Shown here: positions 1 to 64,000 of the stretch, piece by piece
Layout: every line of letters starts with the position of its first letter
Position numbering within the stretch: the stretch's first letter is position 1
NCBI GenBank assembly: GCA_963779755.1
Contig: CAVZZO010000001.1
Location: forward strand, 64,001 to 128,000
DNA: 64,000 nt
From: an uncultured Gemmatimonadales bacterium
GTDB lineage: Bacteria > Gemmatimonadota > Gemmatimonadetes > Gemmatimonadales > GWC2-71-9
Direction: 5' to 3'
The notes under the pieces: generated by a model
What the model was told of the DNA's origin: nothing
Database searches by the model: none
The model's input: the letters and a program-made list of their open reading frames with translations, nothing else
Program-made: the position numbers and the translations under genes

Positions 1-1249
1 GCCGCCCATATGGGGTAAGCCTGCCGTTCTCCACCAGCGCCCGCGCAGTGAGGCGCTGCACCGCCCGCCGGTAGGCGATCCGGTCCAGCGGCACCGGCAG
101 GTCGAGGTCGGCCGCATCTACGCCCATGGCCGCACAGGTGAGCGCCACCCGTTCGGCATCGCCGGCCAGCTGGAATTCGGGCGGGGTGGGCCGCAACTCC
201 TCGAATACCATGCGCCGGTCGCTCAGGATGACCACCTCGCCGTTGGGCACCCGCCCGTGCACCCGGCCCGCCATCTGGAGAATTTCGTTGGCGCCCAGGT
301 GCAGGCGATGCAGCACGTTGCGCCCGCGGTCTACCACGTTGCCGTAGCGCGCGTCGTAGATCACCACCGTGTCCAGTCCGCGTACGTTGAGCGCCGACTG
401 GCCGGCGGCGGTCATAGCCAGCAGGAACGGGTGGGAAACCTCGCCCTCGAGAAAGGGCCGGATGACGCGGATCGGTTCGCCCCCGTGGTAGAACGCCGCG
501 GTGAGCCGCGGCCACCGCTCGCCCAGCCGGAGCGCCAGCTGTTCCACCTCGGCCCGGGTGGGCACAAACACCGCTACGCCCCGCTTCTCCTTGATGACAT
601 GGCGGATGAACCGGTCGTCCAGAAACTCGTCCGGCTTCTGGGCCGCGACCCGCACTCGGGCCCGCAGCGCCGGATCGAAAGCGCTGGTCTCCAGCACCTC
701 GCTGCTGTCGAGATAGCGGGTATAGAAGGAGGGGTCGACCGTGGCGCTGAGCCAGATGAAGCGGCAACCCACCCGCTTCCCCAGGGCCAGGCACAGCTCC
801 AGCTCGGCCGAGGTCTGATGGATCTCGTCCGCCACCAGCGTATCCCGGCCGGTGATGAGATCATCCTGGAACCAGCGGCGGGCGATCCCGGTGGTGACGA
901 TTACCACGTTCCATTCCGGGGTCTCCGGCGTCGCCTCCCGTTCCCGGTTTACCACGCCGACCCGAAGCGGCGCCTGCAGGATGGCCTCGGCGATGGGACG
1001 GATGCCCAGGGTCTTGCCGGTTCCCGTGCCCGCCACGATGCCGAACCCCTTGCCCTCGGCGGCCCAGCGCCGCAGTTCCTCCCCGTGCTGCCGCTCCAGC
1101 ACGGTTTCCAGGTGGAGGTGCATCGCCAGCTCGATGGTCTCGCACGCCGCCCGGGTGGGGGCGATCACGATCACCCGCCCGTGGGGATGGCGGGCGTGGC
1201 GGTAGGCCTGGGGATCGGGCGGGAGGGCGTGATCGCGGGCGGGGCGCAT
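1..1249 (-). CDS. SF2 DExH-box helicase (HrpA/HrpB-like, divergent); runs off the window start
   Basis: Not in the ORF track because its stop lies outside the window. Manual translation from ATG 1249: MRPARDH...GTGTGKT (motif I)...DEIH (II)...SAT (III)...VFVPTR (IV)...QMAGRVHGR (VI-like). Confidence 0.85.
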   Translation of the reverse strand, partial: MRPARDHALPPDPQAYRHARHPHGRVIVIAPTRAACETIELAMHLHLETVLERQHGEELRRWAAEGKGFGIVAGTGTGKTLGIRPIAEAILQAPLRVGVVNREREATPETPEWNVVIVTTGIARRWFQDDLITGRDTLVADEIHQTSAELELCLALGKRVGCRFIWLSATVDPSFYTRYLDSSEVLETSAFDPALRARVRVAAQKPDEFLDDRFIRHVIKEKRGVAVFVPTRAEVEQLALRLGERWPRLTAAFYHGGEPIRVIRPFLEGEVSHPFLLAMTAAGQSALNVRGLDTVVIYDARYGNVVDRGRNVLHRLHLGANEILQMAGRVHGRVPNGEVVILSDRRMVFEELRPTPPEFQLAGDAERVALTCAAMGVDAADLDLPVPLDRIAYRRAVQRLTARALVENGRLTPYGR

Positions 1250-1278
1250 CAATGGAACCTAAGCGAACCGAAGACACA

Positions 1279-1352
1279 GGGGAGAAGGGACAAGGGACAG
1301 GGGACAAGGGGTGGAGTTCGTGGCTCCTGTCCCTTGTCCCCTGTCCCCTGCC
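1279..1352. repeat. Inverted array of 7-nt tandem repeats (GGGACAR)n ... (YTGTCCC)n
   Basis: gggagaa-gggacaa-gggacag-gggacaa followed by cctgtccc-ttgtccc-ctgtccc; can fold into a long hairpin just after the M16 peptidase stop. Confidence 0.85.
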
Positions 1353-1360
1353 TTCCAGTC

Positions 1361-4174
1361 CTAGGGCGTCGCTTCCGGCGCCTTCTTCTTGAAGTCACCC
1401 GCCTTCACGACCGTGAGTCGCGCCGGATCGAGGTACTTCTGCAACGCCTGCTGGATGTCCGCCGGCGTGAGCGCCTTGACCTTCCGTTCCATCGCGGCGT
1501 CCCAGGCCATGGTCCGGTCAAGGAAGAGCTGGTTGGCGAGACTGCCCGCCAGCTCGCGGTCCTGCGAACGGCTCACCTCGCGCGACTGCAGGTAGCCCTC
1601 CTTGGCCCTGGTCACCTCCTCCGGCGTGAACCCGTTCTTCACGGCCCGGGCGATCTCCTCGCGCATGGCCGTTTCCACCTTGTCCACGTTCTGCGGGGCA
1701 AAGATGGCATAGGCCTGGAAAATCCCGGTGGTGTCGATGGAGTTGGCGCCCAGTCCGGAGCCGACGCCGTAACTCAACCCTTCCTTCTGGCGAATGCGCA
1801 CCGCCAGCCGGGAATTGAGGAACCCGCCGCCCAGCATGTAGTTGCCCAGCACCAGGGCGGGATACTCCGGATTGTCGTCCCGGACGTGGAGGTTCTCGCC
1901 CACCAGCATGAAGGCGTTGGCCTTGTCGGGCGTGTCGATGCTGAGGGTCGTGGGCGGCGCGTCGTAGAACTCCGACGGCACCCGATCATACGACTTGGGG
2001 CTCTTCCAGCCCTGGAAAGCGTCGGCGACAATCTGCCGCACCGCGGTGCTGTCGAAGTCGCCCACCACGGCGATCTCGCCGGCGCCCAGGCCGTAGAAAT
2101 CCTGATAGAACTGCTTGACGTCATCCAGCCGCGCGTCGGTAATGGACTGGACCTGCTCCTCGGTGGTTTCCGCGTAGCGCGGATCGCCCTTGGGATAGTC
2201 CTGCAGATGCCGCCGGAACGCCTCGAACCCGCGGGCAACCGGCTCGCTCTTCTGGGATTCGAGCTGCGAGAGGCGCTCCTGCTTCAGCTCGTCGAATTCC
2301 TTGGCGTCGAAGGCGGGCTCCTTCAGCACCTCGGCCATGAGCCGCACGGCGGCCGGGAGATTCTCGCGCGTCGTCTCGATGGTCGCGGTGGCGCCGCTGA
2401 CGCTGCCGCTGATCAACGCGCGCGCCTTCAGGCGGTCGAACTCGTCCTTGATCTGCTGGCGGGTGTGATGCTGCGTCCCCCGCATCAACATGTCGCCGGC
2501 CAGGTCGCCCGCCGTCTCCCGGTTCATCAGGGCTGGCAGGCTGCCGAAGTGCAGCGACATCCGCAACTGCACCGAGTTGCCCCGGGTCTGCTTGGGCAGG
2601 AACGCGACCTTCAGGCCGCTCGCCAGGGTATCCCGGCGGGTGCGCCGGTCGATGTTCTGCGGAGACGGATCGAACGCCTCACCCTGGGCGAGAGTCGTAT
2701 CGCCCTTGTAGTCCTTCACCAGGGCGGCGACATCCGGCACCGGCGGGATCACCGCGCGGTCGGGCTTGGGCGTCGGGATGAACATGCCCAGCGTGCGGTT
2801 GGACGGTTTGAGGTAGGCCCGCGCCACCCGGAGCACATCGTCCGGCGTCACCTTCCGGATGCGGTCCCGGTTGATGAAGATGAGCCGCCAGTCGCCCATG
2901 GACCCCCACTCCGACAGATCCAGCCCCACCCGGTCGGAGGCGTTGAGCTCGAGGTCGACGTTCTTGAGCAGCGTTGCCTTGGCCCGGTCCACTTCCTCCG
3001 CCGTGGGCGGATTGGTCACCACGTCGTTCAGCGCCTGCTCCATGGCGACCCGGGCCGAGTCCAGCGACTGCTCCTGCCGGACCTGGGCATAGGCCAGCAG
3101 CACCCCCGGCTCCTTCAACTGGAAATCGAACGCGCCCGTCTCGGCGGCCAGTTTGGGCTCCACCAGCGCCTTGTAGAGGCGGCCTGAGGGGGCGTTCCCC
3201 AGCACCTGAGACAGCACGTCCACCGCGGCAAAGTCCGAGTCGGACCCGGCCGGCACATGGTATACCGCCATCGCGACCTGGACATCACCCACCCGGCGCA
3301 GCGTGACCGAACGCTCCCCGTCCTGGGTCGGCTCGGCGGTATAGGTGGGGTAGATCTTGTTGGCGCCGGTCCGGTCGGGACGGGGAATGGCCCCGAATTT
3401 CTTGACGATGAGCGCCAGCGTCCGGGCCGGGTCGAACTTGCCGGCCACCACCAGCTGCGCGTTATCCGGCTGGTAGTACTTGTGGTAGAAGGCCTGCAGC
3501 CGCTCGATGGGTACGTCCTCGATGTCCGAGCGGGCGCCGATGGTGGACTTGCCGTAGTTGTGCCACAGGAAGGCGGTGGAGAGGGTACGCTCCATGAGCA
3601 CGCCGAACGGGTCATTCTCGCCCGACTCGTACTCGTTCCGCACCACCGTCATTTCCGATTCGAGGTCCTTCTTGGCCACATAGCTGTGGGTCATGCGGTC
3701 GGCCTCGAGATCCAGCGCCCAGGCCAGGTTGCTGTCGGTGGCGGCGAAGGTCTCGAAGTAGTTGGTCCGGTCAAACCAGGTGCTCCCGTTGGGCCGGGCC
3801 CCATGCTCGGTCAGTTCCTGGGGGATGTCGGGATGATTCGGCGTCCCCTTGAACACCATGTGCTCCAGCAGGTGGGCCATGCCCGTCTCGCCGTATCCCT
3901 CGTTCCGGGAGCCGACGAAATAGGTGATGTTCACCGTGGCGGTCTGCTTGGACTGGTCGGGAAACAGCAGCACGATGAGCCCGTTGGGCAGCGTGTACTG
4001 GGTAATACCTTCGACGGTCGGGCCCTTGACTGCGCCGTTCTGCGACCGGGCCGCCGGGCGCGCCTTGGCAGCCGGTTGCTGGGCGGCGGCGGGCAGAGAC
4101 GCCGCCACGACCAGTGACAGAACCAGCGCCGCGCGAACGCGGAATGAGCCGGACGTCCCTCTGAATATGGACAT
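1361..4174 (-). CDS. M16 family zinc peptidase (PqqL/pitrilysin-like), exported
   Basis: Inverted zinc motif HLLEH in GMAHLLEHMVFKG, NGSTWFDRTNYF, second M16 half with RQKEGLSYG; signal peptide; CAGGAG upstream of ATG 4174. Confidence 0.93.
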   Translation of the reverse strand: MSIFRGTSGSFRVRAALVLSLVVAASLPAAAQQPAAKARPAARSQNGAVKGPTVEGITQYTLPNGLIVLLFPDQSKQTATVNITYFVGSRNEGYGETGMAHLLEHMVFKGTPNHPDIPQELTEHGARPNGSTWFDRTNYFETFAATDSNLAWALDLEADRMTHSYVAKKDLESEMTVVRNEYESGENDPFGVLMERTLSTAFLWHNYGKSTIGARSDIEDVPIERLQAFYHKYYQPDNAQLVVAGKFDPARTLALIVKKFGAIPRPDRTGANKIYPTYTAEPTQDGERSVTLRRVGDVQVAMAVYHVPAGSDSDFAAVDVLSQVLGNAPSGRLYKALVEPKLAAETGAFDFQLKEPGVLLAYAQVRQEQSLDSARVAMEQALNDVVTNPPTAEEVDRAKATLLKNVDLELNASDRVGLDLSEWGSMGDWRLIFINRDRIRKVTPDDVLRVARAYLKPSNRTLGMFIPTPKPDRAVIPPVPDVAALVKDYKGDTTLAQGEAFDPSPQNIDRRTRRDTLASGLKVAFLPKQTRGNSVQLRMSLHFGSLPALMNRETAGDLAGDMLMRGTQHHTRQQIKDEFDRLKARALISGSVSGATATIETTRENLPAAVRLMAEVLKEPAFDAKEFDELKQERLSQLESQKSEPVARGFEAFRRHLQDYPKGDPRYAETTEEQVQSITDARLDDVKQFYQDFYGLGAGEIAVVGDFDSTAVRQIVADAFQGWKSPKSYDRVPSEFYDAPPTTLSIDTPDKANAFMLVGENLHVRDDNPEYPALVLGNYMLGGGFLNSRLAVRIRQKEGLSYGVGSGLGANSIDTTGIFQAYAIFAPQNVDKVETAMREEIARAVKNGFTPEEVTRAKEGYLQSREVSRSQDRELAGSLANQLFLDRTMAWDAAMERKVKALTPADIQQALQKYLDPARLTVVKAGDFKKKAPEATP

Positions 4175-4250
4175 AGGTGCTCCTGGTGAGGCTCGTAACC
4201 TGTTACGGAATACAGTCAAGAAAGGGTCCCGGACCGGATGCCGCAAGCAC

Positions 4251-4279
4251 AAACAAATAGCCCCGCTTGCGCGGGGCTA
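4251..4279 (-). terminator. Intrinsic terminator closing the predicted sRNA
   Basis: 9-bp stem with GCAA tetraloop followed by a U-rich tract on the minus strand. Confidence 0.7.
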
Positions 4280-4402
4280 CTCGAACCTCGGGCGGGGAGC
4301 CCGGGTTTGTTGAGCCGGCCGGTACAGCTTGGCCGCAACAGGAGGGATAAATGGCCGGCTCATTTGTGTCGCCGGCGCCCGAAGGCGCCGGAACCAACTG
4401 AA
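4251..4402 (-). ncRNA. Predicted structured small RNA (four hairpins), family unknown
   Basis: Minus strand: CCGGCGCC-UUCG-GGCGCCGG; UGAGCCGGCC...GGCCGGCUCA with AUCCCUCCUG in the loop; AACCCGGGC-UCCCC-GCCCGAGGUU; UAGCCCCGC-GCAA-GCGGGGCUA then UUUGUUUG. A sigma54 motif sits about 12 nt upstream. Confidence 0.7.
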
Positions 4403-4412
4403 TTGATCTATC

Positions 4413-4429
4413 TGCCAACTGCGTGCCAG
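4413..4429 (-). promoter_or_regulatory. Sigma54 -24/-12 promoter
   Basis: Minus strand CTGGCACGCAGTTGGCA: exact GG-N10-GC spacing with a TGGCACG -24 box. Confidence 0.7.
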
Positions 4430-4686
4430 ATCGCCATCTCGTTCCTCCGGCAGCAGATACGTGTGAGGGGGCTGGCCGGGACCCGTCCGCCGGTCTGGAC
4501 ATTTGAGGCGTCCGTCCGTCCACTACAGGACGGTGGATCCGGCCTGAACTCCTGCAGCCGCCCCTACACCCTGTTTGATGCCTGTCCGGCGGACAGGGTT
4601 GCATGTGCTATCCTCCGTAAGATTGCGGACTTGCACCCCGCTATATTGCCGGGAAGAACACCGCGCGGGACTACTCCTCTCTTGGC

Positions 4687-5202
4687 ATGAGGCACGGCGT
4701 GGATACGGCCTTCAGCGTCACCGTCAGCAAGGACTACCTGGCATTCTCGTCGGCGCATTTCATCACCTTCGCCGGCCATCAGTGCGAGTCCCTCCACGGG
4801 CACAATTACCGGGTAGGCGTCACCGTCGGCGGGGCAGTCGACCCGGAGTGCGCGTTCGTGGTGGACTTCAGCATCCTGAAACAGATCGTCCGGCAGCTGG
4901 TCCATCCCTGGGATCACCGGGTACTTCTCCCCACCGGAAGCGCCAAGCTCGTGTTCCAGGAGGAGGGCGAGCACCTGGTGGTGGACTACCTGGGACGGCG
5001 CCGGTTTCTCTTTCCCCGTGGCGACTGCGCCCTCATCCCCATCAGCAATACCACCGCCGAGATGCTGGCCGAGCTTCTGGCACGCCAGGTCCGCGAGGCC
5101 TTCATCGAGCGGGGAGTGACCAACCTCACCTCCATCGAGATCGAGGTCGAGGAGAGCCCGGGCCAGGCGGCCGTCTACCGCATCGCGGCGGGACCGGCAT
5201 GA
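4687..5202 (+). CDS. queD: 6-pyruvoyl/6-carboxy-tetrahydropterin synthase family (COG0720), PTPS-I/III-type motif
   Basis: FSSAHF, CESLHGHNY, VDFSILK, DHR, NTTAE, VEESP motifs. Start could instead be GTG 4699. Confidence 0.85.
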   Translation: MRHGVDTAFSVTVSKDYLAFSSAHFITFAGHQCESLHGHNYRVGVTVGGAVDPECAFVVDFSILKQIVRQLVHPWDHRVLLPTGSAKLVFQEEGEHLVVDYLGRRRFLFPRGDCALIPISNTTAEMLAELLARQVREAFIERGVTNLTSIEIEVEESPGQAAVYRIAAGPA

Positions 5203-5218
5203 GCCCCAAGGAGAGCCC

Positions 5219-5575
5219 ATGACAGCAAAAGAGCGGGTCTACGGCAGGGAGGAGATCGCCGCCGAACTGAAACCCCTGAGCGGCTGGCAGGTGGAGGACG
5301 GAGCGCTGGCCCGGCATTACACCACTCGCGGCTGGCCTGCCACGCTCATGCTGGTCAACGCCATCGGGTGGATCTGCGAGTCGGCCGACCATCATCCCGA
5401 CCTGGCGGTCGGCTACAACTCGGTAGGTGTGCGCCTCTCGACCCACAGCGCCGGCGGCATCACCGCCAAGGATCTGGAGGTGGCGCGCCTGATCGAGCAG
5501 ACCGCCCTCTGGCGCCCACCGGAGGGAAGCGCGCTCCGGGGCGCTCCCGAACCGTTGATCAGAGAAGAGGCCTGA
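5219..5575 (+). CDS. Pterin-4-alpha-carbinolamine dehydratase
   Basis: DHHPDL catalytic motif and LSTHSAGGITAKDL. Confidence 0.92.
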   Translation: MTAKERVYGREEIAAELKPLSGWQVEDGALARHYTTRGWPATLMLVNAIGWICESADHHPDLAVGYNSVGVRLSTHSAGGITAKDLEVARLIEQTALWRPPEGSALRGAPEPLIREEA

Positions 5576-5599
5576 GCTGGAACCGGCGGCCCGTTTCTC

Positions 5600-6187
5600 T
5601 CAGTCCTTTTCCCTCGGTCCTGCTTCATACACTTCCGACTCGGTCAGCACGGTCGTCATGCGGATATCCCCGGGCCCCACCGGTACTTCGGAGAACACCT
5701 GGCTCCGGTAAGCCAACGCGATGAACGGCGTGCCCGGACGGGCCCTGGCCAGCAGCCGGTCGTAGTACCCTTTCCCGTAGCCTACCCGTCCACCCGCGGG
5801 ATCGAACGCCAGCCCCGGCACCACGTAGAGATCCACCGCCTCCGGAGGGCATTGCCGCGCCGGATCCGCCAGCACCGCCGCCACCGGCTCCAGCAGCCCG
5901 AACGCGGCCGGCGCAAGCTCCTCAAGGCCGGTGATCCGGTACAGCGCCAGGTCGCCGCCGTGGGTACGCGGCACCGCCACGGCAGTGCCCTGACGCAGGG
6001 TCTGTTCGATGAGGGGCTGCGTCGGCACTTCATCGCCCACGCCCACGTAGAAGGACACCACCCGGGCCCGGCGGAATTCGGCGCGCTCCAGCAGCCGCTC
6101 CCCGATGCGCCGGTTCTTGTCGTCCCTGTCCCGCTCGGCGCTACGTGCGGCCAGCGCGGCCTGGCGCACGGCGGCTTTGCCGGTCAT
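5600..6187 (-). CDS. 5-formyltetrahydrofolate cyclo-ligase
   Basis: C-terminal part of ORF 5600-7702, from ATG 6187 (ATGA overlap with the upstream stop); FGLLEP and VVPGLAFD..GGRVGYGKGYYDR signature. Confidence 0.93.
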   Translation of the reverse strand: MTGKAAVRQAALAARSAERDRDDKNRRIGERLLERAEFRRARVVSFYVGVGDEVPTQPLIEQTLRQGTAVAVPRTHGGDLALYRITGLEELAPAAFGLLEPVAAVLADPARQCPPEAVDLYVVPGLAFDPAGGRVGYGKGYYDRLLARARPGTPFIALAYRSQVFSEVPVGPGDIRMTTVLTESEVYEAGPREKD

Positions 6188-8241
6188 GGCTGAAGACCCA
6201 GTTCCTGGAAGAGGAAGGACCAGACGTCGGTCAGTTCGTCCAGCACCTTGGCCAGCGGCTTGCCGGCACCGTGCCCCGCCTGGGTTTCCAGACGGAGCAG
6301 CACCGGATGCGCCGAGCCGGTGGCGGCCTGCAGCCGGGCGGTCATCTTGCGAGCGTGCATCGGGTCCACCCGGGTATCGCTCTCGGCGGTGGCCAGCAGC
6401 ACCGCCGGATACGGGGTCCCTTCCCGGACGTGATGATAAGGCGAATAGGCCCGGAGCCAGGCGAACTGCGCCGGGTCGTCGGGCGAACCGTATTCCGGGA
6501 TCCAGAGGCGGGCAATGAGGAACCGGTGGAACCGCAGCATGTCCAGCAGCGGCACCTGGATGACGACGGCGCGGAAGAGATCGGGCCGCTGCGTCAGCGC
6601 CGCGCCCATCAGCAAGCCGCCGTTGGACCCGCCCGCGATCGCCAGGTGCCGGGCCGTGGTATAACCCTCGGAGACGAGATACTCCGCGGCCGCGATGAAA
6701 TCGTCGAAGCTGTTCTGCTTCTGCCCCAGCATGCCGCCCTGGTGCCAGGCCTCGCCGTACTCGCCGCCGCCCCGCAGGTTGGGTACCGCCAGCACGCCCT
6801 CGTGCTCCAGCCAGAGAAAGAGCGACCGGCTGAAGGCCGGCGTCATGCTGATATTGAACCCGCCGTATCCGGTCAGATAGACCGGGCGGCGGCCGTCCCG
6901 CTCCAGGCCTTTCCGGTGTACCAGGAACATGGTGACCGGCGTCCCGTCGTGCGAGCGAAAACGCACCTGCCGGGTTTCGTAGCGCTCGCTGGCGATATCG
7001 GTCTCGACCCGGCGCCAGAGCCCCAGCTCGCCGCTCGCCAGATCCAGCCGGTAGATGGTAGGGGGCACGATATACGACGAAAAGCCGAGGAATGCCTCCG
7101 TCCCCTCCGGCTCCGCGCCGATTCCGCCCAGGCTGCCGTGGGCCGGCAGGGGGATTTCCTGCTGGTCTCCGCCGTCCAGCCCGCACACCCGCAGCCGGGA
7201 CACCGCGCGCTCGAGATAGCTCAGCACCAGGTGGTCGCGGGCCACCACCACACCCTCCAGCACCGCCTCGGGGCGCGCGGGAACGATTTCCCGCCAGTGT
7301 TCCCGGCCCGGCATGGTGGGAAGCGTCTGGTACAGCCGGTAGGTGGCGGCGTCGAGATTGGTGCGGATAAAGAGCCGGTCGTGCGCCACCTGGGCCTCGA
7401 ACAGCGCGGGCAGATCCTGCACCACCGGGCTGAGGGCCTGCTCGCCGGCGGTATCGGCCAGGTAGATGTCGGTCTGATCGAAGGTCCGTGCCACGATGAC
7501 TACCAGCCAGCGCCCGTCGGGCGAGAGCCCGACGCCGGGCCAGTGTTCCTTTTCCGCCGGCCGGAATACCAGACGGTCGTGCGCCGGATCGTCCCCCAGC
7601 CGGTGCAGCCACACCGAGCGGTGATAATGCTCGTCGCCCTCGGGCACGGTCCCCGGCGCGGGGTAACGGGTGTAGTAGAAGGCCGACGCGTCGGGCAGCC
7701 ACGCCAGATCGGCGGCGCGGGTATGCGGAATCCTGTCGGCGAGCGCGCGGCCGGAGCCCACTTCCAGCAGGTGGAGCACGCTCGCCTCGCTGCCGTCCTC
7801 CGACAGGCCGTAGGCCAGGAAGCGCCCGTCGTCGCTGGGATAGTACCAGTCGAGCGCCGTGGTTCCGGCCGGGTTCAGCCGGTTCGGGTCCACCAGCACG
7901 CGGTCGTCGCCCTGCACTCCCTCCCGAACGTAGAGTACCGGCTGATTCTGGGCGCCCTCCCGCAGCAGATAGAAATACCGCCCCCGCGCGGGCGTGGGCG
8001 TCCCGATGGTCCCGATACTGAGCAGCGACTCGAGCCGGGCGCGGAGCCGTGCCCGGCCCGGGAATGCATCCAGCCGGCTGCGGGTGAAGGCGTTCTGGGC
8101 GGCGGTCCAGCGGCGGGTCTCTTCGCTGTCGCCCGCCTCCAGCCAGCGGTAGGGATCGACCACCGCGGTGCCATGCAGCACCTCGCTGACCGGCCGGACC
8201 TCGGTGGGAGGGAAGGCGGGGCGGGCGGGCCTGTCAGTCAC
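6184..8241 (-). CDS. Prolyl oligopeptidase (S9A)
   Basis: [27 protein letters not shown] nucleophile, DTRV, AGHG. Confidence 0.96.
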
Positions 8242-9313
8242 CCAGACTGATTCCCAGATCGCGGGCCGTCTGGATGGTATCGCAATCCAGGGGGACGCTC
8301 TTGCAGCGCCCGACCACCCGTTCCAGCGGCACCCGTTCGATGCCCGGCGGGTTCAACGCCACCATGCAGCCGAAGGCGCCGTCGGCCACCGCGCGCACCG
8401 CCGCCGCGCCGAACCGGAGCCCCAGCAGACGATCGAACGTGGTGGGTGATCCGCCCCGCTGCAGGTGACCCAGCACCAGGCTGCGTACCTCCTTGCCGGT
8501 CCCCTCCTGGATCTCGCGCGCGACCAGGCTGCCGATGCCGCCCAGCCGGTCGGCGGCGCCGATCCGGCGCCGCTCCTGGAACACCGCCGAGCCTCCCTTG
8601 GGCGTGGCGCCCTCGGCCACGACCACGATAGAGAAGTGGCGGCCCTCTTCCTCCCGCTGGCGGATCTTCTGGCAGACGCGCTCGATATCGAAGGGGATCT
8701 CCGGCAGCAGGATCACGTCGGCGGTGGCGGAGACCCCGCTGTTGAGGGCGATCCAGCCGGCATCGCGCCCCATCAGTTCCACCACCATCACCCGCTCGTG
8801 GCTCTCGGCCGTGGAATGCAGCTTGTCGATGGCCTCGGTGGCCGTGCTCACCGCGGTATCGAACCCGAAGGTCGCCAGCGTCTCGACCACGTCGTTGTCG
8901 ATGGTCTTGGGCACCCCCACCACCGGCAAGCCCTTGCGATAGAGGTCGTGGGCGATGGCCAGGCTGCCGTCGCCGCCGATGGAAATCAGCGCGTCGAAAC
9001 CGCTGGCGCTGAAGGCGGCGATGAGATCGTCGGAACGATCGACTTCCGTCTCGTTCCCCTGTTCGTCCCGGTGGACCCAGCGGAAGGGATTGCCCCGGCT
9101 GGTGGTTCCCAGGATGGTCCCGCCCAGGTGGGTGATTCCCCGGACCTCCCGGGGGCCCAGTTTCATGACGCCTTCGTGGCCCAGCAGTCCGTCGTACCCC
9201 CGGCGGATCCCGTAACACTGCCACCCGCGGTGGTGGGCGGAGAGGACGATGGCCCGGATGACGGCGTTGAGGCCGGGTGCGTCTCCCCCGCCGGTCGAGA
9301 TGGCAATGCGCAT
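8234..9313 (-). CDS. pfkA: 6-phosphofructokinase (PfkA family, group III type)
   Basis: TGGGDAPGLN, GGTILGT, GGDGS, PKTIDND, MGRDAG, LGHLQRGG. Confidence 0.94.
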   Translation of the reverse strand: MRIAISTGGGDAPGLNAVIRAIVLSAHHRGWQCYGIRRGYDGLLGHEGVMKLGPREVRGITHLGGTILGTTSRGNPFRWVHRDEQGNETEVDRSDDLIAAFSASGFDALISIGGDGSLAIAHDLYRKGLPVVGVPKTIDNDVVETLATFGFDTAVSTATEAIDKLHSTAESHERVMVVELMGRDAGWIALNSGVSATADVILLPEIPFDIERVCQKIRQREEEGRHFSIVVVAEGATPKGGSAVFQERRRIGAADRLGGIGSLVAREIQEGTGKEVRSLVLGHLQRGGSPTTFDRLLGLRFGAAAVRAVADGAFGCMVALNPPGIERVPLERVVGRCKSVPLDCDTIQTARDLGISLGD

Positions 9314-9325
9314 GACGGCCGAGTC

Positions 9326-9559
9326 TTATCCTTTCGCGCGCTCGCGGACCAGCTTCAGGACCTCACCAGGCGCCGCATGCCGGCCCTGGGCTTTCTTGGA
9401 AAAGACCAGATCGCCGTCCATGCTGACCTCGAATACCCCGCCGGAGGATTCCACCATGCGAACCTCGGCCTCGGGGAAGGCCTGCTTCAGCTCGGCCGCC
9501 AGACCGGCGGCCCGGGGCTGATAGTTTCAGACGACGCAGAATTCGATAGTGAATCGCAT
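9326..9559 (-). CDS. Rdx family (SelW/SelT/SelH-like) selenoprotein, 77 aa, CxxU motif
   Basis: Manual translation: MRFTIEFCVV-U(TGA 9529-9527)-NYQPRAAGLAAELKQAFPEAEVRMVESSGGVFEVSMDGDLVFSKKAQGRHAAPGEVLKLVRERAKG; GGAG before ATG; the Rdx pattern (GGxFEV, FSK, GR) continues past the UGA. Confidence 0.93.
9488..9520 (-). promoter_or_regulatory. Bacterial SECIS element
   Basis: GGCCGCC-GGUCU-GGCGGCC stem-loop with its apical loop 21 nt after the UGA, plus an outer CAGC/GCUG pairing. Confidence 0.8.
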
Positions 9560-9677
9560 AGGTAGCTCCGGAGATCAGGTGCCCGCGAATCGTAAGTTGC
9601 CGCCACCCGTCATGCCAAGACCACCGGAGCCTCCTTGGCTTGCCCCGTGGCGCCGGACGGCTCCATCTTACCCCATC

Positions 9678-11195
9678 GTGCCGACCCGACCCCGAGGTTT
9701 CGCCCTTCCGGCCGCTCTCGCGCTGATGGCGGCGCTGCTCCTGGCGGCGCCGCTGCAGGCACAGCGGCGCTACCGGCTCGAGGCCACCGCCGCCGGAGCG
9801 TACGAGACCTTCGATCAGGCTACCGAGCTGCAGAACGCCTTCGGCGGGAACCTGCGGCTGGGCTACTGGCTGTTCCGCTTTCTCACCATCGAGGCCGAGG
9901 GCACCCTGGTGCAGCCCAAGGCGCGGAACGGCAACACCGTAACCGTCACCTCCCTGGGGGGAGCGGGCCTGCTCAATCTGGGAGTCGGCCGCTACAGCAC
10001 GGCCTATCTCAAGGCCGGCTATGCCACGGTCTCCTACGGCGGCAGCTGCCCGCCGGTCTCGGTGGTCGGGTCGGGCCCCTGCGGCAGCGATAACGAACTC
10101 CGGGCCGGCGTCGGCCTGCGGCTGGCCCTCTCTCCCACCGTGATGTTGCGCACCGAGGGGGGGCTCTCCCGCAGCAGTTCCTCGAATTTCTCCAACTACG
10201 GGGTAACGGCCGGGCTCAGCTGGATGATCGGCAGCCAGCGGCTGGTCGACAGCGACGGCGACGGGGTATACGACCGCTCCGATCGCTGCCCCGACACCCC
10301 GATCGGCGCCCTGGTGGACAGCCGCGGCTGCTCCACCGACAGCGACGGCGACGGCGTCTACGATGGGGTGGATCGCTGCCCCCAGTCGCCGCCGGGCGCT
10401 ACCGTCGACCAGGTCGGCTGCCCCCGCGACAGCGATCGTGACGGCGTGCTCGATGGCGTCGACCGCTGCGAGGACACCCCGGTGGGCGCCGCCGTGGATG
10501 AGCACGGCTGCCCGGTGGACAGCGACAGCGACGGCGTCTTCGACGGACTGGACCGCTGCCCCGATACGCCCGCCGGAGCAAAGGTCGACGGCCTCGGATG
10601 CCCCAACGACAGCGACGGCGACGGGGTATTCGACGGCATCGATCAGTGCCCCGCCACGCCGCCCGGGACGGCGGTCAACCTGTATGGGTGCGCCCCGAAC
10701 CTGGACAGCGACCACGACGGCGTGCCCGACGACCAGGACCGCTGCCCCCGGACCACCGAGGGCCTCCAGGTGGATGCCACCGGCTGTCCGGTGCGGGCCG
10801 CACCGCCCGCCGCCGAGCCGGAGCGGGCCGCGGCGCCCCTGCCCGCCCGCGGCTGGGTGATTCCAGGCAACGCTTTCGCCCTGGGCAGGGCCGATCTGCG
10901 GGAGGCCGTCTACCCCACACTCGACACCATCGCCCGGACGCTGGTGGCCCATCCGGCGGTCCGGGTGGAGATCCAGGGCAACGCCATGGACCGGCTTCCC
11001 CCGAAGGGAAACCGGGAATTGTCCACCAACCGGGCTCAGGCGATTCGCCTGTACCTCTTGCGCAAGGGCGTGCCCGACACCCAGCTCACCATCCGGGGCA
11101 ACGGCGCCAACAACCTGGTCATCCGCGATACCACCGCCGCCGCCCGGGTATTGAACCGCCGGACCGAGCTGCACGTCGTCCCCGCGGGCCCGTAA
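9678..11195 (+). CDS. OmpA-family outer membrane protein with beta-barrel, thrombospondin type-3 repeats and OmpA C-terminal domain
   Basis: Signal peptide ending LQA, amphipathic beta strands, six DSDxDGVxDxxDxCP repeats, LSTNRAQAI and NRRTEL. Start uncertain (GTG 9678 chosen). Confidence 0.88.
   Translation: MPTRPRGFALPAALALMAALLLAAPLQAQRRYRLEATAAGAYETFDQATELQNAFGGNLRLGYWLFRFLTIEAEGTLVQPKARNGNTVTVTSLGGAGLLNLGVGRYSTAYLKAGYATVSYGGSCPPVSVVGSGPCGSDNELRAGVGLRLALSPTVMLRTEGGLSRSSSSNFSNYGVTAGLSWMIGSQRLVDSDGDGVYDRSDRCPDTPIGALVDSRGCSTDSDGDGVYDGVDRCPQSPPGATVDQVGCPRDSDRDGVLDGVDRCEDTPVGAAVDEHGCPVDSDSDGVFDGLDRCPDTPAGAKVDGLGCPNDSDGDGVFDGIDQCPATPPGTAVNLYGCAPNLDSDHDGVPDDQDRCPRTTEGLQVDATGCPVRAAPPAAEPERAAAPLPARGWVIPGNAFALGRADLREAVYPTLDTIARTLVAHPAVRVEIQGNAMDRLPPKGNRELSTNRAQAIRLYLLRKGVPDTQLTIRGNGANNLVIRDTTAAARVLNRRTELHVVPAGP
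10248..10790 (+). repeat. Intragenic tandem repeats (~87 nt) encoding Ca-binding TSP3-like units
   Basis: Six copies of gacagcgac..cgacgg.gt... encoding DSDGDGV.D..D.CP.TP.GA.VD..GC. Confidence 0.85.
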
Positions 11196-11243
11196 CGAGG
11201 GTCACGGTGGCGGGGCATAGGGCTTGCTAGTCTAAGGGCACCT

Positions 11244-12476
11244 ATGCGCCGCACCTTTCCGCTCAGTCTGCTCCTTGCCGCCCTGCTGGCCGCTCCGCTT
11301 GCGGCCCAGCAGCCCGCCCTCGCGCCGCCGCTGGGGGAGGCGCCGGACGGCGTGGTCTCCCCGGAGCGGCTGCGTGCTATCACCGACCGGCTGCTGGAAC
11401 CGCTGCAATGGCCGGCGCCGCCCCTGTCCGATCCGCCCAGGGGCATCCGGGCGATCTACCTCAACGCCTGGGTCTTCGGCTCGCAGCGGTTCTATGACCT
11501 GGTGCGGATGGCGGACACCACCGAAATCAACGCCTTTATCATCGATGTGAAGGACGGCACCGGGTACCTCACCTACCCGTCGAGCGTACCCACGGCCATC
11601 GAGATCGGTGCCAATCACCAGATCCGGGCCCCCGATTTCCGGGAGCGGCTGGAGGTCCTGCGGCGCCACGGTATCTATCCCATTGCCCGCATCGTCGTCG
11701 CCAAGGACCCGCTGCTGGCCAGGGGAAAACCGGGCTGGTCGATTCAGGACAAACGGGGGGGGCTGTGGCACGACCGGCTGGGGTTCGCCTGGGTGGATGC
11801 CTTCAACGATTCGGTCTGGGTCTACGCCTCGCAGCTCGGGGCCGAGGCCGTCCGGATGGGGTTCTCGGAGCTGCAGTTCGATTACGTGCGGTTCCCCGAC
11901 GAGCCGCGCTCACGCATGGCGACGGCGATCTTCTCCGCCCGCCAGCCGGGCGAGACCACCCGCGAGGGCGTGCGGCGCAATCTCGAGTTCCTGAAGCGCC
12001 GGGTCAAGCCGCTGGGCGTCCCGTTTACCGTCGATGTCTTCGGGATGACGGCCAGCGCCCAGAACGATATGGGCATCGGCCAGGTGTGGGAGGATCTGGT
12101 CAGGACGGCGGATGTGGTTCTGCCGATGGTCTATCCCAGCCACTACTACGGCGGGTTCTACAACATCAGCCATCCCAACAGCGAACCGTACGACGTCGTC
12201 CACCGGGCCATCCAGGATGGGCTGCGCCGCTCGGCGGACGTCGACAAACCGGGGAAGATCCGGCCGTTCCTCCAGGCGTTCACACTGGGACGCCCCCGCT
12301 ACACTCCGTGGTACGTGCGGGAGCAGATCCGGGCAGTAGAGGATCTGGGGATCGAGAGCTGGGCCCTGTGGAACGCCCGCGGAGTGTATGACCCGGCGAT
12401 CTTCCGGCCGGCGGTGTCGCGGCCCCGCGGTGTGGCTCAGCAGCCCGATACCAGCTTGGATCAGGGAGAACTCTGA
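11244..12476 (+). CDS. Putative glycoside hydrolase (DUF4015-like TIM barrel), exported
   Basis: RAIYL, INAFIIDVKD..G, YPIARIVVAKD, ELQFDYVRFP, PMVYPSHY, RPFLQAF. Confidence 0.85.
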   Translation: MRRTFPLSLLLAALLAAPLAAQQPALAPPLGEAPDGVVSPERLRAITDRLLEPLQWPAPPLSDPPRGIRAIYLNAWVFGSQRFYDLVRMADTTEINAFIIDVKDGTGYLTYPSSVPTAIEIGANHQIRAPDFRERLEVLRRHGIYPIARIVVAKDPLLARGKPGWSIQDKRGGLWHDRLGFAWVDAFNDSVWVYASQLGAEAVRMGFSELQFDYVRFPDEPRSRMATAIFSARQPGETTREGVRRNLEFLKRRVKPLGVPFTVDVFGMTASAQNDMGIGQVWEDLVRTADVVLPMVYPSHYYGGFYNISHPNSEPYDVVHRAIQDGLRRSADVDKPGKIRPFLQAFTLGRPRYTPWYVREQIRAVEDLGIESWALWNARGVYDPAIFRPAVSRPRGVAQQPDTSLDQGEL

Positions 12477-13102
12477 CCATCCGTTGGCGGTGCGATATCG
12501 TAAACGTATACGTTCACGTTGCTGTCGTGGTATAGCGGCTCGCGGCGCACGAAGCGGCACCCCCGGTTCCGATACATCCGATTCGCGCTTTCATTGCTCA
12601 CGTCGGTCGCAATCTTGAGCGCCGTCACCCGTCGGAGGCGCAGTTCGCGCACCAATTCCTCCCAGATCGCCGCCCCAACCCCCTTCCCCTGGGCGGCGCG
12701 CTCAACCACGATGCTGACCAACTCGGCTTCGGGATCATCGTAAGTCACCCCGCGAAAATAGGTCAGGCCGGTGAAGGCGGTGCGCAGGTTGGCAGGGCTC
12801 AGCGCCCGGGGAAGGGCCAGGAGCGCGCACCACAAGCCCCGGTGTAGAAGAAACTCCCGATAGAACCGCTTCCCCGACAGCAGCACGGCCGCGTAGCCGA
12901 CCACCCTCCCGTCCCGTTCCCCGACCAGACAGAGACAGTGCCGTGATGTGGCCATATGACGATGGAGCTGGGTGACTACCCCGCGGCCCAGCCGGGCGAA
13001 CCGCGTCCGAAGCTCCGCAATCATGAGAGAGGCAAGACGGGCCGCGTCATCCGGGCGCGCCGGCCGGATGCCGGATCCGGAGGGGATGGAAGGAGCAGAC
13101 AT
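12461..13102 (-). CDS. GNAT family N-acetyltransferase
   Basis: IRPARPDD, SIVV..AAQGKGVG acetyl-CoA motif A, NESANRMY..RG. Confidence 0.85.
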   Translation of the reverse strand: MSAPSIPSGSGIRPARPDDAARLASLMIAELRTRFARLGRGVVTQLHRHMATSRHCLCLVGERDGRVVGYAAVLLSGKRFYREFLLHRGLWCALLALPRALSPANLRTAFTGLTYFRGVTYDDPEAELVSIVVERAAQGKGVGAAIWEELVRELRLRRVTALKIATDVSNESANRMYRNRGCRFVRREPLYHDSNVNVYVYDIAPPTDGQSSP

Positions 13103-13139
13103 GGGTCACCCACCTCGAGCGGCCGGGTCGGCTTCCGGG

Positions 13140-14951
13140 TCAGCGCTCGAACGCCCCGCTCTGGTAGAGGCCGTCATATTCCTTTCGCAGGCTGTCGCTC
13201 AATCCCCGGAAGCGCTCCAGGTCGCCCTGGTACGCCGAATCCCTGCTGAGGTCCTGCAGGGCCAGAGGATCGGAGCGCATATCGTAGAACCCCCCCGAGT
13301 CCTTCCGGCTCAACGGGCTGATGAACTGGAAATCGTCGGTGATGATGGCGTGGGGGTCGAGATGCATGCCGTGGCCCTGTGCTACCTCGGCGAAGACCAG
13401 GGACGGAGCCGCCGGCGTTGCGCTGGTCCAGAATCGGCTCAGCGAACGGCCCGGAAGAGAATCCGCGCTCTCGACCCGGGCGAGCGCCAGCACGGTCCGG
13501 GGGATGTCCCGCAGGCTGACGACGTGGTTGACCGTCACCGCGGCAGGCACGCCGGCCGGATACCGGATGACGAGTGGCACGTGCAGCAATTGGGGATAGA
13601 CGCTGTTGCCGTGCCCGGGAAGGCCGTGCTCACCAAACTGCTCCCCATGATCCGCGGTGATGATGACGATCGTGCTGTCCGCCAGGCCGCGGCGGCGCAG
13701 TTCACGCAGCAGCCTGCCGGTGGCGCGGTCAATCTCCGCAATCGAGGCATCGTAATTGTCACGCAGCCAGGCGATTTTCTCGTCGGGGTCGTCGTTCGCC
13801 GGCTCGTGCAGCATACGGTAAGCCCCGGTGGTGGGGCGGACGAACCGTCTCGCCACGGAGTCGTCCGGGAGATAGGGGAAGTGAGCGTCGAAATAGTTCA
13901 GGAAGACGAAGAACGGCCGGTGCCGGTCCTGCCGATCCAGCCAGCCGAGAAATTCCCGGTTCACGCTCCCGGCATGTTTGCGCCCGAACTTGTTGTAGAA
14001 TCCGATGAGGTTCCGCACCCAGTTCTGGGTCAGCAGAACTTCCGTCAGCCGGGCATAATCGATCGCGGTCCCCAGCGAAGGAGGGTAATCCTCATAGTGC
14101 TCGAACCCCAGGTCGAATCCGTGCTGGGCATCCGCATAGCCGACATTCGCGGTGAAAGCGCCGGTGGCGTACCCGGCCTGGTGCAGCACCGAGGCCAGCG
14201 GGGACGTCGGACTCCGGATCGGCCGGTCATGGGCCCGATAGACCACATAGGGCCATTGTCCGGTGAACAAGGTCGCATGCGACGGCAGGGTCCATGACGC
14301 GGCGCTCATGGCCCGGGCAAAGCGTACCCCTTGCGCACTCAACCGTTCGAGCTCCGGAGTGGTCGGGCGATCGTAGCCGTAGGCGCTGAGGTCGAGCTCC
14401 CGGACCGTATCCCAGACGATCAACAGCACATTCGGGTGCTTGCCCTCGACCGGAGGACGGTCGGCTACCAGGCGGTGTTCCCGGAGAAGCCGTCCACCGG
14501 CGAGCAAGGCCGATTCCAGCATCACCAGGCCAAGCAGCCAGGGGAGGGAGCGCCCCACGAACGCCTGCACTCGCGCGCGTCCGGCGACACGCCCGGCCTG
14601 AACGCCCACACCTGCGGCCAGCAACAGGGCCACTCCCCGCTGCATGTTGGGAAAGATGAGCCACAGGAGCGGCACGACGGCAACGGCGGTGAGGATTCCG
14701 GCCCCGGCGGCGGGAGCCATCAGTCCTCTCCAGGCCCGGTGTACAGCCAGGAGAAGCAACGCGACAAATGCCAGGCAGGCCACGTCGATCACGGGAGCCA
14801 TCCATATGATATCCAGCGGGAGTCGCAGCACGCGTCCCTGACCGAAATGCTGGAAGAGGCGGACCCATCCTTCGACCAGGCCGGCGGCAAGTCCCAGCCA
14901 GAGGGTGAGGACGCCGGCCTGAAGCCACCGCCGGGAAGGATGTGCGTTCAT
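13140..14951 (-). CDS. Membrane-anchored sulfatase-like hydrolase/transferase (paralog 4)
   Basis: N-terminal TM helices; PNVLLIVWDTVR, SWTLPSHATLFTG, NYFDAHFPY, ADHGE. Confidence 0.88.
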   Translation of the reverse strand: MNAHPSRRWLQAGVLTLWLGLAAGLVEGWVRLFQHFGQGRVLRLPLDIIWMAPVIDVACLAFVALLLLAVHRAWRGLMAPAAGAGILTAVAVVPLLWLIFPNMQRGVALLLAAGVGVQAGRVAGRARVQAFVGRSLPWLLGLVMLESALLAGGRLLREHRLVADRPPVEGKHPNVLLIVWDTVRELDLSAYGYDRPTTPELERLSAQGVRFARAMSAASWTLPSHATLFTGQWPYVVYRAHDRPIRSPTSPLASVLHQAGYATGAFTANVGYADAQHGFDLGFEHYEDYPPSLGTAIDYARLTEVLLTQNWVRNLIGFYNKFGRKHAGSVNREFLGWLDRQDRHRPFFVFLNYFDAHFPYLPDDSVARRFVRPTTGAYRMLHEPANDDPDEKIAWLRDNYDASIAEIDRATGRLLRELRRRGLADSTIVIITADHGEQFGEHGLPGHGNSVYPQLLHVPLVIRYPAGVPAAVTVNHVVSLRDIPRTVLALARVESADSLPGRSLSRFWTSATPAAPSLVFAEVAQGHGMHLDPHAIITDDFQFISPLSRKDSGGFYDMRSDPLALQDLSRDSAYQGDLERFRGLSDSLRKEYDGLYQSGAFER

Positions 14952-14963
14952 GCCCGGACCTCG

Positions 14964-16778
14964 TCAGTGGGTGAGAACGGCGCGCCGGAGAAGCCCACGC
15001 AATTCCTCAAGGGTGACCCGGCTGGAATCCGCCCCGGACAGATCGAATCGCTCAGCGGGATCGTGCCGGGCGCTGAACAACTCTTCGCCACCCCCGGAGT
15101 TCCGGATATAGCGGTAACCCAGGGCGACCAGCGCTTGCATGTTACCCCGGCTTACGGGATACCAGGCGGGCGTGCGGATGCCGCGACTCACTTCCGAGAG
15201 CACCGGGGACGCCGAATCACCCAGGCCGCCTTGCCAGAACCGGGCCAGGGAGTTCCCCGGAATGGGGTTGTCTCCTCCGAATCCGGCCAGATCCACGAGT
15301 GTCGCCGCCACGTCGCGCAGGCTCACCGCCCGGTTCACCGTCACTGCCGCCGGGACGCGGGGCGGGTACACGATCAGCAGCGGCACTTCGACGGAGGGCC
15401 GGTAGAGTGAATTTCCATGATCGAACACTCCGTGCTCGCCGAACTCCTCGCCGTGGTCGGCGGTGATGACCACCACCGTGTTCTGCAGCAGGCCGTGCCG
15501 GCCCAGCTCCGCGAAGAGCCGTCCCAGTTCATGATCCAGGTAGGCGAGCGCGCCGTCGTACTGGTCAATTTCCGCTGCGACGGTGGCCGGTGAGGGCAGC
15601 ACCTTGCTGGGGTGCGCGAGATACCGGTGCAGCGGGCTCAGATTGTTGGGGCGCGGGACGCCGCCAAAGCGCCGGTCGTAAGGTGCCGGGGACAGATACG
15701 GATCGTGCGCGTCATAATAGTTGAGAAAGGCAAAGAAGGGCCGCTCAGGCGACCGGCCTGCCCAGCGGAGAAACGAGCGGGAGATTTCCGGCGCCCCGAT
15801 GCGCACGAGGTGCTGATCGCTGCCAATCAGCCGTCGCAGCCGGAGGCTTCGGTCCAATTGACGGCCGATGGAGGTGCAGGCGAGGATCACGCGCGGCGAG
15901 ACGGGGAAGTCGCGATAATGTGCGAAACCGCGCTCCAGGCCAAACTCCCAGCTCAGGTACCCGACATTGGCCACGAAGGCGCCGGTGCGATAACCCCGGC
16001 TGGCGAATACTTCCGCCAGCGTAGGCACCCGGCCGTCCAGCGGTGTGAGCCAGTCGGCCGACAGGTCATGAGGATACCGCCCGGTGAGTAGACTGGCATG
16101 GGACGGGAGGGTCCACGGGGCAGTGGAGAAGGGATGCGCGAAGCGGGTCCCGTGCAGAGCGAACCTCTCCAGCTCCGGGGTGGTCTCTCGATCGTACCCG
16201 TAGAGACTCAGGTGGTCGGCCCGGACCGTGTCCAGAATCAACAGCAGAATATTGGGGTGCCCCGGAAGAGGCGCCGGGAGCCGGGCCGAGGCCCGCTGCT
16301 CCCGCCACCATCCCAGCCCGAGGCTGGCGCCCGCGATCAGAAGCACCAGCACCGCCAGGGATGTCAGCACCGGCAGGGCCCGCCGCTCGATCGCCGCACC
16401 GCGCTTGTCGAGCAGCCGCCCTCCCTGCCACCCGATACCGGCCGCCAGCAGCACGGCCGCAGGACGGGAAAACCAGGGAACCATGAACAGGAGCGCGCTG
16501 GCGCCGAGCCAGATGAAGATCCCCAGCCCGAAGCGAAGCGGCATGAGTCCGGGCCGGAACCGGGCAAGGGCCGCGATGAGCACGGCCGGCGGAAGAAATA
16601 GGACCAGATCGCCCACGGGGGCCATCCAGCCGAACTGCATGCTCACATGAATCAGCTCGCCGAAGCCCAACCGGCGCAGCAGCAGCACGCCGGCCTCCAG
16701 CAGGCCGGTGGCCAGCCCGATGGCAAGCCCGGTCAGCAACCAGGTTCGCGGCCGGAGGGCCGGGGAGGGAGCGTTCAC
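14964..16778 (-). CDS. Membrane-anchored sulfatase-like hydrolase/transferase (paralog 3)
   Basis: PNILLLILDTVRADH, PWTLPSHASLLTG, NYYDAHDPY, ADHGE. Confidence 0.88.
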   Translation of the reverse strand: MNAPSPALRPRTWLLTGLAIGLATGLLEAGVLLLRRLGFGELIHVSMQFGWMAPVGDLVLFLPPAVLIAALARFRPGLMPLRFGLGIFIWLGASALLFMVPWFSRPAAVLLAAGIGWQGGRLLDKRGAAIERRALPVLTSLAVLVLLIAGASLGLGWWREQRASARLPAPLPGHPNILLLILDTVRADHLSLYGYDRETTPELERFALHGTRFAHPFSTAPWTLPSHASLLTGRYPHDLSADWLTPLDGRVPTLAEVFASRGYRTGAFVANVGYLSWEFGLERGFAHYRDFPVSPRVILACTSIGRQLDRSLRLRRLIGSDQHLVRIGAPEISRSFLRWAGRSPERPFFAFLNYYDAHDPYLSPAPYDRRFGGVPRPNNLSPLHRYLAHPSKVLPSPATVAAEIDQYDGALAYLDHELGRLFAELGRHGLLQNTVVVITADHGEEFGEHGVFDHGNSLYRPSVEVPLLIVYPPRVPAAVTVNRAVSLRDVAATLVDLAGFGGDNPIPGNSLARFWQGGLGDSASPVLSEVSRGIRTPAWYPVSRGNMQALVALGYRYIRNSGGGEELFSARHDPAERFDLSGADSSRVTLEELRGLLRRAVLTH

Positions 16779-18592
16779 CGGATGCTGGTGGGCAGGAGCT
16801 CGCGGGCTCGCTGCTGGAACCGGGCCATCACGGCCGTGGAATCGGCCGCAAGATTACGGCGCTCTTCCGGATCGACCTGAGTGTCGTATAACTCGACCTG
16901 ACCCGATTGTTCCACGATATACTGCCAATGCCGGCTCACCAGCGATGCTACCCAGCCGCGTGAGGCGGGCCAGTTGGCCGGGACAGTGGACCGCTGCGCC
17001 AGTTCGGCGATTCCGAGGCTGGTCGAATCCGGCGGGGCCAGCAGCGATCGCCCGGGAAAGAGCGTATCCGGCAATCCAGCGGCCTCCGCCAGAGTCGTCG
17101 TCAGCCGTTCCAGGCTCACGGCGTCCTGACGGCGGACTCCGGCCGCGAGGTGACCGGGCCAGAACAGGATCAGCGGGATGTCGACCTGGTCGCGATACAG
17201 GCTGTGCCCATGGAAGTAGAGCCCGTGTTCCCCGAAGCTCTCGCCGTGATCGCTGGTGACGATGACGAGGGTATTCCGTAACCGGCCCCGGCGCTTCAAC
17301 CCCTGGAACAGGGAATCGATCTGGGCGTCGAGATAGAGAATGGACTCATCGTAGGCATCGAGATCGGCACGGATCTTCTCGGGCGGAATCCTGGGGATGT
17401 TTCCGGCGATCGCCCCCAGCTGAATTCCGGGTTCACCCGGCGGGCGCCGGCTGGGGTCGGAAAAGCGGCCGGCGTAGGGAGCGGGCGGGAAGAGCGGGCC
17501 GTGCACATCGAGGTAATTCACGAATGCGAAGAATGGCCGCCGGGGATGATGATCGAGCCATCGCAGCAGGTCCCGGTTGATGTCGGCGGCGGACTTGCGC
17601 CCGGGAATGTCGCGGGGACCGAATCGGGGCCAGACGTCATACGCAAGCTGCCGGCCCAGGACGGTCCGGACCAGGGCATCGCCGAGGTTACCGAAGTAAT
17701 CCTCGTAATGCGCAAAGCCCCGCGCGAGTCCGGTTTCCCGGCCACACCAGTAGATGTTGGCGATAAACCCGCCGGTGGCATAACCCGCCGCGGCGAGCGC
17801 TTCGGCCAGGACCGGAAATCGGCCATCGAGATAGGGTCGCCGCAACACCCCGGCACGGTGCTCGTGCTGCTGCCGGCCGGTCATGATGGTGGCATGGCTG
17901 GGCAGGGTCCAGGACGAACTCGCGGTAGTATGTTCGAACATCCATCCCCGGCTTGCGAGCGTGTCGAGGAATGGGGACGTCGGCCGGGAATATCCGTAGA
18001 GGGACAGGTGGTCCGCCCGCTGAGTATCCATGACCAGCAACAGGATATTGGGGCGGCCCTCGGGCGCCGGCGGGAGGGCCGCAAACACGCGCGCCTCCTT
18101 GAAGCGCGTACCGAGGGTGACGGCGAGGGCGATCAGACCGACCAGGCCCAGCGTCCAGGGGAGAGCACGGCGGGAGGTGGCGAGCCACCAGTCACGGCGC
18201 CGGCGGTAGGCCCGGGTGAGCACCACGGCAAAGCCCAGCCCGAGTAGCAGCGAAGCCACCTGGTTCAGCACGACGCGCTCCAGCGACGCGGCCAGGTAGC
18301 CGCCCAACCCCACCAGAAGGAAGACCAGTCCCACATCCCAGCGCACCCGCGGGGCCGTGAGGGCAAGTCCGCCGGCCACCAATCCAACCACCCCGAATAT
18401 GGCCCCGTACACGAGCGGCGTCACCCAGAGGATGGGGGCGGCCGTCCCGTTGAGCCAGGAGAGGGCGCCGGGGATGAAGGTCCAGGCCATGGCCTCCAGC
18501 CCTTCGATCAGGCCGTAGATCAGCCCCAGCCAGATCCCGAGCAATAACATGTCACGGAGCCGGACCGTTACCGGTCCAGGTGAGGTAGTCAT
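16775..18592 (-). CDS. Membrane-anchored sulfatase-like hydrolase/transferase (paralog 2)
   Basis: PNILLLVMDTQRADH, SWTLPSHATIMTG, NYLDVHGP, SDHGE. Confidence 0.88.
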   Translation of the reverse strand: MTTSPGPVTVRLRDMLLLGIWLGLIYGLIEGLEAMAWTFIPGALSWLNGTAAPILWVTPLVYGAIFGVVGLVAGGLALTAPRVRWDVGLVFLLVGLGGYLAASLERVVLNQVASLLLGLGFAVVLTRAYRRRRDWWLATSRRALPWTLGLVGLIALAVTLGTRFKEARVFAALPPAPEGRPNILLLVMDTQRADHLSLYGYSRPTSPFLDTLASRGWMFEHTTASSSWTLPSHATIMTGRQQHEHRAGVLRRPYLDGRFPVLAEALAAAGYATGGFIANIYWCGRETGLARGFAHYEDYFGNLGDALVRTVLGRQLAYDVWPRFGPRDIPGRKSAADINRDLLRWLDHHPRRPFFAFVNYLDVHGPLFPPAPYAGRFSDPSRRPPGEPGIQLGAIAGNIPRIPPEKIRADLDAYDESILYLDAQIDSLFQGLKRRGRLRNTLVIVTSDHGESFGEHGLYFHGHSLYRDQVDIPLILFWPGHLAAGVRRQDAVSLERLTTTLAEAAGLPDTLFPGRSLLAPPDSTSLGIAELAQRSTVPANWPASRGWVASLVSRHWQYIVEQSGQVELYDTQVDPEERRNLAADSTAVMARFQQRARELLPTSIR

Positions 18593-20400
18593 GGCGTACT
18601 CCTGATGGCACCGGTGGCGCGCAACACCGCCTCCAGCCGCGCCATCTCTGCCTTCCCCTCGGCGGTATCGGCCAGGTTGTTCATTTCGGCGGTATCATGG
18701 TCGAAATCATACAGTTCCAACCCACCCTTCCCATCCCGGATCAGGCGCCACCCATCGAGCACCACCGCCCGCATGTCGCCCCGGCTCACCGGCGTGTTGG
18801 GCGGAAGACGAGGCGCCCAGTCGACCTCGCTTACCAGGGTATCCTGACCGGCGTCCGGGCCCAGGTGATTCCAGAGGCGCGCCAGCGAGCGGCCCGGGAA
18901 CGGGGCGTCGCCGAGGCCGGTGAGATCGGCCAACGTGGCAGCGATATCGCGGGTCGAGACCGGCTGATCCACTACCCGCCCGGCCGGAATCGACCGGGGC
19001 CAGCGGATCAGGAGGGGGACCTCCACGGAGGCCCGGTACAGCGAATTCCCGTGAAAGAAGACGCCGTGTTCGCCAAACTCCTCCCCATGATCCGACGTCA
19101 CGACAACCACCGTGCTGTCCAGAATCCCCCGCTGCCGCAATGCCTCGAACAGCTCGCCCAGACGGGCATCGAGCGCGAGGATGGACTCGTCATACGCGGC
19201 GCGGGCCGCGTGGATGACGGCCGGCGACCACTCCCGCCCGGGCGTGTCCTCCTCCAGCGCGTGGATCCGGGCCAGATCCTCCGGCCCTGAAAACCTCCCG
19301 GCAAACGGAGCCGCAGGCTGATAGGGGTCGTGCGCATCCATGTAGTTCAGGAATGCGAAAAATGGCCTCCCGCCCCGGGATCGGGCCAGCCAGCGCAGAA
19401 AGGCACTATTGATGTCCGCGGCGTGCACCCGGAGCATGGACCGCTCCCGGTAGCGGCTGTGGAGGATAAAGCGATTGAAGGCCGAGGAGAGAAGAACCTG
19501 GGCTGGCGTCACGGGATAGTCGCGGTAGTAACCGAAGCCGCGAGCCAGCCCTGTCTGGCGGCTGGCATACTGTGTATTGGCAGCGAAGCCCACGGTGACC
19601 CACCCGTGTCGGCCCAGTGTTTCGGCGAGCGTCGGAAAGGTGGCATCCAGCGGCGACAGCCAGCCGGTGGACAACTCATGCGGCCAGTGGCCGGTGAAGA
19701 TGCTGGCGTGAGCCGGTAGCGTCCAGGGAGCGGGAGATATGGCCCGCCGGAAAAGCACGCCGTCACGGGCGAAACGTTCCAGCGTCGGCGTGGTCGCCCG
19801 CTCATAGCCATAGGCGCTCAAGTCGAGAGCCCGAACCGTGTCGAGAATGATCAGGAGTACGTTGGGCGCGCCGGTGGCCACCGCCTCACGCGAATGCCGG
19901 CGTACCGTCGCCTGCCGCTGCACTTCCAATCCGCCGGCCAGGAGGAGTACCAGCCCTCCCAGGGGAATCAGCGTGGCGGAGACGACCCGCCGGAGGATCG
20001 CCGGCCACCGGCGGGCCAGGCGCGCCGCCTGCACACCGGCGCCAACCGCCAGGAGCACTGCCGCGACCCGGGCAAGCGGCCCGTACTGCAGGGTCAAGGT
20101 GAAAACGCCCAGTGCCGTGTAGCAGCCCAGAGCGAAGGGGAGACCGATTCGGCCCCGGCTCGCCCGCGCGGCCAGGGCGATGATCAGACCCAGGACCAGG
20201 AAGGTCCCCAGGTCTGCAAGGGGAGCCATCCAGACCACGTCCGTCGGCAGGAAGACGAGCCGTCCCAGCAGAAAACGACGGACCCCGAAGAGCGTCGCTT
20301 CGCCGAGACCCGTCAGGATGCCGGCCCAGGCAGCGAGCCGCACGTGATCGCGAACCGGGGGAGCCGGGGACTTCGCCTGCCGGGCCGGAATGCCTGTCAT
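18589..20400 (-). CDS. Membrane-anchored sulfatase-like hydrolase/transferase (paralog 1)
   Basis: PNVLLIILDTVRA, PWTLPAHASIFTG, NYMDAHDPY, SDHGE; ATG 20400 chosen as start. Confidence 0.88.
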   Translation of the reverse strand: MTGIPARQAKSPAPPVRDHVRLAAWAGILTGLGEATLFGVRRFLLGRLVFLPTDVVWMAPLADLGTFLVLGLIIALAARASRGRIGLPFALGCYTALGVFTLTLQYGPLARVAAVLLAVGAGVQAARLARRWPAILRRVVSATLIPLGGLVLLLAGGLEVQRQATVRRHSREAVATGAPNVLLIILDTVRALDLSAYGYERATTPTLERFARDGVLFRRAISPAPWTLPAHASIFTGHWPHELSTGWLSPLDATFPTLAETLGRHGWVTVGFAANTQYASRQTGLARGFGYYRDYPVTPAQVLLSSAFNRFILHSRYRERSMLRVHAADINSAFLRWLARSRGGRPFFAFLNYMDAHDPYQPAAPFAGRFSGPEDLARIHALEEDTPGREWSPAVIHAARAAYDESILALDARLGELFEALRQRGILDSTVVVVTSDHGEEFGEHGVFFHGNSLYRASVEVPLLIRWPRSIPAGRVVDQPVSTRDIAATLADLTGLGDAPFPGRSLARLWNHLGPDAGQDTLVSEVDWAPRLPPNTPVSRGDMRAVVLDGWRLIRDGKGGLELYDFDHDTAEMNNLADTAEGKAEMARLEAVLRATGAIRSTP

Positions 20401-20490
20401 GCCACCGCGCACAGATGGGCCGGGGCCGGCGAGCAAGTCGTCACCGGCCGGCCGGGAAATCCCTTGTACCCGTCAGGCTGAAGCATGTTG

Positions 20491-22257
20491 TCAACAGTCA
20501 ACATTCTGTTGTGTGGAAACAACACATGGAGGCTTGGCACTGCTTGCCGTTCGCGGATGGCGCACCTGATCCCGGGGCGCAAAGATCCGAATGGGAGGGT
20601 TGACCGACGGATAGTCCAGCCGAGGCCGATGCACCCAGGGGAGCAGCGGCGGGGTCTGGAAGGTCGCTGCCGGCACGTAGGAGAGGGAGCCGGCCACCAG
20701 CCGCCGGTACAGCGCCGGAGGAAACGAGGCATCGAAAGGTGCACCGGGGCGGCTGGTGTGGTCGGGCATGATGATGAGAAAACGGGGCCGGCGTTCCTGC
20801 CATCCGGCGATGATCTCCGCCACCTTGGCGGCACTGGTGTCATGCTGGAAGAAGAGACCGTGGTATTCGGTGCTGCGGTCGGTCTGCACCCCGGCCGGTA
20901 GCGGTGGAAGCTTCTGGCTGGCCCCGAAGTATTCCACGTGGTCGCCTGGCTCGAGTCGCTCCGCCAGCCAGGCCGCGGCGCTCCATCGGGCATCCCGCAG
21001 CATGGCGTAGGTCAGATCGATTCCGCGCAGCAGGTTGAGGCCCACCGCCGCAGTCAGCAGGAGCAGGCTGGCCAGCCGGAGGTCAACACGCGATCGGGCC
21101 AGACCCAGTGCCGCGGCGTGACCGGCGAAGATCGCCAGCAATGCCGCCGCCGGGAGGACGTAACGCAGCTGGCCCGACCGGAGCGTGAGAAAGATGAATG
21201 CCAGATAGGACACGGCCGGGAGCACCATCCAGGCCTGTCTTCCCCCCCCGCGGACGATCGCCCACAGGCCGGCCGCAGCGAGCGCGATGCCGGGCCAGGT
21301 GAGGCTCTGGACCAGGTAGCCGGACATGTCGCGTAGGTACCTGAGGTTGCCATCCAGAGTATACGGGAAGGCTATCGGAATGGTCTTCCCCGCGACCGGG
21401 GCGGCTTCCAGCCGACCGGTCGTGAAGGCGAGATGTGCCAGGTAACGTCCGGGTTCAATGAAGAACCCGCTTCCCAGACCCAGCGCAATGAACGCGGCAA
21501 GCAGTCCGCAGGCCCAGGGCGCCCACCAGAGCGGGCGGTGCCAGTCTCGCGGGCCGAGGCCATCGGCGCGAGGGGCAAACAGCGCCGCGGGCACGAAACC
21601 CACGACGGCGCCCAGCGCCGACTCCTTGGTGGCCATGGCGAGACCCAGGGCCACACCCAGCAGAATTGCCCGTCGCCGGGTAACACCGTACTTGACCATC
21701 CGCGCAAGCGCGGCATACCCCAGCATCACGAAGCACAGCATGGGGACATCCACGTTGCCCGTCCGGGCATAATAGAACATGGGATAGAGGGTCATCACGC
21801 TGATCGCGGCCAGGACCCCCGATCGTGGGCCCCAGATCATTCGGGCGGCGGAGTAGGCTCCAAACACGGCACCCAGCGCCAGCACGACAGTGACCAGGTG
21901 AGCCAGAACGGTGAGGACGCGCAGCGTGGAGACCGGATCGGCCAAACCGAACGGGTAGTTGGGACTGGGCGCCCGGAGCTTTCCCGTCAGATACAGGTAG
22001 CCGAGATAGGGGCTGTAGGCGGCATCGGCCAGATAGCTGTACAGCAGGGGATACCCGAAGTTCCGGTCGGGCCTCGGGTGGAGCATGTTACCGATCTCGG
22101 CGATCGGGCCAAGCGGCGATTCGTCGTCTACCGCCCAGGCCTTGACCCGATCGGGCGCGGTGGCCACCGGCGCGCCCCACCACACAGCAGGGAGATACAG
22201 AACCAGCGCCGCCAGCACCAGCCAGGCACCGGGAGACAACCTGCCGCGGGACATCAC
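20491..22257 (-). CDS. GT-C fold glycosyltransferase (ArnT/PMT-like, lipid-carrier dependent)
   Basis: Polytopic membrane protein; DDE in the first loop, YPLLY, NVDVP, GLAMATKE, RYVLP. Confidence 0.8.
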   Translation of the reverse strand: MMSRGRLSPGAWLVLAALVLYLPAVWWGAPVATAPDRVKAWAVDDESPLGPIAEIGNMLHPRPDRNFGYPLLYSYLADAAYSPYLGYLYLTGKLRAPSPNYPFGLADPVSTLRVLTVLAHLVTVVLALGAVFGAYSAARMIWGPRSGVLAAISVMTLYPMFYYARTGNVDVPMLCFVMLGYAALARMVKYGVTRRRAILLGVALGLAMATKESALGAVVGFVPAALFAPRADGLGPRDWHRPLWWAPWACGLLAAFIALGLGSGFFIEPGRYLAHLAFTTGRLEAAPVAGKTIPIAFPYTLDGNLRYLRDMSGYLVQSLTWPGIALAAAGLWAIVRGGGRQAWMVLPAVSYLAFIFLTLRSGQLRYVLPAAALLAIFAGHAAALGLARSRVDLRLASLLLLTAAVGLNLLRGIDLTYAMLRDARWSAAAWLAERLEPGDHVEYFGASQKLPPLPAGVQTDRSTEYHGLFFQHDTSAAKVAEIIAGWQERRPRFLIIMPDHTSRPGAPFDASFPPALYRRLVAGSLSYVPAATFQTPPLLPWVHRPRLDYPSVNPPIRIFAPRDQVRHPRTASSAKPPCVVSTQQNVDC

Positions 22258-23252
22258 TGACCGGCCGCGCCCACGGGTCGGTTTTCGGGCGCGCCGGTGA
22301 TCTCCGGACTCAGCATCGAACGCTGCACCGCCCAGAGCTCACGCTGAATCATGAAGCCTTGCTGCAGCACGACGGCCATGAGAAAGAATACGATGCCCAG
22401 GATCACGAGCGAGATGCTGAGCAGCGCCATGTACACCGAGACCTCATGCAGCACATAGTAGATCACCGCGGCTACAAAGGACGCGATCCCGAGCGCCAGG
22501 GTAACCATGCTCAGGGCCAGGACATAACGCACGGGATGCGCGAAGAGGCTGAACAGGCTGTGGGAGACGATCAGACGCCGGATGCGCGAGGAGCTCTTGC
22601 GCTTCACCCGCTGTCCCTGGTGCTTGTACTCCTTCCACTCCAGCAGGGCCGGTATCTCCCGGATCCGGGCGCCAAAGGCGCTGCTCTTGAGAATGACCTC
22701 CAGATGGAACTCCTTGCCGTCCTCCGAGAGCGGCAGTGACTGGATCAGCCGCCGCCGGTAGGCCCGCGTCATGCCGGTGTTCATGGTCACCGCGTTGGAC
22801 ATCGCGGCCCGGATCACCAGGTTCCCCAGCCGGCTGAGCCAGACCCGTTTGAAGGGGACGTGCCGATAGCCACCCCCCGGCAGATGCGGACTGGCCACCA
22901 CGATATCCGTTTCCGGCCAGCGCTGCATGGCGCCAACCAGCTCGTGCACGATCCGGTCTCCCCAGGACAGGTCGATTTCCGTCGTCACGATGATCTCGCC
23001 GCGCGCCCGGATGATGCCCGTGCGGAGGGCATACCCCCGCCCACGGTTGTGGGGGTAGCCCAGCACCCGCAGGCGGGGTTCGATGGCTTCCAGTCGCCGG
23101 GCGATGGCCTCGGACCCGTCGGTGGAGCCGTCGTTCACCACGATCAGTTCCCAGTTACCCTCGAGGGTCTGCAGCTGTTCCAGGAGCTGCGTGATGGCAT
23201 GCTCCAGGATTCCGGCTTCGTTATAGAACGGACAAACTACCGAGATGTCCAT
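22254..23252 (-). CDS. GT2 polyprenol-phosphate glycosyltransferase (DPM1/ArnC/GtrB-like)
   Basis: SVVCPFYNE, VNDGSTD, NRGRGYA, EID in place of DxD, two C-terminal TM helices. Confidence 0.87.
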   Translation of the reverse strand: MDISVVCPFYNEAGILEHAITQLLEQLQTLEGNWELIVVNDGSTDGSEAIARRLEAIEPRLRVLGYPHNRGRGYALRTGIIRARGEIIVTTEIDLSWGDRIVHELVGAMQRWPETDIVVASPHLPGGGYRHVPFKRVWLSRLGNLVIRAAMSNAVTMNTGMTRAYRRRLIQSLPLSEDGKEFHLEVILKSSAFGARIREIPALLEWKEYKHQGQRVKRKSSSRIRRLIVSHSLFSLFAHPVRYVLALSMVTLALGIASFVAAVIYYVLHEVSVYMALLSISLVILGIVFFLMAVVLQQGFMIQRELWAVQRSMLSPEITGAPENRPVGAAGQ

Positions 23253-23276
23253 AACGCCTCCCCCGCGAAGAGCAGG

Positions 23277-25193
23277 TCAGAGCTGCCCCCGTCGATCCAG
23301 CGCCGTTCGGAACCACAACTCCAGCATGACCAGACTGAACACCTGCTTGGCGACCAGGAACTCGCCCTGGGCCAGCGCGTTCCGGAGCCGGGCGACGGCC
23401 TCCGGACGGAACAGGCCGCGTTCGCGAACCACGCGATCCGACAGCGTGTCTTCCATGATGTCCCGGAACCTCGGATGACCCAGGAAATGCTCCAGCGGCA
23501 CATAAAACGGCATCTTGCGCCGCTCCACTGCTTCGGTTGGAAGCAGCCGGCGGGCATAGGCCCGTAGCAGATACTTGGTCGCGCCGCCGCGAAGTTTGAG
23601 GCGGGGCGGCACCCGTAGCACGTATTCCACCAGGCGATGATCCAGAAAGGGCACGCGAGCCTCGATGCCGCTGGCCATCGACATCTTGTCCTGCTTCGTC
23701 AGAATATCCTCCGGCAGCCAGTCCCGGAACTGCAGGTCGATCACCCGGTTGAGGATCGGCGCGCGGGCGGTGAGAGCCCGGGGCGACGGATTCTCCAGGG
23801 TATGTCCATTCAGCCGGGCGCGGAATTCATCCTGGTACAACCCGGCGGTATCGCGTGGGTCGAAGAGCGAAATCAGATGGTGGTACGCCTCCGCCAGCTG
23901 CGGCGGATCCAGCAGCCGCAGGAAGTCCATCACCTTTCGCTTCCCCCGCTGGCCCAGCGCGGCCGGATAGTCGAACGCCAGATTGAGCACCCCCGCCGGC
24001 GTGAGCGCCACCGCCGGCTCCAGGAGACCGCGTCGGATCAGGGCCGGCATGAACCGGGCCAACTGCTCCCCCCGGACCAGGGCACGGTGGAAGAGATAGC
24101 CGCCCAGGGTCTCGTCGGCTCCCTCGCCCGCGAGGATGACCGTCACCTGGCGCTTGGCCTCACGGGCCAGCTGAAACATGGGGATGACGATGGGGTCTCC
24201 CAGCGGCTCGTCCAGGTGCCAGGCGATCCGGGGCAGAAGGTCTACATCCTCGGCCCGGCAGGCGATCTCGGTGTGCCGGCACCCCAGGCGGCGCGCCGTT
24301 TCCGCCGCCGCCGCCAGCTCATCATGCTGGTAGTCAAAGCCGACGGTGAAGGTGCGCACCGGATCGGCCAGCTGCTGCGCCATGACCGCGACGATGGTGC
24401 TGGAGTCGATGCCCCCGCTGAGGTAGGCGCCCAGCGGGACCTCCGAAACAAGGCGCATCCGGACGCTGCGCTCGAACTGCTCGGCGAATCCCTCGAGATA
24501 CTCCTCGTCGCTCGCGGGGAAGGGGCCGGAATAGAGCTCCGGCTCCCAATAGCGCTCCAGCACCACCCGGCCATCTTCGACCGTGAGATAGTGCGCCGCC
24601 GGCAGCTTGCGAAGCTCCCGGAGCATGCCCCCGGGCCCCGGCACGAAGCGAAGCGCCAGATAGGCGTCCACCCCCGCCGGATCGAGCGTAGGCTGCCAGC
24701 CACGGTAGCGTAGAATGGCCTTGAACTCGGAGCCGAACAGAAACCGCTCGCCCAACTGCGCGTAATACATCGGCTTGATGCCCAGACGGTCGCGAGCGAG
24801 GAAGAGACGACGGCGCTGCTTGTCCCAGATCGCCAGGCCCCACATACCGTTCAGACGCTCCAGACATCTCGGCCCCATGTCCTCGTACAGATGGAGCACC
24901 ACCTCGGTATCGCCCTGGGTACGGAAGCGATGGCCTCGTGACAGCAACTCCTCCCGGAGCTCGCGGTAGTTGTAGATCTCGCCGTTGAAGACGATCACCA
25001 GGGAGCCGTTCTCGTTTTCGATCGGCTGCCGGCTGCCGGCAACATCGATGATACTGAGCCGCCGCATGCCGAGCCCAATCCCGTCGGCTTCGTAGGCTCC
25101 GCAGTCGTCCGGGCCCCGATGCACCAGGGTCGCGGTCATCTCCGCCAGCAGCCCTTCCTGGTGGACGCCCAGATACCCGCAGATCCCGCACAT
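23277..25193 (-). CDS. asnB: Asparagine synthase-like glutamine amidotransferase (likely glycan amidation)
   Basis: MCGI N-terminus, HRGPD, FNGEIYN, LSGGIDS, GEGADE, EARVPFLD. Confidence 0.93.
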   Translation of the reverse strand: MCGICGYLGVHQEGLLAEMTATLVHRGPDDCGAYEADGIGLGMRRLSIIDVAGSRQPIENENGSLVIVFNGEIYNYRELREELLSRGHRFRTQGDTEVVLHLYEDMGPRCLERLNGMWGLAIWDKQRRRLFLARDRLGIKPMYYAQLGERFLFGSEFKAILRYRGWQPTLDPAGVDAYLALRFVPGPGGMLRELRKLPAAHYLTVEDGRVVLERYWEPELYSGPFPASDEEYLEGFAEQFERSVRMRLVSEVPLGAYLSGGIDSSTIVAVMAQQLADPVRTFTVGFDYQHDELAAAAETARRLGCRHTEIACRAEDVDLLPRIAWHLDEPLGDPIVIPMFQLAREAKRQVTVILAGEGADETLGGYLFHRALVRGEQLARFMPALIRRGLLEPAVALTPAGVLNLAFDYPAALGQRGKRKVMDFLRLLDPPQLAEAYHHLISLFDPRDTAGLYQDEFRARLNGHTLENPSPRALTARAPILNRVIDLQFRDWLPEDILTKQDKMSMASGIEARVPFLDHRLVEYVLRVPPRLKLRGGATKYLLRAYARRLLPTEAVERRKMPFYVPLEHFLGHPRFRDIMEDTLSDRVVRERGLFRPEAVARLRNALAQGEFLVAKQVFSLVMLELWFRTALDRRGQL

Positions 25194-26888
25194 TCAGCCG
25201 ACCGCCTCGGTGGCAGGGACCCGGATCTCCCGGGTCAACGTCAGCGGCTGAAGCATCTGCGCGGGTGCGATCGGTATTTCGGCGCCGGGCGGCGGGGCGG
25301 CCCGGAGCTCGCTCTCGATGAAGTAGCGGGACGAGCCCATGTGGATGGTGGTGAAAAGCGGGCTCCATGTGCAGTCGGCCAGCCGGCGGGCGTCCGGCCC
25401 GCCCAGGCGGTCTTCGACCGTCACACCGTCATCCCGGAACAGGATCCGGCGGCGAAAACTTATGTCCAGGGGCCGGCGCCGGTAGATCAGGACCCGGACC
25501 AGGTAGCGCTTGAGCCAGCGCGCTATTCCCGCCACCCGGCCGACCGAGAGCGTGAAGAGCCGGAAGGCGACGAACCGCAGCGGGGCCATTACGGGGCGGG
25601 CGAAGCCAACCATGCCGCCCCCAACGACGACCTCCCCCTCTCCGATGCTGACCTCGCGACCGTGATCCAGGTACTGGGTGGAACACTGTCCTCCAGCGCG
25701 GAGCCGGCCGAGATAGCCGCAGTCGCTGTACACCAGCCTGCGCTGCCCGCGGTCATAGACCTTGAGGACGCCGCCCTTGGCAGTGCCCACCCACGCATCG
25801 TAGCCCGGCCGGCGCAGCCGCAACAACCCGGCGCCGGGAAACCAGGAGAGCCCCGTAGCGGCCGTCGGGTCGCGGACGGGCCGGCACTGATCGCTCCGGT
25901 ATGCGCGGCAGGCGAAGATCAGATTATTCAGAAACGGGAAGTAGTTGTACGGATCCACGCCGCGCAGGCCGGCCGACTGCGCCCCTCCGACCGACGGCCG
26001 GAGAGTGTTGGCGATCCAGCGGGCCGCAGGAGAGTGGGCCGCCAGGATCTCGAAACCCGCAGGATAATAGGTCTGGGTATTGCGGCTGGCGTACTCACCG
26101 CCGACGCTGCCGTCGGGATGGATGAAATGAGCCAGAAATGCCGCCGAGCGATCCAGTGAGCCGAGCAGGGTCTGGTCGCCGGTCAGCTGCCATATGCGCG
26201 CCAGATAGAAGGTCCCATGCGTCTGATAGCCGGGATCGGCACCGCCATATTCGTCGTACCACCCTTCAGCGGACTGGTGGGACAGAATCCGGTCCAGAAA
26301 GTACCGGCTCCGGCTGCTGAAGCGTGCCTCGCCCGTGAGGCGCGCAATGTGTTCCAGCGCGGCGGCCGCCGCGGCAAGATGGTTGGAAAGAAATCCATGT
26401 CCCTCGTCGTTCCGGCAGAGCCAGTCGCCGGCGCGGGCGAGCACGCCAGCCACGGCGTCGCGCGTCGCGGCCGGCACGGCGCTGCCGGCCAGATCGAGCG
26501 CTTCGGCCACGTAAAAGCCGGTAAAGCTCGTCGCCGCGAGAGAGCGCTCGAAGGGGTAGGCTTCGTCAAAGCTCCCATCCCGATGCTGCAGGCGGCACCA
26601 GTAGCGCAGGCCCAGATCGAGCCAGCGTGCCAACTCGGGAGACTGGTGATACGGATTGTCCGGGTGCGCCGTGCGGTGCAGAAAGGCCAGCACGCTCACC
26701 GCCTCCTGGAACCGCGGCCCGGGGAAGTCGGTGAATTTCCAGGCCCAGAAGGTCCGGTCGCAACAGCCCGCGGTGGGGCTGTGGACATCGCGATCCATCT
26801 GGCTCAGCGTTCGAGGTCCCTGGTCCAGAATCAGAGACCAGTACGGCTCGCTGGGAGCTTGCGTCAGGGAAGGAGGAACGCTGCTCAC
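25194..26888 (-). CDS. Uncharacterised protein, probable alpha/alpha toroid plus beta domain (heparinase II/III-like)
   Basis: 564 aa ORF abutting both neighbours; QHRDGSF, SNHLAAA, QSAEGWYDEYGGADPGYQ, HPDGS repeats. Fold assignment is inference. Confidence 0.6.
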   Translation of the reverse strand: MSSVPPSLTQAPSEPYWSLILDQGPRTLSQMDRDVHSPTAGCCDRTFWAWKFTDFPGPRFQEAVSVLAFLHRTAHPDNPYHQSPELARWLDLGLRYWCRLQHRDGSFDEAYPFERSLAATSFTGFYVAEALDLAGSAVPAATRDAVAGVLARAGDWLCRNDEGHGFLSNHLAAAAAALEHIARLTGEARFSSRSRYFLDRILSHQSAEGWYDEYGGADPGYQTHGTFYLARIWQLTGDQTLLGSLDRSAAFLAHFIHPDGSVGGEYASRNTQTYYPAGFEILAAHSPAARWIANTLRPSVGGAQSAGLRGVDPYNYFPFLNNLIFACRAYRSDQCRPVRDPTAATGLSWFPGAGLLRLRRPGYDAWVGTAKGGVLKVYDRGQRRLVYSDCGYLGRLRAGGQCSTQYLDHGREVSIGEGEVVVGGGMVGFARPVMAPLRFVAFRLFTLSVGRVAGIARWLKRYLVRVLIYRRRPLDISFRRRILFRDDGVTVEDRLGGPDARRLADCTWSPLFTTIHMGSSRYFIESELRAAPPPGAEIPIAPAQMLQPLTLTREIRVPATEAVG

Positions 26889-29050
26889 GATGCCGGAACG
26901 TCGATGGGCATGCCGGTCCGGAGACTTTCCTCAATCAGAAACGTGGTGCGGGTAACCGCCACCAGCGTCTCCAGCTCGATCGGCATCGGCTCGCCCCGCG
27001 CAACCGCGCGGACAAAGGCGGCCACCTCTTCCGCGTGGCCTTTAGCCTGGTTCAGTAGCCGACGGCGCCGACGCCGATTCCCGGCGTGGAGCGTCAGGGT
27101 CCGGTAGTTGTCCATGATCGCGCTGCGGCCGCCGCTGGACACCTCGAAGTATTCCTTGGGCACGCTGCTATCGCCGTTGGCCAGATAGTGGATCGTCGCA
27201 ACCGAACCCCCGGCCAGGCGCAGGCTGATCGCCACCGCGTCCCTGTCGGCTGCACCCTCCCGGCCCTCGAAGGTCTCCTCAGCAAAAACCCGTTCCGGGA
27301 GCGCTCCTGCCAGAAAGCAGGCCAGGTCAACAAAATGACAGGCCTCGCCCACCATGCGTCCACCGCCCGACACCGGATCGAGCACCCAGCTGTCGGGCGG
27401 CAGCTGGCCCGCGTTGACCCGGTAGATCAGGTGCATCGGGCCGGGACGCTCACGCAGGAAGTCGCGGCATGCCACCGCCAGCGGCGAAAACCGCCGGTTG
27501 AACCCCACCATGAGCCTGGCGCCACCGGCCTCCCGGGTCGCGTCTTCCACCAGGTCCAGATCCGCGGGACTTATGGCCAGCGGTTTTTCCACGAAGACAG
27601 CCTTCCCCGCCCTGATCGCATCCCGCACCAGCGTCCCGTGCTGGTCATGCCTCGTCGCGATGACGACAGCATTGATCGCGGCATCGTTCAGGATGTCGGC
27701 CGCGTCGCTGGTACAGTAGCGGGCGCCGTAGCGCTCCCCGGCGTGCCGGCTGGTGAGCCCCGAGACGGTGCAGACCGCTTCGAACCGCACCCCGGGGTGC
27801 CTGAGAAACTGAGGCAGGAGAATCCCCTTGGCGAATTGGCCTGCCCCGATGACCCCGAGGCGCACGGTATCCCCCGCCTTCGCCGGCCGCGGCCGCGGCA
27901 GGGGCACCCGGGTGGCCGCCGGCTCCGCCTCGGGATAATCCAGCACGATCGCGATGGCGGGGGCCCGGTGCCGGCCGGTGACGATTTCGTAGGCCTGTTC
28001 CGCCCCGGTAATAGGGAAGCGCTGGGTGATCAGGGGATCCACGGTGATGGCCCCGCGTGACAGCAGGTCCAGGAAGGCGCTCATGTTGCGCCGCTCCGTC
28101 CAGCGCACGTAGGGCAGTGGGTAGTCCACCCCGCGGACCTCGTAGGCGGGATCGTATCGCCCGGGCCCGTAGGACCGGCTGACCACCACCCGGACCTCTT
28201 TCTCAAAGAGAGGCCGCCGCTCCAGTTGTAGCCCCACGTCCCCCACCACCACGATGCGGCCCCGCAACCGGGAGATGTCCGCCGCCTGACGCATGGGGCC
28301 GTCCGACTTGGTGGCCGCGCATACCAGCACGGCGTCCGCGCCGTGGCCTCCGGTCAGGCCCTGGACCAGCGCCGCGAGCTCTCCCGGGTTGCGGGCCGTA
28401 TGGTGGGCGCCCACCCCGCGCGCCAACTCGATCTTGGCGGGATCGGGATCGTACGCAACGACGCGGGCCCCCGCCGCCCGGGCCAACTGCAGCGCGACCT
28501 GACCCACCAGGCCCAGGCCGAGCACGACAACGATTTCCCCCAACTCGAGCTCGGCCAGGCGGACGCCCTGCATCGCGATGGCGCCGATCGCGACGAAACT
28601 CGCGCCATCGTGACTCACCCCGTCCGGAATGCGGACCGCGAGATTCCTCGGGACGTAATCCACCTCGGCATGATTGGCAAAGTTCAGTCCGGCGCAGGCC
28701 ACCTGGTCGCCCACCCGGAATTCCCCAGCATCCCGGCCCACGTCCACTACCTCGCCGGCACAGGAATAACCCAGCGGGATCGGTGAACTGATAAGGTTCC
28801 GGACGACTTGATAGGTGTTCCACAGGCCTTCCTGTTTCGCCCGGTTCATCACCTTGCGCGCCAGATCGGGCCGGTCCCTGGCCTTGCCCAGAGGTCCCTT
28901 CTGGGCCAGCGCGATGATGGCGCGTTCGGTGCCCAGGCTGATCAGGGATCGTTTGACCCGGACCAGAATGCCGCCCGGCTGGAGAGCCGGAGGGGGTACC
29001 TCGCCCACCACCAGGCGTCCGGATTGCATATCCTGCAGCACAGCCCTCAC
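26885..29050 (-). CDS. Bi-domain oxidoreductase (MDR dehydrogenase + Gfo/Idh/MocA)
   Basis: ISLGTE, PLGYSCAG, GLGLVG, SRSYGPGRYD; second domain GVIGAG, FVEKP, VGFNRRF, GEACHFVD. Confidence 0.92.
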   Translation of the reverse strand: MRAVLQDMQSGRLVVGEVPPPALQPGGILVRVKRSLISLGTERAIIALAQKGPLGKARDRPDLARKVMNRAKQEGLWNTYQVVRNLISSPIPLGYSCAGEVVDVGRDAGEFRVGDQVACAGLNFANHAEVDYVPRNLAVRIPDGVSHDGASFVAIGAIAMQGVRLAELELGEIVVVLGLGLVGQVALQLARAAGARVVAYDPDPAKIELARGVGAHHTARNPGELAALVQGLTGGHGADAVLVCAATKSDGPMRQAADISRLRGRIVVVGDVGLQLERRPLFEKEVRVVVSRSYGPGRYDPAYEVRGVDYPLPYVRWTERRNMSAFLDLLSRGAITVDPLITQRFPITGAEQAYEIVTGRHRAPAIAIVLDYPEAEPAATRVPLPRPRPAKAGDTVRLGVIGAGQFAKGILLPQFLRHPGVRFEAVCTVSGLTSRHAGERYGARYCTSDAADILNDAAINAVVIATRHDQHGTLVRDAIRAGKAVFVEKPLAISPADLDLVEDATREAGGARLMVGFNRRFSPLAVACRDFLRERPGPMHLIYRVNAGQLPPDSWVLDPVSGGGRMVGEACHFVDLACFLAGALPERVFAEETFEGREGAADRDAVAISLRLAGGSVATIHYLANGDSSVPKEYFEVSSGGRSAIMDNYRTLTLHAGNRRRRRRLLNQAKGHAEEVAAFVRAVARGEPMPIELETLVAVTRTTFLIEESLRTGMPIDVPAS

Positions 29051-29925
29051 GATGGCGCTCCTTCCAGCGCCCCGGCGGGCCGGATCGGCTGCGCCATGAG
29101 CGTTGCGGTATCGGTCCAGCGGTAGTGCCGGGCTACTTCATCGAGCATGATGCCGACGCGCGAGCGCTTGGCCGCGGCGCTGAGGAAAGACAGGGTGTAG
29201 ATCCTTCCCTGCCAGTGAGGCAGCTCCCCGACGGGCAACGGGTCGGCCAGATCGGTCAGGTGCAGGAGCATGACAAACGGGGTTGGGCTCGACCGGAGCC
29301 GGCGAAGACCCCGCCGGAAATACCAGGTACCGAACACCAGGCTGTACGAGGGATGAAATGGTGTCGGCAGGCCATCATAACGCGGCAGGGGCAATTCCCG
29401 CAGCGAGGAGCCTGCCAGCGGGAGGTGCGGGCCGGCCGCGCCGGCCGGCATTGCCCCGCGGGGCCGGCGCCGGCCGGCAAAACAGGAGGAGTCCCATGCG
29501 TACCCTGCCTCCGCCACCTGCTGGAGGGTGGGGCGATCCAGGGCGAACCCCGGCGCCCGGAAACCGGCCACCGCTACCCCGCTGAACCGGGAAAGACGCT
29601 CGCGGCTCTCCACCAGCTCGCGCCGGCGCTCGGCCGGCGGCAAGCCGACCAGATGCCGATGACTGACGGTGTGCGAGCCGATCTCGTGGCCCCGGCGAAC
29701 GGCTTCCCGCAGGAGCTCACGCTTCGCGTCGTCCTCCAGATCTTCAGCAATAACGAACAACGTCGCACGGAGGCTCCGCTCAGCCAGTAGCTCGAGGGTG
29801 CGCTCCAACCCGGAGGCAAACAGCCGATCCGCACCGGTCGGCACGGGCCAGCCGTGTGCCCGGAAGATATGTCGCCCCCCGTCGAGGTCGACGTGCAGGA
29901 CGGCAGGAGGTGGGTCAAGTGTCAT
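29047..29925 (-). CDS. Polysaccharide deacetylase (CE4/NodB-like)
   Basis: HVDLD, ATLFV, HEIGSHTVSH, GFRAPG, WDSS; ATG 29925 just after the upstream stop. Confidence 0.88.
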   Translation of the reverse strand: MTLDPPPAVLHVDLDGGRHIFRAHGWPVPTGADRLFASGLERTLELLAERSLRATLFVIAEDLEDDAKRELLREAVRRGHEIGSHTVSHRHLVGLPPAERRRELVESRERLSRFSGVAVAGFRAPGFALDRPTLQQVAEAGYAWDSSCFAGRRRPRGAMPAGAAGPHLPLAGSSLRELPLPRYDGLPTPFHPSYSLVFGTWYFRRGLRRLRSSPTPFVMLLHLTDLADPLPVGELPHWQGRIYTLSFLSAAAKRSRVGIMLDEVARHYRWTDTATLMAQPIRPAGALEGAPS

Positions 29926-29930
29926 GATGA

Positions 29931-31037
29931 TCAGCAGAACCAGCGGCTGAGCAGTCCGCCGCCCAGAGCCGTGACCCGGAGCGGAAGACGGCGCCAGAGT
30001 CGCCGTTCCAGCCCGCTGTCGTCGTAATAGCGCGCGAGCGACGGCGGCGCACGGCGAACGGCATGTGCATAGAGAGCAGCCAGCCGGTCGCTCGCTCCCC
30101 AGCGCCGTTTGAAGTCGATAAGCCCCGTCTGCTGCGTGGCGGACGTACCCCAACTCAACCGGACAGCGCCCTCGGCCAGGGCAAGATCAATGGCCGCTCC
30201 ATACAACGCGGCGTAGGCGCGGAGCGGCACGGCCTCGGCCAGGCAGGCGGCAAATTTGCTGATAATGTTCCGGCCGAGACAATACAGCACCAATCCCCCG
30301 ACCACTCTGCCGTCCACCTCGGCAAGCAGCAGACGCACGCCGCCCGTCGCGGCAAGCTCCTGCCACACTGCCGGGAAGTAACCCGGGCCGTACGGCGGCG
30401 TCCCGAATGCGCGGAAGGCCCGCAGGTACACCTCGTAGAAGGCCCGGCAGTCGCCCAGAGAGCGGGCTTCGCGAATAGTCACCCCTCGACTCCTCGCCTT
30501 GCGGATGGATTGCCGGTTGTCGGCGCTCACCCGGGACCAGACCTGGTCCCGATCGGTGAGGTCCATATCGGAGATGAACACAGGCTCGTTGCGAACCAGA
30601 CCGAGAGCCTCCAGCGGTTCGCTTGGACCGCTCAGCCGGAATTCCAGATACCCCACGCGCTCACGCTCAGACAGTGACACGGCCTCCCGCGCCAGCGCTG
30701 TCGCCGCCACCGGATCCGAGGCCAGCGGCCCTCCCGAGCCGATGTCGTAGGGAAGCGATAGCAGCTTCGACCCAAGCACGGGGAATCGAACCAGGAAGAG
30801 GGGGAGGACACCCGCTACCCGGCCGCTGCGCTCGGCTAGCAGATACAGCGGTCGATGCCCGAAGACCCGGGTGATGACGCTACGCCACGCCAAGGTGTGG
30901 TAGAGTGTCGCATCCGGATGCTCGGCCAGGTAGGCGGACCAGCGCGCCTCATCCGAAGCCAGCAGGGGACGAACAATCACCCCGGGATCCCCGGAGCCGG
31001 CCCGACGCTGGCCCACCGATTCGGCGCGGACGCTCAT
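29931..31037 (-). CDS. FemAB-like / GNAT protein of the type found in PEP-CTERM-associated EPS loci
   Basis: ATLYH..AW, GVLPL, LLSLPY..GGPLA, RQSIRKA, FGTP, GLIDFKRRWGA. Confidence 0.85.
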   Translation of the reverse strand: MSVRAESVGQRRAGSGDPGVIVRPLLASDEARWSAYLAEHPDATLYHTLAWRSVITRVFGHRPLYLLAERSGRVAGVLPLFLVRFPVLGSKLLSLPYDIGSGGPLASDPVAATALAREAVSLSERERVGYLEFRLSGPSEPLEALGLVRNEPVFISDMDLTDRDQVWSRVSADNRQSIRKARSRGVTIREARSLGDCRAFYEVYLRAFRAFGTPPYGPGYFPAVWQELAATGGVRLLLAEVDGRVVGGLVLYCLGRNIISKFAACLAEAVPLRAYAALYGAAIDLALAEGAVRLSWGTSATQQTGLIDFKRRWGASDRLAALYAHAVRRAPPSLARYYDDSGLERRLWRRLPLRVTALGGGLLSRWFC

Positions 31038-31129
31038 GGGGTCCAAGTGATTATCATCCTTCGGGATACGTTGAATCAGGATGCACGATTTGACACCCGG
31101 GAACCTGAGTACCGGGCGGGGTGCCATCG

Positions 31130-31145
31130 TGCAAGATCTCTGCCA
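31130..31145 (-). promoter_or_regulatory. Sigma54 -24/-12 promoter, internal to the glycan locus
   Basis: Minus strand TGGCAGAGATCTTGCA (GG-N10-GC, TTGCA -12 box) in the gap about 90 nt before ATG 31037. Confidence 0.7.
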
Positions 31146-31185
31146 TTCCTTGCACGATATTCGGGTTTTCCGGGGTTCTGGCAGT

Positions 31186-32352
31186 CTACCCCGAAGGCCC
31201 GACGGCACGCCAGTGGGAAAGGAACTCCAGCAGCCGATCTCGCTCCACCGGTGTCATCCCGAGGTGGGTCGGCAAGCCCACTAGCCTGGCGGCGACCCAT
31301 TCCGCCTGAGGGCAGGAGCCCGACACGTATCCCAGTTGGGAAAGCTCACTGCTCGACTGCAGCGGGTAGATCACCGTGTCTCCCGGCCAGGGAATGATCT
31401 CCTGACGCGCCGCCCTGGCCGAAGCGAGCAGATCCCGCTTGGCATCGGCCAGCAAGGGGAAGTAGAGCAGCGGCAGGCCGGAGGCTCCGGCCCGGGTTCG
31501 GAGAACCGGATGCGCACCCAGCACCCGCTGGTAATGCTCGGTCATTGCCCGGCGGTGCATGACGAGCTGATCTGCCCGCTGCAACCATCGAAGGCCGCGA
31601 CGCTCCTGGTAGGCACTGGGCGCATGGGCCGTCGCCAGGATTTCAGCTGCGATCCGATCCTCCAGCGATCGCGATTGATATGCCGATGCCACCCGCCGGT
31701 ACAGGGTGAGCATCGGCCAGTACCGTCGGGGAGTCAGGACCGCGGCATGCAGGGCGGCTTCGAGAGCAAGCCGGAGATCGGTGCCGGGGCCGTTCCGTGG
31801 CAGGGCGTCCCGCCGGGCCCGGAGATGAGCGGCCAAAGGGCTGTCATCGGTAAGGGCGAGGCCGCCGCTCCCGGCGGGAAGCGGTTTCAGAAAGTTATTG
31901 CTGTAGAGCGCCGCCACACCCAGGACCGGCATGCGGAGTGGCATGCATTGAGCGCGGTCCTCGATCAGGGGGATCCCGCGCGAGCGGGCCACGTCGAGCA
32001 CGCCGGAGGCTCCGCCCGGAAGGCCGTAAGTGTGCTGGAACAGGATCGCGCGCGTTCCGCTGGTGCACGCCTCCCGGGCCGCTGCGGGGCTCAGGTTGAG
32101 CGTCCCGGGGTCAATATCCGCCCACCGCGGGCGCACTCCCCGGCTGAGCAGAGCGAGCGGCACGACCTGGCAGGTGAGGGGCGAGAGGACCACCTCATCA
32201 CCGGCACCGATATTGAGCACCTCGAGCAGGGCAGCCAGGGCATGGCGGGCATAGCCGAAGGCTACGGCATGGACCGCACCGACTCGCTCTGCCATCCCCG
32301 ATTCATGCCGGGATTCCGCCCCTCCCGGCACTCGGGCCCCCGGTGCACTCAT
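31186..32352 (-). CDS. DegT/DnrJ/EryC1/StrS family PLP-dependent aminotransferase
   Basis: GDEVV, ADID..TLN, HTYGLP, IEDRAQ, SNNFLKPL..GSGG (catalytic Lys), GLPTH; ATG 32352 overlaps the upstream stop. Confidence 0.87.
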   Translation of the reverse strand: MSAPGARVPGGAESRHESGMAERVGAVHAVAFGYARHALAALLEVLNIGAGDEVVLSPLTCQVVPLALLSRGVRPRWADIDPGTLNLSPAAAREACTSGTRAILFQHTYGLPGGASGVLDVARSRGIPLIEDRAQCMPLRMPVLGVAALYSNNFLKPLPAGSGGLALTDDSPLAAHLRARRDALPRNGPGTDLRLALEAALHAAVLTPRRYWPMLTLYRRVASAYQSRSLEDRIAAEILATAHAPSAYQERRGLRWLQRADQLVMHRRAMTEHYQRVLGAHPVLRTRAGASGLPLLYFPLLADAKRDLLASARAARQEIIPWPGDTVIYPLQSSSELSQLGYVSGSCPQAEWVAARLVGLPTHLGMTPVERDRLLEFLSHWRAVGPSG

Positions 32353-33371
32353 CCTGCGTCGCCCTTCCGTCCTGGGGCCCGGCCTGGACTTGAGCGGAAC
32401 CCGTAGACCAGCGCACCGACGGCCGCGGCGGGGAGCATCCCCACTCGCCACGCCAGCAGCAGCCTGGCGCCTCCCTGAAAGCCGGCCAGCCGGAATAAGC
32501 CGGCGAAGACCGCCTCCCCCACACCCAGACCGCCGGGGGTCAGGGGTATCCAGTTGGCGACCAGGCCGAGGAGAGCGAGAAATGGGGTCAGCAGCGGCGG
32601 GGAGCCGGGGACCAGAACGGTACCGGCGGCGGCAAATGCCAGAGCCAGCGCTATCTGACCAACGCAGGAGAGCAGGAGCGCCTGCAGGACCGCACGCCGG
32701 TGGTGTCGCAGCGCGTGCAGCGCATCGAGGCCTCGCGCCAGCACCCGGTGAAACGGTGCGCGGGTAACAAGCCAGCGATACAGTGGGACGGCTCGAATGG
32801 ACGATGACCATGCCACGGCCGTCACCGCCAGGAGGAGCAGGATGCCGCCGAAGGCTGCTGCCCCCAGCACGGCAACGGGCCCCGGCTGGGTGAGCTGCCG
32901 CCAGTGGACCACTCCCAGGGCCAGCACCAGCAGCAGCATCGAGAACAACCCGATCGCCCGGTCCACCAGGACCAGCGCGGCCAGCTCCACGCCACGCGAG
33001 CGGTTATGCTGTGCCAGGTAATACAGCTTGACCAGGTCTCCGCCGGTCCCGCCGGGGACACAGAGACTGAAGAACACGCTCATGACGACCAGGGAGAGGC
33101 TGGCACGGAACTCCAGCACCAGGTCCTGGGACCGAACCAGCAGGCATAGTCGCTTCGCCTCCACCGCGACACCGATCACGGTGAAGGCGACGAAACCGGG
33201 CAGCAGCCAGGGGGTGGAGAAGAACATCGTCACGCTGCGCCACCCTCCGGTCCGGCTCAGCACATAGGCCAGCAGGCCGAAGCCCAGCAGGATCCGGAGG
33301 GTCATCCAGGCCCAGCCCCAGCGGCGGTGTCGGCCGGGCCCCGCGGCAGCGGGCGACTCGATCGTCGTCAT
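32349..33371 (-). CDS. Flippase-like membrane protein (lysylphosphatidylglycerol synthase TM / UPF0104)
   Basis: PGGTGGDLVK, LVDRAIGL, IPLTPGGLGVGE. Confidence 0.87.
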   Translation of the reverse strand: MTTIESPAAAGPGRHRRWGWAWMTLRILLGFGLLAYVLSRTGGWRSVTMFFSTPWLLPGFVAFTVIGVAVEAKRLCLLVRSQDLVLEFRASLSLVVMSVFFSLCVPGGTGGDLVKLYYLAQHNRSRGVELAALVLVDRAIGLFSMLLLVLALGVVHWRQLTQPGPVAVLGAAAFGGILLLLAVTAVAWSSSIRAVPLYRWLVTRAPFHRVLARGLDALHALRHHRRAVLQALLLSCVGQIALALAFAAAGTVLVPGSPPLLTPFLALLGLVANWIPLTPGGLGVGEAVFAGLFRLAGFQGGARLLLAWRVGMLPAAAVGALVYGFRSSPGRAPGRKGDAG

Positions 33372-33374
33372 CGC

Positions 33375-34784
33375 CTAGAGCCGGAGTTCCGGGCGAAGGC
33401 CCGGCCGGAAGCGGAGCCCGCCGACCAGCAGCAGGGTCGTCCCGTACACGGCCATACCCACCGGGACCAGCAGAAGAACCGAGGCAGGCCGGAGGCTCAG
33501 GAGAACCGCTGCCATGACGCCGCTGGAGACCGCCACCCGCCAGAAGCGGATGGGACCCGGACCGGGGTACCCCACTCTGCCGGCAAGCAGCAGCATCCCG
33601 GCGGTGCGCACCGCTTCCGTGGCCAGGGTAGCGGCGGCCGCCCCCAGCATACCCCAGCGCGGGACCATGGCGAAATTGAGGCCGAGATTGAACAACGCCG
33701 CCGCCAGGGTAACCCGGAACACCCATTCCTGTCGGCCTGCGACGATGAGAGCCGTCTGCGGGACGTTCCGGAAGAATGCGACGGGAATAGACCAGAGCAG
33801 GATGATCAGTGCCGTTCCGGCGGCCAGATACTGGGACCCGAACACCAGGCCAAGCAGCCCCCCGGCCAACAGCGTGCCGCCCACCGCGACCGGCAGGGCG
33901 CCGGCGAACACCTGAACCAGGGCAGAGTGATAGAGGCGGCCGCGCTCTTCCGGCGTGGGATGCAGACGGGTCAGGGTGGGAAGCAGGCTTTGCCCGTAGG
34001 TGACCCCCAGATTGAGCAGAAAGCTGATCAGCGTATACGCTGCGGCGTACTGGCCCACTTCCCGGGCAGAGCGGAAGACCCGCAGAAAGATCAGGTCGGA
34101 GTTATAGATGACCAGGCCGACTACGGCATTCCCGGCCAGCCACACCGCCGGCCGCACCACCCGGGCCGCTTCCCGCGGTGCCCAGCGGAGCCGGAGGCGA
34201 TAGCCGGCCCGGGCCAGTCCCCAGGCCAGCAACAGAGCCCCCGCCATATCGCCCGAGAACTGCGCCAGCGGGACCCGCCCGAGGTCGCCGGGTCCGCGCA
34301 AGAGCGCCAGCACCAGGAGCAGCATGGTGGCTTCTCCCACGGCCCGTGCCAGGGCGGCGTAGCCGGCCTGCTCCAGACCGAGGTGGACCCAGCGGGTATT
34401 TCCTCCGACGGCCAGCAGGGTGAGGGAGTAGACGGCGAGAATGGCACCGTCGGGCTGGGGCATGAATCCCAGCCCGACGGTGATGCACACCAGGGCGAGC
34501 GCCGCGCCGAAAGCCAGACGCAGTGCCAGGATGGGGGGCACGAACCGGTCGACGGTTTCCGGGTGCGCCGCGACCTCCCGGACCCCCAAGACCTCGACCC
34601 CGCAATCCGCCAGGTAGTTGAGGTAGAGCAGCACCGCCACGGCCACCGCGACGACGCCGTATCCCCCCGCCCCCAGCAGGCGGGCCAGCACGATGGTGGC
34701 CCCAAAGGAGATCAGGCGCGCCGCGACTTCACCCCCGCCCAGCGTGGCGAAATTCCGCGCAACCGCCGAATCAGCGCGGGAAAT
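33375..34784 (-). CDS. Wzx-type flippase (MOP superfamily)
   Basis: VARNFATL..GE..AR, LARLLG..GYG, D..FL, VGQYAAAY, NLGLN..MVPRWGMLGAA. First canonical start is GTG 34691, but the family-like N-terminus extends upstream to ATT 34784. Confidence 0.85.
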   Translation of the reverse strand: MSRADSAVARNFATLGGGEVAARLISFGATIVLARLLGAGGYGVVAVAVAVLLYLNYLADCGVEVLGVREVAAHPETVDRFVPPILALRLAFGAALALVCITVGLGFMPQPDGAILAVYSLTLLAVGGNTRWVHLGLEQAGYAALARAVGEATMLLLVLALLRGPGDLGRVPLAQFSGDMAGALLLAWGLARAGYRLRLRWAPREAARVVRPAVWLAGNAVVGLVIYNSDLIFLRVFRSAREVGQYAAAYTLISFLLNLGVTYGQSLLPTLTRLHPTPEERGRLYHSALVQVFAGALPVAVGGTLLAGGLLGLVFGSQYLAAGTALIILLWSIPVAFFRNVPQTALIVAGRQEWVFRVTLAAALFNLGLNFAMVPRWGMLGAAAATLATEAVRTAGMLLLAGRVGYPGPGPIRFWRVAVSSGVMAAVLLSLRPASVLLLVPVGMAVYGTTLLLVGGLRFRPGLRPELRL

Positions 34785-35673
34785 AGATCACCCAGAAGCA
34801 GTAGAGAAACCAGAGCACCACCGACCCAAGCAGCGAGCGGTCCGCAAACAGCACTTCGTTGGGATTGCCTGCGTCGCGCTGATGGACCAGATAGAGGTAC
34901 CGGAAGACGCCGTACAGCACGAAGACGGTGCTGTAGGTCAGCCGATATCCCGTCTCAGCCACTTTTTCCGGTGAAAGCGTGTACATGATGTAGGCGACGA
35001 TCGTCACCGACAGAAGCACGCCGGACATCTGATCGAGGAAGGCGGGACTGTAATGCGCCAGTACGCTCCGATGCTGCGCCGAATCGGCGCCCAGGAGCTG
35101 CAGCTCATGCCGCCGCTTGGCGAAACCGAGGTACAGCGCCAGGAGGCCGCCGCAGAGGAGCAGCCAGATGGAAGGAACGACATCGATCGCGCGCGAGCCC
35201 GCGAGCAGCCGCAGAATGAAGAACCCGGCGATACAGAAGACGTCCAGCACCACCACGTGTTTGAGCCGGAAGGAATACAGAACATTCAGCACCAGGTAGC
35301 TGGCACCGATTGCCGCCACATCCAGTCCCAAAGCCACGCTGACCGCGAGACCGGCCCCCGCCAGCCCGGCACCGAACCAGGCGGCGGCCCGGACGCTGAG
35401 ACGGCCGGATGCCACCGGCCGGAGGCGCTTGAGCGGATGCTGCCGGTCCGCCTCCCGGTCCAACACGTCGTTCCAGGTATAGACGGCGCTGGCCAGCAGA
35501 CAGAAGCCCAGAAAGGCTACAGCAGCGCGCAGGTCGGCACTGCGCAGCAGGAAGCGCCCGGAGAAGAGAAGCGGCGTCAGGACGAAGGCGTTCTTCACCC
35601 ACTGCCGGGGCCGCATCAGCCGGACCCAGTCACCCGGGGAGGCGTGCGTTACTGAAACGCCGGTCACCGCCAT
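34771..35673 (-). CDS. UbiA-family polyprenyl-phosphate 5-phosphoribosyltransferase (DPPR synthase-like)
   Basis: MRPRQWVKNAFV, YTWNDVLDREADRQHPLKRLRPVASG, YSFRLKH..VLD, KRRHEL, FRYLYL. Confidence 0.88.
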   Translation of the reverse strand: MAVTGVSVTHASPGDWVRLMRPRQWVKNAFVLTPLLFSGRFLLRSADLRAAVAFLGFCLLASAVYTWNDVLDREADRQHPLKRLRPVASGRLSVRAAAWFGAGLAGAGLAVSVALGLDVAAIGASYLVLNVLYSFRLKHVVVLDVFCIAGFFILRLLAGSRAIDVVPSIWLLLCGGLLALYLGFAKRRHELQLLGADSAQHRSVLAHYSPAFLDQMSGVLLSVTIVAYIMYTLSPEKVAETGYRLTYSTVFVLYGVFRYLYLVHQRDAGNPNEVLFADRSLLGSVVLWFLYCFWVIYFPR

Positions 35674-35748
35674 TTCATCCTCATCGGTTTGACCTCCACA
35701 TCCCTGCCGCGGTAGACTTCAGGCACCACTAAAGAGCAGAGTACTGCA

Positions 35749-37395
35749 ATGGTCTGCATCAAAAATCTGGCACTGCGTTCGTGCCTATTGCCGGTCCTCG
35801 CGCTCGCCGCTTGTGCCGGAAAATCCGACGGTGGCAACGGGCCCCAGGGCGGCACCCTGGCCCGGATCGTTCTGGTTCCGGGCAATCTGAATCTCGCTCC
35901 CGGCAGCCAGCAGTCGATCGTGGCTACCTGTCAGGATGCCCTGGGAGAGCCTTTCCCCTGCCCGAACCTCACCTGGGTCGTCACCGGCGGAACGCGCTCA
36001 GCATCCAGCTCGGCGGTCGATACGGCGGGCGTCTACGAGGCCGGACAGACCACGGGCACCTACAGCATCAAGGCCACGGCGGACACGCTCTCTGGCAGCG
36101 CGGCGGTAGTGATTGCCACCCCGGGCACCGGCGCCGCGGCCAATGTCACGCTGGATCCAAACCAGACTTTCCAGACGATCCATGGATGGGAAGCGACCCT
36201 CGCCAGCGATGCCGAGCAGTTGCTGGCTCCTGCCCGGGCCAAGGTGATCGCGTTCGCGGTCGACAGTCTGGGGCTGACACGCGTCCGCCTTCAGGCCCAG
36301 GGCAACATCATCGAGACCCGCGATTCCACCACTTATCCGCCCGAGAAGCGCCAGGCCACGAACGACAACAATGATCCCAGTGTGACCGATCTGTCACACT
36401 TCTATTTCGGACTGCTGGACAAGCAGGTGACGGACTGGGTCCTGCCCATCAGGGCCCGGGTGGAGAGTCACGGCGAGCCCTTCCTTCTGAACGTGTGTTA
36501 TGTCGGCTTCCAGCCCAGCACCCAGTTCCAGCAGAAGGATCCGGCAGAATATATCGAGTTCATGCTGACCGTCCTGCGGCACCTCAAGAACAGATTTGGC
36601 CTGGAACCCGACACCTGGGAGATCCGCCTCGAGCCCGATAACGGTTCCGGCGTTGGGCTGGTTCCGGCAGATCTGGCAGCGATCGTGGCTGCAGCGGGCC
36701 CCGCGGCCCGGGCCGCCGGCTTCAACAAGGTGAAATTCTCCGTGCCTTCAGTCGCTCGGCCGTCGCAGGCGCTGACCTGGCTCAATCCCATTCTCGCGAC
36801 ACCCGGGAATCTCCAGTACCTGAGCGAGGTGATCTACCACCGTTACGAATCGGGCATCACGACCGCCGAACTGAATGCCATTCGGACCGCCGCCGAGAAC
36901 AACGGGCTCACCACCGGCATGCTGGAACACATCGGCGCCGACTACAACGAGCTGCACCAGGACCTCAAGGTCGCCGACAACTCGGTCTGGGCACAGTACG
37001 TTCTCCAAGGTCCCTACGGCACGGACGACGGCGGCAAGCTGCTCAGATCCGACACCGTTGCCCAGACCTTCACCGTCGGCTCCCGCACGGGCGCCATTGC
37101 CCAGTATTGGCACTTCGTCCGGCCTGGGGCGGTCCGGATCGGAGCGACCTCCACTGCAACCGCCATCGATCCGCTGGCGTTCAAGCGGCCCGACGGCAAA
37201 TTCGTGGTAGTGGCCAGAACCACGGGGTCGGCGACCCTGACTGTCGGCGGCCTGGCCGCCGGGAGTTATCTCGTCACCTACACCACGTCCGCAGTCCGGA
37301 ACCACGTGGCGGGGGTCGTATCGGTAAGCGGCGGCCTCAACCTCCCAGCGTCCATACCGGCAGCCGGCGTGATCACCATCTCCCCCTATCCCTGA
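35749..37395 (+). CDS. Lipoprotein with Ig-like domain and GH30-like glycoside hydrolase domain
   Basis: Lipobox LAAC; FQTIHGW, LEPD, YHRY, MLEH, HFVRPGAVRI, LAFKRPDG..VVV. Confidence 0.7.
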   Translation: MVCIKNLALRSCLLPVLALAACAGKSDGGNGPQGGTLARIVLVPGNLNLAPGSQQSIVATCQDALGEPFPCPNLTWVVTGGTRSASSSAVDTAGVYEAGQTTGTYSIKATADTLSGSAAVVIATPGTGAAANVTLDPNQTFQTIHGWEATLASDAEQLLAPARAKVIAFAVDSLGLTRVRLQAQGNIIETRDSTTYPPEKRQATNDNNDPSVTDLSHFYFGLLDKQVTDWVLPIRARVESHGEPFLLNVCYVGFQPSTQFQQKDPAEYIEFMLTVLRHLKNRFGLEPDTWEIRLEPDNGSGVGLVPADLAAIVAAAGPAARAAGFNKVKFSVPSVARPSQALTWLNPILATPGNLQYLSEVIYHRYESGITTAELNAIRTAAENNGLTTGMLEHIGADYNELHQDLKVADNSVWAQYVLQGPYGTDDGGKLLRSDTVAQTFTVGSRTGAIAQYWHFVRPGAVRIGATSTATAIDPLAFKRPDGKFVVVARTTGSATLTVGGLAAGSYLVTYTTSAVRNHVAGVVSVSGGLNLPASIPAAGVITISPYP

Positions 37396-37451
37396 GGTCG
37401 GCAGACTCCCGCCCAGAGGCAGATCCCGCAGGTTTCAGACCAGGGCGGCGG

Positions 37452-39482
37452 CTACACCGCCGCCCCTTCCGGCTCCCAGGCGGTGATGTACCCCGCCAGC
37501 GCGCTCGCCGCCGTAGTGTAGGGGCTCGCCAGATACAGCTGCCCCGGCCCCGAGCGGCCCGGGAAGTTGCGGTTGATGGCGCTCACCGTCACCGTTTCGC
37601 GGTCGTAGGACACGCCGGGGCCGGCATTGATGCAGGCGCCGCACGAGGGCTCGATGATCTCCGCCCCCACCGCACGGAAGATGTCCACATAGCCCTGGCG
37701 CTCGGCATAGCGCTTCACATCCTGGCTGCCGAACTGGATATAAAATCGTACGCCCCCGTGCACCCGCTCGCCTCGTTCGGCCGCCTCGCGCAACACCCGG
37801 GCGTACATGTCCATGTCTTCCTTCTTGCCTGCCGTACAGCTGCCGGCATAGGCGATATCGACCTTCACCTCGCTGCCCAGCTCGGTAATGAAGAGCCCGT
37901 TGCCCGGATCGCCGGGCAGCGCGATCATCGGCTGCAGCCCCGCGGCATCGATGTCGATCACCGTCTCGTACCCGGCGCCCGGGTCGGATACCAGGCCCTC
38001 CATGGCGCGCCGCACCTCGGACTCGTCGATGCCCCGCTCGCGCACCAGGAATTCCACGTTCTTGTCGTCCGGCTGAATGATGCCGGTAAAAGCGCCCACT
38101 TCCGCCGCCATGTTGGTCATGGTGGCGCGCTCGTCGATAGAGAGCGCCTGCACCGCCTCGCCGGCGTATTCCACGATCTGGCCGATGGCCTGCCCGCTCT
38201 TCACATAGGGGTGGCGCAGGATCTGGAGCATGAAATCCTTGGCCGTCACGTTGGCGGGTTTGCGCCCGTTGACCCGGATGAGCACCGAGCGCGGAACGGT
38301 GATCCGCACGTCCCGGGTGAGCCAGGAGTTGAAGATGGCCGTGGTCCCCACGCCGAACGCGAACGCGCCCATGGCGCCGCTGTGCGGTGTATGGCTGTCG
38401 CTGCCGATGATGACCTGCCCCGGCAGCGCGTGTTGCTCCAGCATCTTCGAGTGGCAGATGGCCTCGCTGCCGGTGGCCAGCATGTTGGGCCCCAGGCGGG
38501 GCAGCTCGCCGTAGAGCCTGATGCCCTGCTCGGCGGCGAATTCTTCCTGCTTCTTCTTGAGCTCGAGCGCGACATCGAGCAGGCCCTCGGCCTTGCGCGC
38601 ATCCGTCATGGCCAGCTCGAGGAACGTCAGATGGTCGCGGAAGAAGAAAATCGAGGCGGGATCCACGACCTTCTCGTGCTCGCCCACATGATCGCGCCAG
38701 AAAATGGCGGACATGGGGGTCACATACTCGTGGCTGAAGCGGATGTCGGTGCGGATGAAGCCCTCGTCGCCGGGTTTGACCGCCGGCACGCCGACTTTTT
38801 CTTCCGCCAGGCTGGTAACCCAATGGCGCGCGATGATCTTCTCCGCCAGGGTCATGGGCCGCGCAGGCGTGCCGGGCAGGGGCACCCGGATCTTCCCCTG
38901 CAGGCGGGCCACATTGTACTGGAACAGGCCGCCGTGCTCGATGATGCCCCGGGTGATTTCGCCTTCGCCGCGGGTGAAGGTGTCGAGCGGAATGTCCTCC
39001 CCCGCCCGGATCCGGTCGATCAGGGAAAAATCGGTGCTGGTGAAGATGCCCAGGTTCTGGCAGTTCTCCCGGTAGATCCGCTCGATATTCTCGGCGATCA
39101 CCAGGCGGATCCCCGCCATCATCTCCGCATAGGGCGATTGCTCGCGGCTCGACCCCTTGCCCCGCCGCTTGCCGCTGACCGACACCGCGAAGCCGCCCTG
39201 CCTGACCGAGCCGCGGGTGATGGGAAACTCGTCGCCCGCCTTGAGGCCCAGATAGGGGAATTCGCCCAGCGTCTCGTCGTAGTAGTAGCAGATGTAGGCG
39301 GGAGTGATCTCGTCCGTGCTGATGTTGTCGCGCAGCTTCATCGCCGGATCGCGGGGCAGGTCTTCACCCGCCAGCTGGCGGCGAAGCAACTCCGGATCCT
39401 CGGTGAGAAACAGCACCCGGCCCTCGAACCGGAGCCGGTCGGGAAGTCGGGGCGTTGGTCTGGTCTTGAGGCTGTCCGGCAT
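37452..39482 (-). CDS. Aconitase-family dehydratase, swivel domain fused N-terminal to the Fe-S domain (LeuD-LeuC order)
   Basis: DNISTDEITP and GKGSSREQ first, then MTLAEKI, GSDSHT, GSCT, PSCGAC, NRNFPGR, YLASP; GAGGGAG before ATG 39482. Confidence 0.9.
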   Translation of the reverse strand: MPDSLKTRPTPRLPDRLRFEGRVLFLTEDPELLRRQLAGEDLPRDPAMKLRDNISTDEITPAYICYYYDETLGEFPYLGLKAGDEFPITRGSVRQGGFAVSVSGKRRGKGSSREQSPYAEMMAGIRLVIAENIERIYRENCQNLGIFTSTDFSLIDRIRAGEDIPLDTFTRGEGEITRGIIEHGGLFQYNVARLQGKIRVPLPGTPARPMTLAEKIIARHWVTSLAEEKVGVPAVKPGDEGFIRTDIRFSHEYVTPMSAIFWRDHVGEHEKVVDPASIFFFRDHLTFLELAMTDARKAEGLLDVALELKKKQEEFAAEQGIRLYGELPRLGPNMLATGSEAICHSKMLEQHALPGQVIIGSDSHTPHSGAMGAFAFGVGTTAIFNSWLTRDVRITVPRSVLIRVNGRKPANVTAKDFMLQILRHPYVKSGQAIGQIVEYAGEAVQALSIDERATMTNMAAEVGAFTGIIQPDDKNVEFLVRERGIDESEVRRAMEGLVSDPGAGYETVIDIDAAGLQPMIALPGDPGNGLFITELGSEVKVDIAYAGSCTAGKKEDMDMYARVLREAAERGERVHGGVRFYIQFGSQDVKRYAERQGYVDIFRAVGAEIIEPSCGACINAGPGVSYDRETVTVSAINRNFPGRSGPGQLYLASPYTTAASALAGYITAWEPEGAAV

Positions 39483-39574
39483 GGCTCCCTCGCTCCTGGA
39501 TTTCGAATAATGGACGGGAAGGCGCGCGAGGGGCAAGCATTGGTGCGCCCACCGCCTCCCGCTAGCATTCCACC

Positions 39575-40450
39575 ATGCTGCGTGCCATTCCGCTTACGCT
39601 CGCCGGCCTGCTTCCGTCCCTGCTGGCCGCCCAGACCAGCGCGCCCGCCCGCCAGACCGGCACCTTCCAGGATCCCCGCCTGACCGAGAGCTCGGCCGCC
39701 GTGGCGGGGAGCCGGCCCGGCACCTTCTGGACGCTGAACGACAGCGGCAATGATCCCATCATCTACCTGAGCGACACCACTGGGGCCGCGCTGGGCGCGT
39801 GGCGGGTGACCGGCGCCGGCAATACCGACTGGGAGGCCCTGGGAGCCGGCCGCTGTGGTCCCCGGCGCTGTCTCTATATCGGCGACACGGGCGACAACCG
39901 GGAACGGCGGAGCACGGTGCGGATCTATCGGGTCCCCGAGCCCTCCGGGGGGCCGGCTGGCCGCACCGGCCGGACCGCGCGAGCCGACAGCCTCCGATTC
40001 CGCTATGCCGACGGCCCGCACGATGTCGAAGCCCTGGCGGTTCCGGCGCCCGATACCATCCTGCTCATCACCAAGGGCCGGAGCGGGGGTGTGTGGCTCT
40101 TTCGCCTGACGGGCTTCCACTGGAACGGCAGGGCAGCGGCCGTGGCACAGCCGGTGGAGCAGCTGCCCATCGCCGGCGGCCCGGGCTACGTCAACCAGGT
40201 GACCGATGCGTCGCTGGATTCCACCGGCACCCGCCTGGCGGTGCGGACCTACGGCTACCTCTACTTCTTTATACGGGGGACGCAGGGCCTCCAGCCCGAC
40301 CCGGCCCACCCGGTCTGCGACATCCGCGGGCTGGAGCCGCAGGGCGAAGGCCTCGCCTGGTGGCACCCCGGCAACCGGCTGCTGCTCACCAGTGAACAGG
40401 CAGGCCCCCTGGGCCGGACGATCTATCTCGTGTCCTGCTCCGCGCCATGA
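39575..40450 (+). CDS. Secreted uncharacterised protein, probable beta-propeller
   Basis: Signal peptide; ESS, NDSG, DWEA, IGDTGDN, DVEAL, RTY, QGEG motifs. Confidence 0.7.
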   Translation: MLRAIPLTLAGLLPSLLAAQTSAPARQTGTFQDPRLTESSAAVAGSRPGTFWTLNDSGNDPIIYLSDTTGAALGAWRVTGAGNTDWEALGAGRCGPRRCLYIGDTGDNRERRSTVRIYRVPEPSGGPAGRTGRTARADSLRFRYADGPHDVEALAVPAPDTILLITKGRSGGVWLFRLTGFHWNGRAAAVAQPVEQLPIAGGPGYVNQVTDASLDSTGTRLAVRTYGYLYFFIRGTQGLQPDPAHPVCDIRGLEPQGEGLAWWHPGNRLLLTSEQAGPLGRTIYLVSCSAP

Positions 40451-41361
40451 TGCGTACCCGACGCCAGACCCTGGTGCTGCTGGGCCTGGGCATGCTGGTC
40501 CTGTTGCTGCTGGACCGTCCCCACCTCCACGAGCCCGCCCATGAGGCATCCTGGCTCCGGGCGGGAGACTCCTGGGTGCGCACCATCCAGGGCGGCTGGA
40601 GCGAGCATCCAACCGTCGTGCTGCTGCACGGCTACGGCGAGAGCCTGGTGGCCTGGCGCGGCGTGTTCGACCAGCTCACCGGCCGCTATCATGTCGTGGC
40701 GCTCGACCTCCCGGGGTCGGGAGAGAGCGAAAAGCCGGACTCGGGCTATTCCCTGCCGGACATGACCGGCCGGCTGAAAGACTTTCTCACCCGCAATACC
40801 GAAGGGCCGCTCTTCCTGGTGGGACACTCGATGGGCGGGGAGCTGGCCGCGTCGCTGGCCCTGGCCATGCCACGCCGGGTGCGCGCGCTGGTGCTGATCG
40901 CCCCCGCCGGGTACGATCTGGCGGGAGGGCTGGCCGACGGCGGCGTCAGTCCCGCACAGCAGACCTTGGCGGGGTGGGCCCTGACCGCGCGATCGCATCT
41001 CATCCCCGACCGCGATCCCGCGTGGGTGCGCGATCCGGCTGAAATCAGCGAGCGCGACCGCTCCGACACGGCCTATCGGCGGGCCATGGAAGCGACGCTG
41101 CGCGAATTCGATTTCCGGGCATTGCGCGGCCGGCTGGCGGAGATCCGGCAGCCGACTCTGCTCATCTGGGGCCGGCTGGATCCGCTCATTCCCTACCGGG
41201 TGGGCGGCGAGATCCGGCGGCAGATTCCCTGCGCCGGGATGGTCACCCTCGACAACGCCTGGCACCGCCCGCACGTGGAGCAGCCGGACGAGGTCGCGGC
41301 CGCCGTGCTGCGCTTTCTCCGGGCACCGCGCCGCGTCTGCACTCACGCCAATCCATCCTGA
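40447..41361 (+). CDS. Alpha/beta hydrolase, membrane anchored
   Basis: LLHGY, DLPGSGES, GHSMGG, WGRLD, HRPHVE. Confidence 0.9.
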   Translation: MMRTRRQTLVLLGLGMLVLLLLDRPHLHEPAHEASWLRAGDSWVRTIQGGWSEHPTVVLLHGYGESLVAWRGVFDQLTGRYHVVALDLPGSGESEKPDSGYSLPDMTGRLKDFLTRNTEGPLFLVGHSMGGELAASLALAMPRRVRALVLIAPAGYDLAGGLADGGVSPAQQTLAGWALTARSHLIPDRDPAWVRDPAEISERDRSDTAYRRAMEATLREFDFRALRGRLAEIRQPTLLIWGRLDPLIPYRVGGEIRRQIPCAGMVTLDNAWHRPHVEQPDEVAAAVLRFLRAPRRVCTHANPS

Positions 41362-41377
41362 ACCCGAGGTACCCGAT

Positions 41378-42997
41378 ATGCTTCGCCGCTGGAGTGTTCT
41401 GGCGCTCGCGCTCCTCCCCGCCATCCTGCAGGCGCAGGGGCCTGCGGCCGCCACCCGGCTGGCCAACGCGGCGGACAGCAACGTCATGTGGGCCCACCTG
41501 CGTTTCCTCTCCAGCGACCTGCTGGAGGGGCGCGCCCCGGGCACGCGCGGCGGGGAAATTGCCGCGCACTATATCGCCGCCCAGTTCGAGCGGCTGGGCC
41601 TGGAGCCCGCCGGCGACAGCGGCACGTATTATCACCGGGTCCCGGTCATCTCCCTGACACCCACGCCGACCCTCGTGGCCGGCGGCGATACGCTGGGCTA
41701 TCGCCACGATTATGTGCTCTGGTCCATGCGCAATGACCCCCGGGTCCAGGTGTCGGGCAACATGGTGTTCGTCGGCTACGGCATCGTGGCGCCGGAGTAC
41801 GGGTGGAACGACTACCAGGGAGTGGACGTGAAGGGAAAGATCGTTCTCATGCTGGTGAACGATCCCGGTCTGCGCGACTCCTCTATTTTCCGGGGGAAGA
41901 TCCTCACCTATTACGGCCGCTGGACTTACAAGATCGAAGAAGCGGCGCGGCAGGGCGCCGCCGGCATCCTGCTGGTCCACACCACCGAGAGCGCCACCTA
42001 CCCCTGGAGCACCGTGACATCTTCCTGGACCGGGGCGCAGGTCCGCCTGGAGGAACCCGCCACCTCGCTGGTAGCAGCCGGGTGGCTTACCCGGGACGCG
42101 GCGGCCGCGCTGCTGCGGGGCGACGGCAAGGACCTGGACCAGCTGATGGACCAGGCCGGCCACCAAGGGTTCCGCCCCGTGCCGGTCAACGTGCAGGTGA
42201 GCGCAACGGTGCGCAGCGCCATCACCCGCACGGCCACCGAGAACGTGGTGGCGCGGTACCCCGGGCGCGGGCGGCATGCCGGCGATGCCGTCCTGATCGG
42301 CGGGCATTACGATCACCTGGGCATCCGTGGGCCCGTCAACGGCGATTCGATCTACAACGGAGCGGAAGACAATGCCTCCGGCACTGCGGCAGTGCTCACG
42401 GCCGCCGAGGCCGCGGTTCGCAGCGGGGTGCGGCTCCCCCGGTCGCTGGTCTTCATCGCGTTCGCGGCCGAGGAGTCGGGCCTGCTGGGCAGTGAGGCCT
42501 ACGCCGCCCGGCCCACGATTGCCCCCGCGCATCTCGCCGCCGCACTCAACGTGGACGTGATGAACCTCTACGGCCAGACCCGCGACATCTCGGCGCTGGG
42601 CCTGGACCAGAGCTCCCTGGGCGGCCTCTTCCGCCGGGCGGCGCGAGAGGAAGGCCTGCGAGTTACCGTAAACCAGAAAGCCCTGCTGCAGGGATCCTTC
42701 TTCCGTTCGGATCACTTCTCACTGGTCAAGATCGGCGTGCCGGCGCTTTCACTGGAAAGCGGACTGGACTATGTGGGCCGCCCCCGGGGCTGGGGCGAGG
42801 AACAGCACGAGAAGTACACGGCGGAGCGCTATCACCAGCCCGGCGATGAAATTCTGCCCTGGTTCACCACGGCCGGCGCGATGCAGCAGATCCGGGTGAT
42901 TCTGCGGACGGCCGCCCTGGTCGCCCAGCAACCCGGCCAGCCCAGCTGGAACGCGGGCTCGGAATTCCGCGCGGCCGGCGAGGCGCGGGTCCACTGA
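41378..42997 (+). CDS. M28 family metallopeptidase with PA domain
   Basis: LEGRAPGT, FVGYGI, HYDHLG, NGAEDNASG, AEESGLLGS, RSDHF, YHQPGD. Confidence 0.93.
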   Translation: MLRRWSVLALALLPAILQAQGPAAATRLANAADSNVMWAHLRFLSSDLLEGRAPGTRGGEIAAHYIAAQFERLGLEPAGDSGTYYHRVPVISLTPTPTLVAGGDTLGYRHDYVLWSMRNDPRVQVSGNMVFVGYGIVAPEYGWNDYQGVDVKGKIVLMLVNDPGLRDSSIFRGKILTYYGRWTYKIEEAARQGAAGILLVHTTESATYPWSTVTSSWTGAQVRLEEPATSLVAAGWLTRDAAAALLRGDGKDLDQLMDQAGHQGFRPVPVNVQVSATVRSAITRTATENVVARYPGRGRHAGDAVLIGGHYDHLGIRGPVNGDSIYNGAEDNASGTAAVLTAAEAAVRSGVRLPRSLVFIAFAAEESGLLGSEAYAARPTIAPAHLAAALNVDVMNLYGQTRDISALGLDQSSLGGLFRRAAREEGLRVTVNQKALLQGSFFRSDHFSLVKIGVPALSLESGLDYVGRPRGWGEEQHEKYTAERYHQPGDEILPWFTTAGAMQQIRVILRTAALVAQQPGQPSWNAGSEFRAAGEARVH

Positions 42998-43035
42998 CGG
43001 GCACCGTCCCGGGGCGCGACCATCCCCGCCCCATC

Positions 43036-43971
43036 GTGGTGGTGAGCGAATGCCTCGAGTTGGCCGCCTGCCGCTATAACGCGCAGCGCATCCGGGCACC
43101 GCTCATCACGGCCCTGGCCCGTTGGGCCGAGCTGCGACCCATCTGCCCTGAGGTGGGGGTCGGCCTCGGCGTACCGCGCGATCCCGTCCGGCTGGTTCGC
43201 CGGGAAGAGCGGATGTACTTGATCCAGCCCAGCACGGGCCGGGACCTGACCACCGATATGGAGCGGTTCAGCTCCACATTTCTCGCCCGACAGGTGGATG
43301 CCGACGGTTTCATCCTGAAGAGCCGCTCGCCATCCTGCGGCATCAAAGACACCAAAGTCTATGCCGGCCCCGACGCCGAGCAGCCCGGGGGCCGGGGCAC
43401 GGGCCTGTTTGGGGAAGCCGTCCTGACGCGCTTCCCTCATGCCGCGGTAGAGGATGAGGGGCGACTCACCAATTTCCAGCTGCGCCACCACTTCCTGGTA
43501 AAGTTGTTCACCCGGGCGCGCTTTCGTGCGCTCCGCGCCGAGGGCGACGCCCGGCGACTGACCGAATTTCAGGCTCGCCACAAGCTGCAGTTCATGGCGC
43601 TGAACCAGGAGACCATGCGCGCCCTGGGCCGGGTGGCCGCCCGCGCGGGCTCCCGTCCTCCAGACGAACTGTTCCCGGAATACGAGGCCGCCCTGGCCCG
43701 CGCCCTGGCTGCCCCGGCCCGGCGCGGAGGGATCATCAACGTGCTGCAGCACGCATTCGGGTACTTCTCGGATGACCTGGGCGCGGCGGAGAAGCGCCAC
43801 TTCCTGCACCTCTTGGAGCAATTCAGGGAGCGACAAATCACGCTGGCCGCCCCCCTCGCCCTGCTCCAGTCCTGGACCCATCGCTTTGGCCAGACCTATC
43901 TGGCCGCCCAGACCTTCCTTGAGCCCTACCCTCAACCCCTCATGGATCTTCACGATACAGGAAAGGACTGA
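43036..43971 (+). CDS. DUF523 (TudS)-DUF1722 fusion, YbgA/RudS-like Fe-S thiouracil/thiouridine desulfidase
   Basis: SECL...CRY, CPEVGVGLGVPR, KSRSPSCG, EDEGRL, NVLQHAFGYF, YLAAQTFLEPYP. May start at CTG 42994. Confidence 0.88.
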   Translation: MVVSECLELAACRYNAQRIRAPLITALARWAELRPICPEVGVGLGVPRDPVRLVRREERMYLIQPSTGRDLTTDMERFSSTFLARQVDADGFILKSRSPSCGIKDTKVYAGPDAEQPGGRGTGLFGEAVLTRFPHAAVEDEGRLTNFQLRHHFLVKLFTRARFRALRAEGDARRLTEFQARHKLQFMALNQETMRALGRVAARAGSRPPDELFPEYEAALARALAAPARRGGIINVLQHAFGYFSDDLGAAEKRHFLHLLEQFRERQITLAAPLALLQSWTHRFGQTYLAAQTFLEPYPQPLMDLHDTGKD

Positions 43972-44118
43972 CAGAAGGTTCCATTGTGCAACAAAAAGGG
44001 CAGGTTCAATATGAAAAGTGTCTGAAACAGGCGCTTTCCTCTGGTTGGCGCGCCCCGCCCGGTGTATGTTTGCCGCCATTCAAGCTGCCACAAATCCGGA
44101 CACCTTCCAGGAGCGATT

Positions 44119-45225
44119 CTGGACCTCCCCAACGCTCACCGGATTCCCCTGACTTGGCTGTTGCAGCATACAGGGGCCTCCATCCGGTATCGGACGCTGG
44201 CAGAACTGGCGCCACCGGGCTATGTCGGGCCGGAGGATGTCGAGGCCGCCCATGCGGCAGTGGTGGAGTTCAAACCGGCAGCAACGGTGGCCAAGAAGCA
44301 GAGAGACAACGGTGTGTGGTCGGGCAATCTGCTCGGCTTGGCCCCAGCAGCTGCACAGGGTATCAAAGATGTCGGGACGGTGGCGCAATACCGGCGCCTT
44401 CTCCAGTTAGGCTATCCGCACGAGTCCCGGCCCTTCAAGCTTAGTGACCGTCTCCTGTTCCGGCTGCTCAGCCGGGATGAGAGCCCCGAGTTGCTGTTCG
44501 AGTATCAGAAGCTGGTCAAGGGGGAGCCCCTGGCGGGCGAATGGGTGCGGAGTCTGACGCGCGAGGCGGCGACCGCCGCGCTGGCCGAGTCGGGGCACCT
44601 GGAAGACCCGCGGGTGCGGGGCTCCGCGCACCGGGTCGCCAGCACGGTATCCCATTTCCTGCGCAGCCCCATGGCGGAGAAGCCGTTCATCCGCTCCGGC
44701 AGCCAGACCGTACTGCACCCGGAGGCAACCCCGCCGAGCTGGTATTCGGTGGCGATGATCGCGGCAATGCCTAACCTGCAGCGGGAGCGGGCAGGATTCA
44801 CCGAGCGGCTGGGGCACTACCTGGCCCAACCGGCGCCCAAAAAGACCTACGCCGTGAAGCTGGGGAAGCGCTCGGTCAAACCGCAGTACCTGCTGCTGGG
44901 CGACCCCATCGAGGCCGATTCCAGGGGCCAGGCGAAGGACATTCCCCTGGCCCTGCTTTTCATCGAGCTGCTCGCCCGGCTGGGTGCCCTGCACACTGCT
45001 CCGGTCGCGACCCGGGTCCTCGCGCGGCTGCTCAAGGATTGCGACGACCAGGGCGTCTGGCATCCGAAGAACCTGCGCTCCCAGCCCAAGGTCACCAACA
45101 AGGCCGCCTATCATTACTGGCCGCTGGAGCCAGACAGCAAACAGGTCGAGTCCAAGCAGGCCGATGTCACCTTCCGGCTGGCCCTGATCGCGAAGCTGCT
45201 GGGCTGGGAAGTGAGCTATAGCTAG
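44119..45225 (+). CDS. Uncharacterised helical protein
   Basis: Long ORF with coding-like codon use; QRDNGVW and DDQGVW resemble QW repeats of alpha/alpha barrels; AGGAG precedes CTG 44119 (ORF track start is 44062). Confidence 0.7.
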   Translation: MDLPNAHRIPLTWLLQHTGASIRYRTLAELAPPGYVGPEDVEAAHAAVVEFKPAATVAKKQRDNGVWSGNLLGLAPAAAQGIKDVGTVAQYRRLLQLGYPHESRPFKLSDRLLFRLLSRDESPELLFEYQKLVKGEPLAGEWVRSLTREAATAALAESGHLEDPRVRGSAHRVASTVSHFLRSPMAEKPFIRSGSQTVLHPEATPPSWYSVAMIAAMPNLQRERAGFTERLGHYLAQPAPKKTYAVKLGKRSVKPQYLLLGDPIEADSRGQAKDIPLALLFIELLARLGALHTAPVATRVLARLLKDCDDQGVWHPKNLRSQPKVTNKAAYHYWPLEPDSKQVESKQADVTFRLALIAKLLGWEVSYS

Positions 45226-45317
45226 GGCGGCGAGCGGCAGGGCTTTACCATCTGATTGCCCAGTCTCTGACCTGACCACCCTCTTGCGGCAGCGCAGGTA
45301 GTTTCCAATACTACTAC

Positions 45318-46004
45318 GTGCCTTCCCCAGACCTTACGCCGTTCGGGTTCACCCCCACGGAAAGCCGGATGTACGAGGTGCTCCTGCTGCAGGGGCCCGG
45401 GACAGGCTATGCCGTGGCCCGGCGGGCGAATCTGGCGCGAGCCAATGCCTACGCAGCGCTGGAGGGGCTGGTCACCAAGGGAGCGGCCAGGCGGGACGAG
45501 GGCCGAGCGGCGCAGTACCGGGCCGAGCCGCCCGGCGTGCTGCTGGCTCGGGTGACCCAGCGGCAGAGCAGCGCATTGGAGCAGTTGCGGGACGCGCTGG
45601 CGGACGCGGGCACCCGGGAATCGCCGGCGGTAGTAGAGGTCAGATCGCCCCGGGGGGCGCTGCAGCTTCTTTCCCATGACATCGCGCGGGCCGGCCGCAG
45701 CGTCCATCTGCTGGCGCCGGCGGATGCTTTTCCGCTGCTGGCCCCGGTCCTCCGTCGGGCGGTTGCCCAGTCGCTGGAGCTGCGGCTCCTCGCTCCGTCG
45801 CCGGTGGCAATCGATTTCGTTTCTGTGGCGGTGCCGGCCGTCTCGCCCGGCTGGCCTGGCGAGCCGCTCCTGTCCATCGTGGATGACGCCATCGCCCTGA
45901 TAGCGGCCCGCCAGGAGGCCCGGGTCGCGGGACACTGGACCACCGCGCCGGTTCTGGTGGCGGCGGCCCGCCGCGCGTTCGACCAATGGGGGGCCCATCC
46001 ATGA
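45318..46004 (+). CDS. TrmB-family transcriptional regulator
   Basis: FGFTPTESRMYEVLL..GP.TGYAVAR...LARANAYAALEGLV.KG wHTH; C-terminal effector-like domain. Confidence 0.85.
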   Translation: MPSPDLTPFGFTPTESRMYEVLLLQGPGTGYAVARRANLARANAYAALEGLVTKGAARRDEGRAAQYRAEPPGVLLARVTQRQSSALEQLRDALADAGTRESPAVVEVRSPRGALQLLSHDIARAGRSVHLLAPADAFPLLAPVLRRAVAQSLELRLLAPSPVAIDFVSVAVPAVSPGWPGEPLLSIVDDAIALIAARQEARVAGHWTTAPVLVAAARRAFDQWGAHP

Positions 46005-47629
46005 ACTCCGAACTGGACCAGGCGCTGGAGACGCTCCGGCGCGAATACCTGGCGGAGGCGCCCGCCCGGCTGGGCGAGCTACGCAAGGACATTTCGGCCT
46101 TTCTCGCCGGCGAGCAGGATGCCTCTGCGTCGCTGCTCACCCGCTTCCACCGGCTGGCCGGCTCGGGCGGCAGCTACGGGTTTCCCGAGGTCAGCAGGAT
46201 GGCGCGCGAGGCGGAGCAATGGCTCCGCGCAGGCCAGACGCCCGGTCTCGAGGCGTCGCGCCATCTGGATGAGATCGTCGCCCGGATTGCGGAGGCCTTT
46301 GATCGCGCCGGCACGCGGCTCGACCCGGCGCAGGAGCCGCTGCCGCCCACTGAGTTCGGCTGGTGCGCCCGTGTGGTTGCCGGTACCAACGAGTTGCGCA
46401 GCGCCATGGCGGACGCCCTGCGCAGCGTGGGCTATGAGGTGCAGGCCGGCTCGGATCAGGAAGAGGCGAGCGTGGTCCCGGTATCGGAGACGCCCGATTT
46501 CGTGGTGATCTCGGCCGACGAGCGTACCGCCGACCCCTATGCGCTGGCCGCCGCCTGGTCGGGTCGGCGGACGCTGCGGCCCCGGAGCATCGTGATGGTG
46601 GACCCGCAGGGCGGCCTCGATCCCTACCGGTTGGTGGCGGCGGGGGTGGACGCGGTGATCCGGGCGGACCGGATCGCGCAGGAGCTGCCCGAATACGCCA
46701 AGATGCTGGCGCGCGTGGGCACGCCACCCCCCAGCGTGCTGCTGGTGGGACCGGAGCGGGGAGGCGAGAATATCGTGGGCTGGCTTCGGCATGCCAACTT
46801 CCGGGTTACGCACACCACGCAATCGCTGGAAGTCCCCGAGCTGCTGGCGCGCTATCTACCCGACCTGGTGCTGCTCGACGGCCCCGGCCTGGAACCCGAT
46901 CCGCTCACGCTCACCCGCATGATCCGGCAGGATCCCCGCTTCAGCCTGCTGCCCATCATTCTCCTCTCGGAGCGCGACACTCCCCAGGACCGGGTGCGGG
47001 CGTTGCGCGCGGGGGCGGACCATTTTGTCGGCCGCCCGCCGGATCGCGCGCTGCTGATCCAGCTGGTGACCACGCGGGCCAGCCGGGGGCGGCAGATCCG
47101 CGAGCTGGTGCATCGCGACGGCTTGACCGGCCTGCTGAACCATGCCACCCTGCGAGCGGAGCTGGACCACGCCCTGGAGTACGCCCGCCGGCACCAGGAG
47201 CAGGTGGCGTTTCTCATGATCGACGTGGACCACTTCAAGCGGGTGAACGACACCCACGGTCATCTGGCCGGCGACCAGGTCCTGCGGCACATTGCCCGGG
47301 TCTTCCAGGCCACCGTCCGCGCCAGCGACATCGTCGGCCGGTACGGCGGCGAGGAGTTCGGCATGATCCTGCGCCGGACCACGGCGGAGGGGGCAGCCAT
47401 TCTGGGACGCAAGCTACTCGAGGCGCTGGCCTCCTCGCCGGCAACGACCGGCGACGGGCTCATCATTCCCGTGCGGGTGAGCGTGGGGGTGTCGGCCTTT
47501 CCCGATGACGGCGACACGGCGAACGCGCTCACCGCCGCCGCCGACCGGGCGCTCTACGGCGCCAAATCGAGCGGCCGCGACCGCGTAAGCCTGGCACATG
47601 GCATCGACACCAGGGAGCTGACCTCATGA
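46001..47629 (+). CDS. Diguanylate cyclase, Hpt-REC-REC-GGDEF
   Basis: [13 protein letters not shown] (Hpt His), [32 protein letters not shown]-site, RYGGEEF. Confidence 0.93.
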
Positions 47630-47835
47630 CTGATCACGTTTACAAGACCGTCGAGCTGGTAGGCTCGTCGCGCGCGGGGCTGCAGGACGCCATTACCAAC
47701 GCCATCAACCGGGCCTCCCAGACCGTACGCAACATGCGCTGGTTTGAAGTGAAGGATACCCGGGGGCACATCGAGGACGGCTCCGTCTCCCACTGGCAGG
47801 TGACGGTGAAGATCGGGTTTACGCTGGAAGACTGA
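47626..47835 (+). CDS. Dodecin (flavin-binding)
   Basis: [24 protein letters not shown]...[14 protein letters not shown]. Confidence 0.95.
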
Positions 47836-47840
47836 ACGGC

Positions 47841-47899
47841 AGGAATGGAGGATTCAGGATTCGGGAGTGAGAGGCCCTGAATCCTGAATCCTCATTCCT
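47841..47899. repeat. Inverted heptamer-repeat hairpin between convergent genes (possible bidirectional terminator)
   Basis: aggaatg-gaggatt-caggatt-cggg ... ccctg-aatcctg-aatcctc-attcct. Confidence 0.8.
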
Positions 47900-47904
47900 G
47901 AGTC

Positions 47905-50439
47905 CTAGTGGTACCCTACGCTCAACGGCGCCACGTCCCGGGGATTTTCGTCGCCGAAGAGCAGCCGGCCTTCGCGGAAGGAGGCGCCGGTGAGGGCCAG
48001 GGCCAGGACTTCGCCCAGTTCCTGCACCAGGTGGACCTCAAGAGTCTGGCGCACTTCCTTGGGCAGGTCGTCCAGATCGGCCTCGTTCTCCTTCGGGAGG
48101 ATGACCCGGCGGATGCCGGCGCGCACCGCTCCCAGGACCTTTTCCTTGACCCCGCCGATCGGCATGACCCGGCCCCGGAGCGTGATCTCGCCGGTCATGG
48201 CGATATCGTGGCGCACCGGCCGGCCCGACAGGGCCGAGACCAGCGCGGTGGCCATGCCCACCCCGGCGGACGGCCCTTCCTTGGGGATGGAGCCCGCCGG
48301 CACATGGATGTGCAGGTCGCGTTCGAAGGCCTCTTCCTTGATGTGCAAGGCCGCGGCATGGGAGCGGGCGTAGGTCCAGGCCGCCCGGGCCGACTCCTTC
48401 ATGACGTCGCCCAACTGGCCGGTGAGAACCAACTCGCCCTTGCCCCGCATGGTACTGGCTTCAACGAACATGATGTCGCCGCCGGTGGGCGTGTAGTACA
48501 TGCCGGTGGCGACCCCTACCTGATCTTCCCGGGCCGCCTGCTCCGGGTGCACCCGCGGGCGCCCCAGCAGCTCGCCCACCATGGCGCGGTCTACCGTCAC
48601 CTGCTGGATCTCCTTGGCCGCGATACGCCGGGCGACCTTGCGGGCCAGCTTGCCCAGCTGGCGCTCCAGCTGCCGCACACCCGATTCCCGGGTATAGCGC
48701 TGGATCACCTCGAGCATCGCTTCGTCGCGGATGGCGAGCTGCTCGGTGGTGAGCCCGTTCTCCACCAGCTGCCGGGGCAGCAGATAGGTGCGGGCGATCG
48801 CCAGCTTCTCCTGTTCGGTGTAGCCCGAGAACTCCACCACTTCCATCCGGTCCAGCAGCGGGCCGGGGATGTTCTGGATGAAGTTGGCGGTACAGACGAA
48901 CAGCACTTCGCTCAGGTCGAACGGCACACCGAGGTAATGGTCGGTGAAGCTGTCGTTCTGCGCCGGGTCGAGCACCTCGAGCAGGGCCGACGCGGGATCG
49001 CCCTGAAAGGAGACGCCGAGCTTATCGACCTCGTCCAGCAGAAACACGGGGTTCTTGGTGCCGGCCTGTTTCATCCCCTGGATGATGCGACCCGGCATGG
49101 CACCCACGTAGGTGCGGCGGTGGCCCCGGATATCGGCCTCGTCGCGGGCGCCACCCAGCGAAATTCGAACGTACTTGCGGCCCATCGCCCGGGCCACGCT
49201 CTTGGCGATCGAGGTCTTGCCGACACCGGGCGGCCCGACGAAGAGCAGGATCGGCCCCTTGGCAACCTTGTCGTCTTCATTGCCCCGGACCTGCGACGGA
49301 TCGGGCGGCAGGTTGCTGGCGGGCACCTCGGCGGTCGCGACCGCGGGCGTCTCCGGCTGTGCCGCGTTCTGATCGGCCGCGCCGGCGGCTTCCCGGTGGT
49401 CCTTTGCCGCCTGCTCCCGCAGCTGCCGCACGGCCAGGAACTCCAGCACCCGGTCTTTCACGTCCTGCAGGCCGTAATGGTCTTCCTCGAGGATCTGCTG
49501 CGCCTGCGGGATGTCGAGGTGATCCTCGCTCCGGATGTTCCAGGGCAGTTCCGCGATGTTTTCCAGGTAGGTCCGGATGACCTGCGATTCCATGGACTCG
49601 CGCCCGATCCGGGACAGCCGGTTCAGCTCGCGATCGACCTCCTTCCGGGCGTCGGCCGGCAGCTCCAGGCCCTCGAGCTTCTGCCGCAGCTCCTCCAGAT
49701 CGTCGTTCTCCTCATCCTCGCCCAGCTCGCGCCGAATGGTCTTGAGTTGCTCGCGCAGGACCATCTCCCGCTGTCGCTCGCCCAGCTCCTCCTGCACCTG
49801 CGACTTGATGTCCTCCTGGGCATCGAGCACGCTGATCTGCCGCTGCACGTGCACCAGCACCCGCCGCAGCCGGTCTTCCACCGAGACCGTCTCCAGCAGC
49901 GTCTGGCGCTGCGACGGGCTGATGTCGATATAACCGGCAATGAGATCGGCGAAGCGGCCCGGCTCGGTTACCCCGGAGAGAACCTGCTGGACGACCTCCT
50001 CCGGCAGCCCGGACTTCTGGCCCAGCTCGGCGGCCCGGGTCCGCACCTCGCGATAGAGCGCCACGAAGCTGGGGTCCTCGGGATTAAGGGGCAGCAACTC
50101 TTCGGCATCGCGCACGATGGTCTGGAGATAGCCGTCCTTTTCGCTGTAGTGCATGGCCACGCCGCGCCGCTCGCCGTGAATGAGCAGCTGCATGCCGGCC
50201 AGGCCCCGCTGCATCTGGCCGATGCGCGCGATGGTCCCCATGGTGTAGAGCACGTCCGGCGTAACCGTCTCCACGTTCTGCCGCTGCGACACCGCGAAAA
50301 TCAGCTTGTCGGGTGTGGCCAGCGCGGCCTCAATGGCCCGGAGGGTCCCCGGCCTCCCCGCCCCGATCGGTGCGGTCACTCCGGGAAACAGCACTACTTC
50401 CCTGAGCGGCAGCACCGGCAATGTCATACGTTCACTCAT
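47905..50439 (-). CDS. lon: ATP-dependent Lon protease (LonA)
   Basis: [54 protein letters not shown]. Confidence 0.97.
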
Positions 50440-50499
50440 CTATGTTCCTCCCCCTGCAGGGGAAAAATGACAGCCTGAACTCCTGAGGACCCCAAGTAA

Positions 50500-50515
50500 A
50501 GCAGCCATCGTGCCA
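50500..50515 (-). promoter_or_regulatory. Sigma54 -24/-12 promoter of lon
   Basis: Minus strand TGGCACGATGGCTGCT (GG-N10-GC) about 60 nt upstream of the lon ATG. Confidence 0.7.
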
Positions 50516-50820
50516 CCCAGTGTCATCGCCGTAACGTGTTGTGCAATAAACAGTTGCAGTATAACGCCCGGGTCAGGACCCACCGCCGTCAGCATCCGGA
50601 CGGGAACTGGTCCGGCCGAATCCGCCGGTCCGGAGAATACGTCTGCCAATATGGCCCCTGATGCCGGAGCGGAAGTGTGACGGACGTCCGATTGTACGGT
50701 ATTTTGGAGCACCGGCCGGGTGCGACGGGACGGTGAGCGGCGCTCCCTGAGGGGAAAGGGGACGTGGTTGCCGTAGGGTGCGCAAGCTGCTAAATCTATA
50801 CCCGTGACCCGGATACCGCG

Positions 50821-52695
50821 ATGACAGACACGGCTGAAAAACCCCTCGCCGCGCGGCTGAACCAGGTGCTCGGCGATGCCTACACGATCGAGGGGGAAAT
50901 CGGTCGTGGGGGTATGGGCGTCGTGTACCGTGCCCGGGACGAGCGGCTGCAGCGCCGGGTCGCCATCAAGGTCCTCCCGCCGGAACTCGCCTTCCAGGCC
51001 GATATCCGCGAGCGCTTCACCCGTGAAGCGCAGACCGCGGCGCGCCTCTCGCACCCGCACGTGGTGCCGATCTACACCGTCGGCGAGGGCAACTCGCTGG
51101 TCTATTTCATCATGAACTATGTCGAGGGCGAATCGCTCTCGGCGCGGCTCAAGCGGCGGGGGCAGCTGCCGGCAGAGGAAGTCCGCCGGATCATGAAGGA
51201 AACGGCCGACGCGCTGGGGGCCGCCCATGCCCTCGGCATCATTCACCGCGATATCAAACCGGACAACATCCTGCTGGAAGGGACCCGGGGCCGGGTCATG
51301 GTGACCGACTTCGGTATCGCCAAGGCGTTGTCCTCCGTCTCCGGCGCCACCCTGACCAGCGCCGGTGTGGCCATCGGGACGCCCTCCTACATGAGCCCGG
51401 AGCAGGCCGCGGGGGAGAAGCAGATCGACGGCCGCTCCGATCTCTACAGCCTGGGCGTGGTCGGCTTCCAGATGTCCACCGCCGACCTGCCGTTCAAGGC
51501 GCCCACGGTGGCCGGCATCCTGATGAAGCAGATCACCGAGGTGGCGCCGCCGGTCAGCACGCGTCGTAGCGATTTCCCCGGCGACCTGGATCTGGCCATC
51601 AGCCGCTGCCTGGAGAAAGACCCGGAGAATCGCTGGCCCACGGCCGACGCGCTGCGCCGGGCACTGGAGAGCCGGACCGTTACGGGCTATCGGCCCACCG
51701 GCACCACCCGGGCGGCCCAGCGCAGCGCGCGCCGGTCATCCGGCTATGCGCCGGCCGGCCCGCCCCTGCCCGCGCCCCGGGCGCCCCGGTCCCCCCGGGC
51801 CCGGCCCGGCTCCCCGCCCGACCGTCCCTCGCGGCACCGTTCGCTCCGGGACCGGGAACGCGAGGAAAAGCTCCCGGAAACGGGCGAGCCGCCGATTGTG
51901 CGGCGGGTGCGCGACCGGTTCGCCAAGTGGGCGGCGGTGACGGGCGGCTGCCTCATGATCAACCTCGCCACTGATATCAGCCACCCCTGGTTTCTGCTGG
52001 TGGCGGGCGGCATGGGCATCGGCCTGCTCAAGGAGTATGCCCAGCTCTGGCAGGCGGGCTACAGTTGGCGGGATGTGCTGAACCGGCCGCCGGCGCACGA
52101 CTCCATCGACCGCACGCTGCTGGGAAAAGGGGGCAAGCTGCCGCGGCAGTTGCCGGTGCCCACCGCGGCCGATGTGGGCCTCTATGCCGGGGCGCTGCGC
52201 CAGGCGCGGGGCGACCGGGAGGCCATCCTCAAGCTCATCGAGCGGCTCTCGGAATCCGAGCGCAAGATGCTCCCGGACGACGTGGTACAGACGGTCGATT
52301 CGCTGTACCAGCGCGCGCTGGAGCTGGCCAAGACGCTGCACGCGATGGACCTGAACCTGGACACCCAGGAGATCACCAACATCGACGATCGCATCGCGGC
52401 CATCCAGCGCGAACCGGAAGACGAAGAAAAAGAGCGCCGGCTGGCTCTGCTGGAGAGCAAGAAGCGCAAGATGCTGGAGCTGCAGCAGCGGCGCGAGCAG
52501 GTTTCCCGCCACATGGACTCCTGCATGCTGGCCATGCAGAACGTGCGGTTCGATCTCCTGCGCCTGCGCTCCGCCGACGCCGGCTCGGCGCTGGGCGATC
52601 TCACCCAGGCCACGCAGCAGGCCCGCGCGCTGGGACGGGACGTGGACGTGGCGATCGCCGCGGCGGCGGAGATCCGGGAGGCGCTGGAAGGGTAG
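50821..52695 (+). CDS. Hanks-type Ser/Thr protein kinase with 2-TM hairpin and C-terminal coiled coil
   Basis: GRGGMGVVY, VAIK, HRDIKPDN, DFG, GTPSYMSPEQ, SDLYSLG. Confidence 0.94.
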   Translation: MTDTAEKPLAARLNQVLGDAYTIEGEIGRGGMGVVYRARDERLQRRVAIKVLPPELAFQADIRERFTREAQTAARLSHPHVVPIYTVGEGNSLVYFIMNYVEGESLSARLKRRGQLPAEEVRRIMKETADALGAAHALGIIHRDIKPDNILLEGTRGRVMVTDFGIAKALSSVSGATLTSAGVAIGTPSYMSPEQAAGEKQIDGRSDLYSLGVVGFQMSTADLPFKAPTVAGILMKQITEVAPPVSTRRSDFPGDLDLAISRCLEKDPENRWPTADALRRALESRTVTGYRPTGTTRAAQRSARRSSGYAPAGPPLPAPRAPRSPRARPGSPPDRPSRHRSLRDREREEKLPETGEPPIVRRVRDRFAKWAAVTGGCLMINLATDISHPWFLLVAGGMGIGLLKEYAQLWQAGYSWRDVLNRPPAHDSIDRTLLGKGGKLPRQLPVPTAADVGLYAGALRQARGDREAILKLIERLSESERKMLPDDVVQTVDSLYQRALELAKTLHAMDLNLDTQEITNIDDRIAAIQREPEDEEKERRLALLESKKRKMLELQQRREQVSRHMDSCMLAMQNVRFDLLRLRSADAGSALGDLTQATQQARALGRDVDVAIAAAAEIREALEG

Positions 52696-52794
52696 GGATC
52701 GGGGATCGGGAATCGGGAAAGCAGAAACCCTCCGGGGCCATTACCGGAGGGTTTCGATTACCGCCCTGATCCCTGGTGCCTGATTCCTGATCCC
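52695..52794. terminator. Hairpin flanked by inverted heptamer repeats between convergent genes
   Basis: gaaaccctccgg...ccggagggtttc (52724-52755) nested inside gggatcg-gggatcg-ggaatcg and ctgatcc-ctggtgc-ctgattc-ctgatcc. Confidence 0.75.
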
Positions 52795-54921
52795 TTAGTA
52801 GGCCGCCATCTGCTCGATCGCTTCCCTCAGGTCGGACGTCTGCGGCAGGATCACGTCCTCCAGCTCCGGCGCGTAGGCTACGAAGGTATCGGCCGCGGCT
52901 ACCCGGCGCACGGGCGCGTCGAGCCAGGGGAAGGCCTCGTCGGCGATGCGGGCAGCGATCTCCGCCCCGTACCCCCACGACAGCGAATCTTCGTAGGCCA
53001 CGATGACCTTGCTGGTCTTGCGGACGGACTCGTAGATCGTCTCCCAGTCCACCGGGCTCAGCGAGCGCAGGTCGATGACCTCGGTCCGGATCCCCCGGCT
53101 TTCCTCCAGCTCCTTGGCGGCGGTCACGGCGCGCTGCACCACGGCCCCGTAGGTCACCACCGTCAGGTCGGCTCCCTCCCGCACGACCTTGGCCTTGCCG
53201 AACGGGATCATGAAGTTGGGTCCCGGATACGGCGCCTTGTTGTAGGTCTGCCGGTAGAGGTGCTTGTGCTCCAGGAAGAGCACCGGATCGTCGCAGCGGA
53301 TGGCGGTGCGCAGCAGACCGTTGGCGTCGAGCGCGGTGGCGGGGCAGATCACCCGGAGCCCGGGAATACTGGTGAAGACGACGGCTCCGGTCTGCGAATG
53401 GTAGATCGCGCCGCCCTTCAGGTACCCGCCGTAGGTTACCCGCACCACCGCCGGCGCGCTGAAGGCGTTGTTGCTGCGCCAGCGCATGAGCGCCAGTTCG
53501 TTGCGCATCTGCATGTAGGCCGGCCAGATGTAGTCGAAGAACTGGATCTCGACCACCGGCCGGAGCCCCCGGGTGGCCAGGCCGATCGCGCGCCCTACGA
53601 TATTGGCTTCGGCCAGGGGCGAGTTGTACACCCGGTTGCTGCCGAACTGCTTCTGCAGCCCCCAGGTAACCTTGAAGACGCCGCCCTTGCCCTTCACATC
53701 CTTGAGATGCTCTTCCCGGCTGGCGTCGGCCACGTCCTCGCCGAAAACGAGGATGGCCGGATCGCGGGCCATCTCGTCCTTCAGACAGGCATTGAGCAGA
53801 TCCACCATGGTGGTGGGATCGCCGGTGAACTTCGGGTCGTCCTCGGTGTCGAACTGCTCGGAGGTAGGATCAACGTCGGGCGAATAGATGTACTGGTAGA
53901 TGGTCTCCGGGCCGGGCTGCGGGGCCGCCAGCGCAACCTCGGTGGCCGCCTGGATCTCTTCTTCCACCGCCGCCCTGATGCTCTCGAGCTCCGCCTCGGT
54001 GGCCAGCCCCTCGTCGATCAGCCGGCGGGGGTAGGTCACCACCGGATCGCGCGCCGCGTCCCGCTCCCGCTCGCTGGGCGGCCGGTACTGGACCTCGTCA
54101 TCGGACAGCGAATGGCTGTAGGGCCGGATGACGTGAGCATGCACCAGAGCCGGGCCCTTGCGCTGGCGCGCGTACTCGAAGGCGCGGGAGAGGGCTTCAT
54201 AGGACGCGATGGGATCGCAGCCGTCCACCTCTTCCACGTGGAGGGATGGAAACCCCGATACCAGCTTCGAGATCGACCCGCCGGCGGTGTTTACCTCCAC
54301 CGGCACCGAAATGGCATAGCCGTTGTCTTCCACCAGGTAGACGATCGGCAGCTTCAGGTTGCAGGCGCTGTTGAGCGACTCCCAGAATTCGCCCTCGCTG
54401 GTGGTGCCGTCGCCGGTGGAGCAGAGCACGACCTCGTCCTTCTTCATGAGCTCGTCGCGCCCGGGAATGTCTTCGTTCCGGGAATAGCGCAGCCAGGCCT
54501 CCGCGGCGCCCACCGCCTGGAGGAACTGGGTCCCGGTGGGGCTGGAGGCGCTCACGATGTTGAGGTCTTTCCGGCCCCAGTGGGAGGGCATCTGGCGCCC
54601 GCCGCTGTTGGGATCGTCGGCCGCCGCCACCGCCGAGAGGAGCTGTTCCGCGGCGGTCATCCCCAGGCCGATGCAGAGGGCCCGGTCACGGTAGTAGGTG
54701 TAGAACCAGTCGTAGCCGGGCCGGAAGACCCTCGCGGCCGCCGCCAGCACCGCTTCATGCCCCGCCCCGGAGATCTGGAAGAAGATCTTGTTCTGCCGCT
54801 TGAGCTGGATCTCCTTGTCGTCCAGCCTCCGGGAAAGGAGGATGATCCGGTAGAGCTCCAGCAGCTCCTGCTTCTCGAGCTTGCCGGCGGCCTGGGGCCG
54901 CGGAGAGGTTCTGGTAGCCAT
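52795..54921 (-). CDS. 2-oxoacid dehydrogenase E1, alpha/beta fusion (probably branched-chain)
   Basis: [23 protein letters not shown]...EDNGYAIS ThDP motif, [23 protein letters not shown]. Confidence 0.94.
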
Positions 54922-55102
54922 AGAAGGAAAATAGGCCGGGAGTGGGGAACGGGGAACAGCCCCCGTTCCCCGCCGGGGCTACCTCCCGAGGAGAGCGTCG
55001 CTGTGCCATCGGCTGCGCACCCGGTCGAAGGGCGGCTTGCCAGCGGTCCGGCGAGCGGATCCAGCTTTCCAGGGCCGCAGGTGGAGAGGGGAACCGGCCA
55101 GG

Positions 55103-56776
55103 TCATTCCTTCACTTGGTATACCACCTTCCCGCCTACGATCGTGGCTTTCACCCTGGTATCCCCGATGGTGGCGGGGGGGATGGCGGTGAGATCGCGGT
55201 CCAGCAGAACCAGATCGGCCAAGGCGCCCGGACGCAGCATGCCGCGGTCCTGCTCGGCGAAAGCGGCGTAGGCCGGTTCGTAGGTGTAGCCGTGGAGGGC
55301 TTCCTCCACCGTAATCTTCTGCTCCGGCACCCAGCCTTCGGGGTTCTTGCCGTCCAGGGTCCGGCGGGTCACCGCGGCATAGATGCCCTGGATCGGATCG
55401 AGCGTGGCGACCGTCCAGTCGGAGCCGAACGCCACATGGGCGCCCTGGTCCAGCAGCGAGCGGAAGGCGTAGGTGGTCTTGATCAGGTCGGGCCCGATGC
55501 GCTTGGCCGCCCAGCGGCCGTCGTCGATGGCGTGATAGGGCTGCATGGAGGCGATGTAGCCGTGCTCCGCCAGACGGGTGATGTCCTCGGGGCGCAAGTG
55601 CTGGGCGTGCTCGATGCGGAACCGGCGGTCGCGGGGGCCGTGGGCCTCCGCCAGGCTGTCGTAGATGTCCAGCAACAGCTCGTTCGCCGAATCGCCGATA
55701 GCGTGCACGGCGATCTGCAGGCCGGCGGAATCCGCCGAGCCGATCCAGCGCTTGAGCGAGTCCAGCGGGGTGACCATCAGCCCCCGCGTCGAGGGCTCAT
55801 CCAGATAGGGACGGGTGAGCAGCGCCGTGGCCGACCCGAGCGAGCCGTCCACGTACCCTTTCACGCCGGCCAGCCGGAGCCACCTGTCGCCCGGGCCGTC
55901 GGCGGCGACCGAATCGGCCACCCTGTGCCAGTCCTCCAGCGCCGGGTAGAGCGACACGCGGAGCGTGAGCCGGCCCTGATCGTGGGCCCGGCGCCAGGCC
56001 GCCACCTGGCCCCAGGGAACACTGACGGCGCTGACGCCGGTGATGCCCTTGCTGGCGGCGAATCGCATGGCCCGGGCAAGGGCGGAATCCTGCTGCTCCG
56101 GCGACGGCGCCGGCATGGCGGCGTACACCGGGTCCATGGCGTCATCCTTGAGGATCCCGGTGGGGCTGCCGTTCCGGTCCCGCACGATGGTTCCGCCGGG
56201 GATATCGGGCGTGCTGCGGTCGAGGTGGGCGGCCTTCAGGGCCAGGCTGTTGGCCAGCGCCATGTGGCCGTCGAGGCGGTTGACGAACACCGGATTGGCC
56301 GGCGTCACCGAGTCGATCCAGTCGCGCCGCGGCAGGGGCGAGCCGGGCCAGCGCTCGTGGTCCCAGTCGCCGCCCAGGATCCACTCGCCCGGCGGGATGG
56401 TTCGGACGTATTCCCTGAGCCGGCGGATGAACTCGGCCGGGCTGTCGGCGGTGCGGAGATCCACGTTGGTCAGCTGGAATCCGCCGTCGATGAAGTGGGT
56501 ATGGCTGTCGTTCAGGCCGGGGACCACCATGCCGCCGCCGTTGTCCATCCGCCGGGTGGCACTGCCGGCGTAGGCTTCCAGGTCGGCGCTGTCGCCGACC
56601 GCCAGGATGGTATCGCCGGCAAGGGCCACGGCCTGGGCCCAGGGGCGCTGATTGTCGCCGGTCCAGACCCGCCCGTAGACGATGGTATCGGCGCTCGGGC
56701 GGCTGGAGCCGCAGTCACTCAGCGTCATGCTGCCCAGCAGAGTCAGGGCGACGGCAGCGGTGCGGAAAGCAGGCAT
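55103..56776 (-). CDS. Amidohydrolase family 3 (YtcJ-like), exported
   Basis: PGLNDSHTH, DGHM, DGSLGS.TA, HAIGD, RIEHAQ, GSDW, LADLV. Confidence 0.92.
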   Translation of the reverse strand: MPAFRTAAVALTLLGSMTLSDCGSSRPSADTIVYGRVWTGDNQRPWAQAVALAGDTILAVGDSADLEAYAGSATRRMDNGGGMVVPGLNDSHTHFIDGGFQLTNVDLRTADSPAEFIRRLREYVRTIPPGEWILGGDWDHERWPGSPLPRRDWIDSVTPANPVFVNRLDGHMALANSLALKAAHLDRSTPDIPGGTIVRDRNGSPTGILKDDAMDPVYAAMPAPSPEQQDSALARAMRFAASKGITGVSAVSVPWGQVAAWRRAHDQGRLTLRVSLYPALEDWHRVADSVAADGPGDRWLRLAGVKGYVDGSLGSATALLTRPYLDEPSTRGLMVTPLDSLKRWIGSADSAGLQIAVHAIGDSANELLLDIYDSLAEAHGPRDRRFRIEHAQHLRPEDITRLAEHGYIASMQPYHAIDDGRWAAKRIGPDLIKTTYAFRSLLDQGAHVAFGSDWTVATLDPIQGIYAAVTRRTLDGKNPEGWVPEQKITVEEALHGYTYEPAYAAFAEQDRGMLRPGALADLVLLDRDLTAIPPATIGDTRVKATIVGGKVVYQVKE

Positions 56777-56788
56777 GCGAAAGCGGCC

Positions 56789-57037
56789 TCAACGGAGTTT
56801 GGTGAGCCGCCGGAGCGCCTCCAGGCGTTCCAGCGCGTTGGTGGTCTGCGCGGCCGGCGCGGGGCCGCCGGCAAGCAGATCGCGGACATCGAGCAGAACT
56901 TCCATCATCAGCTGGTCGCGGAGAAACCCCCAGTCCAGCTCTTCCATCCGTTTCTGCGACTCCTCGGCCCGGGCGCGCTCGTACGCCTCGCGGTAGGCGG
57001 TTTCCAGGTTCGCCAGGATGCGGTCGCGGGAGCGCAT
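56789..57037 (-). CDS. Small helical hypothetical protein (82 aa)
   Basis: MRSRDRILANLE...DQLMMEVLLDVRDLL...; coding-like codon use, stop 12 nt before the amidohydrolase start. Confidence 0.7.
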   Translation of the reverse strand: MRSRDRILANLETAYREAYERARAEESQKRMEELDWGFLRDQLMMEVLLDVRDLLAGGPAPAAQTTNALERLEALRRLTKLR

Positions 57038-57171
57038 AGCAGGTCCGGGAGTTGGGGTCGGAACGGCCCGTCCGGCGGGAGATGTGCAGACCGGGGTCGG
57101 GGTATAGCTTACATCATCCGGTGGCCCGGTGCTACCGACCACGGCCGCTCCGGCCCCAACCCATCCCGTCC

Positions 57172-57738
57172 ATGCGACTCACCGGCAAGCAGATCCTGAT
57201 CTTTGCGGGACCGCTCTATGAAGAGCTGGAGCTCTGGTATCCCCGGCTGCGGCTGGAGGAGGAAGGGGCGCGGGTCACGGTGGCCGGCACGGGCGAAAGC
57301 GAGTACCGGGGCCAGCACGGTTATCCCGTGCGGGTGGACGGCGATATCTCCCACCTGCGGCCGGCCGATTACGACGGCCTGGTCATTCCGGGCGGCTACG
57401 CGCCCGACGTGCTCCGCCGCTCGGAGCGGGTGCTGCAGATGACCCGGGAGCTGTTCCATACCGGCAAACCGGTGGGCATCATCTGCCATGCCGGCTGGGT
57501 GGCCATCTCGGCCGGCATCGTGCGGGGGCGGCGGGGCACCAGCTTCGCTTCACTCAAGGACGACCTGGTCAACGCCGGGCTCATCTGGGAGAACAGTCCC
57601 GTGGTGGTGGACGGCAACCTGATCTCCTCCCGCAGCCCGCTCGATCTGCCCCAGTTCATGCGGGCGATGATCGAGGCCCTGTCCGGCAACCGGTCCGGCG
57701 TGTCCCTGATGGGGCCGGCGGTGAGCCGGCGAAGCTAG
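57172..57738 (+). CDS. PfpI/DJ-1 family protein
   Basis: YEELELWYP, YDGLVIPGGYAPD, ICHAGW nucleophile Cys, VVVDGNLISSR.P.DL. Confidence 0.92.
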   Translation: MRLTGKQILIFAGPLYEELELWYPRLRLEEEGARVTVAGTGESEYRGQHGYPVRVDGDISHLRPADYDGLVIPGGYAPDVLRRSERVLQMTRELFHTGKPVGIICHAGWVAISAGIVRGRRGTSFASLKDDLVNAGLIWENSPVVVDGNLISSRSPLDLPQFMRAMIEALSGNRSGVSLMGPAVSRRS

Positions 57739-57774
57739 GAAAAGGGCCGGAACCGGGAGAAACCTACGGAGTCC

Positions 57775-58095
57775 CTACTCCCGTTTCCGGGTCCAGCGCC
57801 CGGCGTCGCGCGTTTCCACTTTCTCCATCATCCGGTCGAAGGCCGCCTGCAGGTCGATCCCTTCACGGTTGGCCATGCAGATAAGCACGAAGACAATATC
57901 GGCCATCTCCATGCCGAGGTCCGCGTCCGCCTCCCCGGGTTTCTTGGTTTTCTGCCCGAAGCGGTGATTCACCTCCCGCGCCAGCTCTCCCACCTCTTCC
58001 GCCAGCCGGGCCATGTTGGTAAGCGGATCGAAGTAGCCTTCCTCGAATTGGCGGATCCACTGATCGACGCGCTGCTGAACGACATTCAGAGACAT
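57775..58095 (-). CDS. MazG-like nucleotide pyrophosphohydrolase (YpjD-like)
   Basis: ARLAEEVGELAREVNH, EMADIVFVLICMAN..GIDL. Confidence 0.92.
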   Translation of the reverse strand: MSLNVVQQRVDQWIRQFEEGYFDPLTNMARLAEEVGELAREVNHRFGQKTKKPGEADADLGMEMADIVFVLICMANREGIDLQAAFDRMMEKVETRDAGRWTRKRE

Positions 58096-58123
58096 AGAGG
58101 TCGGAGGTCGAAGGTCGAAGGTC
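58096..58123. repeat. 7-nt tandem repeat (RRAGGTC)x4
   Basis: agaggtc-ggaggtc-gaaggtc-gaaggtc directly before the MazG-like start. Confidence 0.8.
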
Positions 58124-58143
58124 AAACCGGCCGCCGCTCGCTG

Positions 58144-59052
58144 TTACTCCCATTCCCTCGGGGCGCTCTCCAGCTCCAGCAGCAGCTGGAGATAGCTGCC
58201 GTAGCGGCCTTCGGCGATGCGGCCCTCTTCCACCGCCGCCTGAACGGCGCAGCCGGGTTCGCCCCGGTGCAGGCAGTCGGGGAAGCGGCACCGGTCCAGC
58301 CAGGGCACCAGATCGGGAAAGCAGCGGGCCAGCTCGCGCGGCGGCACGCCCCAGATGCCGACCTCACTGAAGCCGGGGGTATCTACCAGGAAGCCGCCCG
58401 CGTCGAGCGGGACCATGACGGCGCTGACGGTGGTCTGCCGCCCCCGCCCGACCCGCTCGCTCACCGCGCCCACCCGCAGGTCGAACCCCGGCTGGATGGC
58501 GTTGACCAGGCGGCTCTTGCCCGCGCCGCTGGGCCCGGTGATCACGCTGGCACGACCCGCCAACTGGGCCCGGAGCCGGTCCAGGCCCTCTCCGGTTTCC
58601 ACGCTGGTGAGGAAGACCGTGTAGCCCGCGTTTTCGAACCGGGTGGCCAGCGCCGCGGCGGGAGCCAAGTCGGTCTTGTTGAGCACCACGGCGGCGGGCA
58701 GCTCATTCACCTCGGCGATCACCAGGAGCCGGTCGATCAGATGGGGCAGCGGCTCCGGATTGGCCGTCGCGGAGACGACGAGTACCAGATCCACGTTGGC
58801 GACGATGGGGCGTTCGCCCCGTCCCAGCGGGTCGCGCCGCTCCAGCAGGCTGTGGCGGGGCTCGACCGCCACGATACCGTGGGTTTGGCCCTCGGCCTCG
58901 GGATCGAGCTGCACCCGGTCGCCCACCACCACCCGCGGCATGTCCCGCTTCATCCGGCCACGCAGGATGGCCCGGACCGTCCCGGCCGGCGTGGCGACCA
59001 GGTAGCTGGAGCCTTCGCGCGCGAGCACCACGCCCTCGATCCGGCTCACCAT
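58144..59052 (-). CDS. rsgA: Ribosome small subunit-dependent GTPase A
   Basis: VGDRV, ANVD, NKTD (G4) before GPSGAGKS (G1), GRQTT, DTPG, CRFPDCLH..EPGC zinc finger. Confidence 0.96.
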   Translation of the reverse strand: MVSRIEGVVLAREGSSYLVATPAGTVRAILRGRMKRDMPRVVVGDRVQLDPEAEGQTHGIVAVEPRHSLLERRDPLGRGERPIVANVDLVLVVSATANPEPLPHLIDRLLVIAEVNELPAAVVLNKTDLAPAAALATRFENAGYTVFLTSVETGEGLDRLRAQLAGRASVITGPSGAGKSRLVNAIQPGFDLRVGAVSERVGRGRQTTVSAVMVPLDAGGFLVDTPGFSEVGIWGVPPRELARCFPDLVPWLDRCRFPDCLHRGEPGCAVQAAVEEGRIAEGRYGSYLQLLLELESAPREWE

Positions 59053-59360
59053 TCGGGGCTGCCCCGGCCGATCAGCTCGTCCAGCGCCGCCTTGACGTCG
59101 TAAAGCGACAGCAGCTTGAGCCGCTCCTCGGCTTCCTCGGGCGTCCCACCCCAGACCAGATACTCGGTCTCCAGATGGCCGGCGGGACGGTCGCCCTCGG
59201 GGGACCAGCGGACAAAGAGCAGGGCCGCCCCGTAACGGCCGCGCTCGTCCGGCGCCTCGGGCACGTAGACCCCGACGGAGTAGGCCGCCCCATCGCTGCC
59301 GCCGAACGCCGCAGCCCGGCCATGCAGCTGCATATAGCCGCCAAGGGTAATCTCGCTCAC
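59046..59360 (-). CDS. Hypothetical protein (104 aa)
   Basis: GTG 59360 overlaps the proline dehydrogenase stop and its stop overlaps the rsgA start; VSEITLGGY...AFGGSDG...LLFVRW...GHLETEYL. Confidence 0.75.
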   Translation of the reverse strand: MSEITLGGYMQLHGRAAAFGGSDGAAYSVGVYVPEAPDERGRYGAALLFVRWSPEGDRPAGHLETEYLVWGGTPEEAEERLKLLSLYDVKAALDELIGRGSPEW

Positions 59361-60292
59361 CTGCCCCGCAGCTGCTCCTTCAGGATGTTGCCCAGCATGA
59401 ACGCGACATTGGCGGGCCGCTCCGCCAGCCGGCGCATGAGATAGGGATACCACTGCGTACCGAAGGGGATGTAGACGCGCAGGTTGAAACCCTCGCTCCG
59501 GAGCGCGTCCTGCAGGTCGCGCCGCACCCCATAGAGCATCTGGAACTCGAACCGGTCGGCCGCGATGTTCCGGCTCCGGACGAATTCGCGGGCCCGGGAG
59601 ATGATGGCCTCGTCGTGGGTGGCGATGGCCGGATAGTTGCCCCGCTCCAGCAGGCGCTCCATGAGCTGAACGTAGTTGCGATCGACGTCGGCCTTGGCGG
59701 GAAAGGCCACCTCGGGCGGTTCCAGGTAGGCTCCCTTGCACAGGCGGACGCGCACCCGGCGCTCGATCAGCCGTTCGACGTCCTGGCCGCTGCGCCGGAG
59801 GGACGACTGGATGACCACGCCGGTCACCTCGCGATAGGCCTCATAGAGCCGGTCGTGGAAGAGATGCAGTGTGCGCTCCGTATAGTCGGAGCTTTCCATG
59901 TCGATCCGGACGAAGTTGCCGTCCGCGCGGGCCCGGTCGAGAATGGCCGTGATGTTACGGTAGGCCACCTCCTCGCCGATATCCAGCCCCATCTGCGTCA
60001 GCTTGACCGAAACATTGGAGGCGACGCCGGTTTCCCGGATGGCGTCGAGGATCCGGAGATACTCGCCGCAGGCGGCATCGGCTTCTTCCGCCCGGGTCAC
60101 GCTCTCGCCCAGCAGATCGAGCGAGGTGGTGATGTCCCGGCGGTTCAACTCCCGGACCGCGGCCACGGCGGTGTCGATGGTCTCGCCGGCAACGAACCGG
60201 GAGGCGAAGCGACGTGCCAGGCCGTTGCGGCGCAGGAAATTGAATATGCCCTGCTGCTCGGAGAGCCAGAGAAAGGCCTTGCGCATATCCAC
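59357..60292 (-). CDS. putB: Monofunctional proline dehydrogenase
   Basis: RFVAGE, LDLLGE, SVKLTQMG, RIDME, RLCKGAY, IATHD, EFQMLYG, YLMRRLAERPAN. Confidence 0.94.
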   Translation of the reverse strand: MDMRKAFLWLSEQQGIFNFLRRNGLARRFASRFVAGETIDTAVAAVRELNRRDITTSLDLLGESVTRAEEADAACGEYLRILDAIRETGVASNVSVKLTQMGLDIGEEVAYRNITAILDRARADGNFVRIDMESSDYTERTLHLFHDRLYEAYREVTGVVIQSSLRRSGQDVERLIERRVRVRLCKGAYLEPPEVAFPAKADVDRNYVQLMERLLERGNYPAIATHDEAIISRAREFVRSRNIAADRFEFQMLYGVRRDLQDALRSEGFNLRVYIPFGTQWYPYLMRRLAERPANVAFMLGNILKEQLRGR

Positions 60293-60384
60293 CCTTGTTG
60301 GACGGTCGCCCTGGGAGAACCGCGACGCCGGACAGGCACGAAACTAGTCGGCGGCGGTACCCGGCGGGAGCCGGGAAGCCGATG

Positions 60385-61617
60385 TCAGGGAAGCACAGGC
60401 AGGGGCGCATCGTCGGCGGGGGCCCGGCCGGCGCCGGTGTAGCGGAGGAAATAGGAGCGGGCGCACTCCAGATCGGCCGGCAGCACGGCCGGCGCACCCA
60501 GCGCCGCTGCCCCTTCCAGACCCAGCTCGAACAATTGTCCGGCCCTCTCGCGCAGGCCCGCCGACACTCCGTCGCGGGCCGCCGGGGCGAGCTGTCCGGG
60601 ATCGGGCGCCCCCAGCAACTGCTCCGCGGCCGCGAAGGTGGGCGGATGAAAGAGCAAGCCGGCCAGCAGCACCACGGGCACGCCCAGCCATTCGAGCGGC
60701 AGGGCGTCGATGGCGCGTACCTCCAGGTAGCCCCCCCGCGGCCGGATTTCCGGGAAGAGGGTGCTGAGGTGCGCGTGCCAGTCGGCCAGGGAGGCCACTC
60801 CCGAGTCCCACCAGGAAAGGAAGGGGATGAAATCGGGGCCTTCGGCCAGCAGGAAGTCGGGAGCCTCGGCGGCAAAGACGAAATACTCGCCGACCGGGTC
60901 TTCCCCGCAGGGAAAGAGGCCGGTCCGCAGCGGGTCGACTTCCAGCCAGTTGGCCGCGCGGTAGCTGCGATAGCCGGTGGGCGCGCCCGCATAGACGCTG
61001 GAGTTCGCGAAGATTGCGGTCAGGTAGGGCGCGGCGGCGTTGAGCAGCCGCCAGCGATGAAAACCCGCGGCCTCGCAGTCCACGTTCACCTGCACCGAGG
61101 CGCTCTGCCGCATCATGCGCGCGCCGGCCGGCCCCAAGGTGTCGAAGTAGGCGGCCATGCGCCGGTAGCGGCGGCCCTCGAGCTGCTGGGGGACGGCCTC
61201 CAGGCCCAGCGCCGGATCCATCCCCATTGCCAGGAGTCCGATCCCCTCCGCAGCGGCCCGCGCCTGCATCGGGCCGGCCACCGCCCGCATGGCGTCAACG
61301 GCGCCGGAGGCACTCTGCCGCGGCTGCCCGCTCAATTCCACCTGGCCGCCGGGCTCCAGGGTGACCTCGCCAAAGTCCGGCACGGTAAACCGCGGCACGC
61401 CGCTGCCGGTCCGGCTCTCGGTCCAGCCCAGCGCCGACCCGTAGTCCGCCAGCCACTGGCGCATGGTCTCCAGGGAAACCGCGCCCCCTTCGGGTGTCCG
61501 GGGCAGCAGCTCGTATTCGATGCCGATGCGCGGTGGTGAGGCCGGGCCGCCCGGCCCGGCGAAGGCCCGCTGGTGCAGGTCGTCCAGCAGGTCGGAGCGG
61601 GACGGGAATTCGGTCAC
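60385..61617 (-). CDS. egtA: Glutamate-cysteine ligase family 2 (EgtA-like)
   Basis: RIGIEYE, TLEPGGQVELS, RYRRM..YF, MMRQSASVQVNVD, FANS, HLSTLFPEIRPR.GYLEVR; GTG 61617 overlaps the egtD stop. Confidence 0.88.
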   Translation of the reverse strand: MTEFPSRSDLLDDLHQRAFAGPGGPASPPRIGIEYELLPRTPEGGAVSLETMRQWLADYGSALGWTESRTGSGVPRFTVPDFGEVTLEPGGQVELSGQPRQSASGAVDAMRAVAGPMQARAAAEGIGLLAMGMDPALGLEAVPQQLEGRRYRRMAAYFDTLGPAGARMMRQSASVQVNVDCEAAGFHRWRLLNAAAPYLTAIFANSSVYAGAPTGYRSYRAANWLEVDPLRTGLFPCGEDPVGEYFVFAAEAPDFLLAEGPDFIPFLSWWDSGVASLADWHAHLSTLFPEIRPRGGYLEVRAIDALPLEWLGVPVVLLAGLLFHPPTFAAAEQLLGAPDPGQLAPAARDGVSAGLRERAGQLFELGLEGAAALGAPAVLPADLECARSYFLRYTGAGRAPADDAPLPVLP

Positions 61618-62567
61618 GACCGCAGGGCGGCCAGCAGGAGCGCGTAGTCGCCGCCGGGGTCGGTCACCCAGCGGTCCAGACGGAGCCCGGCGGCATCGAA
61701 CAGCCGCTCGAGCGAGGCCTGGCCGTACTTCCGGCTGATCTCGGTCCGGATGGACTCCCCGGCCCGGAAGGGGAATTCGCCGCCTTCGGGGATGGTCACC
61801 GTCTGCGGCCGGCGGCTCACCAGATGCATCTCCACGTGATGGGCCACCGGATGGAAGAAGGCGTAGTGTTCGAAACCCTCCGGATCGAAGTCGGCGCCAA
61901 GCTCGGCGTTGAGGACCCGGAGCAGGTTGCGGTTGAACTCCGCGGTCACCCCGGCAGCATCGTTGTAGGCCGCGTGCAGCCGGGCGGGCGACTTGACCAG
62001 ATCGGCGCCGAGCAGCACCCGTCCACCGGCGGTCAGGTGTGCCGCCATGCTGCGCAGCAGCGCCACGGAATGGTCGGGGGTGAAGTTCCCGATGGTGCTG
62101 CCCAGCAGCGCGAACCAGGCCGGCCTCGGGATCGCCGGAAGCTCCAGCCCCTCGCTGAAATCGGCCGCCACGGGGGTGATGCGCAGCCCGGGATATTCCC
62201 GCCGCAGCCGTTCGGCCGTCTCCCGCAGAAAGGCGGCGCTTACATCCACCGGCAGGTAGAGCGCCTCCCCTCCCTGGGCCCGCATGGCATCGAGCACCAC
62301 CCGGCTCTTCTCCGCGCTCCCGGCGCCCAGCTCGACCAGGCTGCGCGGCATCAGCTCTTCCACCCAGGCGGGCACCCACTGTTCCAGGAGCCCGCGCTCG
62401 GCGCGGGTGAGATAGTACTCGGGCAGGCGGGTGATCTCCTCGAACAGGCGCGAGCCGGTTTCGTCGTAGAAGAACTTGGGGCTCAGCTCCTTCTCGCCGC
62501 GCGAGAGTCCCGCTACGACTTCGGCGAGCATGGCGGTGGCGGAGCGGCGGGAGGCGGGCTCAGTCAT
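61614..62567 (-). CDS. egtD: L-histidine N-alpha-trimethyltransferase
   Basis: PKFFYD..GSRLFEEITRLPEYYLTRAE, ELGAGS, LGSTIGNF, AYNDAAGVTAEFN, TEISRK. Confidence 0.95.
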   Translation of the reverse strand: MTEPASRRSATAMLAEVVAGLSRGEKELSPKFFYDETGSRLFEEITRLPEYYLTRAERGLLEQWVPAWVEELMPRSLVELGAGSAEKSRVVLDAMRAQGGEALYLPVDVSAAFLRETAERLRREYPGLRITPVAADFSEGLELPAIPRPAWFALLGSTIGNFTPDHSVALLRSMAAHLTAGGRVLLGADLVKSPARLHAAYNDAAGVTAEFNRNLLRVLNAELGADFDPEGFEHYAFFHPVAHHVEMHLVSRRPQTVTIPEGGEFPFRAGESIRTEISRKYGQASLERLFDAAGLRLDRWVTDPGGDYALLLAALRS

Positions 62568-63867
62568 CGCGCGCGCACCGGAATCCGGCGAAAATCTGCC
62601 GGCGAACGGGATAGTCCCAGTTGCGGAAGGTGGTGCGAGCGGCCCCCGGCCGCGTGGCCCAGGATCCCCCGCGCAGCACCTTGTACTCCGGCCCGAAAAA
62701 CACTTCCGAGTACTCCCGGTAGGGGAATGCGCTGAAACCGGGATACGCCCCGAAATCGCTCGCGGTCCATTCCCACACGTCGCCGATCATGCCCGCGCAG
62801 CCGATGGGCGAGAGGTTGCGGGGATAGGCTCCCACCGGCGCGGGCTGGAAAGCGAGCTGGTCCAGGTTGGCATCGGCCAGGGTTACCCCGGACCCCCAGG
62901 GATAGCTGCGCTTCTCTCCGGACGCAGGATCCCAGCTGGCCGCCGCCTCCCATTCCGCCTCGGCCGGCAGGCGTTTACCGGCCCAGCGGGCAAACGCCTC
63001 GGCCTCATGGTAGCAGACGTGACAGACCGGCTGCCGCGGATCGACCGGCAGGATCCGGTCCATATGGCGTACCAGCCACGTCTCGCCTTCCCGGCGCCAG
63101 TATCCCGGGTGCCGGGCCCCGCTCTCCTCCAGCCAGCGCCAGCCCGCCGTGCTCCACCATTCGCGCCGGGTGTAGCCTCCCGCCTCCATGAAGGCGAGAT
63201 ACTCCCCGCAGGTGACCGGGTCCACATCGATCCAGAAGGGCGGGAGCACCACCGTGTGGCTGTCGCGCTCGTTGTCATAGGCGGCGCTCCGGTCCTCGGT
63301 GCCGATCACCACGGGACCGCCGGGGAAGCGCACCATGGCCGGCTCGCGCCGGGGCGCCTCGGGCAGCCGGATCCCGCGCGGCGCGCGGTAGGGCTGCCCC
63401 TGTTTCAACTGCAGCGTCTGAAGGATGGTCTCGTTATGCTGATACTCGTGCTGCAACACCATGCGGAAGACGTAGCCGTCGGCCAGCATCGGCGCGTCGG
63501 ATTCCAGGTCCACCCGCTCCAGCCGGTCGAGGACGCGGCGGCGCACGTCGGCCATGCGGGCCAGCGTCTCCGCCAGCCCGGGGAGGGTCATGCGGCCGCG
63601 GGTGGCTCGCGGATTGGTGAAGGGGTCGTAGAGGCCGCGCAGTCCCTCCGACCCATCGCCCCCGCGCTCCAGATTTTCCAGCAGCCAGACCTCCTCGAAG
63701 TGCGCGATATGGCCGAGGTCCCAGACGATGGGGCTCATCAGCGGATCGTGCTGGCGGCGGAGATCGTCTTCCGGCAGCGGGGCAACCAGCAGCAGCGTCC
63801 GGGCGCGTGCCTCGGTCAGCAGGTCGATGACTTGTGCCCGGCTCAGGCCGGCGTCGGTCCGGATCAT
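62560..63867 (-). CDS. egtB: Ergothioneine biosynthesis sulfoxide synthase (type I)
   Basis: DinB-like SPIVWDLGH and QHEYQHNE iron ligands; FGE-like domain with DNE, EAEWE, GDVWEW, PYREYS, RGGSW, FRNWDY..RRQIFAGFRC. Confidence 0.95.
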   Translation of the reverse strand: MIRTDAGLSRAQVIDLLTEARARTLLLVAPLPEDDLRRQHDPLMSPIVWDLGHIAHFEEVWLLENLERGGDGSEGLRGLYDPFTNPRATRGRMTLPGLAETLARMADVRRRVLDRLERVDLESDAPMLADGYVFRMVLQHEYQHNETILQTLQLKQGQPYRAPRGIRLPEAPRREPAMVRFPGGPVVIGTEDRSAAYDNERDSHTVVLPPFWIDVDPVTCGEYLAFMEAGGYTRREWWSTAGWRWLEESGARHPGYWRREGETWLVRHMDRILPVDPRQPVCHVCYHEAEAFARWAGKRLPAEAEWEAAASWDPASGEKRSYPWGSGVTLADANLDQLAFQPAPVGAYPRNLSPIGCAGMIGDVWEWTASDFGAYPGFSAFPYREYSEVFFGPEYKVLRGGSWATRPGAARTTFRNWDYPVRRQIFAGFRCARDD

Positions 63868-64000
63868 GTATGACGACTCGGGATCGGAGGATGGAGGTAT
63901 GAACCCTCACGGTGTCTTCTGGAATCCCGCTCCCACCCGGGAGGTTCCACCGGATTTGACGATCTGGAGGCGCGGCCATTTCCCCTGCAACATATTACGG

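Follow-up and report, generated by a model that had tools for sequence, protein, structure and literature searches.

A candidate sigma54-type small RNA with C-rich loops between divergent genes in a Gemmatimonadales genome

Pxr, from Myxococcus and other myxobacteria, is described as a stand-alone intergenic small RNA (sRNA) of about 110 nt, with a predicted sigma54 promoter and a stable structure of several stem-loops (PMC5568312). In the account given there, pxr always lies beside nla19, the gene for a sigma54-dependent regulator, with an NADH dehydrogenase gene on its other side, and its homologs share the sequences of SL1 and SL2. Transcription through sigma54 and an enhancer-binding protein (EBP) is also reported for GlmY (PMC3162934) and Qrr (PMC10162802).

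C-rich loops are reported for several structured sRNAs. The cuckoo RNAs of Alphaproteobacteria (CcsR/RSs0680, SmelC397 and others) are portrayed as two to four adjacent hairpins, each with CCUCCUCCC in its loop (PMC4615179). For 6C of Actinobacteria and sX13 of Xanthomonas, the C-rich loops are reported to bind G-rich sites in mRNAs (PMC6486639, PMC3771888), and pairing by 6C is described as independent of chaperones. RNAIII and the Rsa RNAs of Staphylococcus are likewise presented, together with sX13, as bringing C-rich loops to G-rich mRNA sites (RNAIII and sX13: PMC4615179).

The candidate described here lies in a gene-free gap between two divergent protein genes. It was found in a 64-kb window (the whole stretch of DNA that was analysed), in which the host sequence is G+C-rich, at about 0.62-0.73. 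The unit occupies the minus strand at 4428-4248, inside a gap of 512 bp that separates the minus-strand gene of an M16 peptidase from a divergent, plus-strand PTPS gene. The genes around it are:

1361-4174, minus strand: M16 peptidase gene with an exported product; start codon ATG at 4174, with AGGAG before it
4687-5202, plus strand: PTPS/QueD-family gene, divergent from the M16 gene
5219-5575, plus strand: pterin-4a-carbinolamine dehydratase gene
5600-6181, minus strand: 5-formyl-THF cyclo-ligase gene
Beyond the cyclo-ligase side of the locus: an S9 prolyl oligopeptidase gene and a phosphofructokinase gene

The anatomy of the unit is real and internally consistent as that of a minus-strand non-coding unit. 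The first-pass annotation had read along the minus strand a promoter, a cUUCGg hairpin, a 10-bp stem, a stem with a UCCCC loop and a terminator with a GCAA loop, and we find each of them, in that order:

4428-4413, minus strand: sigma54-type -24/-12 element TGGCACGCAGTTGGCA, with GG at 4427/4426, GC at 4415/4414 and GG-N10-GC spacing
4391-4372, minus strand: SL1, an 8-bp G+C stem with a C(UUCG)G tetraloop at 4383-4380, followed by the linker CGACACAAAU
4362-4311, minus strand: SL2, a perfect 10-bp stem with arms at 4362-4353 and 4320-4311 (100% complementary), followed by the linker ACAAA
4307-4284, minus strand: SL3, a 9-bp stem with one bulge and a UCCCC loop at 4298-4294
4283-4248, minus strand: intrinsic terminator, a 13-bp stem (8 G-C pairs) with a GCAA tetraloop, the hairpin spanning 4283-4254, then UUUGUG

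Within 180 nt, the promoter, the hairpins and the terminator follow one another on a single strand, which counts for an sRNA gene. The agreement in strand that had been claimed is also borne out, as the tetraloops, the U tract and the promoter all point to the minus strand. The terminator answers its earlier description in part: the hairpin stands, and the U tract is present but interrupted by G (UUUGUG). Its stem is the longest among 32 terminator-like sites (60 kb scanned, the window less 40001-44000), and no protein gene ends upstream of it on the minus strand, which counts for a stand-alone RNA. Terminator-like sites occur at chance level in these 60 kb (11, 13 and 8 found against 8.2, 7.4 and 9.5 expected). 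Canonical terminators are therefore no commoner than chance in the host DNA, and the use of this one is uncertain.

The minus-strand unit folds far more stably than its shuffled counterparts. The minimum free energy (MFE) of 158 nt is -85.2 kcal/mol, against -58.8 +/- 4.1 kcal/mol for 200 dinucleotide shuffles (z = -6.46), none of which is as stable. When 5108 windows of 158 nt from both strands were scanned for GC-adjusted MFE, only two other loci scored lower, and both sit between convergent genes, where terminators are expected. Within the predicted ensemble, SL1 pairs with a probability near 1, while the interior of SL2 comprises an unpaired AUUUAUCCCUCCU at 4352-4340 (with CCCUCCUG at 4346-4339) and a weak inner hairpin. 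The earlier description of anti-Shine-Dalgarno loops agrees with this fold, which predicts both C-rich stretches to be accessible: CCCUCCUG has a mean unpaired probability of 0.89, and the UCCCC loop one near 1. The linkers GCCGGCGACACAAA and GCCGGCUCAACAAA form a direct repeat, placed after SL1 and SL2, and are partly unpaired in the ensemble (0.38-0.43).

The plus strand of the unit folds nearly as well (z = -5.02), which counts against an sRNA. The strand is therefore assigned by the promoter, the U tract, the G-U pairs of the terminator and the two special tetraloop sequences, UUCG and GCAA. Tetraloops of the UUCG and GNRA types and these G-U pairs occur on the minus strand only, and this counts for a minus-strand RNA. 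The folding of both strands also suits a different account, namely that the unit is not a gene but a set of G+C-rich palindromes clustered in a divergent intergenic region by chance or as relics, its sigma54-like hexadecamer being coincidental. Such a cluster could consist of leftovers from old gene ends, of DNA palindromes that bind protein, or of a transcription insulator, and the source genome does hold further very stable intergenic hairpins. However, every other strongly folded locus is flanked by convergent genes, whereas the candidate sits in a divergent promoter region, with no transcript needing termination. A chance cluster also fits poorly with two special tetraloops, G-U pairs, a U tract and a promoter that concur on one strand.

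The promoter motif is notable because of its position. The sigma54 promoter consensus is TGGCACG-N4-TTGCW, from which TGGCACGCAGTTGGCA departs by one mismatch, T to G at about -14. The -24 GG and -12 GC are present with the correct spacing, in agreement with the first-pass annotation, which had proposed a sigma54-type promoter with a transcription start (+1) near 4402; on this sequence, the predicted +1 would indeed fall near 4402. Motifs with at most one mismatch number 2 in 64 kb, against 0.58 expected, and at least 2 were seen in 13 of 100 shuffles; with at most two mismatches, there are 9 in the window, against 9.07 expected. The motif alone is thus weak evidence, within chance expectation, and its frequency fits the account of a coincidental hexadecamer. 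Nevertheless, it lies about 10 nt upstream of SL1, on the strand of the terminator. The probability that a motif with at most one mismatch arises by chance in the roughly 60 nt upstream, in the correct orientation, is about 3 in 10,000 (a post hoc estimate from the motif counts), which speaks against coincidence. We found no sigma70-like promoter in 3500-5500, including the stretch upstream of the hairpins.

The region upstream of the promoter contains repeated sites that may bind an activator. The genome of Gemmatimonas aurantiaca is listed with one rpoN and nine EBPs (PMC3162934, supplement file 1), and the phylum therefore has sigma54 machinery. The source genome's own rpoN lies outside the window. 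The Sigma54_activat domain (PF00158) is absent from the 55 window ORF translations scanned, so no EBP gene was found in the window. The candidate enhancer region (UAS) and a second sigma54 motif are placed as follows:

4482-4597, between the divergent promoters: candidate UAS region, about 80-195 bp upstream of the predicted +1
Within 4581-4597: UAS palindrome CTGTCCGCCGGACAG
4533-4516: UAS repeat CCGTCC-N6-GGACGG
4495-4485: UAS element GACCGGCGGAC
50515-50500, minus strand: second sigma54 motif with at most one mismatch, just upstream of lon, with a predicted +1 about 50 nt before the ATG

Six half-sites of the type GGAC[AG]G / C[CT]GTCC fall within 130 nt of the UAS, the unique maximum of the window (mean 0.23), an enrichment biased upward by the definition of the motif after the UAS had been viewed. 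The same cluster could equally serve the divergent PTPS gene. Judged by its sequence context, the motif upstream of lon is at a plausible promoter-like position, and the 10-mer GACCGGCGGA and GGACGG-type half-sites occur upstream of both near-consensus sigma54 elements, that of the candidate RNA and that of lon.

The reading that we prefer, and to which we give somewhat less than an even chance, is a stand-alone, sigma54-driven non-coding RNA of about 150 nt that acts in trans through C-rich loops on G-rich ribosome-binding sites. Sigma54-RNA polymerase would bind the -24/-12 element at 4428-4413 and would be activated by an EBP at the repeated GTCC/GGAC sites 80-195 bp upstream. The transcript would begin near 4402, stop at the GCAA-loop terminator around 4250 and fold into three hairpins plus the terminator. 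AUUUAUCCCUCCU of SL2 and UCCCC of SL3 would then pair with the G-rich Shine-Dalgarno (SD) regions of a subset of mRNAs, and this pairing would block ribosome binding or alter mRNA stability. The CCUCC within the candidate's C-rich stretch is what we take to be the core anti-SD of the 16S 3' end, and anti-SD pairing is proposed as the mechanism by analogy.

Action in trans is the least secure step of this sRNA reading. Target prediction with the loop seeds, which the first-pass annotation had offered as a check, does not favour ribosome-binding sites: the start regions of 38 window genes score no better than the coding background. Mean energies for seed 1 are -6.9 kcal/mol in start regions and -6.9 kcal/mol in the coding background, and for seed 2 -10.0 and -11.3 kcal/mol, respectively. 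The two best seed matches in the window belong to an aconitase-family gene and to lon (CAGGGGGAGGAA, -15.3 kcal/mol). Among the 38 starts, which are assumed from ORF calls, a 4-mer of the SD core is present in 12 and a 5-mer in 7. A full-length duplex calculation returned meaningless long-loop duplexes and was discarded.

On a bolder extension, no riboregulator would have been defined in Gemmatimonadota before this one, which would share a small sigma54/EBP regulon with lon. As a mimic of the 16S anti-SD in a genome where genes with a strong SD seem to be scarce, it would selectively silence that minority, and with the adjoining gene for the exported M16 peptidase this would close a regulatory loop on proteolysis, of the feed-forward or the feedback kind. 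We consider this very unlikely.

The lack of enrichment for target complementarity would also suit a real sRNA with another logic, one that uses an unrecognised promoter type or works by binding protein (e.g., Hfq, at the ACAAA linkers and at the 3' U tail). Such an RNA would draw on the same evidence of structure and terminator as the preferred reading, and the repetition of GCCGGCGACACAAA / GCCGGCUCAACAAA after SL1 and SL2 would suit it. Against it stand the incomplete exposure of the linkers and the failure to find a sigma70-like promoter; in addition, the unit has neither a GGA-type or other known protein-sponge motif nor a match above threshold to an Rfam sponge family. We regard it as quite improbable.

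The unit and the M16 gene share a strand, the unit coming immediately before the gene, with 80 nt between the end of the terminator and the ATG. The hairpins could thus be a cis-acting leader, in which the sigma54 promoter drives M16, the structured 5' region of 228 nt and its terminator form an attenuator, and premature termination yields the short RNA as a side product. In keeping with this, the SD region of M16, CAGGAG, has its complement in the loop sequence, CUCCUG. The M16 gene, however, may have a promoter of its own:

4219-4192, minus strand: possible M16 promoter TTGACT-N16-TACGAG, downstream of the terminator, with the palindrome CGTAACAGGTTACG at 4207-4194 in its spacer

Its -10 box, TACGAG, is poor, which leaves some room for a leader. 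A similar arrangement, TTGACT-N16-TATATC at a similar distance, precedes the M16 ortholog of one Gemmatimonadales locus (L003; 1 of 13 loci inspected). Folding 4405-4150 as a whole leaves all four modules intact, and no pairing forms between the M16 SD and the C-rich loop. We saw no complement to the 5' arm of the terminator upstream in the RNA, by reading of the sequence and the fold, that might serve as an antiterminator, and a riboswitch or attenuator reading was rejected on that ground. Furthermore, upstream sequence was present for 13 Gemmatimonadota loci, and in none of them is M16 preceded by a sigma54 motif or a similar leader. The possible downstream M16 promoter, the persisting modules and the lack of a competing sequence therefore favour a separate sRNA gene, which would be transcribed independently of M16, though some read-through into M16 may occur; we judge the leader unlikely.

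The unit shows no coding signal. In the two longer ORFs that overlap it (133 aa, minus, and 150 aa, plus), GC at third positions is 0.58 and 0.65, compared with 0.82-0.90 in neighbouring genes, and no ORF overlapping the unit has a Pfam match. Searches with translated ORFs were aimed at relatives mis-annotated as proteins. The plus ORF at 4238-4690 gave 40 word candidates in a protein library, none at E <= 0.01, and the minus ORF at 4203-4604 gave 0 matches among 1.84 billion representative proteins; these negatives are weak, because both ORFs are missing from the libraries even for the source genome. The low third-position GC, the lack of Pfam matches and the lack of relatives in two protein libraries agree with the original annotation of the unit as having no credible ORF.

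Two shorter ORFs might still encode a small protein: a 28-codon minus ORF at 4363-4277, whose end falls exactly at the foot of the terminator, and a 16-codon plus ORF with its ATG at 4351, which has one of the strongest SD-to-ATG arrangements in the window. The minus ORF, however, has no SD, its AUG is inside the 10-bp stem of SL2, and its third-position GC is about 0.67 by hand count, compared with 0.82-0.90 in real genes. As for the plus ORF, the AGGAGGGAUAA that precedes it is the reverse complement of the C-rich stretch (plus-strand reading AGGAGGGAUAAAUG), and GGAGG on the opposite strand arises from any CCUCC sequence. Since this ORF is served by neither a promoter nor a terminator, we take it to be a side effect of the CCUCC motif. 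With the longer ORFs also lacking relatives, a small protein gene is barely credible.

No relatives of the unit were detected in the loci sampled. The sample consisted of 80 M16-ortholog loci with 4-kb flanks, 14 of them labelled Gemmatimonadota or Longimicrobiales. The M16 protein's best relatives are 63-68% identical, from proteins named Gemmatimonadales or Gemmatimonadetes, and its 90% cluster has one member, on one contig of 2.37 Mb. The source genome is therefore without a close relative in the protein collection. With the 201-nt unit as query, blastn and nhmmer returned only matches of 13-25 nt at E >= 1.4 from the 80 loci. A single-sequence covariance model (R1) recovered the candidate only, at 199 bits, the next best match scoring 17.9 bits (L052). 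With filters off (10 of the 14 Gemmatimonadota loci), R1 gave 14.1 bits at best, at 2786-2950 of L014; this match is a hairpin of tandem GCGGAGAAC repeats and was rejected. The window contains no paralogs of the unit.

Local gene order also differs in these loci. PTPS and pterin dehydratase genes adjoin M16 in 0 of the 80 loci; the local synteny is therefore not conserved. In the Gemmatimonadota loci, M16 genes follow other genes after short spacers. Across the 742,830 bases of the relatives' loci, a single sigma54 motif with at most one mismatch occurs, upstream of a protein gene, and no case combines such a motif with a structured RNA. The rarity of the motif in these loci counts for the sRNA reading. 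Thus, neither the 80 M16-linked loci, a small and distant sample, nor the two protein libraries supplied homologs for an analysis of conservation or covariation. Absence from this M16-linked sample does not refute conservation of the unit. The failure to detect conservation in either the loci or the protein searches and the loss of M16 synteny in relatives nonetheless add to the case for a chance or relic cluster. Weighed against the concurrence of elements on one strand, we find that account doubtful, though it keeps an appreciable share of the probability.

If the preferred RNA is expressed, it would offer an entry point to post-transcriptional control in Gemmatimonadota, a phylum for which we found no literature on small RNAs among the sources covered (outside subscription journals). 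It would also lengthen the list of sigma54-driven sRNAs and give a further independent instance of anti-SD-like C-rich loops. Views on how such RNAs work would stay as they are, and the value of the candidate is mainly that of a clean, directly testable prediction from a single genome.

The unit is absent from Rfam. Rfam 15 gives no match at gathering level over the whole window, in line with the earlier statement that no named family was recognised. At E <= 10, there are 4 matches in 3900-4900 and 17 in 4240-4440, all far below threshold. The best is BjrC68 (RF02353), with 22.2 bits against a gathering threshold of 39, and the remaining matches fall on the terminator hairpin. BjrC68, an sRNA of Bradyrhizobiaceae, resembles the candidate over SL3 and the GCAA-loop terminator (4315-4248). 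This similarity is mostly that of a generic G+C-rich terminator, and the 5' two thirds of the candidate are left uncovered.

The candidate shares with Pxr, as the latter is described, a stand-alone intergenic position, a sigma54-type promoter and several stem-loops. It differs in its phylum and in its neighbours, which are M16 and PTPS genes, with no EBP gene in the window. The two have no sequence or Rfam similarity, a separation that rests on Rfam models and neighbouring genes rather than on direct alignment to Pxr. GlmY and Qrr have no Rfam match in the candidate, and their structures and seed types are unlike it.

With the cuckoo RNAs, as portrayed, the candidate shares a modular row of hairpins presenting a C-rich, anti-SD-like motif (PMC4615179). 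However, 4402-4250 contains CCCUCCU once, UCCCC once and no CCUCCUCCC, and the loop of SL1 is UUCG. The promoters of CcsR are RpoHI/HII-dependent, a type that differs from the candidate's sigma54-type element. For 6C, sX13 and RNAIII/Rsa, the Rfam models are absent at E <= 10, and taxa and promoters are different, so that the likeness is one of analogy only. By analogy, then, the unit appears to resemble Pxr, the cuckoo RNAs, 6C and sX13 in its manner of working while belonging to none of them. If real, it would represent a new family with an already familiar mode of working.

The candidate sRNA, a predicted non-coding unit on the minus strand (4428-4248), is not the only unit in the window headed by a sigma54-like element. 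We found a second, near-consensus element upstream of lon:

50500-50515, minus strand: sigma54-like element TGGCACGATGGCTGCT, with an upstream region reaching to about 50720.

From this element, transcription is predicted to start about 50 nt before the lon start codon (50439). Of the three occurrences of the 10-mer GACCGGCGGA in the window, two precede the sigma54-like elements, one at 50630-50621 (lon) and the other at 4495-4486 (candidate sRNA). GGACGG-type half-sites are also present upstream of lon. Together, these shared sequence motifs suggest that lon and the candidate sRNA may have a common activator.

The strand opposite the candidate sRNA contains a small ORF. On the plus strand at 4351-4401, the C-rich stretch read in reverse complement supplies a strong Shine-Dalgarno sequence and then an ATG (AGGAGGGATAAATG), which opens a 16-codon ORF (MAGSFVSPAPEGAGTN). 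In the candidate sRNA, this stretch is the part of SL2 that is predicted to be unpaired and proposed to pair with Shine-Dalgarno regions. No promoter or terminator is evident for this ORF. Downstream of the candidate sRNA, the M16 peptidase gene (1361-4174, minus strand) is preceded by a symmetric element that could be an operator:

4194-4207, minus strand: perfect palindrome CGTAACAGGTTACG, between the TTGACT and TACGAG boxes 5' of the gene.

Short repeats make up two very long hairpins, both situated between convergent genes, that fold more stably than anything else in the window:

52690-52800: hairpin of GGGAUCGGGGAUCGGGAAUCGGG... repeats, between the protein kinase and E1 dehydrogenase genes.
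47830-47900: hairpin of GGAUUCAGGAUUC... repeats, between the GGDEF gene and lon.

Both probably act as bidirectional terminators or represent REP-like elements. In a Gemmatimonadaceae relative (locus L014), hairpins of tandem GCGGAGAAC and GCTGCGA(G/A) repeats (2800-2920 and 2660-2740) lie directly downstream of the M16 gene; thus, repeat-built hairpins at gene ends seem to be common in the phylum.

Elsewhere in the window, four tandem paralogous genes encoding sulfatase-domain proteins of ~600 aa each (13140-20436, minus strand) adjoin glycosyltransferase, asparagine synthase, and polysaccharide-synthesis genes (20491-34691), an arrangement suggestive of a large envelope or exopolysaccharide cluster. 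Three neighboring ORFs (60385-63867, minus strand) carry GCS2 (glutamate-cysteine ligase family 2), Methyltransf_33 (histidine-specific methyltransferase), and FGE-sulfatase plus DinB_2 domains, the domain combination of an EgtA/EgtD/EgtB ergothioneine pathway.
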